A stretch of DNA of 60,110 bases from a virus (lineage: Duplodnaviria; Caudoviricetes). Location: positions 1 through 60,110 of IMG/VR virus record IMGVR_UViG_3300008110_000109, one strand, 5' to 3'. Made by a program: the position numbers and the translations under genes. Positions within the stretch are counted from its first letter, which is position 1; each line of letters begins with the position of its first letter. This document shows positions 1 through 60,110 of the stretch, one piece after another. The notes beneath the pieces are model-generated. The model was not told the DNA's origin. It did no database searches and saw only the letters and a list, made by a program, of their open reading frames with translations.

Positions 1-32
1 AGGTGTCAGTTCGAATCTGACGCTGTGGACCA
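1..32 (+). tRNA. 3' part of a tRNA truncated by the window edge
   Basis: T-arm GTCAG-TTCGAAT-CTGAC, acceptor 3' strand, CCA. Confidence 0.85.
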
Positions 33-35
33 TAT

Positions 36-110
36 GGGGGTATAATTCAACGGCTAGAATATCCGGCTTTTAACCGGTCTATCAGGGTTCGATTCCCTGT
101 GCCCCTACCA
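36..110 (+). tRNA. tRNA-Lys(TTT)
   Basis: Cloverleaf, anticodon loop CTTTTAA, encoded CCA. Confidence 0.95.
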
Positions 111-330
111 TAAGAATGACAATTTGATGTCAGCAAGTGAAAGACACGATAGCAAGTTACTTCGAAGGACGAACTATTGTAGAGCAGAGAGCGGGGTCAG
201 TTCCCGTCATAGAGCATAATGGAATGCACTGGTCAAGTATCCCAAGTGACGTACCGAGTCCCGCTCGAGCTTGTTACACGGGTGAATGGTTCCTATAACG
301 ATGGGGGAACATTCAAGTTGTCATCCTTAT
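110..330 (+). ncRNA. Unassigned structured RNA filling the space between two tRNAs
   Basis: Terminal stem ATAAGAATGACAATTTGATGT / ACATTCAAGTTGTCATCCTTAT; internal GAGCGGG/CCCGCTC and GTTCC/GGAAC pairings; no convincing ORF. Confidence 0.6.
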
Positions 331-405
331 GGTAATGTAGCATAACGGTAGTGCAACACCTTCATACGGTGCCCAGTGAAAGTTCGACTCTTTCCATTAC
401 CACCA
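331..405 (+). tRNA. tRNA with CAT anticodon (elongator Met or Ile2)
   Basis: Cloverleaf, loop TTCATAC, CCA. Confidence 0.9.
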
Positions 406-411
406 ATCAAT

Positions 412-485
412 GTATCCCTGATGTAATGGCAGCATAGCGGTCTCCAAAACCGTTTGTCAAGGTTCGAGTCCTTGGGGGTATGCCA
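412..485 (+). tRNA. tRNA-Trp(CCA)
   Basis: Loop CTCCAAA, CCA end. Confidence 0.93.
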
Positions 486-489
486 ATTT

Positions 490-565
490 GCCTGTTTAGC
501 TCAATCGGGAGAGCATCGTCTTGATAAGGCGGAGGTACCAGGATCGAAACCTGGAACAGGCACCA
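490..565 (+). tRNA. tRNA-Ile(GAT)
   Basis: Loop TTGATAA, CCA end. Confidence 0.95.
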
Positions 566-570
566 GTTTA

Positions 571-625
571 AGGATACTAACAGCAACTTTTAACTTTTTT
601 TGGTATAAAAGAAAAATGTATCCTG
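571..625 (+). ncRNA. ACAGCAA-stem RNA copy 1 (putative Y-like RNA)
   Basis: AGGATAC-TA-ACAGCAA...GTATCCTG; internal CTTTT/AAAAG hairpin with loop TTTGGTAT. Confidence 0.7.
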
Positions 626-634
626 TTTTATTAT

Positions 635-708
635 TCCCGGATAGTGTAGTGGTAACACAACAGACTTTGACTCTGCTATTGTAGGTTCGATTCCTACTCC
701 GGGTGCCA
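635..708 (+). tRNA. tRNA-Gln(TTG)
   Basis: Loop CTTTGAC, CCA end. Confidence 0.93.
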
Positions 709-713
709 GTTTT

Positions 714-788
714 GGATGTTTAGCTCAGGGGTAGAGCACCACGTCGACACCGTGAAGGTCAGTGGTTCAATCCCACTAACATCCACCA
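714..788 (+). tRNA. tRNA-Val(GAC)
   Basis: Loop TCGACAC (C at position 33), CCA end. Confidence 0.9.
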
Positions 789-793
789 AGTCA

Positions 794-910
794 AGGATAC
801 TAACAGCAAAACCCTTTTCGCCTTATAAGCGAGTGGTAGTTGGTTCGAATCCAACATTAGGCTTCAAGCCTGATTAGCTCATTTGGTAGAGCACTTTAAA
901 ATGTATCCTG
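794..910 (+). ncRNA. ACAGCAA-stem RNA copy 2 enclosing a circularly permuted tRNA-Ile(TAT) (817-893)
   Basis: AGGATAC/GTATCCT stem; inside, in order: anticodon arm, T-arm, acceptor 3' strand, TTCAA linker, acceptor 5' strand, D-arm. Confidence 0.85.
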
Positions 911-919
911 TTTTTCTAT

Positions 920-995
920 GGTGTTAGTAGTGTAGTGGTCTGCACATTGCTCTGTGAAAGCGATAGTATGGGATCGTTCCCCATCTAACACCCCA
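920..995 (+). tRNA. tRNA-His(GTG)
   Basis: Loop CTGTGAA, G-1:C73, CCA. Confidence 0.93.
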
Positions 996-1001
996 ATCAT
1001 T

Positions 1002-1077
1002 GCCGCTTTAGCTGATGTGGTCATAGCACCGGTTTGAAGCACCGAGGAATGAGGTTCGATCCCTCAAGGCGGCACCA
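1002..1077 (+). tRNA. tRNA-Phe(GAA)
   Basis: Loop TTGAAGC, CCA. Confidence 0.92.
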
Positions 1078-1082
1078 AATAT

Positions 1083-1158
1083 ATCCCTGTGGTGAAATAG
1101 GAAATCATCTAACCCTGCGAAGGTTAAGTCTCAGGTTCGACTCCTGATGGGGATGCCA
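1083..1158 (+). tRNA. tRNA-Arg(GCG)
   Basis: Loop CTGCGAA, CCA. Confidence 0.9.
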
Positions 1159-1163
1159 GTTTA

Positions 1164-1224
1164 AGGATGTTAACAGCAAATTTTATACACTAGACTTTTA
1201 ATCTAACCAGTAAAATACATCCTG
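1164..1224 (+). ncRNA. ACAGCAA-stem RNA copy 3 carrying a Lys(TTT)-type anticodon stem-loop
   Basis: AGGATGT/ACATCCT stem; internal TAGA-CTTTTAA-TCTA hairpin (1191-1205). Confidence 0.75.
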
Positions 1225-1232
1225 TTTTATTT

Positions 1233-1310
1233 GCCCGTGTAGGCCAATTGGTAGAGTCGGCAGATTTAAAATCTGTAAAGGTGTGGGTTCGAATCCCACG
1301 ACGGGCACCA
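1233..1310 (+). tRNA. tRNA-Leu(TAA), short variable loop
   Basis: Loop TTTAAAA, CCA. Confidence 0.9.
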
Positions 1311-1312
1311 AG

Positions 1313-1389
1313 GCCCTTGTAGCCGAATTGGTATAGGCACCACGTTGAGGTCGTGGGTTCTGGAGGTTCGAGTCCTCTCAAGGGCACCA
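1313..1389 (+). tRNA. tRNA-Leu(GAG), short variable loop
   Basis: Loop TTGAGGT, CCA. Confidence 0.9.
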
Positions 1390-1390
1390 G

Positions 1391-2116
1391 TTATTTTTTT
1401 GGCATATGAGCGTTAGGATCTTCTATCAACGACAGTACAAGAGTAACAAACTTACTGTTAGATATTACACCGTCATGTGCCAAATCTCGTGCTTTATCCC
1501 ACTGTGGGATATCATCAGAACTGACATATCGAAATTTTGCTCTATTTTGTTTACAAATTTCAGAAAGAGCTAGCGTATTTTTTTGAAAATTTAACACTGA
1601 ATTACTATCTACTAACAGCCAATCATTATACCATCTTTGCCATTGCACTGGTATTTTTTGACCCGTTGAAAGAAATTGTATATTTCGAGAACGTGAAATA
1701 ATTTCTATTCGACTGGAATCTGGCTGTAATAAGAAAACAATCTTTGGTTTTAATTTTGGTATCCAGTGATATCCAAGTCTAAAGGCGGTGTCATTAGTGC
1801 CTCCTCCTTGCCCAAGATTTATGCAGCGAAGATTAAGTTCTTTGCTTACTAGATGTCCCCATGTATCCTCTATATTAATACCAATTCCAAGAGTATGGCT
1901 ACATCCTAGAAACATTATGCTTGGTTTATTTTCAAATGACGGACAGCGAAAGCCGTGTTCGTTAAACGTGTAAGATACTTTATTATCTATCCAACCAAAT
2001 TTGTCGAGATCGTCTCGTCGTGTTTTTAGATTAAGTTCGTATAGTTCTTGAGTGTCCATTGGACACCAATCTATAGTAGTATTAGCATGATCTTTGTATA
2101 TAGAGTCATAATTCAT
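1391..2116 (-). CDS. SGNH/GDSL-like hydrolase-fold protein (paralog of 46728-47480)
   Basis: FLGCSHT, NLGQGG and C-terminal DLAHDG motifs. Confidence 0.6.
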   Translation of the reverse strand: MNYDSIYKDHANTTIDWCPMDTQELYELNLKTRRDDLDKFGWIDNKVSYTFNEHGFRCPSFENKPSIMFLGCSHTLGIGINIEDTWGHLVSKELNLRCINLGQGGGTNDTAFRLGYHWIPKLKPKIVFLLQPDSSRIEIISRSRNIQFLSTGQKIPVQWQRWYNDWLLVDSNSVLNFQKNTLALSEICKQNRAKFRYVSSDDIPQWDKARDLAHDGVISNSKFVTLVLSLIEDPNAHMPKK

Positions 2117-2139
2117 GAGATATTTATTTGTGTTTTATT

Positions 2140-2212
2140 GCCTCTGCCAATGGATTGGGAGCAGGTCTTCTAAACCAGCTATCTGAGGGTTCGAATCCTT
2201 CCAGAGGCACCA
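2140..2212 (+). tRNA. tRNA-Arg(TCT), atypical D-arm
   Basis: GCCTCTG/CAGAGGC acceptor, loop CTTCTAA, T-arm, CCA. Confidence 0.8.
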
Positions 2213-2213
2213 T

Positions 2214-2291
2214 ACCCCTATGGACAAATTGGTAAAGTCGGCTCTCTCAAAAGGAGCAGTTCTCTCCGTTCGAATCGGAGTAGGGGTACCA
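2214..2291 (+). tRNA. tRNA-Leu(CAA), short variable loop
   Basis: Loop CTCAAAA, CCA. Confidence 0.9.
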
Positions 2292-2292
2292 T

Positions 2293-2366
2293 GCTCTTGT
2301 AGTACAAAGGTAGTACACTACATTGGTAATGTAGAGACGGTGGATCGATACCACCCTGGAGCACCA
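2293..2366 (+). tRNA. tRNA-Thr(GGT)
   Basis: Loop TTGGTAA, CCA. Confidence 0.93.
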
Positions 2367-2373
2367 AATTGCA

Positions 2374-2402
2374 TTGACAGCAACGGAGTTTAAGTATATA
2401 AT
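2374..2402 (+). promoter_or_regulatory. sigma70-type promoter
   Basis: TTGACA-17 nt-TATAAT, perfect consensus. Confidence 0.9.
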
Positions 2403-2441
2403 TGATACTTAAACGTTCATTAACAATTTAAAAGACCATGT

Positions 2442-2517
2442 GCTCGGTTCGTCTATCGGTCTAGGACACCGCCCTTTCACGGCGGGAAGAGGGGTTCGAT
2501 TCCCCTACCGAGTACCA
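2442..2517 (+). tRNA. tRNA-Glu(TTC)
   Basis: Loop CTTTCAC, CCA. Confidence 0.95.
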
Positions 2518-2682
2518 TTAAAAAATAGTATTAGCGGGAATCGTCTGTGGACGCACAGTCTCATGAAGAATAGGGCCATCTTGCTCTTCTGATAAAACCG
2601 CGGACAATGGCTTATGAGGAGAATCGAACTCCACTCAGAAATTTGTTCCGTCCTATAAGGGGTAATGCTATTTTTTAATGGT
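2514..2682 (+). ncRNA. Unassigned structured RNA between tRNA-Glu and tRNA-Ser
   Basis: 20-bp terminal stem ACCATTAAAAAATAGTATTA / TAATGCTATTTTTTAATGGT enclosing a GC-richer core. Confidence 0.55.
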
Positions 2683-2687
2683 TATAT

Positions 2688-2777
2688 GGAAGCTTGGCAG
2701 AGTCCGGTTTATTGCAACAGTCTTGAAAACTGTCGGTCCGAAAGGGTCCGTGAGTTCGAATCTCACAGCTTCCACCA
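2688..2777 (+). tRNA. tRNA-Ser(TGA)
   Basis: Loop CTTGAAA, long variable arm, CCA. Confidence 0.95.
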
Positions 2778-2789
2778 AATAAATAACTC

Positions 2790-3437
2790 ATGTCAAAAAA
2801 GATTTTAATATCAGGTTGTAGTCATGTATTCGGACACGGTTTTGATGACAGTCTAGATGGAAAATTTCCCAGCCAGTATGCTTGGCCGCATATGATACAA
2901 CAAAATTTTGACTGTGAGACAATCAATTTAAGTTCACCAGGTAGTAGTCCTATTTCCTGTATAGAAGGCATTCAAAATTTTAAAAATAAAAAAGAATTAA
3001 GTGCAATTATGATTATATTGCCAGGATCTAATCGTTATCTTTATCGAACATTAGACCAGAATTCTAATCCGCAAGATGTTTATTATACAGCATACGGACA
3101 AATAAATTCTAATTGGGATAGAGTATTAGAAAAATATTATAGAGTTTGCCATAATTGGAGAACTAGTGATATAAATTTTATTTCTTATGCAGGTTACCTG
3201 CAACACCTATCTGTTTCTCACAAAATACCTTTATGGTTAGGTACAGTTCTTGATGAAGATCATACTTTGCTTAAAAGACACGGATTAAATTTAAACTTTA
3301 GTCCTAGTTGGGAAACATATTGCCAAACTCGAAATTTTGATAGACTAGCCGATGGGCATTACGGTCACAATGCTCACAAGACATTCTTCAGTGAGTTTGT
3401 CAGTCCTTGGTTAGAAAAAAAGTTTTCGCCCCTGTAG
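2790..3437 (+). CDS. SGNH/GDSL-like hydrolase-fold protein
   Basis: SGCSHVFG, NLSSPGSS, DGHYG motifs. Confidence 0.6.
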   Translation: MSKKILISGCSHVFGHGFDDSLDGKFPSQYAWPHMIQQNFDCETINLSSPGSSPISCIEGIQNFKNKKELSAIMIILPGSNRYLYRTLDQNSNPQDVYYTAYGQINSNWDRVLEKYYRVCHNWRTSDINFISYAGYLQHLSVSHKIPLWLGTVLDEDHTLLKRHGLNLNFSPSWETYCQTRNFDRLADGHYGHNAHKTFFSEFVSPWLEKKFSPL

Positions 3438-3526
3438 CTTAATGGTAAAGACGCGAGCTTATACCTCGCCAAAGCACAGGCCAGATAAGCCTGAGTGTGC
3501 AGGTTCGACTCCTGCCAGGGGCACCA
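3428..3526 (+). tRNA. tRNA-Ile(TAT) with a 29-nt extra arm ending in a GAT-centred 7-nt loop
   Basis: GCGAG-CTTATAC-CTCGC anticodon arm; extra arm CAGGC-CAGATAA-GCCTG; T-arm; CCA. Confidence 0.85.
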
Positions 3527-3718
3527 TTAACGTTTTTTTATTTTGCGACGAATAGCTAGATGAACATCGCTTTCGTCACGTGCAAGACTAGCAAGTAGTC
3601 CTGTAAGGAATCCACGTTCCCAGAGTATTCGTTCGCTCGTAGAGCTGAACTTTTTACCACGTGCTGCCTCTGATAGCATGTAGTTAACAAGATCAACGAA
3701 TTTCTGTTCTGGTTCCAT
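3527..3718 (-). CDS. Hypothetical protein (63 aa, likely start MEPEQ)
   Basis: Fills inter-tRNA gap; TAAATA 5 nt upstream of ATG. Confidence 0.6.
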   Translation of the reverse strand: MEPEQKFVDLVNYMLSEAARGKKFSSTSERILWERGFLTGLLASLARDESDVHLAIRRKIKKR

Positions 3719-3747
3719 ATAATTATTTAATAGATAAGTAAGATTAT

Positions 3748-3831
3748 GCCCTGGTGGCGGAATTGGTAGACGCACTGGATTTAGGTTCCAGCGCCTAAAG
3801 CGTGGGGGTTCGAGTCCCCCCTAGGGCACCA
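3748..3831 (+). tRNA. tRNA-Leu(TAG)
   Basis: Loop TTTAGGT, long variable arm, CCA. Confidence 0.95.
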
Positions 3832-3837
3832 CACAAC

Positions 3838-3912
3838 GCAGGATTAATTCAGTGGTAGAATGTCTCGTTGCCAACGAGAATGTCAGGAGTTCGACCCTCC
3901 TATCCTGCTCCA
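3838..3912 (+). tRNA. tRNA-Gly(GCC)
   Basis: Loop TTGCCAA, U73, CCA. Confidence 0.95.
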
Positions 3913-3913
3913 A

Positions 3914-4000
3914 ATAATAAAGCACACTTTGCCAAACTATAGGTTTGGTTGTAAGGACTTCACACCACCGTAGAGAAAAGTGATGAGTGTGCTTTACTAT
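3914..4000 (+). ncRNA. Unassigned structured RNA between tRNA-Gly and tRNA-Arg
   Basis: Terminal stem ATAATAAAGCACACTT / GAGTGTGCTTTACTAT; internal GCCAAAC/GTTTGGT hairpin. Confidence 0.55.
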
Positions 4001-4075
4001 CGGGCTTTGGTGAAATGGATATCATTTCGGTCTTCGAAACCGACGGTGGGAGTTCGATCCTCTCAAGCCCGGCCA
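4001..4075 (+). tRNA. tRNA-Arg(TCG)
   Basis: Loop CTTCGAA, CCA. Confidence 0.92.
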
Positions 4076-4082
4076 AAAATAG

Positions 4083-4111
4083 TTGACACAGTCTAGGCTA
4101 GAATGTATAAT
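4083..4111 (+). promoter_or_regulatory. sigma70-type promoter
   Basis: TTGACA-17 nt-TATAAT. Confidence 0.9.
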
Positions 4112-4117
4112 TACGTT

Positions 4118-4226
4118 GTAGCCGTAAGCAAATAGGCAAAGCTCCCGCTATGCTCATAGCATAGGTCAGGGGACGGGTCGGGATATAATCCAGGATTCCA
4201 TGGAGGTTCGAAGCCTCCCGGCTACA
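4118..4226 (+). ncRNA. tRNA-like RNA with expanded anticodon/variable region, no encoded CCA
   Basis: GTAGCCG/CGGCTAC acceptor, D-like arm, T-arm GGAGG-TTCGAAG-CCTCC, 58-nt middle with hairpin CTATG-CTCATAG-CATAG. Confidence 0.7.
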
Positions 4227-4235
4227 TAAGATATA

Positions 4236-4330
4236 GGAAGGTTGGCTGAGAGGCTGAAGGCAGCGGTTTGCTAAACCGTCGATCGTAATGAACTTGCGGT
4301 CCAAGGGTTCGAATCCCTTATCTTCCACCA
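4236..4330 (+). tRNA. tRNA-Ser(GCT)
   Basis: Loop TTGCTAA, long variable arm, CCA. Confidence 0.95.
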
Positions 4331-4338
4331 AAATTTGT

Positions 4339-4414
4339 TCCCTAGTAGCTCAGTCGGTAGAGTAGCAGACTGTTAATCTGTTGGTCACACGTTCGAACCG
4401 TGTCTGGGGAGCCA
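4339..4414 (+). tRNA. tRNA-Asn(GTT)
   Basis: Loop CTGTTAA, CCA. Confidence 0.95.
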
Positions 4415-4434
4415 ATATTTAAAAGGAAATTAAA

Positions 4435-4560
4435 ATGGCAGTAAAAGGTCAAAGCACACATAAGAGAGTACATAAGAATACTTGTCAGAATGGCAGTAAG
4501 TCTAGTACTGTAAACAAAGGCCGTAAAGGTGTTAAGCGTTATAGAGGACAAGGCAGATGA
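4435..4560 (+). CDS. Small basic protein (41 aa) ending KRYRGQGR; not in ORF track
   Basis: AAGGA RBS; MAVKGQSTHKRVHK...KGVKRYRGQGR. Confidence 0.7.
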   Translation: MAVKGQSTHKRVHKNTCQNGSKSSTVNKGRKGVKRYRGQGR

Positions 4561-4721
4561 GCCCATCAACAGAACAGATGAAACAAGGTACCTGCGGGTG
4601 CGGTCGATCACCAACTGGTGACTGCTGTGGGTGGCACGGTCTTACCGAAGAACAATATCAACAGCGTAAAGAACTTTACGAAACAGGTAAAGCAGATCTA
4701 CAAGGTCGAGATATTAAATAA
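4557..4721 (+). CDS. Small CDGSH-like Fe-S/zinc-finger protein (54 aa); not in ORF track
   Basis: ATGA overlap with upstream ORF; CGCGRSPTGDCCGWH resembles CxCxxS...CDGSH. Confidence 0.65.
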   Translation: MSPSTEQMKQGTCGCGRSPTGDCCGWHGLTEEQYQQRKELYETGKADLQGRDIK

Positions 4722-4726
4722 ACAAT

Positions 4727-4802
4727 GGGGGTATAGCTCAGCTGGGAGAGCAGTAGCTTTGCAAGCTAAAGGTCATCGGTTCGATCCCGTTTACCTCCAC
4801 CA
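4727..4802 (+). tRNA. tRNA-Ala(TGC)
   Basis: Loop TTTGCAA, G3:U70, CCA. Confidence 0.95.
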
Positions 4803-4809
4803 AAATATG

Positions 4810-4839
4810 TTGACAGTGAAGTAGAAATTACTATATAAT
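4810..4839 (+). promoter_or_regulatory. sigma70-type promoter
   Basis: TTGACA-18 nt-TATAAT. Confidence 0.8.
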
Positions 4840-4857
4840 AGAAACAGTTAAAAATTT

Positions 4858-4931
4858 GCCCTTATAGTTAAATGGTATAACGACGGTTTTGTAATCCGTA
4901 ATTTGCAGTTCGATTCTGTGTAGGGGCACCA
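4858..4931 (+). tRNA. tRNA-Thr(TGT)
   Basis: Loop TTTGTAA, CCA. Confidence 0.93.
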
Positions 4932-5136
4932 AGAACCCCGGTTTACTCTTTTACGTCATATAAAGAGCGTCCCTGAAACGATAGAACAGGGGGTACAATA
5001 GGACCTGACCTTACAGTCACCGTTGGGGGATACTGAAAACTGCCTAGGGTGAGGACTAACAACCTTCCCAGAAGAAGAAATGTTATGGACAGAGTAACTG
5101 CTCAGTCTAGGGCTTGTTGTGGTGACGAGTAGCTAG

Positions 5137-5270
5137 ACACTTTATAAAAGCTCTTTGAGCGGCTACAATGGACAAACACTGAACTCAACTAGCCCGCGGC
5201 GTGTTGAGAGGTGCCATGAAGAGTAGGGCCGTCAAGGATTCAAGCGCCACAGAGAGCCTCTATAAAGTGT
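5137..5270 (+). ncRNA. Unassigned rod-like structured RNA abutting tRNA-Gly
   Basis: ACACTTTATA/TATAAAGTGT and GCTCTTTG/CAGAGAGC closing helices, internal CTCAAC/GTTGAG. Confidence 0.6.
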
Positions 5271-5344
5271 GCGGGGTTAGTTTAATGGTAAAACAGCAGA
5301 TTTCCAATCTTCGGTCGAGAGTTCGATTCTCTCACTCCGCTCCA
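5271..5344 (+). tRNA. tRNA-Gly(TCC)
   Basis: Loop TTTCCAA, CCA. Confidence 0.92.
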
Positions 5345-5351
5345 CATTTTA

Positions 5352-5426
5352 GGAAGTTTAGCTCAGCGGTAGAGCAGGATCCTTACACGGTCAAGGTCAA
5401 AGGTTCAATCCCTTTAACTTCCACCA
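5352..5426 (+). tRNA. tRNA-Val(TAC)
   Basis: Loop CTTACAC, CCA. Confidence 0.93.
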
Positions 5427-5445
5427 AAAATTTTTAAAGGTCTAT

Positions 5446-5670
5446 ATGTTAAAGAAATTAAGTCGTGGTACTGATATTGACACTGAACAATGTGTTGAAA
5501 ACGTAGGTGGTAATAGATTTAATCTAGTAATTATTGCCGCGGCAAGATCTCGTGAACTTTCACGTAAACATAAACATGCAGAACTTACTACGCAGATAAA
5601 TGCACCTGTTACTGCCTTGCTGGACATACAAGAAGGCAGAGTAGGTAAAGAGTATTTGAAAAAAGTGTAA
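5446..5670 (+). CDS. rpoZ: RNA polymerase omega subunit homolog
   Basis: GNRFNLVIIAAARSREL and PVTALLDIQEG match omega conserved regions. Confidence 0.85.
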   Translation: MLKKLSRGTDIDTEQCVENVGGNRFNLVIIAAARSRELSRKHKHAELTTQINAPVTALLDIQEGRVGKEYLKKV

Positions 5671-5679
5671 AGAATAATT

Positions 5680-5756
5680 CGGAGTGTAGCGCAGTCTGGT
5701 AGCGCACCTGGTTTGGGACCAGGGGGTCCAAGGTTCGAATCCTTGTACTCCGACCA
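5680..5756 (+). tRNA. tRNA-Pro(TGG)
   Basis: Loop TTTGGGA, CCA. Confidence 0.96.
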
Positions 5757-5770
5757 TTTAAGGATACAAT

Positions 5771-5923
5771 ATGCCAATGTATGAAACAACTGTAAGAACA
5801 CCCGGTGGTGAAGAAAAGAAAAGAATCTATGCGGATACACCGCAAGAGGCTAAAAAACTTTTTGAACAACTGTACGGTGGACCAAGAGCAGTTCCATACA
5901 TTCCACATATTGTACCAAGTTAA
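5771..5923 (+). CDS. Hypothetical protein (50 aa); not in ORF track
   Basis: AAGGA RBS; MPMYETTVRTPGGEEKKRIYADTPQEAKKLFEQLYGG; fills inter-tRNA gap. Confidence 0.7.
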   Translation: MPMYETTVRTPGGEEKKRIYADTPQEAKKLFEQLYGGPRAVPYIPHIVPS

Positions 5924-5927
5924 CAGA

Positions 5928-6001
5928 CGCGGGTTAGAGAAACGGTAACTCAAGAGTCTCATAAGCTCTAGATCCTGGTTCGATTCCGGGACCCGCAACC
6001 A
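5928..6001 (+). tRNA. tRNA-fMet-like (CAT)
   Basis: C1:A72 mismatch, loop CTCATAA, CCA; lacks the full three G-C anticodon-stem pairs. Confidence 0.85.
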
Positions 6002-6016
6002 ATTTAGGAGAACGCA

Positions 6017-6214
6017 ATGATAAAAAATAAAATCAAGCCCGTTCGACTGAAGAACGTTTTTAATAATCAAGAAGTCATTTGTGACGATTATACTAACGTT
6101 CGGACTATCGACGGCAACGACTTCGTCGAAGTCCATTTTGAAAATCAAACTCGAAAATTTTGGCTTAACAAAGGACCTTTAGAAAAGGTAAAAGAGAAGT
6201 CCAAAAAGAGTTGA
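6017..6214 (+). CDS. Hypothetical protein
   Basis: AGGAG RBS, 65 aa. Confidence 0.75.
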   Translation: MIKNKIKPVRLKNVFNNQEVICDDYTNVRTIDGNDFVEVHFENQTRKFWLNKGPLEKVKEKSKKS

Positions 6215-6239
6215 CAATAATTCAAATCTATACTATAAT
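6211..6239 (+). promoter_or_regulatory. sigma70-type promoter for the RNA + Ro60-like unit
   Basis: TTGACA-17 nt-TATAAT. Confidence 0.9.
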
Positions 6240-6276
6240 AGACACATAGCAAGCAGAGATGCTTGTAGAAAGTTTT

Positions 6277-6442
6277 AGGATCGGTACAGCAACATTCATA
6301 TTACTATGAATCGTTGGACCCTATGGTAGTTCGTTGGAGCGAAGCAGGTAAAACTGCCTAGCGTTGAAGGCGGCTATTGAAATAGACCAACAAGCTCAGA
6401 GTGATGGCCTGAGTAAAATAAAAGCAGTCAACAACGATCCTG
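6277..6442 (+). ncRNA. ACAGCAA-stem RNA copy 4
   Basis: AGGATCG-GT-ACAGCAA...CGATCCTG; internal ATTCATA/TATGAAT, GTTGG/CCAAC, GCAG/CTGC, CTCAG/CTGAG helices. Confidence 0.8.
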
Positions 6443-6453
6443 TTTGTATTCCT

Positions 6454-6683
6454 AGGATGACTACAGCAATCTAAAATACTCTGAACTCCAGCTATAGAAA
6501 GTGGTCGCAGGACACAGTAGAAATACTGTTCTAGAAATAGACACTCAAGGAATAGCTAGGCCGGCAAAGTCCGGATATGATGTACATACAGAAAAACATG
6601 TAATAGGCAACATGAATGTTGCTAGGGTCTGAGTGCCGTAATTGATCAGACCAGAAAATAAACAAATTGGCACGATCATCCTG
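6454..6683 (+). ncRNA. ACAGCAA-stem RNA copy 5
   Basis: AGGATGA-CT-ACAGCAA...TCATCCTG; GAAA-tetraloop hairpins and a possible GTGCC/GGCAC pseudoknot. Confidence 0.8.
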
Positions 6684-6691
6684 TTAAATTT

Positions 6692-6745
6692 AGAATGTTA
6701 ACAGCAACTTTAATTTTCAAGCATATCGAAAAACAATACATTCTG
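6692..6745 (+). ncRNA. ACAGCAA-stem RNA copy 6, in the leader of the Ro60-like gene
   Basis: AGAATGT-TA-ACAGCAA...ACATTCTG; internal TTTTC/GAAAA hairpin. Confidence 0.75.
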
Positions 6746-6759
6746 TAAAGGTAATTAAA

Positions 6760-8172
6760 ATGAACGCATTTGTAAACGCAATCGCAAATCAAGAAGCCCG
6801 TACTGCTAATGGCATGAAGGCTCGTAAGTCAACTGCTTCGGCGTGTGTTGACCTGTTCTACAAGATCGGCGCAAGCCGTGGTAAGGACATCACAGGCGAC
6901 TTCACTGCCGCCTACGTGGAAAACAGTGATGTAGCACTACGTATCGCACAATGGGCACGTGATGTCCGTGGTGGTGCAGGTGAACGTCAACTGTTCCGCG
7001 ACATTCTAGTACATCTAGAAAAGCGTGACCCAGACGCCGCTTTGGCTTTGCTTCGCAAGGTTCCAGAAGTGGGTCGTTGGGATGACATCTTTGTCTTCCA
7101 AAGCCCAGTTCTGAAGTCAGCCGCTTATACCATGTTGGGTGATGCCCTACGTGCTAGTAACGGACTGGCTGCAAAGTGGACTCCTCGTAAGGGTCAGATT
7201 GCCGCTGAAGTTCGTGCCTTCTTTGGCATGACTCCAAAGCAATACCGTAAGAGCCTTGTGGCACTTACAAAGGTTGTTGAAACCCAGATGTGTGCTGGAG
7301 ACTGGGATAACATCAACTTCAGTCACGTTCCTTCTGTAGCGTCTCGACTATACAAGAAGGCATTCAACCGTCACAGCCCAGCGTTCGCTGAGTATGTTGC
7401 CAAGTTGGTAAGTGGTGATAAGACTGTTAAGGTTAACGCCTCTGCAATCTTCCCACATGACGTGTTGAAGGGAGTGATCGGTAGCTACCGTGCAACTTTA
7501 GACAAGACAGAAACTGACCACATTGTGGCACAGTGGGACAGCTTGCCTAACTACGTTGGAGATGCCAGCATCATGCCAATCGTAGACGTTAGCGGTTCTA
7601 TGTCCTGCCCAGCAGGCAAGAACACTAATGTAACTTGCATGGATGTTTCAATCAGCTTGGGCTTGTACCTAGCAGATAAGAACAAGGGTGTGTTCAAGGA
7701 CACTTTCTTGACTTTCTCAGACAAGCCACAACTTGTTACTCTAAAGGGTAACATTGTTGACAAGGTTGCTCAAATGAGCAAGAGTGATTGGGACATGAGT
7801 ACTAACCTACATGCGGCTATGAACAAGATTCTAGACGTAGCGGTTAAGAACTCAGTACCACAAAGTGACATGCCAGGCATGTTGCTGATCTTGTCAGACA
7901 TGCAGTTTAACCAATGCGCCCGTTACGACGATAGCGCAATGCAAATGATCGAACGCAAGTTCGCAGATGCAGGTTACACTGTGCCACAGATTGTTTTCTG
8001 GAACCTAAACAGTTCAGACAACGTACCTGTAAAGGCAGACAAGAGTGGTGCCGCATTGGTAAGTGGATTCAGTCCATCAATCATGACTAGCTTGCTAGCC
8101 GCTGATTTGGACCAGTTCACTCCAGAAGGCATCATGCTTAAGACTGTAATGAGTGATCGTTACAAGTTGTAA
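6760..8172 (+). CDS. Ro60/TROVE-like RNA-binding protein with C-terminal vWA domain (DUF2828-type)
   Basis: RDVRGGAGER, GRWDD, LAAKWTPR in the helical region; MIDAS DVSGS, STN, ILSDMQF and VFWNL in the vWA domain. Confidence 0.8.
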   Translation: MNAFVNAIANQEARTANGMKARKSTASACVDLFYKIGASRGKDITGDFTAAYVENSDVALRIAQWARDVRGGAGERQLFRDILVHLEKRDPDAALALLRKVPEVGRWDDIFVFQSPVLKSAAYTMLGDALRASNGLAAKWTPRKGQIAAEVRAFFGMTPKQYRKSLVALTKVVETQMCAGDWDNINFSHVPSVASRLYKKAFNRHSPAFAEYVAKLVSGDKTVKVNASAIFPHDVLKGVIGSYRATLDKTETDHIVAQWDSLPNYVGDASIMPIVDVSGSMSCPAGKNTNVTCMDVSISLGLYLADKNKGVFKDTFLTFSDKPQLVTLKGNIVDKVAQMSKSDWDMSTNLHAAMNKILDVAVKNSVPQSDMPGMLLILSDMQFNQCARYDDSAMQMIERKFADAGYTVPQIVFWNLNSSDNVPVKADKSGAALVSGFSPSIMTSLLAADLDQFTPEGIMLKTVMSDRYKL

Positions 8173-8201
8173 ACTGTTGTAGAAATACAACAAAGTTTGG
8201 G

Positions 8202-8226
8202 TAGCACCTTCGGGTGCTATTTTTTT
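8202..8226 (+). terminator. Rho-independent terminator
   Basis: TAGCACC-TTCG-GGTGCTA followed by T7. Confidence 0.9.
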
Positions 8227-8229
8227 AGG

Positions 8230-8258
8230 TTGACGAAACCAAAATTAGATAGTATAAT
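8230..8258 (+). promoter_or_regulatory. sigma70-type promoter
   Basis: TTGACG-17 nt-TATAAT. Confidence 0.8.
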
Positions 8259-8279
8259 ATTTTTATACAGGAGCAAAAA

Positions 8280-8474
8280 ATGCAAGTCTCAAGAATACAA
8301 CAACATCAAATACAAGAATACAATCTTGAACAACGTCGTCTTCAAGAAAAGCGCGAGGAAGACTATCGTAAACTTGTAGAACGTAGAAATTTTGAACAAA
8401 TTGTTGCAGAACGTATAGAAAGAAATATTCGTTTAGATTTGGACAAAGGTCGAAATATTGACATTGAATGTTAA
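8280..8474 (+). CDS. Hypothetical coiled-coil protein
   Basis: AGGAG RBS, 64 aa, ends KGRNIDIEC. Confidence 0.75.
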   Translation: MQVSRIQQHQIQEYNLEQRRLQEKREEDYRKLVERRNFEQIVAERIERNIRLDLDKGRNIDIEC

Positions 8475-8483
8475 GGAGCGATT

Positions 8484-8951
8484 ATGCCATGGATTGAAAA
8501 CGTAGCGGCAGATGATATCCCAAAAAGATTTCATCACGAAGCCGGAGAGAACTCAATGCTGATCAGCATTGTTGATCCAGCTAGTTGGCGTCCTACTCCT
8601 ACACACAAGTTCAAAGAGATTCATAACTTTGAATTTCTAGATGTAGAAGAAAAGGATAAAGTATTAGAAGAAGCAATGAAGTGCAGTCAAGAACAGGCCA
8701 ATGAACTTGTTCGATTACTGCAACACGCACTAGACAATCATATGAATGTTGTTGTTCATTGCTATGCAGGCATTTGCCGTTCGGGTGCGGTCTGTGAAGT
8801 TGGTGTAATGATGGGCTTCCAGGATACTGGTCGCTTTCGCAGTCCTAACCTGCTAGTCAAGCATCGCATGATGAAGGCCTTGGGTTGGACCTACGATGAA
8901 GATGAAAAGCCAAACGTTGATGATTGGCGAACTTTTACTAATAATTTTTAA
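8484..8951 (+). CDS. Cys-based PTP/dual-specificity phosphatase-like protein
   Basis: HCYAGICRS (CX5R) active site. Confidence 0.85.
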   Translation: MPWIENVAADDIPKRFHHEAGENSMLISIVDPASWRPTPTHKFKEIHNFEFLDVEEKDKVLEEAMKCSQEQANELVRLLQHALDNHMNVVVHCYAGICRSGAVCEVGVMMGFQDTGRFRSPNLLVKHRMMKALGWTYDEDEKPNVDDWRTFTNNF

Positions 8952-8965
8952 GAAAGGAGGGCACT

Positions 8966-9568
8966 ATGCCTAGTGTATTTTTAGTAAGCGACACGCACTT
9001 TGGTCACATGGGTGTATGCCGCTTTACACGTAACGATGGTGTTACCAAGTTACGTCCTTGGGATAGTCCAGAAGAAATGGACGAAGCTATGATCAAGGCT
9101 TGGAACGAACGTGTCAAGCCCACAGACAAAGTCTATCATTTAGGCGATGTTGTTATTAACCGCAGAGCATTACCCACGTTAGCCCGTTTAAACGGAGACA
9201 AGGTCTTAATCCGCGGTAACCACGACATCTTCCGTGACGACGAGTATAGGGCTTACTTCCGTGAGTTACGTGCCTACCATGTGATGAACGGGATGATCTT
9301 AAGCCATATTCCGTTACACAGTGACTCGATGGGTCGTTTTGGAGTTAACATTCATGGACATACTCACGCTAACCGCGTGAAGAAAGCACGTGGCGTTGAC
9401 GCACGTACAGGAGAGATTTTGTACAGTGATGAAAACGATGTTCGTTACCATTGCGTTTGCGTGGAACAAACAGACTTTGCGCCCATCTTATTTGAAGACG
9501 TCATTGCCCGTATTGAAGCTGAAGGTGGTAGTGTAGGTTTTAAAAACGGCAATGGCCCAACAATGTAA
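8966..9568 (+). CDS. Calcineurin-like metallophosphoesterase
   Basis: DTHFGH, LGD, GNHD, HGHTH. Confidence 0.9.
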   Translation: MPSVFLVSDTHFGHMGVCRFTRNDGVTKLRPWDSPEEMDEAMIKAWNERVKPTDKVYHLGDVVINRRALPTLARLNGDKVLIRGNHDIFRDDEYRAYFRELRAYHVMNGMILSHIPLHSDSMGRFGVNIHGHTHANRVKKARGVDARTGEILYSDENDVRYHCVCVEQTDFAPILFEDVIARIEAEGGSVGFKNGNGPTM

Positions 9569-9577
9569 GGAGATTGT

Positions 9578-9769
9578 ATGTATCTATGTAGAGAAGAAGT
9601 TGTAAAAATTTTAGACACTATGGATAAATTTCCTGAAGCAACATCCTTTGAGTTGGTTCAGGATAACCATAGTGGTATTGGTAGTGTAACTAGTTTGATT
9701 GTACGTACTACAATTAACGGGCTAGACGGCGAATTTAAAACAGAAATTTCAGGTGTGGAGAATTGGTAA
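9578..9769 (+). CDS. Hypothetical protein
   Basis: AAGGAG RBS, 63 aa, in operon. Confidence 0.75.
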   Translation: MYLCREEVVKILDTMDKFPEATSFELVQDNHSGIGSVTSLIVRTTINGLDGEFKTEISGVENW

Positions 9770-10094
9770 TGCCTAAATGCTATCAGTTAATTGGAGTGCC
9801 TGCCAGCGGTAAAAGCACATGGGTTAAAAATCAAGACATGCTCGAAAGCACGGGCATGATATTATTTGGGACCAAACTAGCACCACTGTTAAAAGTCGTG
9901 CCAAGAAGTTCCGTATGTTGCCAGACTATGAGCACATTGCTGTGGTGTTTAAGACGCCTGAACACGAGGAACTCATGACTCGTTTGTTAAGCCGTCCTGG
10001 TAAAGAGATTCCTGATCATGTTATCGCTAGTATGATTGCCAGCTGGGAAGATCCCACAGAAGAAGAAGGATTTAAAGAAATTTGGTACACATAA
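9769..10094 (+). pseudogene. P-loop (AAA_33/polynucleotide-kinase-like) kinase, frameshifted near 9837
   Basis: GVPASGKST in one frame; ...IIWDQTSTTVKSR...EGFKEIWYT* in another frame. Confidence 0.75.
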
Positions 10095-10110
10095 GTTATG
10101 TATGCAGTTA

Positions 10111-10136
10111 ATAGGGCCTCCGGGCCCTATTTTTTT
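10111..10136 (+). terminator. Rho-independent terminator
   Basis: ATAGGGCC-TCCG-GGCCCTAT + T6. Confidence 0.9.
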
Positions 10137-10141
10137 GGTTG

Positions 10142-10149
10142 TATAAATA
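10142..10149 (+). promoter_or_regulatory. T4-type late promoter
   Basis: TATAAATA upstream of a structural gene. Confidence 0.65.
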
Positions 10150-10223
10150 CAATAGTAGAGATAAAGGTTTAAATGCCAAAAAAGAATAAATACTCATAAC
10201 TAGGTAATACCAGGAGTTATTAC

Positions 10224-11651
10224 ATGCCATTGCAATTACGAAGGGGCACAAACGCCCAAAGATTAACAATAACACCGCTACAGGGTGAAATAATTTACAC
10301 TACAGATACTAAAAATCTATATGTAGGGGACGGAACAACTGTAGGGGGAACTGTCATAGCCGGTGGCGGTAGTGGCGGAAGCTACACTGACGCAGACGCT
10401 CAAGCAGCGGCAGCAGCATTGTTTACCGATGCCACGCATACAGGAATAACATTTGTCTATGACAGCGTTTTAGAAACCCTTACTGCTACAGTTACCGGTG
10501 GCGTTGATGCTGAACAGGTTCGAGATATTGCATCTTTAATGATGACCAGCGGAGCACACGCTGGAATAACATTAACCTACAGAGATGTAGATGATGCACT
10601 AGATTTTGAACTAGATCTTGATTATTTAAGGGACGAAACTTATGCATCTCTTATCAGCGGAATTCAAACTGGAATAACAGTTACTCAAGAACTCACTGGT
10701 GAAATTAATCTTGATGTTGACCTTGGAATACAAAATTTAAATGATGTAGATCTTACTGCTCCTACACCAGTAGCAGGTGATGTTCTAGCATACGATGGAA
10801 CATTTTGGGGTCCAACTCAAAAAATAGCAGCAGTAGAAGATGACCTAGCTCCAATACTAGGAGGCGCACTAGATTTAAACAATTATAATATCACAGGCAC
10901 TGGAGATATTGTTATAACAGGCACTGCTGAACTTGATGGAATTTATATTCCTCCAACTACACTAGGTGGATTAAGCATCCACACTGAGGGATCGCTAAAC
11001 GACGATTATGATCTGTTTACTATTTCCACATGGGGAGATACAGACCTTGGTGCTGGTATGGACTTCTCTAGAGCTAGAGGAACTGTTGCAAGTCCGACTA
11101 CAATACAAAATGGTGACGTTGTATGGACAATATCTTATAATGCTCTTGGTACAGTAAACTACGGTGCTGCCGCTTATACTACTGTTACTGTAGATGGCGC
11201 ACCTGGCGCAGAAGCAATTCCTGGTAGATTTAACATTTACACAGGAACAAACAGACTTGACGAATTTACCGTTGCCTTAAGCGTTGGCGCTAATGGTGAA
11301 GTTACTCTTACCAATAACACAGTTGAAGCAGGACTAGGTGCTGGAGAAGTTGACACTGGTAGTGGTGCATTAACATACCTCAAAGTAGTTTTAAATACCA
11401 GCAACCTAGGAGCAACACTGGCCACAGGTACTGCTATAGTTACTCTTACCTACGGTTCAACACAGGGTCTATTTGCTGGACAGGTATTTACAATCCAAAG
11501 CGGCACAGGAGAATTTGGTGTAGCAGCAGAGATATTATCTGTAGACAGTCTTACACAGGTAACTATGAGTGTAGATCATGCTGTTGCTGGTGCAGTTGTA
11601 TTTGGTACTACCAAAGAGTTTGCACTACCGTTGTTTGGACTTAATCCTTAA
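10224..11651 (+). CDS. Tail fibre / virion structural protein
   Basis: N-terminal LQLRRGT...GEIIYTTDTKNLYVGDG (Mtd/hyaluronidase-type N-domain); G/T/A-rich, acidic. Confidence 0.75.
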   Translation: MPLQLRRGTNAQRLTITPLQGEIIYTTDTKNLYVGDGTTVGGTVIAGGGSGGSYTDADAQAAAAALFTDATHTGITFVYDSVLETLTATVTGGVDAEQVRDIASLMMTSGAHAGITLTYRDVDDALDFELDLDYLRDETYASLISGIQTGITVTQELTGEINLDVDLGIQNLNDVDLTAPTPVAGDVLAYDGTFWGPTQKIAAVEDDLAPILGGALDLNNYNITGTGDIVITGTAELDGIYIPPTTLGGLSIHTEGSLNDDYDLFTISTWGDTDLGAGMDFSRARGTVASPTTIQNGDVVWTISYNALGTVNYGAAAYTTVTVDGAPGAEAIPGRFNIYTGTNRLDEFTVALSVGANGEVTLTNNTVEAGLGAGEVDTGSGALTYLKVVLNTSNLGATLATGTAIVTLTYGSTQGLFAGQVFTIQSGTGEFGVAAEILSVDSLTQVTMSVDHAVAGAVVFGTTKEFALPLFGLNP

Positions 11652-12234
11652 TTAGAAAATCTATATTGTTATAGAATCTAAAAGTAGCGACAGTACGATG
11701 TGCCGCATGTGGGTTGAATACTCCATGCGGCACATTTATTCTTAATAGTGCAGGTTGATTCAGCTCAAATCTATGCACTTCTTTAACCGAACTATGTTGT
11801 AATCCTCCACAGCCGTGCCACGGATAATACACTTCGGGTGCATCATCTAATCTTTCGTAAAAGAATGTTGTACTGCCTTCGCAGTTTTCCAAGGGAATGT
11901 TAACAGCAAATGTTGGATTAAACTGTGTATCCAAATCAGTGTAGTATTCTGGATTGTCCTGTGCATCTTGATGAATAAAAATAGACAAGGGATCTTCGTG
12001 ATCGGTGACAGTGATATCTTTTGGCGGAGTAGTAAAATAAATCAGTTGGTGCATCTGCAGGCCAACACTGGCAAAGTCTTTGATAAGATTGGGCATGTGA
12101 AGTTTTACTTCATCGTCAAAATGGCACCACCACCACATGTCGGGACTGTACTTACCAGCACTATAGTAAAAATCAATAAGATCTTTTTGATGTTGCTGCC
12201 AATTAGGTATATGTACGTATTTAGAATATATCAT
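11641..12234 (-). CDS. 2OG-Fe(II) oxygenase/cupin-like protein
   Basis: HQD...PHGVFN...R. Confidence 0.55.
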   Translation of the reverse strand: MIYSKYVHIPNWQQHQKDLIDFYYSAGKYSPDMWWWCHFDDEVKLHMPNLIKDFASVGLQMHQLIYFTTPPKDITVTDHEDPLSIFIHQDAQDNPEYYTDLDTQFNPTFAVNIPLENCEGSTTFFYERLDDAPEVYYPWHGCGGLQHSSVKEVHRFELNQPALLRINVPHGVFNPHAAHRTVATFRFYNNIDFLIKD

Positions 12235-12788
12235 TCAAATGCCCATTTCTTTACAAACAAGAACATAGTAATGCGCCAGCCATCCGTACGGTTCCAGCCC
12301 GAGTGCGGAACTTGTCCATTAAACACAATCGATTCACCTACTTTGTTACCTGTTACCTTCCCGTCAATTTGTAATGCTAATAGATTAGGATCTTCGCTGG
12401 GTATAAACACACCTACAACAATATTATAAATTGAAGTTTCTGCATACGGCGGAAGATCATCACTGTCAACATGATCCGGGATAGTAGAGTTTGGACCAAT
12501 AAAATTAAACAAAGCTCTTTCGACACCCTGCATGTTTTTTAAATATTCTGTTACTGGTGCAAATTTACTTTTAACAATTTCATGTATATGATCATTGGTT
12601 CCTACCTGATCATATACGTGTAGCACAAACCAGTTAACATCGTCACGCTGTTCTTGATCTTTTAAATCTATAACTTGATCTCTTAATTCAAACCAACTGT
12701 TGGCATCGTGATTAAAACATCCTCTGGCAATGTCTGCCAGCGTACTAATCTTATGATGGTCTTTGTATTTTGTGCTTTCGATTATCAT
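12231..12788 (-). CDS. Asp/Asn beta-hydroxylase-like 2OG-Fe(II) oxygenase
   Basis: IPDHVD...PHSGWN...R. Confidence 0.7.
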   Translation of the reverse strand: MIIESTKYKDHHKISTLADIARGCFNHDANSWFELRDQVIDLKDQEQRDDVNWFVLHVYDQVGTNDHIHEIVKSKFAPVTEYLKNMQGVERALFNFIGPNSTIPDHVDSDDLPPYAETSIYNIVVGVFIPSEDPNLLALQIDGKVTGNKVGESIVFNGQVPHSGWNRTDGWRITMFLFVKKWAFE

Positions 12789-13960
12789 GGTACTCTAAAT
12801 AAGTGTGTAAATCCTGTTTGCCTAAACCATTTCTTAATATCAGCGTCGGCTATTAGGAAATCATTTTTAAGACGATCTAACATTGTTTCATTTTCATCAA
12901 CAATCTGCATAAATCTTAAAAAGTTACTATCTATATCTTTTTGTATGCTTCGTTGATTTTCTCTAGCATGATCTAAAAAATACACTGTGTTTGAAACTAC
13001 TGCATCCATTCTAGTATCATAGTTGTCAATATACGCATATCCAGGAATACACAGATATTTATCTACTGTTTTTAAGCCACGATCCTGCAGATAATTATAT
13101 CGATCTATGCTGTCAGCTAAAATGATAGGATGTCTATTGACCACAGCTCGCCACGTTTTTTCAGTAAGAAACCTACTGTCAGTGGCAGGATAGTAGACAT
13201 GTCCTTCTGACACAATACTTAAACTAGTGTTCCAAAAGATATTTGGATCCATCCAATTAGGATCTTTGATAAACTCTTGTTTATTGATCGATCCTGTTGA
13301 CCATTCTTTGCCTGTGAGTCTGCTGTATTCTTTGGCATTGCTGTACAGGTCATCAACTGATTGATCACAGAAATTAATAAAGTGGTTGTATTCTGCATCA
13401 GAATACTTTTTCAAATGTTCTCTACACCAAGTTTTATCTTCATCAGTCCACGGAGGAAAGAAACTCCATGATCCTTTTGATAACAATTTCTTATCATAGA
13501 ATTTACTCAGCAGTCCTATTCTGTTTGGTCTTGAAGGTACTCCAGTAAGAAACAAAAATCTTCCTGCTGACGAGTTCCATGGTAGTACTTGATCTAAACG
13601 ATCTTTGTAGCTTTCCCAGACACAGCCTACACTATAGTCCCAGAATAAAATTTGATAGCCTAAATTTCTTTTGTTTAATTCTTGTTGGTATTGCTCGCAG
13701 ATGCCAGCGATAAGGTATAGATTTTTTACACCTTTTAATCTAGCATACTTTTCTACTCTGCCTAACAGGGCATAAAAGTCTTCGTTGTTTCTATACAAGA
13801 ATCCTTCGCAGAGTAATAGTCCAAATATTGTATCAACAGGCACAGCACGATCTATATCTTTGTAGATCAAATCTTCTAGTGCAGTATAAATTTTATTCTG
13901 ATCCTGTACTTCGTCATCAGTATACCAAAGTTCAAAATTAATTAGTTCCGCTTTCTTCAT
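12785..13960 (-). CDS. Putative glycosyltransferase-like protein
   Basis: SIVSE...FLTEKTWRA motif reminiscent of the GT10 C-terminus; paralog of 17610-18944. Confidence 0.45.
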   Translation of the reverse strand: MKKAELINFELWYTDDEVQDQNKIYTALEDLIYKDIDRAVPVDTIFGLLLCEGFLYRNNEDFYALLGRVEKYARLKGVKNLYLIAGICEQYQQELNKRNLGYQILFWDYSVGCVWESYKDRLDQVLPWNSSAGRFLFLTGVPSRPNRIGLLSKFYDKKLLSKGSWSFFPPWTDEDKTWCREHLKKYSDAEYNHFINFCDQSVDDLYSNAKEYSRLTGKEWSTGSINKQEFIKDPNWMDPNIFWNTSLSIVSEGHVYYPATDSRFLTEKTWRAVVNRHPIILADSIDRYNYLQDRGLKTVDKYLCIPGYAYIDNYDTRMDAVVSNTVYFLDHARENQRSIQKDIDSNFLRFMQIVDENETMLDRLKNDFLIADADIKKWFRQTGFTHLFRVP

Positions 13961-14460
13961 TCTATATACCCTGTTATCTGTAACGTATAACGATCTATGT
14001 GACCTAGGTTAGCAGCCATATGCGGTGTAGTACCAGTCCAGAAGAACCAGTCACCTGCTCTCCACTTTATATGAGAATCATTGGCAACTTCTGAAATGTG
14101 CCCAGGCGCCCAATCTTCTAGAAATACTATTATCCTACAAACGTCTGAAATAGCCAGTGTCGGATTAGTCTTAAGAAAGTAAGCATATTGATCTGTATGA
14201 TAAGGAAGAATCATTCCAGGCAGCATTTTTTGAATTGCAAACAGCGGATTCTTTACTCTAAAGAAAAACTTTTTAAAGTATTCTTCTTTGTCAGAATCAA
14301 TGCCTTTGTGTATGTGCGCTATAATTGATTCGTGTTTATATCTATTGTAGTCTTCTGTGTCTACAAACTGGAACCCTGTGAGAGGAGCATAGTGGGCTTC
14401 GTAGACTAATTCTCTATGCCAATTATTAAACTGACCTAACTCTACGTTGCCCTGTATCAT
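13957..14460 (-). CDS. 2OG-Fe(II) oxygenase/cupin-like protein
   Basis: PYHTD...HMAANLG...R. Confidence 0.65.
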   Translation of the reverse strand: MIQGNVELGQFNNWHRELVYEAHYAPLTGFQFVDTEDYNRYKHESIIAHIHKGIDSDKEEYFKKFFFRVKNPLFAIQKMLPGMILPYHTDQYAYFLKTNPTLAISDVCRIIVFLEDWAPGHISEVANDSHIKWRAGDWFFWTGTTPHMAANLGHIDRYTLQITGYIE

Positions 14461-15590
14461 TCACTCCAGCCTTCTTCCCAAACTTGAGGACCTTTCTTTG
14501 GCACAGCAAAATTAAGATACATCTCAACTTTTTCTAAATCGTCTTTTGATTTAAGACTTACTAGCTCATTGGCAAAGTGTAATTCAACACCGTTGTCTAT
14601 GGCAATTTGCAATAGTTCACTGCGTCTAGCTACATCATCTGTAAGACTATACATACTGCAAAGAACAATGCCGTCCGGTCTTTCTTTGATGTAGTGTTCT
14701 AATGCTGGCATCCAATCCATGTGTTCGTTTTCAAATTCATAGCTGGTGTACGAAATCTTGTTCTTTTGGCAGTAGGGTTCGATGATAGCACGTTGCATGG
14801 GCAAAGGTATGTCCTTGCTGAACTTACTGTTCCATCCTGCGTAGGTAATAAAACTCTTACCAGTATAGTCCATGGTCTGTGCAACTTCGTGGTCTCCAGG
14901 CAGACGCATAAAACCACCCGGCAGTCTACGACCCCATTCTTCACCTTCAATAAGAATACGCATGTCAAGACTTACTCTAGTATAGCCTTCTTCATTGTTT
15001 ACATTACCATGTAGATGTTCCTGAAAAAACAAATGACTCTGTCCAGGTTTAAGTGTCACTGGCCATGCGTGTTTTAAACATTCGTCTTCAAACTTTTCTA
15101 GGCTCCATTTTTCAGCTAGGACCTGTTTGGTTATTTCTCTGCTGATATCTAGATCCATGATCCACATAGTGTTAGTGCCACGAGCTTCAGTAAATGGTGT
15201 CCATATAGTTCTACAGCCACGACCATTGCCTACAAAGATGCCTTGATGAAACTGTAGTCTACGTCCTACTTTAGCTTGATGCGGGATCACAACTCGTAGT
15301 GTGCCCTGCCTCTGTATAAGAAATCGCTTGTTATTAATTCTCGAAGGAACGTATTCCGAAACAAATTTGTCAAACAGTTCCATAAAGTCTTTTCTACTAC
15401 AGGCATTTTGTACATGCTGACTCATTTTTACTATTTCGGCAGGGGACAGCACTTCATGAATTGTTTCTAGCTCTTTGACCTGCGGAGCTACTTCTTGTAC
15501 AACACTGAGTGCCCACTTCGGCCAATTATACTTTTCTAAATCGTAATCTAATGTATTATTATCCCAATGCTCGTGTATTTTACTTAACAT
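14457..15590 (-). CDS. StrG/PhyH-like 2OG-Fe(II) oxygenase fused to a small carbohydrate-cluster domain
   Basis: FHQG...WTP...HGNVNN...RVSLDMR; C-terminal PLPMQRAIIEPYC...LHFANE. Confidence 0.6.
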   Translation of the reverse strand: MLSKIHEHWDNNTLDYDLEKYNWPKWALSVVQEVAPQVKELETIHEVLSPAEIVKMSQHVQNACSRKDFMELFDKFVSEYVPSRINNKRFLIQRQGTLRVVIPHQAKVGRRLQFHQGIFVGNGRGCRTIWTPFTEARGTNTMWIMDLDISREITKQVLAEKWSLEKFEDECLKHAWPVTLKPGQSHLFFQEHLHGNVNNEEGYTRVSLDMRILIEGEEWGRRLPGGFMRLPGDHEVAQTMDYTGKSFITYAGWNSKFSKDIPLPMQRAIIEPYCQKNKISYTSYEFENEHMDWMPALEHYIKERPDGIVLCSMYSLTDDVARRSELLQIAIDNGVELHFANELVSLKSKDDLEKVEMYLNFAVPKKGPQVWEEGWSE

Positions 15591-15602
15591 CTACTTTCCC
15601 CT

Positions 15603-16658
15603 TTAAAAATAACTTTCTAATGTTCCTTTTCTCTTAACATCTAATGTTTGGCAGTGGAATCCGCCGCTCATAGTTCTAGCCTGACGGCAAGGTAATCCTA
15701 TGGTGTCTATGCCATACTTCTTAAGTTCTTTCATCATAGGACCTTGATTCTCGTCAATGATTACTAGATCTTTGTTTACACTCAGCATGTTCATGCCAAT
15801 CCACGGACTGCACGGAGGAATGCCGCCTGGCAGATTAGCCGGAGGTGTAACCATCATTTCTGGTGTGACCCAGATCTTATCCCAGTCTTTAAATATCTGT
15901 GGATAGTGATCAGGGCGAAGTCTAGCAGCGTTAAAGGCCACTAGTCCTGGACGTAACGGAATAACTGTAGAATCAAAGTGTGCAAAGAAGTAAAAGCCTT
16001 CTGCTAGATGCAGGTTGTATCCTCTAGGTTCTAATATGCTTTTGAGCCATTTGTATCCCCAAAGTGTTCCACTGTTTGAAACTTGGTACAATAGGTCTTT
16101 GCCTAGACGCACAATGTTAGGCGCTTCAAATACAATTTCTTTATCTAGTGTAGTAGGAGATTTAAGATCTTCAGTTTGATAAAGGTCGTCAAGCAGTATC
16201 GGTTTAGGGCCATTGATCCACTCAACTCCTTCTTCTACTTGTTGGTAGAGATAGTTGTAGTATGCTCTAGTCTCATACTGACGAGCCCGCATAGGACTAG
16301 GAGTTTCAATAATGATGTTGTCTAACGGCAACAACAAGTCTCTAGGACAAAATGTATACCATCCTGTGGTTTCCCAATCTGGGCTGGAGAATTTCTTGTT
16401 ATGATCAACACTGTGCGGTCTGTGTACTTTGATACCTAAACTGGTCAGTGTGTCTGCTAGGATTTGCAAATCCTCGTTACACTCATCGATAATACGTTGT
16501 TCATGTGGACCTTGAAGATGCTGGAGTTCTTCAAGAGTGTACTCTGCGTAACTAAATGCCTGTACGCTTTTATTCATAGTTGGAAGTACAGAATTATCTG
16601 CTGTACCTACAATAATTTCTTCTAACTGATCCCAATCGTTGTGCGAACTAACTGCCAT
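15603..16658 (-). CDS. Amidinotransferase (AGAT/StrB1 family)
   Basis: SHNDWDQLEEIIVG, CPRD, HFDST, GGFHCQTLD. Confidence 0.9.
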   Translation of the reverse strand: MAVSSHNDWDQLEEIIVGTADNSVLPTMNKSVQAFSYAEYTLEELQHLQGPHEQRIIDECNEDLQILADTLTSLGIKVHRPHSVDHNKKFSSPDWETTGWYTFCPRDLLLPLDNIIIETPSPMRARQYETRAYYNYLYQQVEEGVEWINGPKPILLDDLYQTEDLKSPTTLDKEIVFEAPNIVRLGKDLLYQVSNSGTLWGYKWLKSILEPRGYNLHLAEGFYFFAHFDSTVIPLRPGLVAFNAARLRPDHYPQIFKDWDKIWVTPEMMVTPPANLPGGIPPCSPWIGMNMLSVNKDLVIIDENQGPMMKELKKYGIDTIGLPCRQARTMSGGFHCQTLDVKRKGTLESYF

Positions 16659-17568
16659 TTTTTATCCTTTGTAATTCTGCTTTAAATTCATCTACTGTTA
16701 AATGCAAGTATCTGTGTAGACCTAGTCTATTCTTATCACCACCTCTACTATATGCTTGCCACTCTGCACCACCTAATCCAAACAATACTGTTTGACTAGG
16801 TTCAACTTCTAAAATATTACAAAACTCAATCTGCTGATCCTTGTATTTGTTTACAATGTAATCAGAGTTGTATAATTTTAAAAATTCTAATCCTAATCTT
16901 GCACCAATCCTATTAGTATAGTTGCTTTTGTTATAGACAAACAATACATCATCATCGTCTGTCCTTGTAAACCGCATACCAACCCTTGCATGAGCTAGAG
17001 GAAAAATCTTACTTAAACCAAAAGTAATATCAGTTATACATTTATAGGAAAAATCAAAATCAATTCCGTGACTCACAGAATAGTATGCACAGTCTACTAA
17101 CACAGGAACATTCAATTCTTCACAGACTTTGAGTAAGTCATCATGACTGACATGTTTGTTCCCAGTGTCGCTAAACGGCAGACTTATTACTACTGCGTCA
17201 TTGGTTTCTATATCTAGATCTTCAATGAACTTCCAATTGGGCCAGCTGTTGCGCCAGGCCAATTGATGATACATATATTCTGATCTAAAACATCTAAATC
17301 TTCTAGTGTTATTTTTAATATAGAATTTATCAAATGCTTCACTAGTGCCCTGCGAAAATACCACATGTGGGAATTCGTCTAGCGCCTTAATAGTGTGCAG
17401 TTTGGATTCAGTGATCCAGGTTTTATAGTAGTTACAGAAATCGTATACTACTTGTTCGTCGGCAAGTACGTCAGTTAACGATAGATTGATACTGTCCAAT
17501 GTTTCCATTGTACAGGGATCTTTTAAGTATGACGAATTGCCAAAAGGAAGTTGATATCTTGTGCTCAT
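16648..17568 (-). CDS. PLP-dependent aminotransferase-like (fold type I)
   Basis: LVDCAY, GLSK, RVG. Confidence 0.65.
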   Translation of the reverse strand: MSTRYQLPFGNSSYLKDPCTMETLDSINLSLTDVLADEQVVYDFCNYYKTWITESKLHTIKALDEFPHVVFSQGTSEAFDKFYIKNNTRRFRCFRSEYMYHQLAWRNSWPNWKFIEDLDIETNDAVVISLPFSDTGNKHVSHDDLLKVCEELNVPVLVDCAYYSVSHGIDFDFSYKCITDITFGLSKIFPLAHARVGMRFTRTDDDDVLFVYNKSNYTNRIGARLGLEFLKLYNSDYIVNKYKDQQIEFCNILEVEPSQTVLFGLGGAEWQAYSRGGDKNRLGLHRYLHLTVDEFKAELQRIKNGS

Positions 17569-17609
17569 AGTTTACCCCGAGTATTTAGCGGGTACTTTCT
17601 ATGGCATCC

Positions 17610-18944
17610 TCAATTTACGATTTGCATAGTGCCAATATTATTCACATGGTTAAAATTGTGTTCTATAATTGGCTGCATTTTATTATACAGCTCTTGTAGC
17701 TCATTAATTGACATTTTATCAATAGTGTCAATGAGTTTAAGAATAGCCAAAAGGCGCTGTTCGTGATCTTCAATTTGGTCGTAGCTCTCGTCCCAAAACT
17801 CTCCAAAAGTTTTGAACCCTAGTTTTTGCAAGTATTCTAAACTATGCGGGCCTGCTACTAGAATAAAAGGCCTGCCGCATTTAATAGCGTTAAATGTTTT
17901 TTCGCCTATCACTGATGTTGGCCTAAAGAATTCTGATTCGCAGACTACTGCACAAAATGCTTGACTATACACAGTAACTGGAATATCTAGTCCCATTGGA
18001 CAGTTGTGCATATTAGTAAATTCGTAGTTTGGAACAGTATGTCGTTCTCTGGCAACGTCTGTGGCATTAAACTCAATGTCAACTACTAACGGAGAATGAT
18101 CTTTAATAAACTGATCTCCTAATAGTAAGCTGTTCCAAATTGTAGGTTCACTTTCTTTCCATTGTTTAATATCAAAGTACGTTTGACAATTTTCTATAGA
18201 TGATAGGAATGCCCAGGAACAGGCTGCGCTACGATTGCACAGGAAAGTTTGGACTATCTGTCTATATGTTGTATATCTCCATGCCAGCGAAATAAATTTG
18301 TTCTTTATCAACGCTGAATCAAAATATACTGTCCATTCTTTATTGTAGCCAAAGCTATCAGTTGTAGAGCCAACAAGACTAGGCAAGAAAAAATTACGTG
18401 TATGTATTTTAAATTTAGGGTATAGTTGTTGGCAGTATTTAGAATTATTGTAGTCTAACACATAGCAGTTTACATTGATAAGATTGTTGTTAGCTATAAA
18501 TTTATCTATGCTGTCAAATTCAAAGCATCTTAATTTTTCTAAACATTCTTGAGTGCTAGGAAAGTCAAACACTATACCCTCATCTTCTATCCAAAGGTTT
18601 ATATAAAATTGCTTGCTTGCAGGACCTTGATAGAACAGGGGAACTTCATAGATGTAAATGTCTAGTCCTTCGCGATTAAGGAATTCTCTAGTAGCATCAT
18701 CATAGATAGTTTTTTCAAGTTGAATAATATTCCCATCAACATGCGCCATAAGCATGTTTCTTGATTCGTTATACAATTCTGTTTTAGAAAACTGAGATTC
18801 AAAATATTCAAAGAATGAATAACCTTGATGATCCTGCGGTGTTATAATAGATAGGTCTTCTAAAATTATTTTAGACACACCCCGAAATCTTTGATAGACA
18901 ATGCCAAAAAATGTATCATTGTCTTTGGCAATAATATTAGACAT
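17610..18944 (-). CDS. Putative glycosyltransferase-like protein
   Basis: VVCESE...GEKTFNAIKCGRPF...GFKTF...WDESYD. Confidence 0.45.
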   Translation of the reverse strand: MSNIIAKDNDTFFGIVYQRFRGVSKIILEDLSIITPQDHQGYSFFEYFESQFSKTELYNESRNMLMAHVDGNIIQLEKTIYDDATREFLNREGLDIYIYEVPLFYQGPASKQFYINLWIEDEGIVFDFPSTQECLEKLRCFEFDSIDKFIANNNLINVNCYVLDYNNSKYCQQLYPKFKIHTRNFFLPSLVGSTTDSFGYNKEWTVYFDSALIKNKFISLAWRYTTYRQIVQTFLCNRSAACSWAFLSSIENCQTYFDIKQWKESEPTIWNSLLLGDQFIKDHSPLVVDIEFNATDVARERHTVPNYEFTNMHNCPMGLDIPVTVYSQAFCAVVCESEFFRPTSVIGEKTFNAIKCGRPFILVAGPHSLEYLQKLGFKTFGEFWDESYDQIEDHEQRLLAILKLIDTIDKMSINELQELYNKMQPIIEHNFNHVNNIGTMQIVN

Positions 18945-19536
18945 CTAGATATGTAATTTGAAAGCAGACTAAATTTGAAAGTCCAAAGTTTCCAGCACCG
19001 TGCCACATGTCTCCCTGCCAAGTGTAGACATCGCCTTTTTTCCAATGCCCTATTACATCATTGCCTAGCTGAATAGTTTGACCAAAATTCCAGTCCGTTA
19101 TCATAATAGCAGCTCGTTTAATCTTACCATAGTCAGCTTGATTGATGTTTTGAAATTTTACAAATGCAGAAAAACTATCATAGTGCCACATAAGGCAGCA
19201 CCCCGGAGTAAGTTTTAACAGGGTGCAGTGATGTTTTGTATGTGCAAATTTATCTGCAAATCGCTTAAGGTCTCCGTGCAGTCTAGGAGTTATGTCCATA
19301 TAGTGTCTAGTACACTCTTTGGTTACACCATTATCTAAATATAGATCTTCTAGTGCAATTTTCTTTTCAGTAGAAAATACTTCCCAAGCATCATCTTTAG
19401 GAACTTCGTCGATCATGAAAGTTTCTTTCCAATCAGCAGTTAGCTCATGTTCGTTAATAGTAATATCAAAATGGTATTTGTCATATGTTCCGTCACGCCA
19501 ATTAACGAAACTAGGTAGTTGTGTTATATCAGTCAC
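18937..19536 (-). CDS. 2OG-Fe(II) oxygenase/cupin-like protein
   Basis: WHYD...WHGAGN. Confidence 0.65.
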   Translation of the reverse strand: MTDITQLPSFVNWRDGTYDKYHFDITINEHELTADWKETFMIDEVPKDDAWEVFSTEKKIALEDLYLDNGVTKECTRHYMDITPRLHGDLKRFADKFAHTKHHCTLLKLTPGCCLMWHYDSFSAFVKFQNINQADYGKIKRAAIMITDWNFGQTIQLGNDVIGHWKKGDVYTWQGDMWHGAGNFGLSNLVCFQITYLDV

Positions 19537-20476
19537 AATGCGATTCCTTAAGATGATTTATTAAGTATTGTTTATTTTCAACATTAATAAGTTTTAGATG
19601 TTCTATCATTAGATGCTTATCTTCAGCTGACAGGTTTTTTATATCTAATTTGCTAGGATAGGTTAAGATGTTTGTAGTCCATGCATAGGAATTTTCTACA
19701 ATCCAAGAACTTATATTAGGTAGGTCCAACCAATTGTTTGTATGTATAGTAGTGTGTATTGAAAATTTAAAAGAATTATCAGTAAGCTGCTTTAAAAAAT
19801 CTTCTATGCTTTGCCAATTACTACCAGACCTTACACGGTCATTAACTTCTTTATAGCCGTCAACACTTACAATAAATTCTACTAACTTAAATTTTTTTAA
19901 TAAATTTATAGTATCTGCACTTAACAGAAAAGTACCGTTGGTGTTATAGGTAACTGAAACCTGTTGTTTGTTAATTATTTTTTGAAGAAATCTAATGTGT
20001 CTATTTGTCATCAGCGGTTCGCCGCCCAGAAACAAAACTTTGTTAATTGTTTGGGGAATAGATTCTATTTCAGATGTTGCAGTAATGTAAAACTTTTTTG
20101 ACTGTCCTGGATTATCTTTTTCAGCCCACGAACTGCTAAATTCGCCAAAGCAGCCATCACAGGTTAAATTACAGATGTTGTCAAAGCCTACTTCAAAGTA
20201 TTCTAGAGCAACAGTATCATTAGTATACGTTGCATTAAACTTTTGTCGAAGACTTTCTTTACCTAGGCTTTCTTCATAATAGCATTTTTCACAGCCTTTA
20301 ATCGGAATGCCTTTTAAACTCATTTCTCTTAAACTGTGATACTCTGGTAAATTTAAAACATTGTCTAGGTCGCCATCAAATTTAGACACTGGTTCTTTAA
20401 AACGACAACAGGGAAATATTCTGTTATCTCCTCTTAAGTTAGTGTGTTTCCAAAAAGCAGCGCAGTATGAATTCAT
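19529..20476 (-). CDS. Radical SAM protein with N-terminal twitch/SPASM-like Cys cluster
   Basis: CNLTCDGC, GGEP, PCC...CEKC. Confidence 0.9.
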   Translation of the reverse strand: MNSYCAAFWKHTNLRGDNRIFPCCRFKEPVSKFDGDLDNVLNLPEYHSLREMSLKGIPIKGCEKCYYEESLGKESLRQKFNATYTNDTVALEYFEVGFDNICNLTCDGCFGEFSSSWAEKDNPGQSKKFYITATSEIESIPQTINKVLFLGGEPLMTNRHIRFLQKIINKQQVSVTYNTNGTFLLSADTINLLKKFKLVEFIVSVDGYKEVNDRVRSGSNWQSIEDFLKQLTDNSFKFSIHTTIHTNNWLDLPNISSWIVENSYAWTTNILTYPSKLDIKNLSAEDKHLMIEHLKLINVENKQYLINHLKESHCD

Positions 20477-21372
20477 AATAAATCAGATTTAGTTTTTTCA
20501 GCAGGCGCTATATGAATAAGCACTTCTTGATGATTGGCTGGGCACAGCTTACATTGTTCAATACTGTTAGGTAAATTATTTAAAAAGTTGTCAATTACTT
20601 TTTGGTCAGCCCATGGATCTAGACCTATAGTGCGATCTAATATTTCTCTAGATTTTGAATCTACAGCAAACTGTTCTTTTAGCAGTTGGCCAACACCTGC
20701 TACAAGGCATTTGTAAAGTATGCCTTCAACTAGATAATGGCACTCTTTCCATGCACAAGTTTCGTGAGCTTGTTCTTGATCGCTGTCATGAAAATAGATT
20801 ACTTTATTTTCAATTCTGTTTATAGCACTTTCTGCAAAGATCCAAGAGAAGTTTATAATGACTATGTTATGTCCTTGATACGAAAAGAACAACTGATCTT
20901 GCGGCCAACGATTATTGATCATTTGACATTCGTTCTTTATATTAAGATCTTCAAAGTATTCTTTTAAAATTACATTTTGTACTACATCAATAATTTCATT
21001 TTTCTCGTTTGAATCATGCACACTTATTTCTAATATGATTCCTGCTTTTAACAATTTTTTAATTAAAGGAACTTTAGCTAACAGCATATCTTTGCTTACG
21101 CCTGTGACTAGTCTAAAATCTTTGAGGTCTTTCCATATATCTTTTAAACCTAAAGCCCAATCTTCTACTTGTGGGTGCAATAAAGGCTCGCCGCCCATTA
21201 TACTAAATTCTTCTACATCCAACAGTTCGTGCCACTTTTCGGCAGCAGCTTTATTGTTTTCCCACTTAAGGTGATTTTTAAATTTAAAATTATTAAAGGT
21301 AGAACATTCTTTGCAGGTCTTTGGACATACGTTTGTAATGTAATAGGATAAGAATTTTATTGGGTGGCGCAT
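20473..21372 (-). CDS. Radical SAM protein
   Basis: CPKTCKEC, GGEPLLHP. Confidence 0.85.
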   Translation of the reverse strand: MRHPIKFLSYYITNVCPKTCKECSTFNNFKFKNHLKWENNKAAAEKWHELLDVEEFSIMGGEPLLHPQVEDWALGLKDIWKDLKDFRLVTGVSKDMLLAKVPLIKKLLKAGIILEISVHDSNEKNEIIDVVQNVILKEYFEDLNIKNECQMINNRWPQDQLFFSYQGHNIVIINFSWIFAESAINRIENKVIYFHDSDQEQAHETCAWKECHYLVEGILYKCLVAGVGQLLKEQFAVDSKSREILDRTIGLDPWADQKVIDNFLNNLPNSIEQCKLCPANHQEVLIHIAPAEKTKSDLL

Positions 21373-21908
21373 ATTTTTCCTTCGGCATCTTCAAAGAATT
21401 TAAGATTAGGTTCTGTAGCATGTTCGTCGCACGAAGTATATTTCCATCCTTGTCCGCGAGTAGTCCCTGGATGCCCACATTTTTCACAGGTTATCCGACT
21501 CATAGATACAGCTAATAAAATCATTCCGTGAATTACGTCGTTACCGCCTTTATATGAAATAGTAAGACTGCCTGCGTGTTCGTCTATTTTATCAATGACT
21601 AACGGAGTACATACAGGATTAACTATCCTAGGACCGTTAAGTAATATCAACTCTCTCATTTTGTTTTTTGCAGTTGTGTCCCAATTATAATAGTACTGAT
21701 CAAACAATTCCCAGTTGCCTTGTTGACAGGATAAAAACATATGATTAAATCGAATATCACTTCTATATCTATTTTCTGTAACAGTATTATAATATGTAAT
21801 TTGATCAAATAATCTATCTAGAATTGATGCCCATCCTTGACCGCAGAAAAAAGTAGTTGATTCTGTAAAAAAATAATGATATTTCGATTTTATATCTTCA
21901 ATGTGCAT
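21357..21908 (-). CDS. Hypothetical protein with C-terminal zinc finger (paralog of 50833-51303)
   Basis: GQGW...CEKCGHPG...CDEH. Confidence 0.7.
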   Translation of the reverse strand: MHIEDIKSKYHYFFTESTTFFCGQGWASILDRLFDQITYYNTVTENRYRSDIRFNHMFLSCQQGNWELFDQYYYNWDTTAKNKMRELILLNGPRIVNPVCTPLVIDKIDEHAGSLTISYKGGNDVIHGMILLAVSMSRITCEKCGHPGTTRGQGWKYTSCDEHATEPNLKFFEDAEGKICATQ

Positions 21909-21954
21909 ATTTCAAAATTGTTAGTGTCCTATATTTAGCTGGTAAATATCCCGT

Positions 21955-22842
21955 ATGTTTAAAATATTAATTACAGGGTCATCAGGTTTTATAGGACAAC
22001 ACTTGTTGCACTATCTGCGTGTGCAGGGATATACAGTTATTCCTGCCGACATCAAAGACGGTATAGACCTTACCCAAGAACACGTTGTTAAAAATCTACC
22101 AGATGTTGACATTGTTATCCATTTGGCTGCTTACAATGGGACCAAACATTTTTACGACAAGCCGTTTGATGTTATTAGGAATAGCGTACTGCCCACACAA
22201 TATTTGTTAGAAAGGTACAGCGGCAAAGTTAAAAGATTTATCTTTGCAGGGACCTGCGAAAGTTATGCAGGCGCAGTTGATATATTTGATTGGCCTGTGC
22301 CCACAGACGAAACTGTACCTCTAGTAGTTGGAGATGTTAAAAATCCGCGATGGAGTTACGGTGGTAGTAAAATTGTTAATGAGTTACAGGTTATTGCAGC
22401 TCACGAACAATTAGGTCAAGAGTATACAATAATTAGATATCATAATGTATTTGGACCAAATCAAGTTGATCATTTTATACCAGAATTTATTGATCGTGCT
22501 AAAACTGGCGACTACACTTTAAAAGGCTATTTAAACACTAGAAGCTTTATGTATATAGATGACGCTGTTGAAGCTACTAGACTAATAATAGAAAGTGATA
22601 AAATAAAAAATCAAATTATTAATGTGGGCAACGATAAAGAAATTAAGATATTAGATGTCGCTAATATGATATTAGATCTCATAGATGTTAAATCACCTCT
22701 AGTTTTATACCCGGAGCCACTAGGCTCTGTGAAAAGAAGATGCCCTGATATTAAAAAGTTAAAATCATTAGGATTTAAAAGTAAAATTACACTACTACAG
22801 GGATTAATGAAAGTAATGGAGTCACAATGCAAATTGGAATAA
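21955..22842 (+). CDS. NAD-dependent nucleotide-sugar epimerase/dehydratase
   Basis: GSSGFIG, HLAA, YGGSK. Confidence 0.9.
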   Translation: MFKILITGSSGFIGQHLLHYLRVQGYTVIPADIKDGIDLTQEHVVKNLPDVDIVIHLAAYNGTKHFYDKPFDVIRNSVLPTQYLLERYSGKVKRFIFAGTCESYAGAVDIFDWPVPTDETVPLVVGDVKNPRWSYGGSKIVNELQVIAAHEQLGQEYTIIRYHNVFGPNQVDHFIPEFIDRAKTGDYTLKGYLNTRSFMYIDDAVEATRLIIESDKIKNQIINVGNDKEIKILDVANMILDLIDVKSPLVLYPEPLGSVKRRCPDIKKLKSLGFKSKITLLQGLMKVMESQCKLE

Positions 22843-23618
22843 TTGGGTTAGGAGTAGTAGGGTCGGCCTGCAAGACTGGGTTTGAAATCCTAGGGCATAC
22901 TGTAAAGTTCCACGACCCTAAACATAAGACAAATATTTCTGATTTAAAAGACACAGAGATTGCCTATGTATGCGTACCTACTCCTAATAGACAAGACGGT
23001 AGCTGTGATATTTCAATTGTAGAAAAGTCAATACAAGAATTAGAAAAGATTGACTATCGAGGCATAGTTGCTATGCGTAGCACCAACGAACCCGGAACTA
23101 TTGATAAACTTCAAAAAAATACACATCTCAGATTGTGTGTAGTGCCAGAGTTTTTAAAAGAACGATATGCCACTGAAGACTTTATTAAAAATCATAACTT
23201 ATTAGTTGTAGGCTGCTACGATACGGATGTGTTTAATACTGTGGTTAAGAGTCACGGATATTTTCCAAAACACATCAAGATGATGACTCCATCCGAAGCA
23301 GAGATTTTGAAATATTATTCAAACGTGTATAATGCATTACGAGTAGTGTTTGCTAACCTTATGTATGAAGTATGTAATGTATCTGGTGCAGACTATGATA
23401 AGATCAAAGAAACTTTTATGTTGCGTGGAACTAGTTCAGGTAACTACCTAGATTGTAGTGAAAATTTAAGAGGCTTTGGCGGCATGTGTTTACCCAAAGA
23501 TACTAAAGCACTTAATGCATTTTTAAAAAAACACAATATCGATTTTAGTTTACTAGATTCAGTTCTAGAAGATAATGCAAAAGTAAAGTCAACAATTTTT
23601 CCAGGAATGCGACAATGA
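22827..23618 (+). CDS. UDP-glucose/GDP-mannose dehydrogenase family (short form)
   Basis: GLGVVG, CVPTP, PEFL, GFGGMCLPKD. Confidence 0.9.
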   Translation: MQIGIIGLGVVGSACKTGFEILGHTVKFHDPKHKTNISDLKDTEIAYVCVPTPNRQDGSCDISIVEKSIQELEKIDYRGIVAMRSTNEPGTIDKLQKNTHLRLCVVPEFLKERYATEDFIKNHNLLVVGCYDTDVFNTVVKSHGYFPKHIKMMTPSEAEILKYYSNVYNALRVVFANLMYEVCNVSGADYDKIKETFMLRGTSSGNYLDCSENLRGFGGMCLPKDTKALNAFLKKHNIDFSLLDSVLEDNAKVKSTIFPGMRQ

Positions 23619-24382
23619 TTTCTGAAGAGTGTATTAATTTTTATAATAGTAACAAAGATAAGACATGGGAAATGGTTCCTCCTATCGAGGGCGATAATAT
23701 CACAGTAGCTAATTGGATACTTAATAATGTTGACTTTGGCTGGATTGAATTAGACCTAGAGTTTGATCTAGACAGATGGAAAGTAGAAGCATCAAAATGT
23801 ACTCCATGGTTAGTTGCACATCGGGAATCTAATAACAGTGGCTGGAACAGTTGTTGTCTCCACGGGATAGATATTAATAAAACTGGTGCATGGAGTAACT
23901 ACGGATACACCAACGAAGCAGATGTTCCGTACAAATGGACAGCACTATCAGGTTATACTCCGTCAATAGAAAACTTCTGGAAGAATACTTTCCCCAGCGA
24001 ACAATACAGACGTATACGATTTATGGAACTAGCAGTAGATTCTGCTATTACACCGCACAGTGACATGCCTGGTAGATTACCTGGCGAAGATAACTTTAAT
24101 GCTCTAGAGTTTGGCATACCTATCAACATAGCAGTTGTACATCCGCAAGACTGCCATATGGTACTTGAGGGCAAGGGCGTTGTTCCATTTAAAGAAGGAC
24201 GAGCGTTCATTGTTAATATTAGGCATACCCATTCTGTGATCAATTTTTCAAAGACTCCCCGAATGCACGTAATTGGACACAGTTATGGTTATGGCAATAG
24301 ATTAAATGAGTTTGCGGAATTAGTTGTTAGAAGTTATAATAAGCAATATGATAAAATTTCCAGCAATAGAAAAATCTTGTAA
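23615..24382 (+). CDS. Asp/Asn beta-hydroxylase-like 2OG-Fe(II) oxygenase
   Basis: PHSD...HSVIN...RMH. Confidence 0.7.
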   Translation: MISEECINFYNSNKDKTWEMVPPIEGDNITVANWILNNVDFGWIELDLEFDLDRWKVEASKCTPWLVAHRESNNSGWNSCCLHGIDINKTGAWSNYGYTNEADVPYKWTALSGYTPSIENFWKNTFPSEQYRRIRFMELAVDSAITPHSDMPGRLPGEDNFNALEFGIPINIAVVHPQDCHMVLEGKGVVPFKEGRAFIVNIRHTHSVINFSKTPRMHVIGHSYGYGNRLNEFAELVVRSYNKQYDKISSNRKIL

Positions 24383-25571
24383 CATTGCTTTTTGTCTAGT
24401 AGATAATTTACATAGCATAAAAGAAAATTGGATCAAAGAAATAACTAAAAATATTTCTAATTTTACTATCTCTAATGTTAACAACAAAGGCTTTGATTTA
24501 TTTCAAGGATTAGACGAAGACCACCTGTTAAAGTTAGTGTCAGAACTTGAGTATAGTCATGCTGTGGTGTTCTCTACTGGGACTGAATTTATCAATGGAG
24601 ATAGTTTCTTTAGAGAGATCAGAGCAGCAGTTGAGCAAGACTATTTTGTTATTGGACATGTGCTTGATAGAAAAGATGCCTATTACGAATTGCACCATCA
24701 ATGCTACGTAATAAATCTTAATTACTATCGAAAATTTAAATTGCCTAAAATAGGTAAGCAAGAATTGGGTTCGATGCATACTCAAGAGGTGCCTTGGCGC
24801 AGTTATGAGAATTGGCATGACGATTATACTCCTAAAACAATCAGTGGTGGCGATCAAATTAAACAGTACCATCACAAGTGTCACGGATGGCATATTTTAA
24901 AAACAGCATTTGATAAAGATTTGCCTGTGCTAGTATTTGACGAGAACATACGTAACAGTAAAAAACATCATTACCCTGAATCAACTACAGACTTTTATAA
25001 AAATTTATCTTGGATTCATTATCGACAAAACTTCTGTCTTACAGAATTTATACATACGTCGAATACCGAAACAGTTAATTTTCCTCCTAGGCAGAGATAT
25101 GATCAAATTATAACTCCGGCTAGTGGATTATGGTTTTTACCGTTTTTAAAAAGCAATACTGGAAAAGTAATCATGTATGATTATAATCAGCAGGCACTAA
25201 ATTATTGGAAGAATAATATTCCCGATGGTATTAACGTAGAGTTTGTGTTGTGTGATCTGTACAACGGAATAAATTTCTTTGATAAAATAGATCCAAAGTT
25301 ACTTACACTAATCAATCTATCTAATATCTTTAACTATGAAGGTACAGTGGCTCTTTATAATTTAAAGTATAGAAACTATAAAGAAAATTTAACACTAGAT
25401 GAAATTGAAAAGCATTTACCCAATGCTGATGTTAACTTTACTTCTAGGGCTACTACCGGCTTTCATGCCAATCATTACAATCAATTGTTTAGTAGGATTA
25501 GTCTTATCAAACGAATAAACATTACAGAATTAATTAAGCCAACATGGCATATTAATTCGGATTGGATTTAA
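24348..25571 (+). CDS. Hypothetical protein (likely start MIKFP)
   Basis: Long ORF in operon. Confidence 0.7.
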   Translation: MIKFPAIEKSCNIAFCLVDNLHSIKENWIKEITKNISNFTISNVNNKGFDLFQGLDEDHLLKLVSELEYSHAVVFSTGTEFINGDSFFREIRAAVEQDYFVIGHVLDRKDAYYELHHQCYVINLNYYRKFKLPKIGKQELGSMHTQEVPWRSYENWHDDYTPKTISGGDQIKQYHHKCHGWHILKTAFDKDLPVLVFDENIRNSKKHHYPESTTDFYKNLSWIHYRQNFCLTEFIHTSNTETVNFPPRQRYDQIITPASGLWFLPFLKSNTGKVIMYDYNQQALNYWKNNIPDGINVEFVLCDLYNGINFFDKIDPKLLTLINLSNIFNYEGTVALYNLKYRNYKENLTLDEIEKHLPNADVNFTSRATTGFHANHYNQLFSRISLIKRINITELIKPTWHINSDWI

Positions 25572-26712
25572 TTTGATTAATGTAGTTATTAAAAAATATC
25601 TTACTTTCGACTAAACTTGTCCTGTTAGAATAACTGTTCAAAAACGTTTTTAAAAATTCATTAGGTATAGTTTCATTCCTCATCTCATCTAGTTCATTTG
25701 TAAAATTAATTAAATGAGGTATAAGATCTTCGCCGTCACTATCTAAATAAGAAATTATATTCTCATTAAGTATTTTTGAACGCACTTGGTCCTTGAATTC
25801 TTTATTGGTATTTTTTATGTTCATCCATGTTGGATATTGCATAACTTGATATGATTTTTTAAACTCTGGAAACTTTTCTTTTACAAACTGATTTAAAAGA
25901 TCTATTTCGTTTACAGTATAAACACTGATTACAGAGTGTACCCTAATCTGTGTGTGTTTTTCTTTTCTTAACAATATTAAATTTTTATAGAAATCCATGT
26001 TTTTTACTATAATTTCAAAATTAGAACCATGTCGAACATAATCATTTAATTTACCATACGCATCAATACTTAAATTAATATCTAAACTTTTACATTCTAT
26101 TAAGCCGTCTAGTATTACATCAATAGGTTCAATAGTACAGTTAGTACTTAAAATAATAGACAAATCTTGAAATTTATTATTATCTTTTAATTTTTTAAAG
26201 AACGCAGAAGTATTAGGACTTAACATTGGCTCACCACCAAATACTTCAATTTCTTCAAGAAACTCAACATCTACATCATCATACATAGTATTTTTTGAAT
26301 ACTTTTTTTCCGATAATGTAGTTCCGTAAAGTGCTAACTCATCGTCAAATATTAGATGACTGTAAGGACTACCGCAGCTTCTGCATTTAAGATTGCAAAC
26401 GTTATCTAAATTTAATTCTAATCTTCGTAATTTAGTGTCTTTGGTAAATTCGTACTTTGTATTACCATGTATTCTTTTTGTAGCTGTTATCCCAGCTGCT
26501 TCTTCTTCAAAACACTGACACCCTTCTACTACTTCTCCATTGAGCATTCGACTACGCATATCATTCATAAATTCTCCGTTGCGTACTTGATTAATTGGAA
26601 TTATTTTTTTAAAAGGTGCTTCATTCATGAATTGACAACAAGGTAACACTATGTTATCTGATTGCAGACTAGAACTTATAAAAGGATGTACACAGTAAGT
26701 TTTAGATATCAT
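25552..26712 (-). CDS. Radical SAM protein with twitch-like domain
   Basis: CNLKCRSC, GGEP. Confidence 0.9.
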   Translation of the reverse strand: MISKTYCVHPFISSSLQSDNIVLPCCQFMNEAPFKKIIPINQVRNGEFMNDMRSRMLNGEVVEGCQCFEEEAAGITATKRIHGNTKYEFTKDTKLRRLELNLDNVCNLKCRSCGSPYSHLIFDDELALYGTTLSEKKYSKNTMYDDVDVEFLEEIEVFGGEPMLSPNTSAFFKKLKDNNKFQDLSIILSTNCTIEPIDVILDGLIECKSLDINLSIDAYGKLNDYVRHGSNFEIIVKNMDFYKNLILLRKEKHTQIRVHSVISVYTVNEIDLLNQFVKEKFPEFKKSYQVMQYPTWMNIKNTNKEFKDQVRSKILNENIISYLDSDGEDLIPHLINFTNELDEMRNETIPNEFLKTFLNSYSNRTSLVESKIFFNNYINQIKSNPN

Positions 26713-27199
26713 AATCTGTTACTTGTAAAATTATTCTAGGAATATGACCAATGTTAGCTGCACCATGTAAGTCTGTGGACTGAATATATGAATACACATC
26801 ACCAGCTTTATAATTTGTTATAACTTGATCTTTGTACATAAAAATATGCCCCGGATGATAGTCCTGGAGAGGTACCCAAAATCTTTTACAATTTTGTCCG
26901 TGTGTATCTGGATCTGTGTGCATAGGCATGTATTGCCCTGGCAACAGTTTAGTTATCCACCAATGTATTTGGCCAGTTGTCCAAGGAGGCACAATATCTA
27001 TGTTTAACTCACGCTCTTCATATACCCACCAATTAACAGCTTTTAAATCATATCCTGCCTCTTTGTACTTTTTATATTCAGCAGACTCAACAGCAGTTGA
27101 TGCAGGCCAGTCTCTTGGTCTAGCCTGTCCTGTCCTAGTTAATACTAGATGTTCCCATAAAGGATTAATCCATTCTTTATAGTTGCCTTGGTATTTCAT
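26702..27199 (-). CDS. 2OG-Fe(II) oxygenase/cupin-like protein
   Basis: PMHTD...HGAANIG...R. Confidence 0.65.
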   Translation of the reverse strand: MKYQGNYKEWINPLWEHLVLTRTGQARPRDWPASTAVESAEYKKYKEAGYDLKAVNWWVYEERELNIDIVPPWTTGQIHWWITKLLPGQYMPMHTDPDTHGQNCKRFWVPLQDYHPGHIFMYKDQVITNYKAGDVYSYIQSTDLHGAANIGHIPRIILQVTDYDI

Positions 27200-27852
27200 T
27201 TTTCAATAAGTTCTTTTATTTTTTCAAAAACATATATATTTAAATCTTTGCCTGGTAGATGATTAGGGGCTAATACATTTTTTTCATCTTCGTGATATCC
27301 GGGTGTGTAATTTTCTGCAAGAGTTAACAGCGGCGTGTCAAATACTAAACTATTTTTCCAATCATGTTCTTTTCTCATAGACCACATGTGTATGAATTTT
27401 GTATTCTTTATTTTATCAAGAATTTCGTTGTCAAAATAATACAAGGATGATTTGTATTCTAACAAATTTTTTTCTGGATCAAACAAGTGTCTATAAAACA
27501 TTTCAGCTGCTGTCCATATTTTGTTTCGAAGACCAAAGTCATAATCAATTTTAAAAGTTTTCCAGTCTTCTTTAGAAAAATCTAATGCTTCTTTAAGTCT
27601 TATATGTCGAAGACTTCTATGAAATAATCTAAACTGATCAGGCCAAGTAAAAATACACACATCTGGTAAATTGTTAATGTTTGGTAAAAATTGATTGATA
27701 ATAATATCCCAATGCGAACACCCACCTTTGCTTTTTACAGAAATTTTTGTATTATACTCTTGCTCTAATAGTGATATGTAAGTTTTATACATATATGGAG
27801 GAAATGATATCTTCTCAGCACTAAAGCTATCACCGTAAAATCCTATTCGCAT
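27196..27852 (-). CDS. SGNH-like protein
   Basis: GFYGDSF, GGCS, PNH. Confidence 0.5.
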   Translation of the reverse strand: MRIGFYGDSFSAEKISFPPYMYKTYISLLEQEYNTKISVKSKGGCSHWDIIINQFLPNINNLPDVCIFTWPDQFRLFHRSLRHIRLKEALDFSKEDWKTFKIDYDFGLRNKIWTAAEMFYRHLFDPEKNLLEYKSSLYYFDNEILDKIKNTKFIHMWSMRKEHDWKNSLVFDTPLLTLAENYTPGYHEDEKNVLAPNHLPGKDLNIYVFEKIKELIEK

Positions 27853-28667
27853 TAATAATTCTCCAGATTACTGATTCCAATAAGTTTTCTAAACTCTGGA
27901 GTAAATTTACAATCTATTCTTAATCCATACTCTTGTTCGAGACTGCTTTCACCGCCATGCCAATCTTGATCATTCCAAAAGGCAGCGTGTGAATTAACAT
28001 AGTGTTTGTCCTGTGCATCAGGATCCCATATATAGAACCCACGTTTAGTTCTGTAACGTATATGTATGAATTCGTTATTATGCGGTGTATAGTAATCGTT
28101 TTCAAATACACCGTTATTGGCATCTAGATCTCTGTGTTCAAATGCTTTACCGTTATGGTCACATAAGAAAAATATCACACGACCAATACGATCTATTATG
28201 CCCTGTTGTTGTAAATTTTCTACCCAACGTACTACTCCGGGGAAGTATTGACTTTCTTCTGTGCGCTGACGAGTGGCATTACGTTCATTCCAATCGCCTT
28301 CGTTCCATAAAAAATAATAGATGTAAGGGTCATTGGCTCCTAAAGCACTTTTAAGATAACGTGTAAACAAGTTGCGTTGTTTGTAATCTTTAAAATCTTT
28401 AGGGTATATTTCTTGACCTTGTATTTTAATAGAGTGATCATTTGGCAATTTTTGATACTCGTCAAATGCTTTGTATATAGGTTTCCAGTCCCATTGATAA
28501 CTGCCCCTACTTTGATCAAAGCCAGGAGCCATCCATGTGCCTTCCTTGGCATAGTCTCTGGCCAATGCAAACCCCTTACAGATTTCTGCGTGTAGATCTA
28601 CAAATCCACTGACGTCCAAAAATGGATCTAAATTAATATAAGGCTTACCGCCAATTCCTCTAATCAT
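27852..28667 (-). CDS. Putative 2OG-Fe(II) oxygenase-like protein (likely start MIRGIG)
   Basis: EHRD...WHG...R; TAAATA 5 nt upstream of ATG 28667. Confidence 0.55.
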   Translation of the reverse strand: MIRGIGGKPYINLDPFLDVSGFVDLHAEICKGFALARDYAKEGTWMAPGFDQSRGSYQWDWKPIYKAFDEYQKLPNDHSIKIQGQEIYPKDFKDYKQRNLFTRYLKSALGANDPYIYYFLWNEGDWNERNATRQRTEESQYFPGVVRWVENLQQQGIIDRIGRVIFFLCDHNGKAFEHRDLDANNGVFENDYYTPHNNEFIHIRYRTKRGFYIWDPDAQDKHYVNSHAAFWNDQDWHGGESSLEQEYGLRIDCKFTPEFRKLIGISNLENY

Positions 28668-28693
28668 GCCAATATTTATCGCATAAGTACGTG

Positions 28694-29389
28694 ATGAAAA
28701 CTGAGTTTGAATACTACTACAACAATGTTCCCGGAAAGGGTTTATGTAGGAATAATTTAATCTACACAAGCCTTATTAGCAAAGACAAAAAAACGTTTTG
28801 TCAATGGTACCATAATGACACTGAATATCACCGGGGACAAAATCAAGTGGTTGATCCTGCGCTAATGGAGGAGAAATGGTTGCGTGAAGTAAATTACATT
28901 ACACAGATGCGTAACAGGTTTCCCGACCTTGTGCCAACAATAACTAATATAGATTTTATAAACAGAAAAATATATCTAGAAATAGACGGTGATGACTTTT
29001 GGCAACGTGCTGGTCCTACTGTTCAAGACTATGATAGTGTGTTGCCCAATTGGCGTAAACAACTGTTAGACATTATGCGAGCACATCATTCGTTAGGCAT
29101 ATACAAATATAGTCTACATCCTAGCAGTTACTTTATAGTAGACGGACAACTTAAAAGTATTAACTATTTTTTCTGCTATAGAGATTATGACCCTGCTATT
29201 AGCTTACGTAGTGTTATGAGCCATATCAGTGAAGATAGACAAGCCGACTTATTTCCTAAAATGGCTGTAATGGGTATAGATGTAGATGCTATTACATCAT
29301 TTAAAGATATACAGATGCTGGCATTTGAAAGTTTTAAAACAAACTTTCCTGCTGACTTTATGGATGAATGTAAAAAGCTCTATGTATAA
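28694..29389 (+). CDS. Hypothetical protein, possibly protein-kinase-like fold (paralog of 44512-45216)
   Basis: Shared LIS.D.K.FC and W..EV...GIYK.S.HP pattern. Confidence 0.45.
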   Translation: MKTEFEYYYNNVPGKGLCRNNLIYTSLISKDKKTFCQWYHNDTEYHRGQNQVVDPALMEEKWLREVNYITQMRNRFPDLVPTITNIDFINRKIYLEIDGDDFWQRAGPTVQDYDSVLPNWRKQLLDIMRAHHSLGIYKYSLHPSSYFIVDGQLKSINYFFCYRDYDPAISLRSVMSHISEDRQADLFPKMAVMGIDVDAITSFKDIQMLAFESFKTNFPADFMDECKKLYV

Positions 29390-29933
29390 AATTATACCTT
29401 GGTCTGAAGATTTAGATTTAACCGAGTTTTATGCAGAAGCAGAACAGCGAGGTTTTGCCAACAATGCTAGCCAACGGGCAATGATAGACTGCTTCCGCAA
29501 TGAATCGGAGTGGGCGGCGTGGATATTATATCAAGACAACAAGGCTATCGGTAGTGTTGTTGCTCACTCATTTAATGAGATGGGTCTTGACTGTTATCGT
29601 GTACTGGCACGTACCTGTACATTTGGAACTGCTAGACCTACCGACGGTCTTATTACACCTAAACGACTAATCGCTGAACATCAAAACTTAACGGATCAGT
29701 TTTTATTGCCTGCTTGTATTTCTTGGGCAAGGGGCGAACTGTATGCCACTAGCAATGAAAGCGCAGTGGCAAGTCAGCGTCTAGTACACAGACATTACTT
29801 TCCTACACTGGCTAAATTGGGCATTGTGGAACAAGTATGCGAAATGAATTATCGCAACACAGAGCAAACAGTCTGGCGTATATATCCAGACAAGTTCCTT
29901 GCTAATTTAGAACGTTACCCTAGATGGATCTAA
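29382..29933 (+). CDS. Hypothetical protein, possibly GNAT-like (likely start MYKIIP)
   Basis: Overlapping start in operon; WILY...IGSVVAH...YRVLAR pattern. Confidence 0.45.
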   Translation: MYKIIPWSEDLDLTEFYAEAEQRGFANNASQRAMIDCFRNESEWAAWILYQDNKAIGSVVAHSFNEMGLDCYRVLARTCTFGTARPTDGLITPKRLIAEHQNLTDQFLLPACISWARGELYATSNESAVASQRLVHRHYFPTLAKLGIVEQVCEMNYRNTEQTVWRIYPDKFLANLERYPRWI

Positions 29934-30494
29934 ATTAGGGAACGCCCTTTTAAGTTGATCGTAAACAAAGGGTGTTAGTTTCCATCTAAATTCTATTTGT
30001 CTAATTTTAGGATTAGTCATCCAAAAGTCAATGGCGCTGATTATTTCTTCAAACTTTAAATTATAGTCGCTGACAAAGTGTGTGGGATCATCATTGTCAG
30101 CCATACCTTCAATAAAACTTAAATCTAAATGCAGTAGATCTATACCGTTAGGATCTATGCTGATTAGTCTACAGGCTTCTGCCAACGCTTGTTTATCGTG
30201 TACATAGTCGGTGTGTATTAGTTCAGGGTACAGTCTGCTTACACTGCCCATTACAATCATTTTCTTAACCTTGTTTTTTAATGCGTTGACTAATTTAGTC
30301 TGTTGCTGGTCGCGGTAAGCATTGTTAATAAACAGGTCTGCGCCAGCGGCAGCTTCTACTACTCGATCAAAGTCTTTGTCAATATCATAACCGTTGCTGC
30401 GACTTAACCCAACCACTTCCCACTCAGCAGATATGAAGCTTTCGTATAACGCTCTACCAATTCCCTGTGTATGTCCTGTAATTACAACTTTCAT
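29907..30494 (-). CDS. Short-chain dehydrogenase/reductase
   Basis: TGHTQGIG, INNA, YxxxK. Confidence 0.8.
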   Translation of the reverse strand: MKVVITGHTQGIGRALYESFISAEWEVVGLSRSNGYDIDKDFDRVVEAAAGADLFINNAYRDQQQTKLVNALKNKVKKMIVMGSVSRLYPELIHTDYVHDKQALAEACRLISIDPNGIDLLHLDLSFIEGMADNDDPTHFVSDYNLKFEEIISAIDFWMTNPKIRQIEFRWKLTPFVYDQLKRAFPNLDPSRVTF

Positions 30495-31162
30495 GATTTA
30501 CAAAAAATTAAATTTTCTAAACTTGAGTATAGTAATTTAAAACCTTGGCTGACTGCATAGTTGACAAACTTTTCTTTGTCTTCTTCTTTGTCATAGGTAC
30601 TATAAGCTACAATAAACATTTTACACTCTACCGCATTTAAATCTATTTGGGTAAGTATTTCGTAATCGTAAGTTCCGTTAGTATCTATACAAATAAGATC
30701 GCACTTGCTATGCCCAATAAGTTTGTGAAAGTCATTCCAAGATAGCATTTGTATTTGATAGGCCTGATACTCTATGCCAATGTCAATAAACTTTTTTGTA
30801 TGCTCTCTATCAAAGTAGCTGGTTAGTCCTACATTGCTTTTTAGATCTCCTGTGTAGTTCGGAGCATCATCTTTTTCAAGAAATGGAAGATTTCCACATT
30901 CGAAAAACATTGTATTTTTTGATTCTTGTCCAATGCCAAGATTAAAACAGTATATGCTTCGCTTGCCTTCGTGCAGATCACACAGCAAATTGTAGGCACG
31001 CCTCCCTGGCTCGACTAAAAATCCTGCCCATCCTTTTTCTAGTAGAGCAAGACTGTTGCTAAAAGTTTTTCCGTCGTTGGCACCAATATCGCAGACTGTG
31101 CCAATCAGTCCATCAAAGTAATTAAGAATAATCTCTTGTTCTGCATTTTGACTATAGTTCAT
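30491..31162 (-). CDS. FkbM-family methyltransferase
   Basis: YSQ..E, DIGANDG, LVEP. Confidence 0.8.
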   Translation of the reverse strand: MNYSQNAEQEIILNYFDGLIGTVCDIGANDGKTFSNSLALLEKGWAGFLVEPGRRAYNLLCDLHEGKRSIYCFNLGIGQESKNTMFFECGNLPFLEKDDAPNYTGDLKSNVGLTSYFDREHTKKFIDIGIEYQAYQIQMLSWNDFHKLIGHSKCDLICIDTNGTYDYEILTQIDLNAVECKMFIVAYSTYDKEEDKEKFVNYAVSQGFKLLYSSLENLIFCKS

Positions 31163-31637
31163 CTATGCTAAATCCAATTTCTATAATTGTAGGAGTGTCT
31201 AACCAAAAGTCGATGCTATTACAGATCAATGTAACGTTTTTATAACTAGTTCCAGTTAATCGTAATAGTAACATGTTTGTGTCAACATTCCTGTGTTGCG
31301 CCAGTGCAAAAAATCTATTATGTAAAAATTTCTTGTGTAATGTGTAGACTGCATTATTGGGGTCAGGAGATATAGCTGCTACCGATCCGCAGACAATCAT
31401 GTTCTTTACACGTTTAAATGTTCTATTAAGGTATTCTAACTGTGCGCCATCTGCATAAGCATTGTTTATAAAAAGATCAGCACCATATATTTTTTCAACT
31501 AGACTGTCAACATCTGTTAAATCATAACCGTTAGAACGCGAGTATCCTTCTACGTCCCACCCTTTATTTTTAAAATGGTTGAATAGTGCTAGTCCTAGTC
31601 CTGTAGTGTGCCCTGTGATTATACAACGCTTATTCAT
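31152..31637 (-). CDS. Short-chain dehydrogenase/reductase (paralog of 29907-30494)
   Basis: TGHTTGLG, SRSNGYD, INNA, YTLHK. Confidence 0.8.
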   Translation of the reverse strand: MNKRCIITGHTTGLGLALFNHFKNKGWDVEGYSRSNGYDLTDVDSLVEKIYGADLFINNAYADGAQLEYLNRTFKRVKNMIVCGSVAAISPDPNNAVYTLHKKFLHNRFFALAQHRNVDTNMLLLRLTGTSYKNVTLICNSIDFWLDTPTIIEIGFSIDEL

Positions 31638-32301
31638 ATGTTATTTTAAACTCCGGAGTGATAAGTTGTTTAAATTCTTCAAGCAGTTCACGTTCTAACT
31701 TAAATGACAAACTAAATGTTGTGTGAGCAAAGTCTGCTAGTTTGTATTTTTGATTTGCCTTGTTTAAGAACGGACTAAAAATCTTATCAAATTTATATCT
31801 AAAGTCGTGTTGCTCGTAGGCTGCTTCCATGCTAATGCTAACTAAATCTACAGGCTGACGACTACAGCGTAATAGCTCACGTACTACTAACTGTAATCGT
31901 GGTATAGATCCATAATTAGTGGCCGCATGTATACAACCAGCGTCCATGTATGCCCAATGATTATCTCTAGTGCATTCATGCATGACTCGGTTATCTAAAT
32001 CAATCAAGTATGCTTGTTCGCCTGTTAGGTTCAAATGCCAGCGATTATCTATGTCAGCATGGGCCATATAACTTTCGCCCGGTTCCATTTTGATAATACG
32101 TGCTTGTCCAATAGTGTAAGGCAAGGTATCTAACACCTGTTCCCAAAGTGTTCCTTTATACAGGTCTTTAATTTTCCAGCTGTCGTAAAAGAAATCACCA
32201 GTGGGTTCATTAAGCACAGTACCCTGACCAGATACTGGACACTCTTTAAGTGCTTGCTCAATTAGACCATCTGGGCAGAACCATCGCTGTTTAGTAATCA
32301 T
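31630..32301 (-). CDS. Asp/Asn beta-hydroxylase-like oxygenase
   Basis: AHAD...HAATN...R. Confidence 0.65.
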   Translation of the reverse strand: MITKQRWFCPDGLIEQALKECPVSGQGTVLNEPTGDFFYDSWKIKDLYKGTLWEQVLDTLPYTIGQARIIKMEPGESYMAHADIDNRWHLNLTGEQAYLIDLDNRVMHECTRDNHWAYMDAGCIHAATNYGSIPRLQLVVRELLRCSRQPVDLVSISMEAAYEQHDFRYKFDKIFSPFLNKANQKYKLADFAHTTFSLSFKLERELLEEFKQLITPEFKITYE

Positions 32302-32339
32302 GAAATATTTATATGCTATTATAACGGTGTAAATATATC

Positions 32340-33080
32340 ATGGACAAAGTTACTATACCGTTTGAAACAACATGGACCAGCGTTGGCATAGGGTTAAGTG
32401 GCGGCGCCGATTCTGCCCTACTAACATATCTTATATGTGACACCGTAGTCGAACATCAAATGCAGAATTTTAAGATACACGTTATCAATCATATTAGATG
32501 TTGGAAAACCAAACCGTGGCAACGATACGATGCACTAGGAGTTTATGATTGGCTAAAAAATAGATTTCCTACTATTGAATTTGAGCTGCACACTAATTTT
32601 ATTGCACCGGAACTAGAATGGGGCAACAAAGGTCCTACGCTAGTCGATGAGTATGGAAAGACTGTCAGTGGTGATAATATAGAAGCAAGAGCCTTTGCTG
32701 AATATGTCTGCGTAACAAACAAAGTTGATGCGTTCTTTAATGGAGTAACTAGAAATCCTAGAGATGTAGAATTTAAAGGTATGCAGCCAAGAAATGTTGA
32801 ACCGTCAGAAGATAACAAACATTTAGAAATTATGGAACATATGGGATTCCTAGCCTGCCACCCTTTTAGATTTATAGAAAAAAGTTGGGTCATTGCACAG
32901 TACAGAGAATTAGACCTTTTAGATCTTTTTCATATTACAAGAAGCTGTGAAGGTGACAATTCTACTAGACCCGAAGTATTCATGGGACTAGATTATAAAA
33001 CATATCAACCAAATCAACCTGTACCTATCTGCGGCAGATGCTTTTGGTGTAGAGAACGCAGGTGGGCTCTTGAGCAATAG
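32340..33080 (+). CDS. QueC-like PP-loop ATP pyrophosphatase
   Basis: LSGGADS; TRSC...CGRCFWC. Confidence 0.7.
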   Translation: MDKVTIPFETTWTSVGIGLSGGADSALLTYLICDTVVEHQMQNFKIHVINHIRCWKTKPWQRYDALGVYDWLKNRFPTIEFELHTNFIAPELEWGNKGPTLVDEYGKTVSGDNIEARAFAEYVCVTNKVDAFFNGVTRNPRDVEFKGMQPRNVEPSEDNKHLEIMEHMGFLACHPFRFIEKSWVIAQYRELDLLDLFHITRSCEGDNSTRPEVFMGLDYKTYQPNQPVPICGRCFWCRERRWALEQ

Positions 33081-33100
33081 AATTTTTCAAATTTTAAAAA

Positions 33101-34366
33101 ATGAATCCAAGTAAAACATTTTGTATGCATCCTTTTACAGGACTAGCTACTAGAGAAGATGGCGCAATAAAAGTCTGCTGCCGTAGTGCGCCTGTAGGTT
33201 TTATTCAAAATCAGAGCCTTGAAGAATTATGGAATAACGATACTATGCGAGAAGTTCGTAGGCAGGTATTAAACAACGAGCGACCGGATGTATGTAAACC
33301 TTGTTTTGATTTAGAAGACCAGGGTGTAGAAAGTCTACGCCAACGACATATAAACGGTGTTATTCCTGAAGCACGTATTAATCTATATCCTAACGCAGTA
33401 TCTAAAATGCGTAATGATTACACAATGCCGTTTGAATTTCCTACGATGGAAATCAAATTAAACAATCTTTGTAATTTAAGATGCAGGATGTGTAATCCTT
33501 TAGACAGTACCAGTTGGAGTGACTGGGATAAGATTGAAGAATTTTATATTAAAGAAAACAACTATCTTGTGCCTGTGATAAATGATCTAGGACTCAAGAC
33601 CAGTAGATACATTTGTCCGTTTGATGATACGGACAATTGGTGGGCAAGTTTTGAAAAACTATTGCCACACTTTAGGCGTGTTGAGTTTGCCGGAGGTGAA
33701 CCTCTAATGGATCCTCAACACTATAAAATATTAGACATGCTGAAGCCCTATGCTAAAAACATAGAAATCAAGTATGCTACTAATGCTACAACACTAGGAA
33801 TCAAAGGTGGAAGAACTATACACGATTATTGGCCTCACTTTAAGTCAGTTGCCGTTAACGTCTCTATTGACGGCATTCACGATGTTTATAACTACATTCG
33901 TGGTAACGGCAATTTTAGTGAAATTGAGCAGAACATTAAAGAGATACAGACATTACCAAACATTTCAAGAATAGTAGGTGCATTTACAGCACAGGCTGGT
34001 AACATACTACAGGCTGCAGAGTGTATTGATTATTTTATTAATACAATGGGCATTGTATTTTACAGCCATCGTGTAAGTTATCCTAACTGCTTGTCAGCAC
34101 AAGTGTTGCCAACGGAATTAAAAGCATTAGCAATTACTAAACTACTAGCAGTTAAATCACAGATAGATGACTGGGACACAATTAAAAAGAATCCCCTGTT
34201 AGGTAAAGTCACATATCAACAAATACAAGACAATATTAATTACTTACAAGCCAAAGATCAAAATCACTTGTGGCCAGACTTTGTTGAATTTAATAGAAGA
34301 TTGGATGCTACACGCCATCAAGGGCCTTTGGTAAGCATAGTACCAGAATTTAAGCCCTATATATAA
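33101..34366 (+). CDS. Radical SAM protein with twitch-like domain
   Basis: CNLRCRMC, AGGEP, VCC...CKPC. Confidence 0.9.
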   Translation: MNPSKTFCMHPFTGLATREDGAIKVCCRSAPVGFIQNQSLEELWNNDTMREVRRQVLNNERPDVCKPCFDLEDQGVESLRQRHINGVIPEARINLYPNAVSKMRNDYTMPFEFPTMEIKLNNLCNLRCRMCNPLDSTSWSDWDKIEEFYIKENNYLVPVINDLGLKTSRYICPFDDTDNWWASFEKLLPHFRRVEFAGGEPLMDPQHYKILDMLKPYAKNIEIKYATNATTLGIKGGRTIHDYWPHFKSVAVNVSIDGIHDVYNYIRGNGNFSEIEQNIKEIQTLPNISRIVGAFTAQAGNILQAAECIDYFINTMGIVFYSHRVSYPNCLSAQVLPTELKALAITKLLAVKSQIDDWDTIKKNPLLGKVTYQQIQDNINYLQAKDQNHLWPDFVEFNRRLDATRHQGPLVSIVPEFKPYI

Positions 34367-34405
34367 ATTTCTATTAATTTTGGTAAAATAGTCTGCCAAA
34401 ATAGT

Positions 34406-34434
34406 TTGACTTCTATGGCGTTTGATACTACAAT
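34406..34434 (+). promoter_or_regulatory. sigma70-type promoter
   Basis: TTGACT-17 nt-TACAAT. Confidence 0.65.
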
Positions 34435-34466
34435 ATAACTTGTAATTAACACACAGAGAGGCTACT

Positions 34467-34595
34467 ATGAAAGGCTATGTAATTTCGTTCATTTTGGGAA
34501 TGGTTGTAGCAACCGTCGGAGTTTCCGGCATTGCTCGCATTTTCGATAAAGGCATTGACACAGTTAAAACACACAGTCAGGAGTTGGCAAAATGA
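34467..34595 (+). CDS. Small membrane protein (42 aa); not in ORF track
   Basis: GAGG RBS; MKGYVISFILGMVVATVGVSG; ATGA overlap with next gene. Confidence 0.7.
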   Translation: MKGYVISFILGMVVATVGVSGIARIFDKGIDTVKTHSQELAK

Positions 34596-35212
34596 AAAAG
34601 TTTATTCTTATCCCCCTTGTTGCATCGTTGGCTGCATGTTCTACAGTTTCAACAGTAAACCCAGATCAAGCAATTCGTAATCAAAAGTTGTCTACTAATT
34701 TTACAGACGACAAGGTTAAGATTGAAACTGACTGCGTTTGGTACAAGCCTTGGAAAAGCGAATGCGATATTGTAGCTATCGAAGCTACCGCATCTACTTG
34801 GACTAATGGTGGAACTAGAATTCAAGTCAACTCGGCTCGAGAAGTAGCCGAAATGCAGGCTTTGGCTAAAATGGCTAGATTTATCAAAGAAGACGTTACT
34901 ACCAATCGAGTAGTTGAGACTGTAGCCAAACATATTGAAAAGGCTCAAGATCGAATTGCCAAAGGCGACGCCGGTGACTCTACTATGACTGATAAGGAAG
35001 CTAAAGCTACCAATATCTCTACTAGAGAAAATGCCAACGATACTGCTCGAACAGTAACTTCTACTGTGAAGACTAATTCGCAGGCAATTTTGCGAGGCTA
35101 CTATGTCAAAGACAGTGGTCCTGCTGGCGATCAAGAAGTGTACGTAACTGTTCGATGGGATCGTAATAGTGCTAGAGCTGCCGAAGCACTTGGCAAACGC
35201 TTTAGTCGTTAA
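34592..35212 (+). CDS. Lipoprotein (LPP20-like)
   Basis: Signal peptide with lipobox LAAC. Confidence 0.75.
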   Translation: MKKFILIPLVASLAACSTVSTVNPDQAIRNQKLSTNFTDDKVKIETDCVWYKPWKSECDIVAIEATASTWTNGGTRIQVNSAREVAEMQALAKMARFIKEDVTTNRVVETVAKHIEKAQDRIAKGDAGDSTMTDKEAKATNISTRENANDTARTVTSTVKTNSQAILRGYYVKDSGPAGDQEVYVTVRWDRNSARAAEALGKRFSR

Positions 35213-35214
35213 TC

Positions 35215-36186
35215 ATGACTTTCCTGTCATTGGTACTCTGTCTATTAATGGACAGTTGTTTGCCACGTATCCCGGATGCCCCTATCCGAGTTATATCGGT
35301 AGGGAACACTTATGAACAGGCTAGAGATAACGCCTACAGAGAAGCCGCTGAAACTTTTGTAGGTGCAGTGGTTGTTTCTGATAAAGAAGCGCACAATCAA
35401 AAACTAGTTAAAAATGACATACTAGTTTATAGTGCAGCCTATGTGGATAAGTTTAAATTAATCAGTCAAGAAGAACGTCACGGCAAAGTACATATTGTTA
35501 TTGATGTGTGGCTGAGTCCTAGTAAAATTGCCAACCGAATTCTCTATGCAATTTCTAACGATACAGAATTTGACGGTGCAAGAATGTCTGAACAATATCG
35601 AACGTATATTAAGACCAAAACCCAAGGCGACCAGCTTGTTCAAAAACTTCTAGAACCTTACCCGCAAAATGCTTTTAATATTGAAAAGGTATCGCAGGAG
35701 TTTAAAGTCAACGAAGTTCGAGTTCCATACCTGCACATTATATACAATTTAAAATGGAACAGAGGATACCTCACAGCTTTAGAGGAAGGCATTAATGCAG
35801 TCAGTGATGGCAAGGTTGCCGAAAGAAACTCAGTCTCTAGGATCATGGTAGAGCAAAAACGAGGTTGGACAATTATTGGTAGTATGAAGCCATATTACTT
35901 CAATGACATAAACACCGCAAATTTAATCTATGAAAAGTTTCAGTCTAAAAGAATAGCAGTTCGTCTTACTTTAATGAATAACAATATTCCAGTTTATACA
36001 ACCTGCAATAAAGTATTTCCAAATCGACTGTACACAATTGGCTCTACTGATTTAGATATTAATGGATTAGACAGAGATTCCTTTACGGGTGAATTTAAAA
36101 TTAGCGCACCGCAAAGAAACACATTTGACAGAGTTACTAATGTAGTCCTGTCCATTGATACTGAAGATAGGTGCGCGATTAGATAA
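35215..36186 (+). CDS. Exported hypothetical protein
   Basis: Hydrophobic N-terminus; G.TYEQARDNA.R.A.E pattern. Confidence 0.65.
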   Translation: MTFLSLVLCLLMDSCLPRIPDAPIRVISVGNTYEQARDNAYREAAETFVGAVVVSDKEAHNQKLVKNDILVYSAAYVDKFKLISQEERHGKVHIVIDVWLSPSKIANRILYAISNDTEFDGARMSEQYRTYIKTKTQGDQLVQKLLEPYPQNAFNIEKVSQEFKVNEVRVPYLHIIYNLKWNRGYLTALEEGINAVSDGKVAERNSVSRIMVEQKRGWTIIGSMKPYYFNDINTANLIYEKFQSKRIAVRLTLMNNNIPVYTTCNKVFPNRLYTIGSTDLDINGLDRDSFTGEFKISAPQRNTFDRVTNVVLSIDTEDRCAIR

Positions 36187-36194
36187 GTATTTTG

Positions 36195-37100
36195 ATGTAT
36201 AAAGTAACCAGCAGATGGGGCCACCAAAATTCTGTTAAGGTTGAATGGAATCTAGGAAAACGCTGTAATTACGATTGCAGTTATTGTCCTAGTTCCATTC
36301 ATGATAACACTAGCCCCCATACTCCAATAGAAACTTTAAAAAGTGTAGTTGATAAACTCCTTACTCTTAACAAGCCAGTACGTTTAAGTTTTACTGGCGG
36401 AGAGCCCTGCGTCCATCCCCAATTTGACGAACTAGTGAGATACGCTAGGCACAGAGGTATTCATTGGATTAGTGTAACTACAAACGGTACTAGGCCACCC
36501 GATTTTTATTCTAGTCTACCTATTGATCAATATGTTTTTAGCATACATCTAGAATATGAATGGCAGCGTGTTTATAACTGTGTGAATACTGTACACAAAA
36601 CAACTGAAATAAATGTCATAGCACAAATCATGGCACATTACGATCATATGCCTGCTGTGTTACAATTACGTGCTAAATGTTTATTAGATCATATACCTAG
36701 TACAATAAGACGCATCCGTTGGACAGAAGGCGACCATGACTTATTCGATGATATGCGTTATCATCCAGACGACCTGTTATGGATTAAAGAACAAGATGCA
36801 ACAGTTAAGGAAAATACAGTAATTTTCTTAAAAGAAGAACCTGACATGCCTAGACTCAAACACGCCAACGACATTATTAAATTACATCTCAATCAATATA
36901 AAGGATGGACCTGTAATGCTGGCATAGAAAGTCTTATGATCAACTGGGACGGAGAAGTACATCGTGCCACCTGTAGAGTTGGTGGCAGTCTAGGCAATAT
37001 CTATAACAACACTTTTTTGGTGCCATCTGCACCCGTTACATGCGATAGAAATTTCTGCACCTGTGCCGCAGATATACCGTTAACTAAACAGGCTTTATAG
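36195..37100 (+). CDS. Radical SAM protein with C-terminal SPASM-like Cys
   Basis: CNYDCSYC, TGGEP, CNAG...C. Confidence 0.9.
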   Translation: MYKVTSRWGHQNSVKVEWNLGKRCNYDCSYCPSSIHDNTSPHTPIETLKSVVDKLLTLNKPVRLSFTGGEPCVHPQFDELVRYARHRGIHWISVTTNGTRPPDFYSSLPIDQYVFSIHLEYEWQRVYNCVNTVHKTTEINVIAQIMAHYDHMPAVLQLRAKCLLDHIPSTIRRIRWTEGDHDLFDDMRYHPDDLLWIKEQDATVKENTVIFLKEEPDMPRLKHANDIIKLHLNQYKGWTCNAGIESLMINWDGEVHRATCRVGGSLGNIYNNTFLVPSAPVTCDRNFCTCAADIPLTKQAL

Positions 37101-38067
37101 GAATGAATTTTGTTGTGTTAATTTCAGGTTGGCAGTAACAAAATTCTTTATAGCACGTAGTTGGAATAATATTGGGATTAAATTTCTCTATAAAATTGGT
37201 ATCTAAAATATTGTGTTTATAATTCAAATCATATAGATTCTCTCCGCAGGCACCTTGTAAGTTTCCAACTTTATCAATATACAAGGTATCTATTCCTATA
37301 TTACATTTCCAATTTTTAAATCTATTCAAATTATTTAAAGACAACCAATTATTAGAAACGTTAGTTTTTTTAAAATTATTGTAGGTTATTGTAGGTCGTA
37401 CATTAGGTATTTTTTTAGATCTAAACCAATAAAAAGGATTTGGAATTCTTTTCAAAGATTTAGAAATAAAGTTTTTTTGATCAGCAGTATATGTTATAGT
37501 TTCATGAAATACTTCTAATGCAGTAATTGGCCATCTATACTTACTACGTTTTAATTGATCAATTATATCAAGGCATTTATTCCATTCGTGCGGGTCCATT
37601 AATACCATTGCTGTAAGATTTACATTTTTTTTATAAAGTAAATCTGCTACTGAAATCACATGATCACTTTTAATATACTGGTGATGACAACTAATCATTA
37701 CATGATCAAATAAATGTGCATTATCATTCCACCACCTTAATGTTCTACTACCATTGGTAGAGATACTGACCAACACATCAAAATTTTCCTTGAAGTGTTG
37801 TATAAAAGATTCTATGTTAGGCCATATAGTAGGTTCGCCACCAATAATATGTAATAAAAATTTTGTTTTGTTTTTATTATTTTTATAGTAGTTTAATAAA
37901 AAAGAAAGATTCTGAGTTAAGGGTTCTAAATCTGGCCATTTATGAGTTCCTTCATTGCTACCGGGAAAACAATACCAGCACTTGTAATTGCACATATTAC
38001 TTAAAAACAATTCTATTCTTAAAAAATTAGAATTGACATTTGAATCTATTTTTATAATTTCATTCAT
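37084..38067 (-). CDS. Radical SAM protein
   Basis: CNYKCWYC, GGEPT. Confidence 0.9.
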   Translation of the reverse strand: MNEIIKIDSNVNSNFLRIELFLSNMCNYKCWYCFPGSNEGTHKWPDLEPLTQNLSFLLNYYKNNKNKTKFLLHIIGGEPTIWPNIESFIQHFKENFDVLVSISTNGSRTLRWWNDNAHLFDHVMISCHHQYIKSDHVISVADLLYKKNVNLTAMVLMDPHEWNKCLDIIDQLKRSKYRWPITALEVFHETITYTADQKNFISKSLKRIPNPFYWFRSKKIPNVRPTITYNNFKKTNVSNNWLSLNNLNRFKNWKCNIGIDTLYIDKVGNLQGACGENLYDLNYKHNILDTNFIEKFNPNIIPTTCYKEFCYCQPEINTTKFIPIKPV

Positions 38068-38797
38068 ATAAGTGTTTCATAACATACTTGGCGATTTGAA
38101 TTTGACCGTTAAGATTTGGATGTCCGCCTGCACACATATTATCTTTACATATAATAGACAGGTACTCGTTACCTAAATAATATTTCTGTATATGTGATAA
38201 AAACACATTTGAAAAATTATTGTAGTCATACATTTGAAGTAGTTTAATTTCTATTCCTCTAACAAGACAAAAATCTATAGTACTTAAAATATCTTTATGG
38301 TACTTGCATACTATATGCTCGTCGGGCCAGGATGCTAGTCCTCTAATAGTTGCTCTCTCTGCGGTATCATACGATGTTTCGTCATCGATCACAACTGATG
38401 CCCATTTTGATTCATGAACAAATGGTGTGTCATTATTAGGATACAATGTTCTATAAGGTATTGTACATTGTATCAATACCAGTATATCTTTTGGTTCAAA
38501 CTTTTCCAGCAGCCCTAGTAACTTTTCTTTAGAATTAATATCTATCTGTTCTTGACTGCTACCGCCGTGTGCCTGATTAAGGACATCGATTCCAGTAAGT
38601 TTAGATAGTTGATTAGGCCATGCTGCTTCTTTTTCTGCATAATACAATTCAGACTCTTTACTGAATTCCCCTGCATCATACCATGCAGCTTTTACTTTTC
38701 GAATTTGTTCTAGATTAAGATTAGGAAAAAATTTATCATTAGCAGCTTCTACCCCCGAAGTCCAACTACAGCCATTTGCGTATATTATTTTGTACAT
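38060..38797 (-). CDS. SGNH-like protein
   Basis: ANGCSWT, NQAHGGSS, GHP. Confidence 0.6.
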   Translation of the reverse strand: MYKIIYANGCSWTSGVEAANDKFFPNLNLEQIRKVKAAWYDAGEFSKESELYYAEKEAAWPNQLSKLTGIDVLNQAHGGSSQEQIDINSKEKLLGLLEKFEPKDILVLIQCTIPYRTLYPNNDTPFVHESKWASVVIDDETSYDTAERATIRGLASWPDEHIVCKYHKDILSTIDFCLVRGIEIKLLQMYDYNNFSNVFLSHIQKYYLGNEYLSIICKDNMCAGGHPNLNGQIQIAKYVMKHLYE

Positions 38798-40173
38798 ATA
38801 TGTTTCAACTCCGGGAAGACTTTAGAAAAATTAGTTCCTCGAACGTTATCCATCTTTTCAATATATTCAACAAATGCAGGTAACTGAGCAGTATGGTCTT
38901 CAGCATCCATAAAGTCTAATACTGCTTGCCAGCGTTTCCATCCGTAGGGATTGTGTTTCCAGTAATCTTCATCTTGGCGATAGTTGGTGTACAGCCATGT
39001 AGCTAGATCAGCAAACTTTTGTCTTATTTCAACCTTGTCTTCTTCCGGCAAACATTTAATACTTAAAAATGTAGGAATATACAAAAGGTGCATGTTGATA
39101 ATTCCGCCGCCGGCTTGAATACCGCCAGTGACATTTTCAAAGTTTACTTTCTTAAAATTCTGCTGAATCTTCCACTTGGCTAGTTCAGGCAAGTGTTTGA
39201 TGTTTAATATCTGTATAGCAGTAGCAATACTAACTTGTATGTTGTCAGGAGTATTGTCCAGCTTGTGAAGATTTTGTTCTATTGTAGTCCAATCACTAGG
39301 ATAGCGAATATAGAAATTTCTACTGTCCACTGCGTCAATACTAAATCCTACTTTAACTTTTTTAAACTGTTTCCATAGGTCAATAATATCATCGTCTACT
39401 AATAATCCATTTGTATTGTAGCGTACAAGGATCTTGTCTGCGTAACCCTGTCTAATAATTTCTTCAAGGAACAACTTATGCTCTTTGATCAGCAATGGTT
39501 CACCGCCGGCAAAGTACACCTGCTTGAGGTTAGGAATCTGTGCGTACATCTCTTTCCAAAAGTCTGGATTTTCATACCAGTAGTTGTCAAACGTATCGCT
39601 GTTCCATGACATTTGTTCTTTGAGCTCTTTGGCCTGAAATAACGGATATACTTTTTTGTGATCCGCTACCCACATACTGCTGTCATGTGGACTACACATA
39701 ATACATTTTAAGTTACAGGTATGTCCTAGTCGCAAGTCTAGATAAACTAGTGATTCGGGAACTGTACCATCTTCTTCAGTTTGTTTTATAAGCTCAGGCA
39801 AATCTATACCATCTTCAACCCATGTGCCAGTTTCCCAAATACGCTTACTAGCAACACCGTTAAATTCTTCTTTATGACATTTGGCACAACTAGCAGGAAT
39901 CTTTCCTTCCAACATGGTCAGGCGTACAACCTTCATGTACTCGTTGTTCCAAGCACTCATAGGAGTTTCGCGGCCAAAGTTTGCTGGTCGGCCTGTTTCG
40001 TTTTTTACTAGACCAATTTCGTGGTCAGTGCCTGCTCCACTACTGTTAGCATTACAGCACAATCGCATATCACCGTTAGGACGGGTAGCAAAGTGTATCC
40101 ATGGTAACACACAGAAAGTTTTACTTCCTGTCAGTGTTTCTATTTTATCTTGCCATTGTTTAATTTTATTCAT
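38785..40173 (-). CDS. Radical SAM protein with twitch-like domain (likely start MNKIK)
   Basis: CNLKCIMC, AGGEP, LCC...CAKC. Confidence 0.9.
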   Translation of the reverse strand: MNKIKQWQDKIETLTGSKTFCVLPWIHFATRPNGDMRLCCNANSSGAGTDHEIGLVKNETGRPANFGRETPMSAWNNEYMKVVRLTMLEGKIPASCAKCHKEEFNGVASKRIWETGTWVEDGIDLPELIKQTEEDGTVPESLVYLDLRLGHTCNLKCIMCSPHDSSMWVADHKKVYPLFQAKELKEQMSWNSDTFDNYWYENPDFWKEMYAQIPNLKQVYFAGGEPLLIKEHKLFLEEIIRQGYADKILVRYNTNGLLVDDDIIDLWKQFKKVKVGFSIDAVDSRNFYIRYPSDWTTIEQNLHKLDNTPDNIQVSIATAIQILNIKHLPELAKWKIQQNFKKVNFENVTGGIQAGGGIINMHLLYIPTFLSIKCLPEEDKVEIRQKFADLATWLYTNYRQDEDYWKHNPYGWKRWQAVLDFMDAEDHTAQLPAFVEYIEKMDNVRGTNFSKVFPELKHICTK

Positions 40174-41206
40174 TGCAGTTTTTAGCACATGACCATGGCT
40201 TATTTGGTCCGGTGGTTATTTCATTGAGATTAGACCAAATGCCGTCTTCGATTGCTGTACTATTTAAATTAAAAATTCCTAGACTTTTAAATTTATTTTT
40301 AGTATCTTCAACCATTTTATTTCTTAAACTATGTATAGTAATTTTTTCTTTAAGAGGTTCTTCTAACCAATCACTGCCTACCCAGCAACATGGCAACACG
40401 TTACCTCGACTGTCAATATACAGTTCTTTATTGTTTATACATCTAGGTTTTACTGTAGCAGCAGAAACCTGAGATTCCCAAGATTTAAGATTAGCTGCTA
40501 CTTCTTCTAATTTGATCACAGCTACTTTTTTAAAACGTTCAGTGACAGCAGGTTTAAGACTATATTCATAGTTGCCATTTCTATCCTCAACATTAAACTG
40601 TTCCATGTCATAAAATCTAGCAGTTGATTTAAAATTAACTTTACCAAATCCTATATCTAGCATTTCTTTTTCAAACTGATCTGCTTCGAGCTCGTTATGT
40701 TCAAAAATTAAACAATCAACAGTAGCGTAGCCTCCGGCATCTATAAATGCTTTTGCATTAGCTATAATTTTGTTCCAATCTGTTCCCCGACGATATAATA
40801 CATGACTGTCAGCAAAACCATCTATGCCAAATGTTACTTCGTGTTTGTCTTTGAGTGCTTTTGCTAGATTAGCCCACCATGTTGTAGATCTAGCACTACC
40901 ATTTGTGTGTAGACCTAATCTTACATGAGGGTTGGCGTTACGAATATATTCAAAAATTTCAAGACAGTCTTGTGCTATAATAGGGTCACCATAATTACCA
41001 CAGGCATAAAAATTAGAAAGTTTAGATAGAAAATCTAAAGAGAACCAACTTTTAAATTGATCTAAAGTAATTTCATTTTTTCCAACAAAAGAACGTTCTT
41101 GTCCTCCGTTGTAGTTTCTAGCACACATAGGACAGCTAGCTTGACATTTATCTGTAAGCTCAATGTGCAGTTGTTCTATAAGGTGTAAATGATTTAAGCC
41201 GGGCAT
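40166..41206 (-). CDS. Radical SAM/SPASM protein
   Basis: CQASCPMC, GNYGDP, PCC. Confidence 0.9.
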   Translation of the reverse strand: MPGLNHLHLIEQLHIELTDKCQASCPMCARNYNGGQERSFVGKNEITLDQFKSWFSLDFLSKLSNFYACGNYGDPIIAQDCLEIFEYIRNANPHVRLGLHTNGSARSTTWWANLAKALKDKHEVTFGIDGFADSHVLYRRGTDWNKIIANAKAFIDAGGYATVDCLIFEHNELEADQFEKEMLDIGFGKVNFKSTARFYDMEQFNVEDRNGNYEYSLKPAVTERFKKVAVIKLEEVAANLKSWESQVSAATVKPRCINNKELYIDSRGNVLPCCWVGSDWLEEPLKEKITIHSLRNKMVEDTKNKFKSLGIFNLNSTAIEDGIWSNLNEITTGPNKPWSCAKNCNE

Positions 41207-41379
41207 TTTTCAAGAATAGAAAATACATCGTTGCCTAGTTCTTGTACCACAACTTGATAAGCATTGGGATTTTCTTTTATTTTCAAAAGAGTTTTGTATA
41301 ATACAATATTCTGTTGTTGTATTTCCATAAATTTCTTAATATAAAATGGATCTTGAAAAACTGGATTTTCTTCTGACAT
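41194..41379 (-). CDS. Hypothetical protein (likely start MSEEN)
   Basis: AAGGA RBS; coupled to neighbours. Confidence 0.6.
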   Translation of the reverse strand: MSEENPVFQDPFYIKKFMEIQQQNIVLYKTLLKIKENPNAYQVVVQELGNDVFSILEKCPA

Positions 41380-41993
41380 TAAAATTTCCTTTGTGAATAA
41401 CCAACTCTCGGTCTGTCTGCAAAGAAACAACTGGCAATCCATTTACAGCCTTTGGTTATCAAAGTGCTTTCATGTATAGTTGACCAATTTGTTTCTTCAT
41501 CGTAATTTTGTTGAAAATATAAAAATGAGCCAGCTTTGGGTTTTATAGAAACATTATACTTTGGAAACAGAGTATCTCCTCCACTCATATCATCATTAAA
41601 ATAAAAAATCCCAGTACCTACTCTATCGCCGCCATGTTTGTAATAGTTAATCTGCCTTGGATCGTACGGATAGTCGTGATGAAGATCTAAATAACGTCCT
41701 TCAGGATAGTTATAGATATCAATTGCCTCAATATGATTGAAAGGAATTTTAGCGCATCGAACAATCGCACTGGCTAACTTGTCATAGTGATGCGGATCCA
41801 TACCCCAGCTTATACCTCTGTTCTCAACTAGTTCAGTAACCTGTGCATAAGATTCTTGTCTACTCTGTGTTCCACTGTTTGGATTCATAGTGTCTTTAGT
41901 GTGTTTGGCAATAATCTCTTGACAAAGGTCTAAAGAGATAGCATCTTCAAACACAGATATTCTAGGTGCCTCTAAATAAACAATTTCTTTCAT
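41379..41993 (-). CDS. Prolyl 4-hydroxylase-like 2OG-Fe(II) oxygenase
   Basis: HHD, GGDTLFP, HE...G.KW. Confidence 0.85.
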   Translation of the reverse strand: MKEIVYLEAPRISVFEDAISLDLCQEIIAKHTKDTMNPNSGTQSRQESYAQVTELVENRGISWGMDPHHYDKLASAIVRCAKIPFNHIEAIDIYNYPEGRYLDLHHDYPYDPRQINYYKHGGDRVGTGIFYFNDDMSGGDTLFPKYNVSIKPKAGSFLYFQQNYDEETNWSTIHESTLITKGCKWIASCFFADRPRVGYSQRKF

Positions 41994-42718
41994 AGTGTCT
42001 CTTCTAGTAATTTTTCTATCTCTGCGGTTAATGCTAATGGGTCAGTCATGTGATCAAAGCTTAACACAGTTGACCCAACACAATTAATAAGATACTTATG
42101 AAAGTTCCATTGAGGTGCATGTCCTGTCTTTTCAGATAACATTTTATAAAGAGAATGCACAGAGTTATCTGTGTCTTCTAGTTGCTGGCCTGGCTGTATA
42201 CTGTCTTTGTTAACACAGTTAATCTTTTCCATGACCTTAAATGTTACACCATAATTGAGTTTACAAAAAGGTTCAATTTCACTATTAGTTAAAGGTTCTT
42301 GACCTGCAAAGTTGTTTGTTGGAAATGCTATCACTGCCAGGCCCTTGTCTTTGTAAAGTTGATGTAGTTTTTCTAAACTTTCATACTGGGGAGTTAATCC
42401 ACATTTACTTGCAGTATTAACTACTAACACTACCTGCCCAAGGTATTGAGAAAAATGAATCTTTTCTCCCTTAAGACTAACCATTTCATGATCATAAAAA
42501 CTTAAATCTTGTGTCTCGGTCACTTCGATATCCTCTGCTTCTAATCCTAACGAACCTTCAACTCGAGTAAATTTAACTTTTTGAAATTCAAATAAAGTTT
42601 GAGGGTTAGTTTTTACCTTCCACTTTTCTGCAAAGACTTGCCGTCTGTCGGTGTCAGATATAATAAACCCTATACCCTTGGCGTCATTAAACCATTTTAC
42701 TGTTCCGCTGTCTATCAT
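41990..42718 (-). CDS. Cold-shock domain fused to glutathione peroxidase
   Basis: GTVKWFNDAKGIGFI; VNTASKCGLTPQY, FPTNNF, WNFHKYL. Confidence 0.85.
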   Translation of the reverse strand: MIDSGTVKWFNDAKGIGFIISDTDRRQVFAEKWKVKTNPQTLFEFQKVKFTRVEGSLGLEAEDIEVTETQDLSFYDHEMVSLKGEKIHFSQYLGQVVLVVNTASKCGLTPQYESLEKLHQLYKDKGLAVIAFPTNNFAGQEPLTNSEIEPFCKLNYGVTFKVMEKINCVNKDSIQPGQQLEDTDNSVHSLYKMLSEKTGHAPQWNFHKYLINCVGSTVLSFDHMTDPLALTAEIEKLLEETL

Positions 42719-42721
42719 AAA

Positions 42722-43282
42722 TCACCAAAAGTTAAAAAGATATTTAGGACCTAGGCCTGCGTTAACTCCTGCATGCCAATATCGTCTACTGTCCCATTTA
42801 TAGGTAGCACCCTGTGGTTGATTATAAAAACATTGATTATCTACCAGTACCGCATGTCCAAATGCTGGCTGCGTAATATGACAATGAAATCTAATCTTAT
42901 CTGGCTCTAACATAAACTGTGCTTCGTTGTCGTGAACGTCCCAGTGCAATGGAGCCATCTTACCTGGATGTATTCTACTGATCCATGCAGTATTCCATGT
43001 CTTCATACCAACGAAGTCAGCAAACTTTTCAACAACTTCAATAGAAAAATTCTTTTCAGGCAAGAACATATCCCACTCAACTGTGCCGCCATCTTTGAAT
43101 AACTTATATCCTGCATTTTCCCATGCGTCTAGAACAGCATCAAGGCCGGGAACATTGTCTCCACGTTTGTGACTAGGTCCTACATAAGCAGGCTCTTGAT
43201 CTTTTATATGGTCAATTACTGCATCCCAGTCAATAATATTACCAAGAATTTTACCACAATTTCCAATATACTCTACAGTCAT
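42722..43282 (-). CDS. 2OG-Fe(II) oxygenase/cupin-like protein
   Basis: PLHWD...WHAGVN. Confidence 0.65.
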   Translation of the reverse strand: MTVEYIGNCGKILGNIIDWDAVIDHIKDQEPAYVGPSHKRGDNVPGLDAVLDAWENAGYKLFKDGGTVEWDMFLPEKNFSIEVVEKFADFVGMKTWNTAWISRIHPGKMAPLHWDVHDNEAQFMLEPDKIRFHCHITQPAFGHAVLVDNQCFYNQPQGATYKWDSRRYWHAGVNAGLGPKYLFNFW

Positions 43283-43902
43283 TTTTTGTATCCTAAAAAA
43301 TGAAACAAATAATAAGTTTCAAATCCGCTGTTAGCAGCAGCATGCCAATTCTTTCTATGCTTCCATTGATAGATACTGTGTTTCTTTTCGTTATAAAAAC
43401 AATGCTCATCTACCATAAGAAAGTGGCCAGGCTGTTGTTCTTGCATAAAACATACATATCTTACAAGATCTAAATCTTTCCACTCTTTTTCTTTGTCTTC
43501 TAAATCCCAATGGTAAGGAACTGTTACACCTGGACGTACTTCACTGACAAATACACGCAGAGGTTCTGCATTGACAATTTTTGCAAATTGATTTTGTATT
43601 TCAATATCAAAATGCTCGCCTGGATAATAATCCATCCATATAATATCTTGTATTCTATAGTTTGCGTTACGCCATATGCTTATTAAATCATAGAAGCAAT
43701 CGCCTAGATCGTCATCATCTTCAGGTGCAGGATCGTTAGTAAAAAATGTAAAGGGTCTGCCTTCTCGTATAGGTACATCACCGTCAGCTATCATAACGCT
43801 ATTATTATCTCCGTTAGTAGCACCATTAATTTCAGCAATTATTTTGTCCCAGTCTATTAGTCCTTCAGTAGACCCAGCATGAGAATGTACGTTTTTGTTC
43901 AT
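43279..43902 (-). CDS. 2OG-Fe(II) oxygenase/cupin-like protein
   Basis: PYHWD...WHAAAN. Confidence 0.65.
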   Translation of the reverse strand: MNKNVHSHAGSTEGLIDWDKIIAEINGATNGDNNSVMIADGDVPIREGRPFTFFTNDPAPEDDDDLGDCFYDLISIWRNANYRIQDIIWMDYYPGEHFDIEIQNQFAKIVNAEPLRVFVSEVRPGVTVPYHWDLEDKEKEWKDLDLVRYVCFMQEQQPGHFLMVDEHCFYNEKKHSIYQWKHRKNWHAAANSGFETYYLFHFLGYKK

Positions 43903-44525
43903 GGCTTGTATCCTAGATAATGAAATAGATAATAAGGTTTAAAACCACAATTTACACCAGCATGCCAATTCTTTCTACTGCGCCATTGATAGATTGAATT
44001 TTTAGGAAGACCGTACATTATTTCCTCATCTAAAAAAAGCAAATGGCCTGGCTCTTGCTCTTGCATAAAACATACATAACGGACCATCTCTCCTAGTTTG
44101 ACCCATTCTACTTCAAAGTCTTCAATGTCCCAGTGATACGGAACCATCTTACCAGGACGCACTTCACTGACAAATACACGCAGAGGCTTGGCGCCTACTA
44201 GTTCTTCAAACTTCTGTTGTACTGAATAATCAAAATGCTGTCCAGGGTAGTAGTCATACCATTCTATATCACTTAATCTATAATTGGCTTTTTCCCAAAT
44301 AGAAATAAGATCATAGTAACTTTGCGTAAGACCTGTTACGTCTTCTTGTTTAACTTGAATATCTGCATCTTTAAACAGCTCACCCGATTCTATATTATCG
44401 TCTACACGTTCCATAACTGTGCTTACGCTGTTGCGATCAGGGTTAGGCGAGTTTTGACAGGACAATATAACTTCGTCCCAATTTATAACGCTTTCTGTAG
44501 AAGTTATAAACTTATGTCTGCTCAT
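43899..44525 (-). CDS. 2OG-Fe(II) oxygenase/cupin-like protein (likely start MSRHK)
   Basis: PYHWD...WHAGVN; close paralog of 43279-43902. Confidence 0.65.
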   Translation of the reverse strand: MSRHKFITSTESVINWDEVILSCQNSPNPDRNSVSTVMERVDDNIESGELFKDADIQVKQEDVTGLTQSYYDLISIWEKANYRLSDIEWYDYYPGQHFDYSVQQKFEELVGAKPLRVFVSEVRPGKMVPYHWDIEDFEVEWVKLGEMVRYVCFMQEQEPGHLLFLDEEIMYGLPKNSIYQWRSRKNWHAGVNCGFKPYYLFHYLGYKP

Positions 44526-45216
44526 GCTTAAAAATCTCTTTGTATACAAATTCCATGCTATGCTTCCCCCACATTACATGGTGTTGCATTGAGTTACGAA
44601 ACATTATTTCTAGATTATAATTACCATCAGTGTTTATACCGCCCGTTTCGTCTAATCGAAATCTAGCAGTTGGATGTATAATTGAATCCATTACTGCCCC
44701 TGGAATATACGGATTTGTCACCGGCACACAACCATACCAATCTATTGATCGCATGTTTGCATCGTCGTCTATATAATGACAGTGGGGATACATTGTTAGT
44801 TTGTAGACGCCTTTATTGTAGAGGTCTACCATGATATTTTTAATTTGATCTTGCCAGTCGAGGCAAACTTCGTTTAAATTTCTACCGCTGTAGATAATTT
44901 CATTACAGGTTTCTTTATACCATTTTAAAAATATCTTTTTTGAACTGTAGTCAATGTCTATAATTTCAGGTGCATACTTGCTGCCTTGAAATTTTAAAAT
45001 GTTGTTAACTTCATTTTCCCAAAACCAATTAACTGTATGTTCTGTATATAGAGGTCTGTTAGCAGTTTCAGCTTTTTGATATTTGTTATTGATGTTATAG
45101 TTTTTGCAAAATATTTTACCGTCTGGACTTATTAAAGGCTCGTAAGTTTGTTGGGCCATACATCGTCGGCCATCTGCATCTAATTTATAAAAACGAAACC
45201 ATTTGTCTACATTCAT
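44512..45216 (-). CDS. Hypothetical protein, possibly protein-kinase-like fold
   Basis: Paralog of 28694-29389; APEIIDID, IDWY. Confidence 0.45.
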   Translation of the reverse strand: MNVDKWFRFYKLDADGRRCMAQQTYEPLISPDGKIFCKNYNINNKYQKAETANRPLYTEHTVNWFWENEVNNILKFQGSKYAPEIIDIDYSSKKIFLKWYKETCNEIIYSGRNLNEVCLDWQDQIKNIMVDLYNKGVYKLTMYPHCHYIDDDANMRSIDWYGCVPVTNPYIPGAVMDSIIHPTARFRLDETGGINTDGNYNLEIMFRNSMQHHVMWGKHSMEFVYKEIFKHEQT

Positions 45217-45217
45217 T

Positions 45218-46135
45218 TTAGCACTTGAGTTTTTCTTTCCAGATATCTATAGTGAGATCAAGTCCTTGATCTAGAGATACTTTAGGACTCCAACCTGTAA
45301 CTTCAGTTATTAAGTTATGATTACTATTTAACCAGTATATTTCTCCAGGCCTAAATAGTTTAGTGTGCCAATTAATTTTTCCATTCCAATTAAGTTTTTT
45401 TGCAATTAAATCGGCGTAGTCTTTGATCTTGATAGGATTATCAGGACCTAGCGTAAAAATTTTACCGTTAACTTTGTCTGGATTGTTGATCACTGTTACC
45501 CAAGCATCAAGTAAATCATCGATATAGATAAAATTCCTGTAAGGTTCAGCATAACCAAAACTAACTTCTTGTTGATTGGTTAGCATTTGACTGATGATCT
45601 GCTCCGTGACAAAAAACTCGTTGTCTTTGCGTCCGTAACTATTAGTCTGTCGAATAGCCGTAAATGGTAGTCCTAAACATCGATGTGCATATTCTAAATA
45701 CTTTTCAACACCGTACTTGGCCACGGCATAAGGAGCATTAGGATTAGGCGTAGTATTTTCATCAAATGCTACATGAGTAGAAGGTTTACCGTGCTTTTCT
45801 ATTTCGTCACTGATAGGTTGCCATCCATATACTTCCATGGTACTGGCAAATACAAAACTCTTAAGATTTCTTACTGCGCTGGCCGCCTCAATCAAGTTAA
45901 CGCTGCCTACATAATTGATCTCACTAAAAGTTATTTGCTCGTAGAAACTCTGTTCTACTTCGGTTCTAGCAGCCAAGTGTACAATTACATCGGGTTTAAA
46001 ACTTAAGACTTCTAACTTAACAGCTTCGTAGTCACGAAGATCACTTTGCAAATGATGTAGTTCGTGTTGATCTTTAAGACGTTGTGTAAGATGTGACCCA
46101 ATAAATCCAGATGATCCTGTCATTAAAATTTTCAT
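45218..46135 (-). CDS. NAD-dependent nucleotide-sugar dehydratase/epimerase
   Basis: GSSGFIG, HLAA, YAVAK. Confidence 0.9.
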   Translation of the reverse strand: MKILMTGSSGFIGSHLTQRLKDQHELHHLQSDLRDYEAVKLEVLSFKPDVIVHLAARTEVEQSFYEQITFSEINYVGSVNLIEAASAVRNLKSFVFASTMEVYGWQPISDEIEKHGKPSTHVAFDENTTPNPNAPYAVAKYGVEKYLEYAHRCLGLPFTAIRQTNSYGRKDNEFFVTEQIISQMLTNQQEVSFGYAEPYRNFIYIDDLLDAWVTVINNPDKVNGKIFTLGPDNPIKIKDYADLIAKKLNWNGKINWHTKLFRPGEIYWLNSNHNLITEVTGWSPKVSLDQGLDLTIDIWKEKLKC

Positions 46136-46731
46136 ATTTTATATCCTATCAGCATAAACCTTTTATAAAGAGGCAGTTCTAGTTCTTCTGCCCAGACAAC
46201 TTTTATTTTACATTGATCTTTAAATGCTTCTAGACTGTCTGATGTTCTTACGTGTTCAGGTATATTGTAATTATTGCTTTGTAAAACTAAAAGACTAGCT
46301 TTTGGTACTTGATCTATCCATGTAACGTATTGTTCTTGAGTTATATGTTCACAGCTGGTATTAACAACAATATCAGCTTCTGTTAAACAGCCGCACATAT
46401 CTGATGTGATAGCACTAAATCTTCCTTCAATCTCTTCTTTTCTATTCATTAGTTTGGCTATTGATTCGCATGACGAGTCTATGTCAATGCTACGAATATG
46501 TTTTATCATAGGACCTAGCTGAGACTGAAACATAAGACTAGCTAAAACACCTACCCACCCTCCGTGAATATCTATGCTCACAGGCCGATCTACGTGTCGA
46601 ATTAGATTATTGATTAACCACTCTTTGCTACGTAACTGTCCTTGCCAAAAGGCGTCCATTGTACGCATGGGATCTTGACTAGATCGTATAGCCTGCATCC
46701 AAAAATGCAAATGTTCTAGGTCTATATTCAT
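46132..46731 (-). CDS. Class I SAM-dependent methyltransferase-like
   Basis: IHGGWVG, SIDID, NTSCEH. Confidence 0.65.
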   Translation of the reverse strand: MNIDLEHLHFWMQAIRSSQDPMRTMDAFWQGQLRSKEWLINNLIRHVDRPVSIDIHGGWVGVLASLMFQSQLGPMIKHIRSIDIDSSCESIAKLMNRKEEIEGRFSAITSDMCGCLTEADIVVNTSCEHITQEQYVTWIDQVPKASLLVLQSNNYNIPEHVRTSDSLEAFKDQCKIKVVWAEELELPLYKRFMLIGYKI

Positions 46732-47480
46732 AAATTTATTTTGTTAGCAATTTTCTCTGCTATCATCTTATTACTGTTTATTCCGGGATGAACTAAATCT
46801 CTAGCAAAATCTGTTGGTATGTAGATATCGCAATTTAAAAGTCTACCAGTATCAGGAAACAAAGAAGCTTCGTAATGTTTAATTTTTTCCCAATAAATGT
46901 TGCTGGTTTTACTAGCGATCAATGCATATGATTCAGAGTGTGAATCATCATTAGACCATGCAGAGAAATAATGATGACTCTTGTTCCAATCTCCGCAATT
47001 TTCTAAATACCTTTTATTGTAGTAAACAGTTCTAGAATAATGAGTCCATAGATTAATAACTCCCAAAGGCATAGGATAAGAATGTCTTAAAATAGTTGCA
47101 TTGTGCAAAGAATAATTAATAGAACTCCCCTCAACACCTAAATTAACGACTGGCACCTTTAAAAGATTAGATAGATGAACAGCTATAGTATTTGTATTAT
47201 CTACTCCTATTCCAAACACATTACTACAACCAAACATTACTAATGAGTTAGCCCAATCTATTTCTTTAAAATTTTTAGTTCTATACCCCTGTTTATTTCT
47301 TGTATAGTTAACAATATTATTTCGATAGTACCAATCCTCAGGCATTATTTTTAAATTTTTTTCAAACAACTCCTTGCTATCGTAGCCTGCAAAATGTTTT
47401 TCTATTTTGGCATCTATAGGAAGAAATTGATTTGATTTTATTAGTTTAGGTACAGAACTGAATATTAATCTATTTTGCAT
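46728..47480 (-). CDS. SGNH-like protein
   Basis: FGCSNVFG, NLGVEG, ARDLVHPG. Confidence 0.6.
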   Translation of the reverse strand: MQNRLIFSSVPKLIKSNQFLPIDAKIEKHFAGYDSKELFEKNLKIMPEDWYYRNNIVNYTRNKQGYRTKNFKEIDWANSLVMFGCSNVFGIGVDNTNTIAVHLSNLLKVPVVNLGVEGSSINYSLHNATILRHSYPMPLGVINLWTHYSRTVYYNKRYLENCGDWNKSHHYFSAWSNDDSHSESYALIASKTSNIYWEKIKHYEASLFPDTGRLLNCDIYIPTDFARDLVHPGINSNKMIAEKIANKINL

Positions 47481-48442
47481 TTTGGTATTTTGCTGTCCGC
47501 TGAACTAACACACGTAGGAGTAATACAGCGTTGCGGCTTCTTAAATAATTCAAAACTATCTAATGTACCCAATGGCACATCGTGACAGCTATAACTTCTT
47601 TTAACGTCATTGCCTCTTATTATAACACTTTGATATCCAGCATTACAAGACCAGTTAGCAAATTTATTAAAATTAAACGCATTAAATCGTTCTGCTTGGT
47701 CGAACAAGTGTTCTGTATCATCTGCTTCGTATAGTGCTATTTGGTAAGCGTCTTCTCCATTAGCACGTTGAGGGAATCCCGTTTGCATCTTGTGTATCAT
47801 GTCTTCAGTATAACCATCTACAACCGCACTCGCTGTAGGATCACTTTGCGGCTTGAGTGTTACGTTGATTCCACGTTTGTGAAAGCGTTCCATACGTTCA
47901 TAGAGTTCGTAGAACTTTTCAGGCACCATAACTTGGTTAATTGTAACGTGTACCAGCTCGTATTGTAACTGTAAACACTTGTCGCCGAACTCTTGTTCGC
48001 GAGCAAACTCATCGTGAAAGCTGGCTGTAATACTTCTGCGCTGTAGCATTTCAGTATTTCGACACCAAGTGTTCCACCATTTGCTACCAGGCGACAAATT
48101 AGTGGTCATATGGATACTTTGGTATTTGGATTCTAGTTCGTCTAAATGTTTAACAAGATCATTCAACTGTTTATAAGCAGTAGGCTCACCACCGCTGAAC
48201 GACCAATGGAACTGGTTAAACCCATTGGCTCGTGCTTGACGCTTAATCTCGTCTACAGTAGATTTATATACTTCAAGCGGTTGGTGATCGACTCGGTCAC
48301 TGCGGGCATAGGGCCAACAGTAACTACAATTATAATTACAAAATCTTCCCAAAATCCAACTAGTGGAAAACAATGGCCGGTCTAACATAGTGCGTTGTCC
48401 GAAACGCACAATTTTCTTAAAGGGTATTTCCGTAAAGTTCAT
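47465..48442 (-). CDS. Radical SAM protein
   Basis: CNYNCSYC, SGGEPT. Confidence 0.9.
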   Translation of the reverse strand: MNFTEIPFKKIVRFGQRTMLDRPLFSTSWILGRFCNYNCSYCWPYARSDRVDHQPLEVYKSTVDEIKRQARANGFNQFHWSFSGGEPTAYKQLNDLVKHLDELESKYQSIHMTTNLSPGSKWWNTWCRNTEMLQRRSITASFHDEFAREQEFGDKCLQLQYELVHVTINQVMVPEKFYELYERMERFHKRGINVTLKPQSDPTASAVVDGYTEDMIHKMQTGFPQRANGEDAYQIALYEADDTEHLFDQAERFNAFNFNKFANWSCNAGYQSVIIRGNDVKRSYSCHDVPLGTLDSFELFKKPQRCITPTCVSSADSKIPKCKID

Positions 48443-48465
48443 TGAATATATTTAATCATTAGTCA

Positions 48466-48494
48466 TTGACACAGTTAAAAAAGTTCAGTATAAT
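48466..48494 (+). promoter_or_regulatory. sigma70-type promoter; ATG 6 nt after the -10 box (leaderless)
   Basis: TTGACA-17 nt-TATAAT-TACGCT-ATG. Confidence 0.85.
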
Positions 48495-48500
48495 TACGCT

Positions 48501-49049
48501 ATGACTAAAATATCAAAAAGCCCCGAACGACATACTTTTCAAAGGGAAGGTTATGTCAAACGCTGCGAGGAAGAAGGCAAAGAGCCTAATGCTGATTATC
48601 TGGATTTGTTTCAAAAGATTCTAGAGGATGCAGATAAGAAATGGATTGATCCAAAAAGTAAAATAAACAATATGGAATACGATCTCTTAACCACTGATTG
48701 GATTTTAGAAAAGGTTAGATCCAGTGACAGTTATGCTCAAAATCTCTATGCCGCAATGTGTAACAATGATTTTGTTAAAAGAGAATTGTGGCCTATTTTA
48801 AAAGACGAAAGATGGAGTGCTAGCTGGAGATCAGCAGGAGGCATAATCGCAGATATGCAACAAAAGGGTGACTACATTGATTGGTACTGTAGTGGTATGG
48901 GCGGTGTTGCTACCTACGATTTAGAAGAAGGTGAAGCGTATATGTCTAAAATGAAGTACGTTCCAGAGAGTGTAGTAACTGATGAAATAGAAGAAGATTT
49001 AAATCGGTTAGGTTGGTTAGTTGTTAAATACAATGGAGAGGAAACTTGA
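48501..49049 (+). CDS. Hypothetical protein
   Basis: 182-aa ORF after promoter. Confidence 0.8.
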   Translation: MTKISKSPERHTFQREGYVKRCEEEGKEPNADYLDLFQKILEDADKKWIDPKSKINNMEYDLLTTDWILEKVRSSDSYAQNLYAAMCNNDFVKRELWPILKDERWSASWRSAGGIIADMQQKGDYIDWYCSGMGGVATYDLEEGEAYMSKMKYVPESVVTDEIEEDLNRLGWLVVKYNGEET

Positions 49050-49223
49050 ATGGAAACACTTACTTTTAAAGCAGAAGAAATATTCGAAGACATTCCCGGA
49101 GATCCGGACAATGTCATGATGAAGATTCCTCCTGAAATTTGCGAAGCACAGGGTTGGAAAGAAGGCGACACTCTTAATGTTAAGCTAGAAAACGGGGCAC
49201 TTATTATTACCAAACATGGCTAA
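49050..49223 (+). CDS. AbrB/MazE/SpoVT-like small protein (57 aa); not in ORF track
   Basis: GAGG RBS; MKIPPEICEAQGWKEGDTLNVKLENGALII. Confidence 0.7.
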   Translation: METLTFKAEEIFEDIPGDPDNVMMKIPPEICEAQGWKEGDTLNVKLENGALIITKHG

Positions 49224-49434
49224 AGACGAACTATTAGAACTCACAGGCACAGTAGCAGAAGTTTTACCCAATTCTACATTTCGAGTACAGGTTGATGGAC
49301 AGACACACATTGTACTTTGTTATATGGGCGGTAGGCTCAAACAAAACAAGATTAAGGTTATCCTAGGGGATAGAGTTAAGATTGAAATGAGCCCATACGA
49401 TCTTACCAAAGGTAGGATTGTTTATAGGATGTAA
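49216..49434 (+). CDS. infA: Translation initiation factor IF-1
   Basis: MAKDELLELTGTVAEVLPN...GDRVKIEMSPYDLTKGRIVYR. Confidence 0.95.
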   Translation: MAKDELLELTGTVAEVLPNSTFRVQVDGQTHIVLCYMGGRLKQNKIKVILGDRVKIEMSPYDLTKGRIVYRM

Positions 49435-49436
49435 CG

Positions 49437-50099
49437 ATGAACTCAATTCTAGAACGTGTGAATTTGGTATGTCAAAACGTTCGAAGAATGAATGACGGGC
49501 CCGTAAGCTTCAAAAAACTAGTAGCAATTACTAGAAAAGAGTTCCGTAACAAAGAAATAGACCTAGCTCTCAAAACTAAAAAAGACAGTTTTTTAGAACA
49601 TAGTCATTTTTACGTTGAAGCATTTTACGATCACGAACACGACTTTAACAACGAAACACCAATTGAAGTTTATGTCTATCATAATTTTATTCCTACTGAT
49701 TTATTTTTACATACGCAAATCACAGAATTCCTTATTCAAATATATGATGCAGTAGTACACGAATTACGACATCAACAGCAGAGCAGAACACGATTTTACG
49801 AAATCTTTAACAGCGGTATTGCCAGTCCATATGCCAAATATTTGGCAGATCCAGATGAACTAGATGCGTATGCAGTAAGTATAGCCATTGAATTATTACG
49901 ATCAATGCCCCGAGAACGGGCTGTAAAATACATGACTAGGATGAGAGTTTTGAGTAAAATTAAAACTCAATATGGTTATATAAGTCCAAATTTAAAGTGT
50001 TATGTAGACTATTACGGTAGTAACCCGTTGATTAAAAAGGTAGCCAAAAAGGTCTATAAGCATCTAAATTCTCTTGACAGCAACCAAATTTTCCGTTAA
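49437..50099 (+). CDS. HExxH-motif protein (paralog of 54728-55456)
   Basis: VHELRH...ELDAYA. Confidence 0.65.
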   Translation: MNSILERVNLVCQNVRRMNDGPVSFKKLVAITRKEFRNKEIDLALKTKKDSFLEHSHFYVEAFYDHEHDFNNETPIEVYVYHNFIPTDLFLHTQITEFLIQIYDAVVHELRHQQQSRTRFYEIFNSGIASPYAKYLADPDELDAYAVSIAIELLRSMPRERAVKYMTRMRVLSKIKTQYGYISPNLKCYVDYYGSNPLIKKVAKKVYKHLNSLDSNQIFR

Positions 50100-50102
50100 A
50101 AT
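50074..50102 (+). promoter_or_regulatory. sigma70-type promoter
   Basis: TTGACA-17 nt-TAAAAT. Confidence 0.8.
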
Positions 50103-50134
50103 ATGCTTATCGTAACTAACACGGAGCGGCAGTC

Positions 50135-50833
50135 GTGAGTAAAGAATACAGTACCCTGGAAGTTTTGGAACTGGCTTGTGCAGCTCAACGATGGAATAAA
50201 GAATACCTTAAAGAAATGACCGCGGTCTATGAAGATAATGGTCAACTTCGTTATTACAAACAACCAAACAAGCTTCATATCCTCTACACTCTTGGTGCTG
50301 TTAATTGGGGCTCTGAATCAGATCCTCGAATGATGCCAGTCAAACTTCAAATTGAAGACATTGATCGGGAAGAAGCAGAAGAGATTCGCAAGTATTATCG
50401 GCGTCTTATGTTTGCCGCTGTTAAAGGGGACAACGAATTTCAAACCGAAGTCAATGCTATTTTGTCTGCTGAAGTAGTAGCAGCCAATAAAGTTGGCTAT
50501 GTAGCCTGTCTTCCACATGTCTACGCCAAAGATCATGTGCGTAATCAAATTGAAAAACGTATTCGACATTTGGAAAAAGGCTATTTGGCCGACGTAGGTA
50601 AAACAGTATTTGACAAAGACTGCGAAGTACTTGAGTCAAAACACTCAAATAACTTTGACGCTTTTAATATTACTGCTATAATTGATAATAAGATGGTGTC
50701 TTGGTTCAGCAAAGTGGATCTTAAACTTGGTGCTTGCGTGATAGTCAAGGCCAAAGTTAAAGATCATTCCAATCATTGGAAGCATAAAGACACTGCTGTG
50801 ACCAGACTTAACTATGTAAAGGCAGCACAATAA
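50135..50833 (+). CDS. Hypothetical protein, possible C-terminal OB-fold
   Basis: GGAG RBS, GTG start; KAKVKDH...TRLNYVK. Confidence 0.7.
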   Translation: MSKEYSTLEVLELACAAQRWNKEYLKEMTAVYEDNGQLRYYKQPNKLHILYTLGAVNWGSESDPRMMPVKLQIEDIDREEAEEIRKYYRRLMFAAVKGDNEFQTEVNAILSAEVVAANKVGYVACLPHVYAKDHVRNQIEKRIRHLEKGYLADVGKTVFDKDCEVLESKHSNNFDAFNITAIIDNKMVSWFSKVDLKLGACVIVKAKVKDHSNHWKHKDTAVTRLNYVKAAQ

Positions 50834-51303
50834 TGTACAAAGAAGAAGAATACGAAATGTTTGCAAAGAAAATGGAAACTAAATTTCCAGAAATGTTTGC
50901 AGGTAAGTACGGTGGCTTTGCTGTAGGCACTGGATGGTGGCCGATTCTTGAAGCACTTTGCAGTCAGATAGATGGTCATAGCAAATGGCGTAATAATACT
51001 AGAGAAGCATTGCTTAAAAATAATCCTCACAATCACAAAATTCCCGATGCTGTTCCGCAGGTAACAGTTGAACAGATTAAAGAAAAGTTTGGCGGACTGC
51101 GTTTCTACTATCAAGGCGGTGATGACACAGTGGACGGAATGGTACGTATGGCAGAAATGTGGGCAGGCCAAGTCTGTGAAGAATGTGGTAAGCCTGGAAC
51201 TAGACGTAGTGGAGGATGGATCAAAACTCTATGCGACGAGCACGAAGCAGAGAGACAGAAGAGATACGAAACCTACGCTAAAAACAACGGACTTGAACTA
51301 TGA
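50833..51303 (+). CDS. Phage hypothetical protein with zinc finger
   Basis: QIKEKFGGLRFY...CEECGKPG...CDEH. Confidence 0.8.
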   Translation: MYKEEEYEMFAKKMETKFPEMFAGKYGGFAVGTGWWPILEALCSQIDGHSKWRNNTREALLKNNPHNHKIPDAVPQVTVEQIKEKFGGLRFYYQGGDDTVDGMVRMAEMWAGQVCEECGKPGTRRSGGWIKTLCDEHEAERQKRYETYAKNNGLEL

Positions 51304-51458
51304 ACAACAATTTTTTATGTAATAGCTGTGGAAAACAATATAGCGTGACCTGTGATTGGAATCAAGGTCGGTGTCCACATCATCCTCCTTATATTAATCC
51401 GCACAGTTTTAGATTTTTAAATCTTTACAATTCAATCAAAAATTTATTTAAAAAATGA
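51300..51458 (+). CDS. Small Cys-rich protein (52 aa); not in ORF track
   Basis: ATGA overlap; CNSC...C...CPHH. Confidence 0.55.
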   Translation: MNNNFLCNSCGKQYSVTCDWNQGRCPHHPPYINPHSFRFLNLYNSIKNLFKK

Positions 51459-51464
51459 GCATAA

Positions 51465-52316
51465 ATGAAAATCAAACTAGTCAGTGATCTGCATTTAGAA
51501 TTTGCAGACATATTCGTCAAGAACGACAAAGATTATGATGTCTTAATTCTCTCTGGTGACATTATGGTCGCACAGGATCTCTACGATCATCCCGAGCCTG
51601 CTAATGGCACTGACCAACTTGCTATTGCCAATAGTCAGGGCATGGGTCGTAGACAAGAAGCCGCTCAACGATTCCGTGACTTCTTGAAACGTTGCAGTTT
51701 TCAGTTCCCACATGTGATTTATGTTGCTGGTAACCACGAGTTTTACCACGGTAAATGGAACAAGACATTGACTATTCTTTCAGAAGAATGCCAAAAGTTT
51801 CCTAATGTTTATTTCCTTGAACAAGGTTATAAAAAGATTGACGATGTAATTTTTGTGGGTGGAACGCTGTGGACTAATATGAACCAAGCTGACCCGTTAA
51901 CCCTTCACGGTGTAAGGGATATGATGAACGACTTTCGTATCATCCGTAAGGAACTAGAAGGCTACACCAGCCTTAAGCCTCACGACACAGTATATCGACA
52001 TCGAGATACTCTACGTTATATTGAGAGTATTGTTGATCGTAAAGAGGTCGACAAGTATGTAGTTGTAGGACACCACAGTCCTAGTTTCCAAAGTGTTCAT
52101 GAAAGCTACAGAGATGATCGTTTAATGAACGGTGCGTATCACAGCGATTTAAGTAACTTTATCCTTGATAGGCCACAGATTAAACTTTGGACACATGGTC
52201 ACACGCATTACCCGTTTGACTATGTAATTGGAGAAACCCGTGTTGTGTGTAACCCTAGAGGTTACGAAGGATACGAAGATACCGGGTGGAATCCCGACAT
52301 ACTATTGGAGATATAA
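51465..52316 (+). CDS. Metallophosphoesterase
   Basis: SDLH, GD, GNHE, GHTH. Confidence 0.9.
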   Translation: MKIKLVSDLHLEFADIFVKNDKDYDVLILSGDIMVAQDLYDHPEPANGTDQLAIANSQGMGRRQEAAQRFRDFLKRCSFQFPHVIYVAGNHEFYHGKWNKTLTILSEECQKFPNVYFLEQGYKKIDDVIFVGGTLWTNMNQADPLTLHGVRDMMNDFRIIRKELEGYTSLKPHDTVYRHRDTLRYIESIVDRKEVDKYVVVGHHSPSFQSVHESYRDDRLMNGAYHSDLSNFILDRPQIKLWTHGHTHYPFDYVIGETRVVCNPRGYEGYEDTGWNPDILLEI

Positions 52317-52465
52317 TGGAACCTAACATCGCTGAACTTTTAAGAAATACTGCTATCAATATTGGAGAATTATTCCGTATGCTAGCAGATAGAGTAGACC
52401 AACTGGAGAAAGAAAATGAGCAACTTAAACTTAAACTTGATTCCAAAGGAACAAAAGTTGAGTGA
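52316..52465 (+). CDS. Small coiled-coil protein (49 aa); not in ORF track
   Basis: GGAG RBS, TAATG coupling. Confidence 0.6.
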   Translation: MEPNIAELLRNTAINIGELFRMLADRVDQLEKENEQLKLKLDSKGTKVE

Positions 52466-52769
52466 GAAAGAATTTAAGCTATTTAAAAAGTGGCTCAAAT
52501 CTCATTTAGCTTTTGGTCCTGTAACTGTTACCTTTACCAAGAAGGACGGCTCAGAACGAGTAATGGAATGTACAACCAGTCCATCGCTCGTTCCGGTTGA
52601 TCTTACTGAAGAAAAACACTATACTAATACCAGTGATCCAGTGGACTTTCCTAAACCTAAAAAAGAAAAGAAAGTCAGTGAAGACGCAATGTCTGTCTAT
52701 GACTTGGAAGCCAAAGGTTGGAGAAGCTTTCGGTGGGATTCAATTAAACAAGTGAGATTTGTATTATGA
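52416..52769 (+). CDS. WYL/SH3-like beta-barrel phage protein (start uncertain)
   Basis: FTKKDGSERVM.CT...YDLEAKGWRSFRWD. Confidence 0.7.
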   Translation: MSNLNLNLIPKEQKLSEKEFKLFKKWLKSHLAFGPVTVTFTKKDGSERVMECTTSPSLVPVDLTEEKHYTNTSDPVDFPKPKKEKKVSEDAMSVYDLEAKGWRSFRWDSIKQVRFVL

Positions 52770-52996
52770 GACAAGTAGTCGGTGATGACTGCGAAATCCT
52801 TTGTGAAGACAATGGACGCAAAATGGTTGCAGATATTTTATATTTTAAAGAATATCAAAATCTCACAGTTAGTATTGAAAAACAATTAAAATTAGAAATG
52901 AAATGGAATGGTAACATCTACGAAGGCCGACTTGGTAGAATGAGTTTTACCAGCGAAGGGCCTGTAATTCGAAACTTCAAACAAGGAAGAAGATAA
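52766..52996 (+). CDS. Hypothetical protein
   Basis: Coupled ORF. Confidence 0.7.
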   Translation: MRQVVGDDCEILCEDNGRKMVADILYFKEYQNLTVSIEKQLKLEMKWNGNIYEGRLGRMSFTSEGPVIRNFKQGRR

Positions 52997-52998
52997 TT

Positions 52999-53412
52999 AT
53001 GAAGATCGGTTTAAGTTATAGCCGTTGTGTTAGAGACATAGTTGACGGTAAGGTAGACATTGACGATGTCCTGGTCATTGTTGCTCGCACAGACTTTGAT
53101 CCTAGAGACGCAGATCAATGGGCAGGTATATGGCACGGCTACCACGGAGCAAGTTTTATGACTAACCCCGAATGGGCTGGATATCCTGACGAAGACGAAG
53201 ACCGCTTTCGTAGTGTAACCATTGAATTGTGGGAGTCAGGTAAACTACACCAGCCACGTAAGTTCGGAGCACACCCTCGACGTTTGCCCTACTACTGGGT
53301 AGAAACTTTCTTGCCTGACGACGAACTTGAGAATCATCCTGCGGCTAAAAAAGCATTTGAAAAATTTCAACTGGTTGCTGGACTAATATTCAACAACGAT
53401 CTAATCTTATGA
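52999..53412 (+). CDS. Hypothetical protein
   Basis: Coupled ORF. Confidence 0.75.
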   Translation: MKIGLSYSRCVRDIVDGKVDIDDVLVIVARTDFDPRDADQWAGIWHGYHGASFMTNPEWAGYPDEDEDRFRSVTIELWESGKLHQPRKFGAHPRRLPYYWVETFLPDDELENHPAAKKAFEKFQLVAGLIFNNDLIL

Positions 53413-54086
53413 GTTTTTCAGATATATTTGATGTCAAGGAAAAAATCACAGAGTTTAAAGATGATCCGTTGGTACTATCCTGTGCAAGAAAAGAATATGA
53501 AGATAATGGTCACGGTTATCTGAGTATTGATAGTGAAAATATTACTGTCACAGATGAGCACAGAGTGTTAGCTGAAAAAATTAGAGACTACTACACTAAA
53601 AAATTCTTTTGGAGAGTGTTAAGTGAAGTACGACCTTTGAGTGACTATCGTCGTAGACTGATTAATCTGTTAGAAAATCGTATCCAGAGTTGTAAAGATC
53701 AAGACTGTGGTATATACTACAAACTGCCGTATTTTTACGAGGAAGATGTAGTGTACGAAGAATTTAAAAAAACTCTTAAAACTGATAAGATTGCCTCATT
53801 GGGAAGTTCTAGACAGAACATAATGATGAAAAGTTTAGAATTTATTAAAACTACATCGTCTCGACAAAGAAAACGTAATCAAATTCGTTATTGGTTTAAA
53901 GACGATAACGAGTTTCTATACGGCATTGAACTAACCAGCGACAATCCGCTGTTGCCGATCTTTAACGATTATCTAGCCGGGCGGACATCGATATTGTTCG
54001 AAACTAGGATAGCCGAAGATCGTATTGATAATATGTATTTTTATAAAATGTTTTCATATAAATTCGTAAAGGAACAAAATGCCTAA
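53409..54086 (+). CDS. Hypothetical protein
   Basis: Coupled ORF. Confidence 0.75.
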
Positions 54087-54669
54087 CTTGGTACCAATGG
54101 TTATTGAGCAAGAAGCTCGAGGTGAACGTAGTTACGACATTTACAGTCGTCTATTAAAGGACCGTATTGTAATGCTAGATACGGATGTCAATGAGCATAG
54201 TGCTAGCCTTATTGTGGCACAACTGCTGTTTTTAGAAAGTCAAGGTAATGAAGATATCAACTTTTTTATTAATAGCCCTGGGGGTGTTGTTACTGCTGGT
54301 CTCGCTATTTACGACACAATGCAATTTATCAAGCCCGATGTGTCTACCTTTGTAATGGGTCAGGCCTGCTCAATGGGCAGTCTATTAGCCACTGCTGGAG
54401 CACCTGGCAAGCGCAAAATGCTGCCGTATGCTCGTCATATGATACATCAGCCCAGTGGCGGTGCTCGTGGGCAGGCTACAGACATGCAAATCCAGGTAGA
54501 AGAGATTCTCAAAATGAAAAAAGAGCTCACTGGAATCTATGTTAAGCATAATTCAAAGGGTAAAACTTTTGAACAATTAACGCTCGATATGGAACGAGAC
54601 AAGTTTATGAGTGCTCAAGAAGCCCTGGATTATGGGTTGATTGATGAAATTGTAACAAAACGCCCATAA
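54079..54669 (+). CDS. clpP: Clp protease proteolytic subunit
   Basis: [31 protein letters not shown]. Confidence 0.96.
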
Positions 54670-54700
54670 AGTACGCATATAATTAAAAATCATAGTACAC

Positions 54701-54708
54701 TATAAATA
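54701..54708 (+). promoter_or_regulatory. T4-type late promoter
   Basis: TATAAATA upstream of AGGAG RBS. Confidence 0.6.
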
Positions 54709-54727
54709 CTAATGTTAGGAGTGTGCT

Positions 54728-55456
54728 ATGGCCCGTTCAGCTTTCAACTGGTCGCTGTTAGACCGGGAAACCTTGTACTCGATGCTTTATCAGCTAAAAT
54801 TTGAGCTAGTTGATAAGCGATTGCCTATTGATGAAATTACTAGTATATTAAGTAAACACATTAAAGCGCATCTTCCTATTAAAGTAAAAAGCAGTAGATT
54901 CAATCCTGTTAAAAAGGGCGAAATTTGGGTCGGTGGGGCTTACTATTCTGATCTTGATAAAAAGAAAAGAAAACGTTTTATCGAAGTTGAACTAGCATTT
55001 CCCCCGAATACTGCTACTATGAGAATGAGTAACTATCGTTGGGAACGGGTTTGTCAACTGTTTGCTGACACAGTTCTACACGAAGTTATACACACCCGCC
55101 AATTCCGTGCTAGAAATTTCAAAGCGATTCCCGGATATCAAAGCACAGCCTACTATGCTCGTACCCGTAAGGAACAAGAATATTACGGTGACAGAGACGA
55201 AATGGGCGCCCATGCCTTTAACCTAGCGCAGGATATGATTGATAAGTTTGGCTGGGATACCCGAGCAATTAAAACTTATTTAGATTCAAAAGTTCCGAAA
55301 CGTGTTCGTCCAAATGGTTGGGGACGCTTTATGAAAGCGTTTGAGTACAATCACGATCACCCAAAAGTTTGCCAAATGAAGCGTAAAATAATGAGCCAAT
55401 TGGAATACGCCTACTCCGGTAAGCCATTTAAGACTACAAATCACTTGACCTATTAA
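54728..55456 (+). CDS. HExxH-motif protein
   Basis: LHEVIH...EMGAHA. Confidence 0.65.
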   Translation: MARSAFNWSLLDRETLYSMLYQLKFELVDKRLPIDEITSILSKHIKAHLPIKVKSSRFNPVKKGEIWVGGAYYSDLDKKKRKRFIEVELAFPPNTATMRMSNYRWERVCQLFADTVLHEVIHTRQFRARNFKAIPGYQSTAYYARTRKEQEYYGDRDEMGAHAFNLAQDMIDKFGWDTRAIKTYLDSKVPKRVRPNGWGRFMKAFEYNHDHPKVCQMKRKIMSQLEYAYSGKPFKTTNHLTY

Positions 55457-55474
55457 CAGTTTTTGTGCTATACT
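55445..55474 (+). promoter_or_regulatory. sigma70-type promoter with extended -10
   Basis: TTGACC-18 nt-TATACT with TGn. Confidence 0.65.
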
Positions 55475-55503
55475 ATAGCATAAATCAACAGATAGGAGCC
55501 AAG

Positions 55504-56820
55504 ATGACAGATCCTTGCCAGAATGTAATTTCTGAGTTGGAAGCACATAATAGTCGTTTAGACAAAGAATCAATTATTGAAGTCCAATTGAGTCAAAGAA
55601 ACGATGAGTTCTTTGCCGGGTGCCGACTAGCGTTGGATCCTATGATCACTTTTGGACTTAAACAAATACCGGAGAAAACAAATGCGGATGGCCCTGGCCT
55701 ACCTTGGGATGGTTTTAATAGTATTGCTCAGCGTTTACGTAATCGTGAACTCACAGGTAATGTTGCACGTACCGCTGTAGAGGCAATGATGAATACTGCG
55801 ACTCAGTCGCAGTGGAATAGTTGGTATCGACGTATCCTTATCAAGGACCTGCGCTGTGGTGTCAGCGAAAAAACAATTAACAAAGTAGTAGGGAAGAAAT
55901 ATGCTGATTATGCTATTCCTGTTTTTAGTTGCCAGCTTGCTCACGATAGTGCTAACCATGAAGGCAAAGTCACAGGGAAGAAACTTATCGAAGTTAAACT
56001 GGACGGTGTTCGTGTTATCACTATTGTACACCCTGATGGCCATGTGGATATGTTTAGTCGCAATGGTAAAGAGCTTGTTAACTTTCCACACATAGCAGAA
56101 CAACTCAGTAAAGTTGCCAGTGGGTTTGATGAGCCTTATGTATTAGACGGTGAAGTAATGAGCAGTTCGTTTCAGGATCTTATGCGACAAGTTCATCGTA
56201 AGAGCGATGTCAACGCAGGAGATGCTATTCTTTATCTGTTTGATATTATTTCATTACACGATTTTAAAATTGGATTCAGTAATGTCTTGCAAACAGAACG
56301 TTCTGCCAGTCTCCAAACTTGGTTTGAAATTGAACAGGAACACCTGCCCAATATACGTGTATTAGAAAATGAAGCTGTTGATCTTGATGCACCGGAAGGT
56401 CAGAAACGTTTCCGTGAAATTAATCAGGAAGCTATCGACGGTGGCTATGAAGGTATTATGATTAAAGATCCGGAGGCACCCTATGAATGTAAAAGAACGC
56501 ACCATTGGCTTAAACTCAAGCCGTTTATCGAAGTTAGCCTTCAGGTCATCGAAGTGGAAGAAGGTACCGGAAGAAACGTGGGACGTCTTGGTGCATTGGT
56601 CTGCGAAGGCGTGGATCTTGGCAAGACGATCACAGTCAATGTGGGCAGTGGCTTTAGTGACGCTGATCGTGATAGTTTTTGGATCTCACGTAGTGAGGTG
56701 GTTGGTAAGATAGTTGAGGTTAGGGCAGATGCAATTACACAAAATCAAGACGGCACTTATTCTTTACGTTTTCCACGATTTCTCCGTTTTAGAGGCTTTG
56801 AACATGGCGAGAAAATTTAA
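55504..56820 (+). CDS. ATP-dependent DNA ligase (likely start MTDPC)
   Basis: KLDGVR, DGE, EGIMIK, WLKLK, SLRFPRF; AGGAG RBS. Confidence 0.95.
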   Translation: MTDPCQNVISELEAHNSRLDKESIIEVQLSQRNDEFFAGCRLALDPMITFGLKQIPEKTNADGPGLPWDGFNSIAQRLRNRELTGNVARTAVEAMMNTATQSQWNSWYRRILIKDLRCGVSEKTINKVVGKKYADYAIPVFSCQLAHDSANHEGKVTGKKLIEVKLDGVRVITIVHPDGHVDMFSRNGKELVNFPHIAEQLSKVASGFDEPYVLDGEVMSSSFQDLMRQVHRKSDVNAGDAILYLFDIISLHDFKIGFSNVLQTERSASLQTWFEIEQEHLPNIRVLENEAVDLDAPEGQKRFREINQEAIDGGYEGIMIKDPEAPYECKRTHHWLKLKPFIEVSLQVIEVEEGTGRNVGRLGALVCEGVDLGKTITVNVGSGFSDADRDSFWISRSEVVGKIVEVRADAITQNQDGTYSLRFPRFLRFRGFEHGEKI

Positions 56821-57052
56821 TATTAGACGCAGTATGCACAAAGACATGACCTACGGTGCATTAATGGAACTTGTCAAAAATCCAAAAGTGTGGCACGAAA
56901 GTAGTGTAGCACCGGAGTATAGTCACTTAACTGAAGATGGCAAAGATGCTATTGTACATGTCGTTGAAGAAATGTTTCGAGGTATGCAAACTATCCACAA
57001 TGCAGAAGTAAAAGAAGAAGCCAAACGACAGACTCTCGAGGCGATGAAATGA
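56804..57052 (+). CDS. Hypothetical protein (likely start MARKF)
   Basis: GAGG RBS, coupled ORF. Confidence 0.7.
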   Translation: MARKFNIRRSMHKDMTYGALMELVKNPKVWHESSVAPEYSHLTEDGKDAIVHVVEEMFRGMQTIHNAEVKEEAKRQTLEAMK

Positions 57053-57273
57053 AACTTGTTATGAAAGAAAGTAAGATTCGTACTATACGCCCCGGGGATA
57101 GTAAGTTTATGCTTAACGATGGACTGGTAACATGTCCTAGAGCAGGATTTGAGATTAGTCAAAGCTGTCCTGCAGAATATAAAAGTATTTTTATAACTGC
57201 AATAAATGCGGGATGGCTTAAGCCTGTGGCACATGTCTACGGTAAAGAACTAACAATGGATGCTTTAAGATGA
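57049..57273 (+). CDS. Hypothetical protein
   Basis: Coupled ORF. Confidence 0.7.
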   Translation: MKLVMKESKIRTIRPGDSKFMLNDGLVTCPRAGFEISQSCPAEYKSIFITAINAGWLKPVAHVYGKELTMDALR

Positions 57274-57452
57274 AGGTAGAAAGAAATCAAATTTGGGAAA
57301 GTGTTAATCGCACTGAGTTCCATGTAGATGATGTAAGAGAAATAGGCGGAGAGATTTGGATCTTCTATACCAATACCTTTACGCATCAGACACATAGTTG
57401 TCTACAACTTGCTTTTGAGCAAAGATTCACACCCGTGTTAAATCGCGGTTAA
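57270..57452 (+). CDS. Hypothetical protein
   Basis: Coupled ORF. Confidence 0.65.
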   Translation: MKVERNQIWESVNRTEFHVDDVREIGGEIWIFYTNTFTHQTHSCLQLAFEQRFTPVLNRG

Positions 57453-57475
57453 ATACATTTTTATAAGGAGTTATT

Positions 57476-58165
57476 ATGTTTGGAACAACCTACACAGGCG
57501 GAATGTCATATCGTTCAGCTAGTGAAATTAATTCAGCAATGGGCCGTGTCTATGGACACATGAGTCTTGCTGTTATTGTATCAATGATTGTCAGTTACTT
57601 TGTGGGCTCTAGTCCAGAGTTGCTACAATTCTTTTTTACAGGTGTGCTAAAGTGGATTGTAATTTTTGCTCCGCTTGTGGCTATTTTTGGTGTTGCTATG
57701 GTGCTGGCAAATAATCCCAGTAAAGGAGTAGCACAGTTATGCCTACATGGTTTTGCAGCCTTAATGGGATTGAGCTTTTCAATGATCTTTGCTGTGTTTA
57801 CCATGGGTAGTATTGTTAGTGCCTTTATGGGTGCGGCCGTATTGTTTGGGGTAATGAGCGGTTATGGTTACTTTACTAAACAGAGTTTAGATAGTCTAGG
57901 CAAGTTTATGTTTGTTGGTTTAATTGCTATCATCATTGCCAGCATTGTGAATATCTTTATTGGGTCAACTGTGATGCAAATGGTAATTTCAGCATTGGCT
58001 ATTATCATCTTCCTAGGATTAACTGCCTATGACACACAAAAGATACGTGAAGAACTGTCAGTAGAAACTAGTGATTCGGCAGAAGTACGTGGAGCATTGA
58101 CTCTGTACATGGACTTTATCAACTTGTTCTTAAACTTGTTACAACTGTTTGGCGATAGGAAATAA
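57476..58165 (+). CDS. Bax inhibitor-1/YccA family membrane protein
   Basis: About 7 TM segments; LTAYDTQKIR, ALTLYMDFINLFL. Confidence 0.93.
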   Translation: MFGTTYTGGMSYRSASEINSAMGRVYGHMSLAVIVSMIVSYFVGSSPELLQFFFTGVLKWIVIFAPLVAIFGVAMVLANNPSKGVAQLCLHGFAALMGLSFSMIFAVFTMGSIVSAFMGAAVLFGVMSGYGYFTKQSLDSLGKFMFVGLIAIIIASIVNIFIGSTVMQMVISALAIIIFLGLTAYDTQKIREELSVETSDSAEVRGALTLYMDFINLFLNLLQLFGDRK

Positions 58166-58166
58166 T

Positions 58167-58610
58167 ATGATTAGAGAGTTTATCAATATTGTAGAGGGAA
58201 TGGGCAAGGGCATCGACGATGATTGGTTTAAGGACGGCGGGTTCAAAACTTATAAACGTCCAGCCAAAGAGCGTTATGAGATTGCCGACGAACCCGGCAC
58301 TATTGACACGCTCGAAGGTCCAGTTAAGTATCCAAAAGGATTCTACATCATGACTGGTCCTAAAGGTGAGCAGTATCCTATTAGTCCAGAAAAGTTTAAC
58401 GATCTTAAAGATGACCTTGGTGATGGTGTTTGCACACCAAAGAAAATCATCAAAGTGGCTAAACTAGCAGATCACTCCGGAAGTGTTGACACAAGCTGGG
58501 GTGAGAAGTTATACTACAATCCAGACGAAGATGTTATTGTTCGGCATGGTGAAAATGACTACGGTGTAGTCAAACGAGATATATTTGCACAAACATACGA
58601 GAAAGTGTAA
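58167..58610 (+). CDS. PGDYG-like two-repeat protein
   Basis: TLEG...GPKGEQYP and TSWG...DYGVVKRDIFAQTY. Confidence 0.6.
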   Translation: MIREFINIVEGMGKGIDDDWFKDGGFKTYKRPAKERYEIADEPGTIDTLEGPVKYPKGFYIMTGPKGEQYPISPEKFNDLKDDLGDGVCTPKKIIKVAKLADHSGSVDTSWGEKLYYNPDEDVIVRHGENDYGVVKRDIFAQTYEKV

Positions 58611-59446
58611 TGGCACAGAGACACAATTATTGGTCATGCAGTAAATTTGCAGACTGGGTTCGGGGAACACCTAAACGAGGTGCTCTAACTTCTGACGGAT
58701 GGGCTGAATGGGAAGATGAAGCAAAACGCTACAATCCCGTTCGCTATTGGATTGCCGAAGAGGCCCTAGATGCCATCCAAAACTTTATCTGGTGGCCAGT
58801 TGATAAAATTTATGATGTTAAATACTATATTAATAACCGTTGGGTTAGTCGGACTCATAGTCTTACTGCTCACCCTCGCGACATCAAGCCCGGTCAGTGG
58901 CAGGATGTTGGTAACAGGTTTCTTCCCTGCATGTTCAACGAACTTGTTGACTTTGTCGAAATAGAAAGTGCTTGGAGTCATATTGCCTGGGGCAATAAAG
59001 AAGATCGTGCCAAATACAATCCTCCATTTTGGGCCAGTGGTTGGTTCCGTTGGCGTGTGTGGCGCTGTCCACAGGCAGGTCTTGATCATTTAGATTGGGC
59101 AATGACACTAACTAACACAGATTGGTGCGAGCCAGACCATCCAGACTACGGCAAGCCTACTCAACAGGCCATTAGAGCCAAAGAACTCAAAGAACTCTAC
59201 ATTTGGTGGACAGAAACATATCGTAATCGCCCTGATCCATATGAAGTAAGTGGTTGGAGTGAATACTGTGAAAAGGCTCGTGAGCTCAACGGTGGTAGAC
59301 TTTTTGGCGGTAAGTCAACTCCTGAACTCAAAAAAATGAGTGATAAGTCTCACAAGTTGCTCCAAAAAATTGAAGCAGCCTACGAAAAAGAAGACGAAGC
59401 TATGATGATTCGTTTGATTAAAGCCAGAAATAGTCTTTGGACTTGA
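58610..59446 (+). CDS. Hypothetical Trp-rich phage protein
   Basis: 278-aa coupled ORF. Confidence 0.8.
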   Translation: MAQRHNYWSCSKFADWVRGTPKRGALTSDGWAEWEDEAKRYNPVRYWIAEEALDAIQNFIWWPVDKIYDVKYYINNRWVSRTHSLTAHPRDIKPGQWQDVGNRFLPCMFNELVDFVEIESAWSHIAWGNKEDRAKYNPPFWASGWFRWRVWRCPQAGLDHLDWAMTLTNTDWCEPDHPDYGKPTQQAIRAKELKELYIWWTETYRNRPDPYEVSGWSEYCEKARELNGGRLFGGKSTPELKKMSDKSHKLLQKIEAAYEKEDEAMMIRLIKARNSLWT

Positions 59447-59471
59447 CATCTTCGCTTGATGAATATATAAT
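59443..59471 (+). promoter_or_regulatory. sigma70-type promoter
   Basis: TTGACA-17 nt-TATAAT. Confidence 0.9.
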
Positions 59472-59502
59472 TACTGTATTGTTAAACAAACAGGAGCAGA
59501 AA

Positions 59503-60110
59503 TTGGCTACTAAAGCACCAGCAAAAAAGACCCGTGTTACCAAAGCACAAGTCACAGCACATCGAACCAAAACGGCTAAAGACTATAGTCCAACTTGGGA
59601 CGCCGTTGAACAGATGAATGGTGCTCAATTTCTACGTCACTGGCATAGTGCAATGGCCTACTACCGCATGGAATTCAGCGGTAAAGATTTGAAGCCCGCA
59701 GTGATCAAATGGATGACCAGCGTCGATTGCGCCAAAGAAGACATTGCCGCATTTAAGAAAACCAAAGACAATCGTTGCAATTTGACCATGGGTTCTATTG
59801 CTAGTTGTCTGCTTCGCGGTATGCCTGCTGTTCGTGCAGATTTCAACGATGGCAGAAATACTGCTGAATGGTTGCGTAATGCAATTAATGATGTCATTGC
59901 AGAAGGCAAAGACGACGTTGATGAAGACGCAGTTGCCACAGAAGTTAAACCCGTTGTCGCACAGCCTACTATCCAAGAACGTGTTAAAGAAGCCGCTTAT
60001 AGGATGACTGAAGAACTGGAAGATGCCATTGAAGGCTTCCAGAAAGATCCAGAAAACTTTGATCCAAAAGCATTTAAGGTTCTTAACTTGCTCAAAGGCA
60101 AAGAAGTCAA
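59503..60110 (+). CDS. Hypothetical protein, TTG start, runs off the window; not in ORF track
   Basis: AGGAG RBS; open frame MATKAPAKKTR...PTIQERVKE to the end. Confidence 0.8.
   Translation, partial: MATKAPAKKTRVTKAQVTAHRTKTAKDYSPTWDAVEQMNGAQFLRHWHSAMAYYRMEFSGKDLKPAVIKWMTSVDCAKEDIAAFKKTKDNRCNLTMGSIASCLLRGMPAVRADFNDGRNTAEWLRNAINDVIAEGKDDVDEDAVATEVKPVVAQPTIQERVKEAAYRMTEELEDAIEGFQKDPENFDPKAFKVLNLLKGKEV

Follow-up and report, generated by a model that had tools for sequence, protein, structure and literature searches.

The window analysed here is the whole 60,110-nt stretch of phage DNA, which carries a tRNA array, a gene for a putative Ro60-like protein and six copies of a shared RNA scaffold, all six on the plus strand. 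Each copy is closed by a perfect 7-bp stem (AGGATAC twice, AGGATGT, AGGATCG, AGGATGA and AGAATGT). Copies 1-3 are inside the tRNA array. Copies 4-6 follow one another in tandem (6277-6744), with no tRNAs nearby, and lie directly upstream of the Ro-like gene, between this gene and a promoter-like site with a perfect sigma-70 consensus (12/12; 6211-6239, +). A terminator-like hairpin (8199-8222) follows the gene.

The copies differ in the sequence enclosed by the scaffold, hereafter the cargo. Copy 1 (571-624, +; AGGATAC/GTATCCT) encloses a hairpin, CTTTT-TTTGGTAT-AAAAG. Copy 2 (794-909, +), recognised by a sub-threshold match to the Rfam YrlA family and by comparison of orthologues, encloses a circularly permuted tRNA-like module, in which an anticodon-type arm (TTCGC-CTTATAA-GCGAG) is followed by a T arm, a loop-closed acceptor stem and a D arm. 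Copy 3 (1164-1223, +) lies 5.5 kb upstream of the Ro-like gene, on the same strand; as with the other copies of the array, it is found 5 nt past one tRNA and about 10 nt ahead of the next. Copies 4 (6277-6441, +; AGGATCG/CGATCCT) and 5 (6454-6682, +; AGGATGA/TCATCCT) exhibit a 142-nt structured cargo and a 206-nt cargo, respectively. Both are kept in relatives, and an Rfam scan returned no match for either. Copy 6 (6692-6744, +; AGAATGT/ACATTCT) forms part of the 5' leader of the gene for the Ro-like protein; the ribosome site and the start codon follow at a distance of 3-16 nt. This location is the same in most related loci, and in phage KVP40 the 3' strand of the scaffold overlaps the start codon. 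The loops that the preliminary description of this DNA had given for copies 1 and 6, TTTGGTAT and AAGCATATC, are present as stated. The phage also encodes a tRNA-Lys(UUU) (36-110, +), whose anticodon arm, TCCGG-CTTTTAA-CCGGT, has a G+C-rich stem.

A predicted Ro60-type ring protein

The ORF at 6760-8172 (+) encodes a protein of 470 residues. Pfam identifies DUF2828 (6e-27) and DUF7788 (2e-49) alone, with no TROVE domain at E<=0.01, and PHROG 850, annotated as 'RNA-binding protein', matches with an E-value of 7.7e-141. A sequence search of the PDB with this ORF matched nothing. The AF2 model (pLDDT 91.3) was compared with the PDB using Foldseek, and the top 13 matches are all Ro60/TROVE proteins aligned over their full length (E 1e-7 to 1e-4), with query-normalised TM-scores of 0.38-0.64; they include Xenopus Ro60 with RNA and the Ro60 of Thermus phage phiLo. 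The residues of the MIDAS motif DxSxS (D276, S278 and S280) are intact and are invariant in 58 sequences. The model thus predicts that the protein folds as a Ro60-type ring, comprising a TROVE-type helical ring and a vWA domain.

At least 692 of the deposited phage genomes carry a gene for a Ro60-like protein, and the Felixounavirus homologues are 36-37% identical to the protein studied here. Elsewhere, the homologues adjoin an RtcB-like or other RNA ligase and phosphoesterases. In the window, two phosphoesterase-type genes are present shortly downstream of the Ro-like gene, and no RNA ligase was found among the 26 ORFs scanned.

Structure and conservation of copy 3

Copy 3 comprises three helices, P1, P2 and P3, all of which are present in its MFE fold. 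P1 pairs AGGATGT (1164-1170) with ACATCCT (1217-1223) over 7 bp and is followed by a conserved G (1224). The single-stranded junction TAACAGCAA (1171-1179), presumed to be the protein-recognition motif, leads into P2 (1180-1216), in which ATTTTAT (1180-1186) pairs with GTAAAAT (1210-1216). P2 encloses an internal loop (ACAC/ACCA) and P3 (1191-1205), a putative anticodon-arm mimic that reads TAGA (1191-1194)-CTTTTAA (1195-1201)-TCTA (1202-1205). The preliminary description had already drawn attention to this cargo on the shared scaffold and to the identity of its 7-nt loop with that of the tRNA-Lys(UUU) at 36-110. Our analysis confirms both observations, as each loop reads CTTTTAA. It had missed that the scaffold is probably the shared stem of Y-RNA-like RNAs linked to a Ro60-like gene.

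The MFE of copy 3 is -10.7 kcal/mol (z -1.71), and 15 of 200 shuffled sequences fold equally well or better. Folding energy alone is weak support for copy 3, and the comparative support is strong. Among 10 distinct orthologues, standard pairs occupy 97% of the pair cells, against 38-52% for slid partners, and changes on both sides are observed at three of the five P3 stem pairs and at two of the seven P1 pairs. P2, in the register tested, is 93.5% paired with zero double changes. This A/U-rich helix is ambiguous, and sequence L254 is better fitted by an alternative register.

The orthologous P3 stems are TAGA/TCTA, TTGA/TCAA, TGAA/TTCA and CGGA/TCTG; the two loop-proximal pairs are fixed and the distal pairs covary. 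The loops are CTTTTAA, CTTGTAA, CTTCTAA and CTCTTAA. With tRNA numbering, C32, U33, U36, A37, A38 and the pair 31-39 are unchanged in 10/10 distinct orthologues, and the loop varies at positions 34 and 35 only (UUU, UGU, UCU and CUU). The loop is 7 nt long in all ten sequences.

Copy 3 carries no T arm, D arm or closed acceptor stem in its sequence and MFE fold, and neither ARAGORN nor Rfam (RF00005) called a tRNA at 1159-1232. Unit-sized contigs from four RNA libraries of four studies span 1158/1162 to 1232/1235, which is a hint of expression from contigs that resolve neither ends nor DNA carry-over; stretches without cover in these libraries, such as most of copy 2, are uninformative. Copy 3 is most likely a Y-RNA-like non-coding RNA of small size, about 65-75 nt, encoded by a jumbo phage.

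Two other structural proposals were dropped. No self-cleaving ribozyme or intron family of Rfam matches the scaffold at E<=1. A pseudoknot between AACAG and the CUGUU that follows P1 is ruled out by geometry, as a single linker base would have to span ~10 bp, and this pairing could only form as an alternative.

Distribution of the scaffold among phages

The part common to all copies, which we call the handle, consists of the 7-bp closing stem, a single-stranded NN-ACAGCAA and a G after the 3' strand. In an alignment of 28 small copies, C14, A15, G16, C17, A18 and A19 of the junction are invariant (28/28), as is the G following P1 (28/28), which in the phage group of copy 3 precedes a U-rich sequence. 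Changes on both sides are observed at 7/7 P1 pairs in these 28 copies, which come from several phage families, a figure that is partly circular, since the copies were selected beforehand for a perfectly complementary stem.

Covariance model R1 scored copy 3 at 71.4 bits (E 1.8e-13), copy 1 at 69.1 bits and copy 6 at 56.3 bits, all three being training sequences, and the next-best match in the window reached 15 bits. The model is unsuited to large cargos: copy 2 scored 11 bits, copies 4 and 5 were missed, and Felixounavirus copies scored 18 bits. Other candidates in the window were rejected. The ACAGCAA at 2377 belongs to a perfect promoter-like TTGACA box, and pattern matches at 11894 and 36275 are without covariance model support.

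In 1.0 Mb of related contigs, a covariance model search returned 138 copies at E<=1e-3, every one of them on the strand of the Ro-like gene (138/138), and pattern searches of related contigs returned 400 copies on this strand versus 22 on the opposite one. A DNA pattern scan of IMG/VR, blind to proteins, gave 13 matches with 7/7 stem pairs in 10 of 119 loci, the scan being mostly chance since the other 109 loci had 5/7 stem pairs or fewer; nine of the ten contigs with a full stem encode a Ro-like protein. A search of phages for near-identical DNA returned tRNA-sized matches only.

Among ten isolated phages with the gene that were examined, seven exhibit a handle adjoining it, with the core [A/G]CAGCAA in the copies of KVP40, ekra, Rumpelstiltskin, LP-048, CPX, CF1 and BUCT-ZZ01. 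Two show no handle within 3 kb. In the last of the ten, phage Ci1, a handle is found only within an insertion in a tRNA-like gene. The handle-bearing isolates include Felixounavirus members, KVP40 and phages of Listeria, Staphylococcus, Campylobacter, Mycobacterium and a cyanobacterium. In phage ekra, four scaffold copies are present in a tRNA array downstream of the Ro-like gene. The handle thus travels with the gene for a Ro60-type ring protein across very different phage families.

Anticodon-arm mimicry

An anticodon arm was defined by a stem of about 5 bp and a 7-nt loop with a pyrimidine at position 32, U33 and a purine at position 37; copy 3 exhibits all of these features. In its class, the loop reads C-T-N-N-T-A-A in 10/10 distinct orthologues, and the stem beneath it has 4-5 bp and shows compensatory changes. 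In four orthologues, TTGACTTTTAATCAA is identical, letter for letter, to positions 28-42 of E. coli lysT. Taken together, the covarying stem, the invariant loop positions and the U36-A-A-U-C match support the view that copy 3 is capped by a conserved hairpin that mimics a tRNA anticodon arm of the Lys(UUU)/Thr(UGU) type.

The suggestion that cargo loops of the homologues would be enriched in anticodon loops holds in part. Among small cargos, 22 of 75 distinct sequences have a CT...AA loop closed by 4 bp or more, versus 0.75 +/- 0.85 in 300 dinucleotide shuffles, and in an independent, pattern-based set of cargos such loops are present in 30 of 106, versus 1.0 +/- 0.9. However, anticodon-type loops are not general, and in many scaffold copies the cargo does not resemble an anticodon arm. 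The largest class, that of copy 6, has loops of 9 nt that differ from anticodon loops. Class counts are poorly served by single-linkage clustering, which merged A/U-rich classes. The copy-1 class has a distinct conserved loop (UGCGGAU/UUGGUA-like), unlike that of copy 3, and cargos of this type, with TGCGGAT as the loop, recur in phage ekra of E. coli and in mycobacteriophage Rumpelstiltskin. Copy 2 and its relatives carry the full permuted tRNA-like module, in which the anticodon-type arm is likewise placed after ACAGCAA. Positions 34-36 drift within cargo classes. These changes fit badly with a decoy tuned to a single nuclease.

The conserved U36-A-A-U-C of the copy-3 class matches the published cleavage site of a defence nuclease. 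AriB, the nuclease of PARIS, is described as cutting tRNA-Lys and tRNA-Thr(UGU) at U36-A-A-U-C/A41, the slash marking the cut (bioRxiv 10.1101/2025.02.04.636281), and these two targets match the two commonest loops of the copy-3 class. According to the same report, the E. coli tRNA was no longer cleaved once U39 had been changed to A, the AriB-resistant tRNA-Lys of phage T5 has A at position 39, and the cut site alone is insufficient, as contacts with the D loop (U16/U17) are needed. Copy 3 reads TAATC followed by T and has no D loop; TAATC is present in 9/10 of its orthologues, four of which read TAATCA. The tRNA-Lys of the phage reads TAACCG at positions 36-41 and therefore departs from the AriB site at position 39 (C), and TAATC is retained in its tRNA-Asn and tRNA-Thr(UGU).

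Possible function

On balance, we favour a reading in which copy 3 is a Y-RNA-like RNA that docks on the Ro60-like ring, displays its arm and thereby helps to protect the tRNA pool; we hold it to be somewhat more likely than not as a whole. The enzymes that trim the flanking tRNAs would free copy 3 from its precursor. P1 and ACAGCAA would dock on the ring, as the stem of Y RNAs does on Ro60, and the displayed arm would engage a factor that reads tRNA anticodon loops. In the version that we prefer, the particle would be part of the means by which the phage protects the tRNA pool from host defences that cut tRNAs, either by occupying the nuclease, as a decoy or by sequestration, or by delivering the Ro particle to the place where tRNAs are damaged. 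Copy 6, in the leader, may allow the Ro-like protein to limit its own synthesis. The decoy role proposed in the preliminary description for the hairpin of copy 3 is a plausible candidate function. The match to the AriB site, the altered position 39 of the phage tRNA-Lys, the effect of a Felixounavirus Ro60-like protein on the ppl defence (PMC11482910) and the ligase and phosphoesterase neighbours of homologues speak for a link with defence. The D-loop requirement of AriB, the TAATC kept in tRNA-Asn and tRNA-Thr(UGU), the lack of an RNA ligase among the ORFs scanned and the loops of the other classes speak against it.

A broader version of this reading, which we put forward very tentatively, is that many tailed phages share a modular particle in which a Ro60-like ring holds several handle RNAs, each showing a different part of a tRNA, as a panel of nuclease baits. 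These phages would include mycobacteriophages, Felix O1-like, T4-like, Listeria, Staphylococcus and Campylobacter phages and freshwater jumbo phages. The parts displayed would be a whole permuted tRNA or an anticodon arm (Lys, Thr, Arg, Ser, Cys or other), with copy 3 as the Lys/Thr bait. Nucleases of the AriB or PrrC type would be captured or blunted, while the altered tRNAs of the phage sustain translation.

Short Y RNAs are thought to gate or stabilise the Ro ring. Copy 3 could, at low probability, be an RNA of this kind whose apex has no tRNA-specific task, that is, a reduced YrlA-type relic with an inherited, stable U-turn as its loop. As the permuted tRNA of copy 2 has an anticodon-type arm at the same place, a module of this type could be the source of copy 3, and both the drift at positions 34-36 and the unrelated loops of other classes are consistent with this origin. 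A relic would, however, not readily account for the fixation of positions 32, 33 and 36-38 and of the two loop-proximal pairs while the distal pairs covary, nor for a loop length of 7 in 10/10 orthologues. Moreover, a UUU-type loop is again displayed on such an arm in a cyanophage, although its Ro-like protein is only 48.6% identical.

The hairpin might also soak up a nuclease of the PrrC, RloC or AriB type, or a modification enzyme, on its own, with the scaffold merely presenting it and the Ro-like protein playing no part. Its Lys-type anticodon arm, including U36AAUC, and the position of copies 1-3 within the tRNA array, at a distance of 5.5 kb from the gene for the protein, would fit. We nevertheless consider this explanation unlikely, given that the scaffold co-occurs with the Ro60-like gene across families and sits in the leader of that gene, that many copies have cargos unlike anticodon arms, and that AriB is described as needing contacts beyond the arm (bioRxiv 10.1101/2025.02.04.636281).

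It is very improbable that the scaffold is a cis-acting element that processes or punctuates the tRNA operon, its stem and G/U-rich tail guiding cuts by RNase E, RNase P or RNase III or pausing transcription, and yields no stable RNA. The spacing of the copies between tRNAs, and the conserved G and U-rich sequence after P1 in the phage group of copy 3, would suit such a role. In contrast, the scaffold is present at just 3 of the ~25 tRNA junctions of the window, the tandem copies at 6277-6744 are without tRNAs and include large conserved cargos, and ACAGCAA is kept across phyla beside one protein family. Loops of 7 nt with a U at the second position, as in copy 3, are typical of antisense RNA recognition loops as well, but a U-turn that presents three to seven bases for fast pairing with another RNA, such as a tRNA anticodon or a messenger, in place of tRNA mimicry directed at a protein, is hardly credible here, as no complementary target was identified and the conserved letters reach into the stem (U39, C40), where loop pairing would not need them.

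The Ro60-like proteins of phages gain candidate partner RNAs. The handle, a 7-bp stem with ACAGCAA, is searchable and points to modular partner RNAs across phage families, some of which appear to show only an anticodon arm with the sequence at which a known immune nuclease cuts. Handle RNA genes are missed in annotation or miscalled as odd tRNAs. Felix O1-like phages, KVP40 and Listeria phages are laboratory phages in which the role of Ro particles can be addressed. Replacement tRNAs and tRNA repair are known phage answers to tRNA-targeting immunity; if the proposal is true, baits carried by a Ro ring would add a new, third answer.

Comparison with known systems

A literature search for a phage Ro-like protein with tRNAs and non-coding RNA found nothing. 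No Rfam family matches the handle RNAs, apart from a sub-threshold match of YrlA (RF02553) to copy 2 (831-898; 33.4 bits for a gathering score of 69), which covers model positions 23-87 only. Positions 1-22 and 88-114 of the model, which make up its stem part, are unaligned in copy 2, and copies 1 and 3-6 gave no YrlA match at E<=1 in the Rfam scan. The likeness to YrlA is one of organisation: YrlA RNAs are described as small RNAs beside a Ro60-type gene, several per locus, whose termini base-pair to form a stem adjoining a short conserved single-stranded motif (PMC4201824), and their apical module mimics a tRNA, copy 2 aligning to its T arm, closed acceptor stem and D arm. There are also differences. 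The Ro60-binding motif is given as GNCGAAN0-1G for canonical YrlA and as GGUCCGA for vertebrates (PMC4201824). The former motif is absent from the scaffold of copy 3, which has NN-ACAGCAA in its place. The partner protein here belongs to the DUF2828/DUF7788 branch and not to Pfam TROVE. Copy 3 comprises the anticodon-type arm only, whereas YrlA, as described, has the Ro-site stem in place of this arm. Finally, six copies are present here, of which three lie inside a tRNA array. The Y RNA Yrn1 of D. radiodurans is drawn with a 5-bp arm at the place of the anticodon arm (PMC4201824); its loop is 6 nt, whereas that of the copy-3 class is 7 nt long and includes U33 and A37 in 10/10 orthologues.

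Among phages, the Thermus phage phiLo encodes a Ro60 (phiRo60) with the Y-like RNAs Yrl1 and Yrl2 just upstream (PMC12135203), and its structures (9kop, 9l5y) are among the best structural matches of ORF 6760-8172. The criterion for choosing Yrl1 and Yrl2 was a bulge containing CGAA, and both were tied to the host PNPase, and the accessible part of that report mentions no tRNA or anticodon mimicry (PMC12135203). In E. coli Felixounavirus Bas63, compared here by description only, the Ro60-like gp130 adjoins a tRNA array and counters the ppl defence; some of the neighbouring tRNA genes were guessed to be possible Y RNAs, and the study describes no RNA motif (PMC11482910). Phage T5 escapes PARIS AriB through its tRNA-Lys (PMC11464382; bioRxiv 10.1101/2025.02.04.636281), and the tRNA-Lys of the window is likewise altered at position 39. 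As described, T5 supplies resistant, working tRNAs, whereas copy 3 is not a tRNA, keeps the sensitive site and could only be a candidate bait or binder. Overall, the shared organisation, read from sequence and predicted pairing, supports the view that the copy-3 family is a variant of the Y RNA/YrlA kind with a different recognition motif.

Copy 3 within the tRNA array

Copy 3 (1164-1223, + strand) is a Y-RNA-like RNA of small size whose handle is new; it is part of a widespread phage Ro60-like system, in which it displays a Lys/Thr-type anticodon-arm mimic. The window starts inside a phage tRNA array, with 26 tRNAs called by ARAGORN in its first 6 kb; it is an IMG/VR virus fragment with an estimated completeness of 16%, and, as related contigs reach 345-356 kb, the virus is a jumbo phage. 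Flanked by tRNA-Arg(gcg) at 1083-1158 and tRNA-Leu(taa) at 1233-1310, copy 3 reads AGGATGT-TAACAGCAA-ATTTTAT-ACAC-TAGA-CTTTTAA-TCTA-ACCA-GTAAAAT-ACATCCT-G. In its minimum free energy fold (-10.7 kcal/mol, with a z of only -1.71), three helices, P1, P2 and P3 from the outside to the apex, are stacked beneath a loop of 7 nt. The preliminary description had equated this loop with the anticodon loop of the phage tRNA-Lys(UUU), and the two are identical (TCCGG-CTTTTAA-CCGGT in the tRNA); its account of copy 3 is correct on reading the sequence, as are those of copies 1 and 6.

With regard to expression, 10-15% of the sampled words of 400-1500 are present in twenty RNA-labelled public runs. Among contigs from four freshwater metatranscriptomes, each from a different study, short ones match single tRNAs or copy 3 in extent; those at copy 3 span 1169-1232, 1162-1234, 1161-1235 and 1161-1232, all without mismatch and the last with one 1-nt gap. 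The letters right after 1235 in one contig are presumably sequencing adapter. These contigs, which prove neither transcription nor ends, are a weak hint that a unit-sized copy 3 RNA exists.

The tRNA region is punctuated by four promoter-like sites matching the sigma-70 consensus at 12/12 positions, all on the + strand (2374-2402, 4083-4111, 4810-4839 and 6211-6239). A tRNA-like element at 4107-4228, 3' of the site at 4083, has paired ends (GTAGCCG...CGGCTAC), a T arm (GGAGGTTCGAAGCCTCC) and about 70 nt of extra sequence between them, and is called by neither ARAGORN nor Rfam. Rfam recognises a tRNA at 3428-3523 (58.7 bits; loop CTTATAC, UAU; long extra arm) that ARAGORN missed, and a weak tRNA-Sec-like match with the loop CTTCTAA (UCU) is found at 2139-2209. 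Long inverted repeats at 106-334 (22 nt, 91% complementarity) and 2514-2682 (20 nt, 95%) bracket stretches of 185 and 129 nt between tRNA genes, the shorter of which has a T-arm-like sequence on its other strand. Elsewhere in the window, a PHROGs scan of 19529-48442 matched radical SAM families in 8 of 20 ORFs (19529-20476, 25552-26712, 33101-34366, 36192-37100, 37084-38067, 38785-40188, 40166-41206 and 47465-48442), a set that is unusually dense for a single phage region.

The scaffold is an RNA family

The six copies in the window (571-624, 794-909, 1164-1223, 6277-6441, 6454-6682 and 6692-6744) have one layout, in which the 7-bp closing stem P1 encloses a variable cargo. Their P1 stems (AGGATAC in two copies, AGGATGT, AGGATCG, AGGATGA and AGAATGT) differ by compensating changes. 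Across phage groups the letters of P1 vary (AGGAT.., AGACC.., AGACATT, TGGAC.. and AGGAA.., among others), whereas the core [A/G]CAGCAA and the G that trails P1 are kept. Counted with a perfect partner in 80 loci of related phages, the motif lies on the protein gene's strand 287 times versus 14 times on the other; a stricter rule in a wider set of loci gives 400 versus 22, with 263 distinct sequences. The training set of our covariance model, R1, consisted of 28 small copies, only P1 being defined as paired. All seven P1 pairs show changes on both sides in this alignment, in which pre-selection for a perfect stem makes the pair types informative but not the percentage paired. In 1.0 Mb of related loci, R1 yields 138 matches at E<=1e-3, 138/138 on the gene's strand; in the window, three small copies, all training sequences, score 56-71 bits and everything else at most 15 bits. 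The scaffold, which has no family in Rfam 15, is thus a real, strand-specific RNA family.

The cargos of copies 4 and 5 (142 and 206 nt) contain several predicted hairpins and have no Rfam match. Comparably long cargos are observed in KVP40 (about 595-840 of locus L286) and BUCT-ZZ01 (about 3651-3830 of L287). Cargos of the copy-1 type consist of AAC, a short stem, the loop TGCGGAT, TTGGATA or TTTGGTAT, and GAAAA(A)T; they occur in an E. coli phage (L290, 5386-5440), a mycobacteriophage (L291, 3972-4021), a Listeria phage (L292, 2663-2718) and the window (571-624). Within the family, this type is possibly the oldest.

A Ro60-like partner gene

Copies 4, 5 and 6 lie in tandem between the promoter-like site at 6211-6239 and the ORF at 6760-8172 (+), which is followed by a terminator-like hairpin (8199-8222). 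Pfam hits of the ORF are DUF2828 and DUF7788, and its PHROG is 850 ('RNA-binding protein'); sequence searches found no relative in the PDB. Its AlphaFold2 model, based on 58 sequences, has a pLDDT of 91.3 and a pTM of 0.90. Among PDB structures, Foldseek ranks Ro60/TROVE proteins in all of the first 13 places, with full-length alignments; they include those of Thermus phage phiLo, Xenopus (with RNA), human and D. radiodurans (Rsr), and isolated vWA domains rank lower. The MIDAS residues D276, S278 and S280 are invariant in the 58 sequences. Judging from these matches and residues, the modelled protein is a Ro60-type ring protein of a branch outside Pfam's TROVE.

Copy 6 lies directly 5' of the ribosome site of this gene (6692-6759). 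A leader copy is also present in BUCT-ZZ01 and in KVP40, where it overlaps the start codon (L286, 3965-4005). Such a leader copy is a classic signature of a self-regulating RNA-binding protein that recognises the motif, and suggests that the Ro60-like protein does so and feeds back on its own translation.

The RNA and the protein also occur together. An IMG/VR DNA pattern scan, blind to the protein, returned 119 loci, of which 10 (13 matches) have 7/7 stem pairs, the remaining matches having at most 5. The protein is encoded on nine of these ten contigs, the tenth being an 11.9-kb fragment. As all nine belong to one phage group, this co-occurrence alone could reflect common descent, and distant homologues provide the stronger test. 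Homologues are found in 692 deposited phage genomes (E<=1e-20), of which we examined ten; in eight of them the protein is 33-49% identical to the ORF of the window. The scaffold is present in Vibrio phage KVP40 (two copies, the second at the start codon), Cyanophage BUCT-ZZ01 (three), E. coli Felixounavirus ekra (four, within a tRNA array 3' of the gene), Mycobacteriophage Rumpelstiltskin (three), Listeria phage LP-048 (three), Campylobacter phage CPX (two) and Staphylococcus phage CF1 (three). No motif was found within 3 kb of the gene in Erwinia phage pEa_SNUABM_50 or Ochrobactrum phage vB_OspM_OC. R1 recovers untrained copies in CPX (31 bits, E 2.4e-4) and CF1 (27 bits, E 0.002), and the ekra copies score poorly.

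In Citrobacter phage Ci1, ACAGCAA occurs solely within the insertion of a tRNA-like gene. Two such genes of about 115 nt (L288, 5891-6005 and 6012-6125) lie just 3' of the Ro60-like gene. The first has an insertion of about 43 nt 5' of its anticodon loop, which holds a hairpin and then CTACAGCAA; the loop itself is CTCTTAA, with TC after it. The handle here seems to be incorporated in a tRNA frame that is not permuted.

Conservation of the anticodon-arm mimic

Orthologues of copy 3 (10 distinct sequences from 20 instances) have the P3 stems TAGA/TCTA, TTGA/TCAA, TGAA/TTCA and CGGA/TCTG, with changes on both sides in 3/5 pairs. Standard pairs occupy 97% of pair cells versus 38-52% with slid partners, and none of 500 shuffles reaches the observed covariation score. 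A further compensatory change, G1193-C1203 to A-U, is found in variants among the RNA-library contigs. The loop is always 7 nt long, with C32, U33, U36, A37 and A38 invariant (tRNA numbering), U or C at position 34 and U, G or C at position 35. The resulting triplets are UUU (six variants), UGU (two), UCU (one) and CUU (one). A31-U39, the pair next to the loop, never changes and G30-C40 is present in 9/10, whereas covariation is free in the distal pairs. In four variants the sequence is TTGACTTTTAATCAA, an exact match to positions 28-42 of E. coli lysT.

The preliminary description suggested asking whether cargo loops are enriched for anticodon loops, which is true of some classes and not of others. 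Among 106 distinct cargos from the pattern-based set, 30 have a CT...AA loop whose stem has 4 bp or more (1.0 +/- 0.9 in 200 shuffles, maximum 4) and 40 a [CT]T...[AG]. loop (5.7 +/- 2.2); among 75 distinct cargos derived from the covariance model, the counts are 22 (0.75 +/- 0.85 in 300 shuffles, maximum 4) and 28 (4.5 +/- 2.2), all four overstating independence because the sequences are related. The positive classes are that of copy 3, two further CTTTTAA classes, one with CTTGAAA, CTCGAAA or CTGTAAA loops, one with CTGCAAA, and the arms of tRNA-like modules (CTTATAA, CTTAAAA, CTGCAAA and CTTCTAA); similar loops occur in CPX (CTGCTAA), Rumpelstiltskin (CTGTTAA) and BUCT-ZZ01 (CTTTTAC). The enrichment does not extend to the most numerous class, that of the leader copies, which has 9-nt loops, or to the copy-1 class, whose different loop, TGCGGAT (TTTGGTAT in the window), is conserved between E. 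coli phage and mycobacteriophage.

Possible roles of the displayed arm

The RNA of copy 3 would dock on the Ro60-like ring, while its displayed arm would engage a reader of anticodon loops, probably in defence of tRNAs. The gene context favours a theme of tRNA damage or repair: the LP-048 homologue adjoins an RtcB-like ligase and a phosphohydrolase, that of pEa_SNUABM_50 a putative RNA ligase and that of CF1 a metallophosphoesterase, and two ORFs lie 3' of the gene in the window, one of them dual-specificity-phosphatase-like and the other a metallophosphoesterase. No RNA ligase was found among the 26 window ORFs scanned. In a survey of jumbo phages, ROT/TROVE proteins are presented as a platform for RNA repair that has a tRNA-like partner (PMC7824862).

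That copy 3 acts purely as a decoy for an anticodon nuclease is a minority possibility. UAAU is reported to be common to all targets of AriB, the PARIS tRNA nuclease; U39>A abolishes cutting, and the AriB-resistant tRNA-Lys of phage T5 reads UAAACC (bioRxiv 10.1101/2025.02.04.636281). The invariant letters of the copy-3 class are those of the AriB site, with TAATC in 9/10 orthologues and TAATCA in four; its two commonest triplets are those of AriB's two prime targets, tRNA-Lys(UUU) as well as tRNA-Thr(UGU), and the phage's own tRNA-Lys reads TAACCG, position 39 being changed. However, TAATC is retained in the phage's tRNA-Asn and tRNA-Thr(UGU), and other cargo classes carry many other triplets. 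As t6A37 enzymes also need U36-A37-A38, the conservation of these letters could serve modification or shape. Moreover, the AriB site alone is reported to be insufficient and the D loop to matter (bioRxiv 10.1101/2025.02.04.636281).

Relation to Y RNAs

Copy 2 (794-909) encloses a circularly permuted tRNA, comprising an anticodon-type arm, a 5-nt variable region, a T arm, a loop-closed acceptor stem and a D arm; ekra and Rumpelstiltskin also carry such a module on the scaffold. The Rfam YrlA model aligns with the T, acceptor and D part of copy 2 at 33.4 bits (gathering score 69), and its stem part gives no alignment. The literature searched gave no account of the handle. The mycobacteriophage tRNA-like class may already be included in the supplementary phage YrlA list of PMC4201824. 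In a 2024 preprint, the Ro60-like gp130 of Felixounavirus Bas63 is reported to counter the ppl defence, and the authors surmise that Y RNAs may be among the neighbouring 'tRNA' genes (PMC11482910). According to PMC4201824, more than 250 bacteria and phages have YrlA RNAs adjoining Ro60 genes annotated as TROVE, and their likely Ro60 site is GNCGAAN0-1G; the Yrl RNAs of phiLo are described as carrying CGAA (PMC12135203). In contrast, the handle described here consists of a stem and ACAGCAA, and the protein that accompanies it belongs to a different branch of the protein family from the TROVE-annotated Ro60 of YrlA.

Follow-up and report, generated by a model that had tools for sequence, protein, structure and literature searches.

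A phage tRNA gene with a UAU anticodon arm and a second, GAU-displaying hairpin, and a family of relatives whose long subclass conserves two D-stem pairings

Organisation and detection of the tRNA gene

The window (the whole stretch of viral DNA analysed here, 60,110 nucleotides in length, with a G+C content of 38% and, in its IMG/VR virus record, a CheckV completeness of 16) begins with an array of tRNA genes, one of which, at 3428-3526, contains two hairpins with the dimensions of an anticodon arm. The sequence of this gene and every coordinate assigned to it in the original prediction proved correct when checked on the sequence, and its parts are listed in Table 1. Both hairpins consist of a 5-bp stem and a 7-nt loop, the loop being CUUAUAC, with UAU at its centre, in the first (arm 1) and CAGAUAA, with GAU, in the second (arm 2). 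The loop of arm 1 is a canonical anticodon loop (C32 U33 U34 A35 U36 A37 C38). Between this arm and the T arm lie 29 nt (3470-3498), with arm 2 among them; a short variable loop of 4-5 nt straight after the UAU arm is absent, and a 5-nt loop is found only behind arm 2. The array also holds a tRNA-Ile(GAU) at 490-565, with which arm 2 had been compared before, and its anticodon loop does read TTGATAA. The two arms fall within two adjoining 24-nt units, at 3447-3470 and 3471-3494, which have a common layout of AAAGxx followed by 5 bp, 7 nt and 5 bp.

Table 1. Features of the tRNA gene in the window, in 5' to 3' order
Feature	Position	Strand	Remarks
Whole tRNA gene	3428-3526	+	99 nt; CCA encoded; Rfam RF00005, 58.7 bits
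Acceptor stem, 5' strand GCCCCTG	3428-3434	+	Partner 3516-3522; compensatory changes at 7/7 pairs, 100% of cells paired (104 relatives)
TA	Between acceptor 5' strand and D-stem 5' strand	+
D-stem 5' strand GCTT	3437-3440	+	Common to registers A and B
D loop AATGGTA	Between GCTT and AAGA	+	Contains GG
Register A D-stem 3' strand AAGA	3448-3451	+	3 pairs and a G10.A25 mismatch; arm 1 in the anticodon position
C	Between AAGA and arm 1	+
Arm 1, GCGAG-CTTATAC-CTCGC	3453-3469	+	Loop CTTATAC 3458-3464; anticodon UAU 3460-3462
CA	Between arm 1 and AAGC	+
Register B D-stem 3' strand AAGC	3472-3475	+	Joined to GCTT by 4 Watson-Crick pairs; anticodon position taken by arm 2, arm 1 lying within the D loop
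A	Between AAGC and arm 2	+
Arm 2, CAGGC-CAGATAA-GCCTG	3477-3493	+	GAU 3484-3486, centred in a 7-nt loop; A, not U, at '33'
AGTGT	3494-3498	+	Register B: 5-nt variable loop; register A: 3' flank of the variable arm
T arm, GCAGG-TTCGACT-CCTGC	3499-3515	+	Compensatory changes at 3/5 pairs, 99.8% of cells paired (104 relatives)
Acceptor stem, 3' strand CAGGGGC	3516-3522	+	Partner 3428-3434
Discriminator A73	3523	+
CCA	3524-3526	+	Encoded 3' end

The Rfam tRNA model matches 3428-3523 with a score of 58.7 bits, the gathering score being 29; ARAGORN called 26 tRNAs in the array, and the gene at 3428-3526 was not among them. When positions 2600-4500 of the window were searched against GenBank phages for near-identical DNA, only other tRNAs were matched. 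The flanking open reading frames at 2790-3437, 1391-2116 and 3527-3775 had no PHROG match, and the first two of these had no Pfam match. The stretch recurs in freshwater and lake metagenomes from 12 studies.

It had also been asked whether the extra arm is excised from the transcript. One metatranscriptome library contains a 98-nt contig across 3424-3508 that includes both arms without a joint and shows four differences from the window, among them C3469T, by which a G-C pair becomes G-U; a second RNA-library contig spans 3479-3526. No joints skipping either arm were found in four RNA-library contig sets, in which the tRNA is covered by one run only. The bridging contig lends no support to excision; it is weak evidence, DNA carry-over being possible, and contigs of this kind could miss a spliced minority of molecules.

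A family of tRNAs with UAU and GAU loops

A pattern made up of the D loop and the T loop, separated by a long gap, was matched by 57 viral contigs, mostly near-relatives of the window tRNA with both arms. The pattern CTTATAC, AGATWA and GGTTCGA was found in at least 118 viral contigs and in at least 120 contigs of bacterial genomes. Structural filters yielded 127 unique long-armed members, which have A73 in every case (127/127) and an encoded CCA in 110; the loop of the second hairpin fits NAGATNA in 121 of the 127, a figure to be read in the knowledge that the scans had partly demanded AGATWA. The window tRNA, with its CUUAUAC loop, a second hairpin bearing a loop of the form NAGAUWN and A73, has the features of this family.

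A loop-unbiased scan, in which CTTATAC had to be followed by any 10-40 bases and GGTTCGA, does not demand the GAU loop. Among its 80 listed loci, 17 are tRNA-like, 3 run off a contig end and 60 are not tRNA-like, and the 17 tRNA-like loci among those listed comprise 3 of class I and 14 that are long-armed. Conservation of the GAT loop in relatives was the test that the original prediction had set for itself, and it has survived it, GAU being kept at the centre of the 7-nt loop of the extra hairpin (NNGAUNN) in 13 of the 14 long-armed tRNAs among the matches listed. The loops seen in those 13 are CAGAUUA, UAGAUAA, CAGAUAA, UAGAUAG, UAGAUUU and CUGAUUA, with A at position '33' in 12 of the 13 from the matches listed; the single exception among the 14, L176, has a UUCG loop. 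In the family at large the commonest variant is CAGAUUA, found in about half of the members, which has U at '37'.

As a control, a pattern with a CAU-type loop (CTCATAA) gave 20 matches, one of which passed the tRNA filters, as against at least 118 matches for the UAU pattern, and since the control gave only background, the GAU arm goes with the UAU anticodon. One and the same GAU loop is nevertheless displayed on several tRNA bodies: those with a canonical D arm (many phage copies), those with Sec-like D arms, which were found in Acidobacteriota and Rhodobacterales genomes, and those of the long class. The family thus occurs in bacterial chromosomes as well as in phages. These distributions bear on the decoy suggested in the original prediction, which we considered in the form of a GAU loop that diverts some host factor, for example an anticodon nuclease, from the anticodon loop of tRNA-Ile that it would attack or bind. 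The resemblance of the loop to that of tRNA-Ile(GAU) is the sole point in its favour, and we consider it very unlikely: the arm is tied to UAU tRNAs instead of occurring by itself, it is also present on bacterial chromosomes, and no Ile-specific defence nuclease turned up in the analysis.

Cultured phages contain members of the family too. Acinetobacter phage vB_AbaS_qsb1 has a short-class copy, annotated as tRNA-Ile, that adjoins a tRNA-Arg(UCU), and in the E. coli Rogunavirinae phages a long-class copy, which is not annotated, adjoins a tRNA-Arg(CCU); a tRNA-Arg(CCU or UCU) neighbour in these cultured E. coli and Acinetobacter phages is the usual rare-codon pairing. GenBank phage records matching the E. 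coli phage copy number 23 (Escherichia 10, Vibrio 5, Pectobacterium 4, Klebsiella 2, Pseudomonas 1 and Xanthomonas 1), and the site is annotated as tRNA-Ile in 5 of them, lies under a 'hypothetical protein' in 1 and carries no annotation in 17. This is a widespread phage tRNA family, of which no description was found in the literature searched: full-text searches returned none of a UAU tRNA with a GAU-bearing arm, and the supplementary figures of Mukai et al. (2017) may show such tRNAs.

Helix support from covariation

In the single-sequence fold both hairpins are present in the minimum free energy (MFE) and centroid structures (-36.7 kcal/mol). The fold energy has a z of -2.35, with 4 of 200 shuffles at least as stable, and since this is only mildly better than shuffles, the case for a real structure rests on the comparison of relatives. 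In an alignment of 39 unique long-class sequences (A1), compensatory changes are found at 4 of the 5 pairs of arm 1 and at all 5 pairs of arm 2, and 94%-99% of the cells of the arms are paired, a proportion that falls to 36-48% if the partners are offset from each other by 1-3 columns. Both loops are fixed across A1 while the stems change, although the loop of arm 1 formed part of the search patterns and its invariance is not independent evidence. The 7-bp acceptor stem and the 5-bp T stem both show covariation. The gene at 3428-3526 is a genuine tRNA, and the pattern of substitutions indicates that both of its arms are under purifying selection.

Purifying selection also divides the proposal that the arm is the relic of a tRNA fusion. 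Such an origin fits the two 24-nt units and their common layout; the status of a relic does not fit two arms that both appear to be selected. A neutral version of the same idea, in which an internal tandem duplication of the D-strand and anticodon-arm segment left behind a tolerated, functionless copy, would likewise account for the two adjoining units, and is extremely improbable in view of stems that have fully diverged with their pairing kept by compensatory changes, and of a loop that does not vary although the acceptor stems and body plans on which it occurs differ greatly.

Three other pairings were considered and rejected. An extension of the arm-2 stem by G3474/C3475 with G3495/T3496 is paired in 28 and 34 of the 39 sequences, does not covary and breaks down in the lineage of the E. 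coli phages; nor would it account for the conservation of AGC. A kissing contact, or codon mimicry, between AUAA of loop 2 and UUAU of loop 1 does not agree with the commonest variant, CAGAUUA, which keeps GAU and not AUA. Pairing of GAU with the T loop (AUC in TTCGAAT) is at odds with the variation of the T loop between GAGT, GACT, GAAT and GATT.

Two registers of the D stem

The 5' strand of the D stem, GCTT, has two possible 3' partners. Pairing with AAGA places the UAU arm in the anticodon position (register A), and pairing with AAGC, which lies just 5' of arm 2 and is the better partner, places the GAU arm there (register B), so that which of the two arms is 'extra' becomes ambiguous. The Rfam model, applied to the window tRNA, takes arm 2 as the anticodon arm, with GCTT/AAGC as the D stem, AGTGT as the variable loop and a 25-nt insert, with arm 1 inside it, in the D loop. 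The model reads the E. coli phage copy in the same way (33-nt insert, 42.7 bits), whereas in the short-class Acinetobacter copy it takes arm 1 as the anticodon arm, the GAU hairpin becoming an insert in the variable region (69.1 bits).

A further metagenome scan, in which the two loops, the T loop and the spacing were the only fixed elements, contributed 48 new unique long-class sequences, among them D-stem variants not met before. The long-class sequences found then numbered 105, and with L157 left out, its 5' half not being tRNA-like, 104 unique sequences make up alignment A2 (Tables 2 and 3). Neither D-stem 3' strand was demanded by any search pattern, while the GCTT majority is inflated by the pattern of D loop and T loop.

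Table 2. Pairing of the D stem in the two registers (alignment A2, n=104)
D-stem pair	Register A	Register B
10-25	Paired 13/104; G10-C25 in 10/104	G-C 103, G-U 1
11-24	104/104	104/104
12-23	U-A 100, C-G 4	U-A 100, C-G 4
13-22	U-A 70, A-U 9, C-G 8, unpaired 17	U-A 63, C-G 8, G-C 2, A-U 1, U-G 1, unpaired 29
D-stem cells paired	74.0%	93.0%

Table 3. Combinations of D-stem strands in the long class
5' strand	Register A strand	Register B strand	Sequences
GCTT	AAGA	AAGC	56
GCTC	GAGC	GAGC	6
GCCA	AGGG	AGGC	2
GCCG	AGGC	AGGC	2
GCTG	AAGC	CAGC	2
GCTA	(A/T)AG(G/A)	NAGC	20

In the four sequences in which position 12 changes from U to C, position 23 changes from A to G in both 3' strands, and in the eight with C at position 13 each 3' strand has a G. 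The two arms have stems with no sequence relationship to each other, and the matching strands are therefore not explained by recent re-duplication. As judged from comparative sequence data, the alignment shows both D-stem registers to be conserved and co-varying in the long subclass, through few independent events, perhaps in 2-4 lineages, and with three of the four pairs almost invariant. The observation of two registers in this subclass is new. A third pairing open to the GCTA subgroup is GCUA/UGGC with a tetraloop, as in the MFE structure of L276, an E. coli phage copy, and the short and intermediate classes have a single D-stem register, with a GAU stem of 3-4 bp in the position of the variable arm.

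Thermodynamics was rejected as a means of choosing between the registers: their mean nearest-neighbour energies are -30.4 and -30.9 kcal/mol, and although B is the lower in 34 of 39 sequences, a separation of some 0.5 kcal/mol is uninformative when such energies are unreliable for multiloops and ignore tertiary contacts.

The original prediction treated arm 1 as the anticodon arm and arm 2 as a variable arm, an assignment that, in this subclass, is opposite to the preference of the Rfam model and yet corresponds to one of two D-stem pairings that are both conserved. The converse proposal is that register B is the sole working fold of the long class, which would then be a tRNA-Ile(GAU)-like molecule with a hairpin in its D loop and a UAU loop that does not decode. 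The choice made by the Rfam model would be as expected, and so would the frequency of G10-C25, a pair available to 103 of the 104 sequences in register B and to 10 of them in register A. Nevertheless, AG is present in the register A strand of all 104 sequences, this strand shows covariation at 12-23 and 13-22, and the short-class relatives put the UAU arm unambiguously in the anticodon position. Loop 1, moreover, is a textbook anticodon loop, loop 2 has A33 in 12 of 13 cases (among the unbiased-scan matches listed), and the phage already possesses a normal tRNA-Ile(GAU). Taken together, these points make register B as the only fold improbable.

Demand for AUA decoding

AUA is the hardest sense codon for bacteria and its decoding normally needs the essential enzyme TilS, which turns a CAU anticodon into one that is accepted by both IleRS and the ribosome. 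In the phage, ATA accounts for 411 of the 1180 Ile codons (35%), or 24.5 per 1000 codons, which is about equal to the frequency of ATG. No other obvious AUA decoder was seen in the visible tRNA array. Of the two CAU tRNAs that it contains, one has a C1/A72 mismatch, which presumably marks it as the initiator, and the other seems to be unlike the E. coli type of tRNA-Ile2 in its acceptor stem. Given the heavy use of ATA and the lack of another obvious decoder, the tRNA at 3428-3526 looks like the AUA decoder of the phage. The textbook form of loop 1, the A33 of loop 2 and the presence of a normal tRNA-Ile(GAU) point to arm 1 as the decoding arm, with arm 2 kept for some other role; having A in place of U33, arm 2 does not appear to be a spare decoding arm.

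The amino acid might still be other than Ile, if the long arm and A73 made the tRNA a class II-like substrate of LeuRS (or SerRS) and AUA were read as Leu or Ser. In favour of this, the nematode nev-tRNAs, which are reported to be leucylated in vitro (PMC3333845, PMC4300185), likewise combine UAU and A73 with a long extra arm. For a phage in which AUA makes up 35% of the Ile codons, however, such recoding would harm its own proteins, and its arm differs from those of class II tRNAs in its attachment, by a linker of 7 nt on the 5' side and a flank of 5 nt on the 3' side. Further, the arm loop is the most conserved feature of all, and to our knowledge neither LeuRS nor SerRS needs a conserved sequence there. 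Mischarging is thus quite improbable.

A possible role of the GAU arm in charging by IleRS

The published kinetics of E. coli IleRS imply that a phage tRNA(UAU) in such hosts would meet a charging problem, since the activity of the enzyme on tRNA-Ile2(UAU) is reported as 1.1% of that on the native lysidine form and as 360-fold below that on the synthetic lysidine form (PMC3575796). The same report describes a single-residue change in the C-terminal domain of IleRS, W905R, that relieves the UAU defect, states that t6A37 matters to the E. coli enzyme, and finds that a UAU tRNA on E. coli ribosomes misreads AUG, being unable to tell AUA from AUG (PMC3575796). In yeast IleRS, discrimination is reported to rest on N34 (PMC11685878).

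Considered as a whole, the original prediction was right to single out the GAU loop, which is conserved, and fares less well with its relic and decoy ideas; among its suggestions, help with charging by IleRS appears the best-fitting. The anticodon-loop identity set of tRNA-Ile was reportedly described by Nureki and co-workers in 1994, and G-A-U-A-A in the loop of arm 2 is what we take to be exactly this set. For the tRNA at 3428-3526 we infer charging with Ile, a role of the GAU loop towards IleRS and switching between registers. The explanation that we favour, and to which we would give an even chance, is that of a functional AUA-decoding tRNA-Ile whose GAU arm provides IleRS with the anticodon that it needs, in the long subclass by means of a register switch. 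Arm 1, with UAU, would decode AUA without any need for the host TilS, and arm 2 would most likely offer IleRS the G34-type anticodon that is missing from UAU. Register B, a class-I cloverleaf whose anticodon position is occupied by the GAU arm, would be the charging form, appearing to IleRS as an ordinary tRNA-Ile(GAU), and register A, which would present the UAU arm to the ribosome with the GAU arm in the position of a variable arm, would be the decoding form. As both arms read Ile codons only, switching between the forms could not miscode.

Carried further, this leads to a 'Janus' tRNA, which we put forward as a tentative possibility: a molecule with two natural states, in which the anticodon that faces the synthetase is separate from the one that faces the ribosome. 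The 5' strand of the D stem would slide between 3' partners 24 nt apart and so swap the hairpin that lies under the D stem. IleRS would charge the GAU state, the ribosome would read AUA with the UAU state, and the phage would in this way evade both TilS and the rejection of U34 by the synthetase; in the short-class relatives a rearrangement of a five-way junction might give the same result.

The mimicry would be imperfect in about half of the family, where U at '37' means that there is no t6A, a modification valued by E. coli IleRS. On structural grounds, an anticodon-like loop in the variable-arm position would probably lie beyond the reach of IleRS, and register switching cannot explain the whole family, because the short and intermediate classes have one register. 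Class-I phage tRNAs(UAU) that lack the arm also exist (3 of the 17 tRNA-like loci among the matches listed), a further point against this explanation.

A static extra arm would accommodate several of these points. Here arm 1 alone would decode AUA as Ile, and the GAU hairpin would be a fixed appendage recognised outside the anticodon site of IleRS, candidates for its partner being an enzyme that modifies U34 or A37, a phage protein or a limiter of AUG misreading on the ribosome. Consistent with this are the short and intermediate classes, which have one register and a hairpin placed where a variable arm would be, and the many members whose U at '37' makes them a poor mimic of the tRNA-Ile loop, and the problem of fidelity certainly exists, in that a UAU tRNA is reported to be unable to separate AUA from AUG on E. 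coli ribosomes (PMC3575796). On the other hand, such an arm has no known partner, its invariant core A-G-A-U holds exactly the major Ile anticodon, and the second, co-varying D-stem strand of the long class would be left unexplained, so that we regard a static arm as unlikely.

Under the explanation that we favour, in which the GAU arm serves charging by IleRS, the family suggests that phages and some bacteria have solved the problem of AUA inside the tRNA itself, by attaching a copy of an anticodon loop that is accepted. If confirmed, such a loop would mimic the anticodon from elsewhere in the tRNA and so count as an identity element of a new kind, and the long subclass would provide the first natural tRNA selected for two cloverleaf registers. 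Gene finders miss such tRNAs, as ARAGORN did here and as is evident from the 17 of 23 GenBank phage copies that have no feature. The design could be copied for orthogonal or codon-reassigning tRNAs, and the copies in cultured phages of E. coli, Klebsiella, Vibrio and Pectobacterium make these proposals directly testable.

Comparison with known systems

The tRNA-Ile2 of Mycoplasma mobile, as reported by Taniguchi et al. (2013, PMC3575796), resembles the window tRNA in reading AUA with a lysidine-free UAU anticodon, in having A73 and in its 7/5 acceptor/T branch. It differs in lacking a second arm and in depending on an adapted IleRS (Arg865) (PMC3575796), whereas the window tRNA has the GAU-displaying hairpin built in and, like others of its subclass, a second D-stem strand.

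The (8/4) allo-tRNAs(UAU) of Acidobacteria (Mukai et al. 2017, PMC5389517) share the combination of UAU with a long extra arm, and UAU is reported as a predominant anticodon among the Acidobacteria (8/4) allo-tRNAs (PMC5389517). UAU occurs once in the main text of that paper, where neither the arm loop nor an Ile identity is discussed, and the supplementary figures may show the sequences (PMC5389517). The Acidobacteriota tRNAs of our family with a Sec-like D arm and a CAGAUUA arm loop look like this (8/4) allo-tRNA(UAU) group. The window tRNA lies outside it: the (8/4) allo-tRNAs have an 8-bp acceptor stem and a 4-bp T stem, a Sec-like D arm with a long stem and a tetraloop, and mostly G73 or U73 (PMC5389517), in contrast to the 7-bp and 5-bp stems, the AATGGTA D loop and the A73 found here.

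The nematode nev-tRNA-Ile(UAU) (Hamashima et al. 2012, PMC3333845) also joins a V-arm to a UAU anticodon and so stands outside the Leu/Ser/Tyr rule. It is eukaryotic, of the Leu type, reported to be leucylated in vitro and unrelated by descent, and the abstract of that paper reports no conserved GAU arm loop (PMC3333845).

In register A only, the window tRNA is like the bacterial class II tRNAs (Leu/Ser/Tyr) in having a long paired arm between the anticodon arm and the T arm; this arm is absent in register B, and both registers are conserved. Measured against the generally known features of class II arms, the fixed 7-nt anticodon-like loop of the arm, its 7-nt 5' linker and 5-nt 3' flank and the Ile anticodon are the window tRNA's own, and its anticodon, whether UAU or, in register B, GAU, is not one of Leu, Ser or Tyr.

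Human mitochondrial tRNA-Lys, which needs the help of m1A9 to reach the cloverleaf, is a further case of competing secondary structures within one tRNA. There the alternative fold is a misfold, whereas the two registers of the window tRNA are both cloverleaf-like and both seemingly selected.

Unusual RNA and protein genes of the window

A 3' CCA is encoded by all 26 of the tRNAs called by ARAGORN and by the studied tRNA-Ile(UAU), which together span positions 36-6001. Several further features of the array and of the wider window are collected in the table below.

Features of the window
Feature	Position	Strand	Remarks
Y-RNA-like tRNA mimic	831-898	+	YrlA model positions 23-87
tRNA, Leu anticodon UAA	1233-1310	+	ARAGORN
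tRNA, Leu anticodon GAG	1313-1389	+	ARAGORN
241-aa ORF	1391-2116	-	within tRNA array
tRNA-like gene	2139-2212	+	unannotated; loop CTTCTAA (UCU, Arg AGA)
tRNA, Leu anticodon CAA	2214-2291	+	ARAGORN
215-aa ORF	2790-3437	+	3' end 10 nt into 5' end of studied tRNA (3428-3526)
tRNA-Leu(UAG)	3748-3831		84 nt
470-aa protein	6760-8172	+	phrog_850 'RNA-binding protein', E = 7.7e-141; DUF2828 + DUF7788
Mtd_N or radical-SAM/SPASM protein	10224-11651	+
Mtd_N or radical-SAM/SPASM protein	25552-26712	-
Mtd_N or radical-SAM/SPASM protein	33101-34366	+
Mtd_N or radical-SAM/SPASM protein	38785-40173	-
Mtd_N or radical-SAM/SPASM protein	40166-41206	-

The tRNA-like gene with a UCU loop has the acceptor GCCTCTG/CAGAGGC, A73 and CCA, and a compact hairpin, CCAA-TGGA-TTGG, replaces the normal D arm. 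ARAGORN made no call for this gene when run on the window, and its sole match in Rfam was to tRNA-Sec, at 27.6 bits and thus below the gathering score of 47; AGA accounts for 275 of the 745 Arg codons counted in the phage. Bacterial tRNA-Leu normally carries a long variable arm. The tRNAs with the Leu anticodons UAA, GAG and CAA are only 77-78 nt in length, CCA included, and therefore lack such an arm.

The Y-RNA-like element, which scores 33.4 bits against the YrlA model (under the gathering score of 69), contains both a T arm and a D arm, together with a closed acceptor-like hairpin, and immediately upstream of it lies the hairpin TCGC-CTTATAA-GCGA, in which UAU is displayed again. The 470-aa protein is encoded some 6 kb away, and the two may represent a phage Ro-like protein with its own Y RNA. 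Neither the 215-aa nor the 241-aa ORF had a match in Pfam or PHROG searches. Among the five remaining protein genes, four encode radical-SAM or SPASM proteins. The product of the fifth begins with a domain of the Mtd_N (major tropism determinant) type, a hint that it is the target of a diversity-generating retroelement.

Exceptional and chromosomal tRNA(UAU) relatives

In one tRNA(UAU) gene of the pattern scans (locus L176, positions 3174-3261) the long extra arm is capped by a UUCG tetraloop rather than a GAU loop; it is the sole exception among the 14 long-armed cases at the loci listed by the scan that left the sequence of the extra arm free.

Chromosomes of Acidobacteriota (loci L297, L300, L313 and about 25 more) and Rhodobacterales (L350, L371, L375) also carry tRNA(UAU) genes, in which the D arm is Sec-like, as in CCTCC-GGCG-AGGGG. 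These genes have the extra arm GCGC-CAGATTA-GCGC and A73, and they are probably the allo-tRNAs with a UAU anticodon described by Mukai et al. (PMC5389517). The GAU loop is common to these chromosomal genes and to the phage family of long-armed tRNA(UAU) genes.
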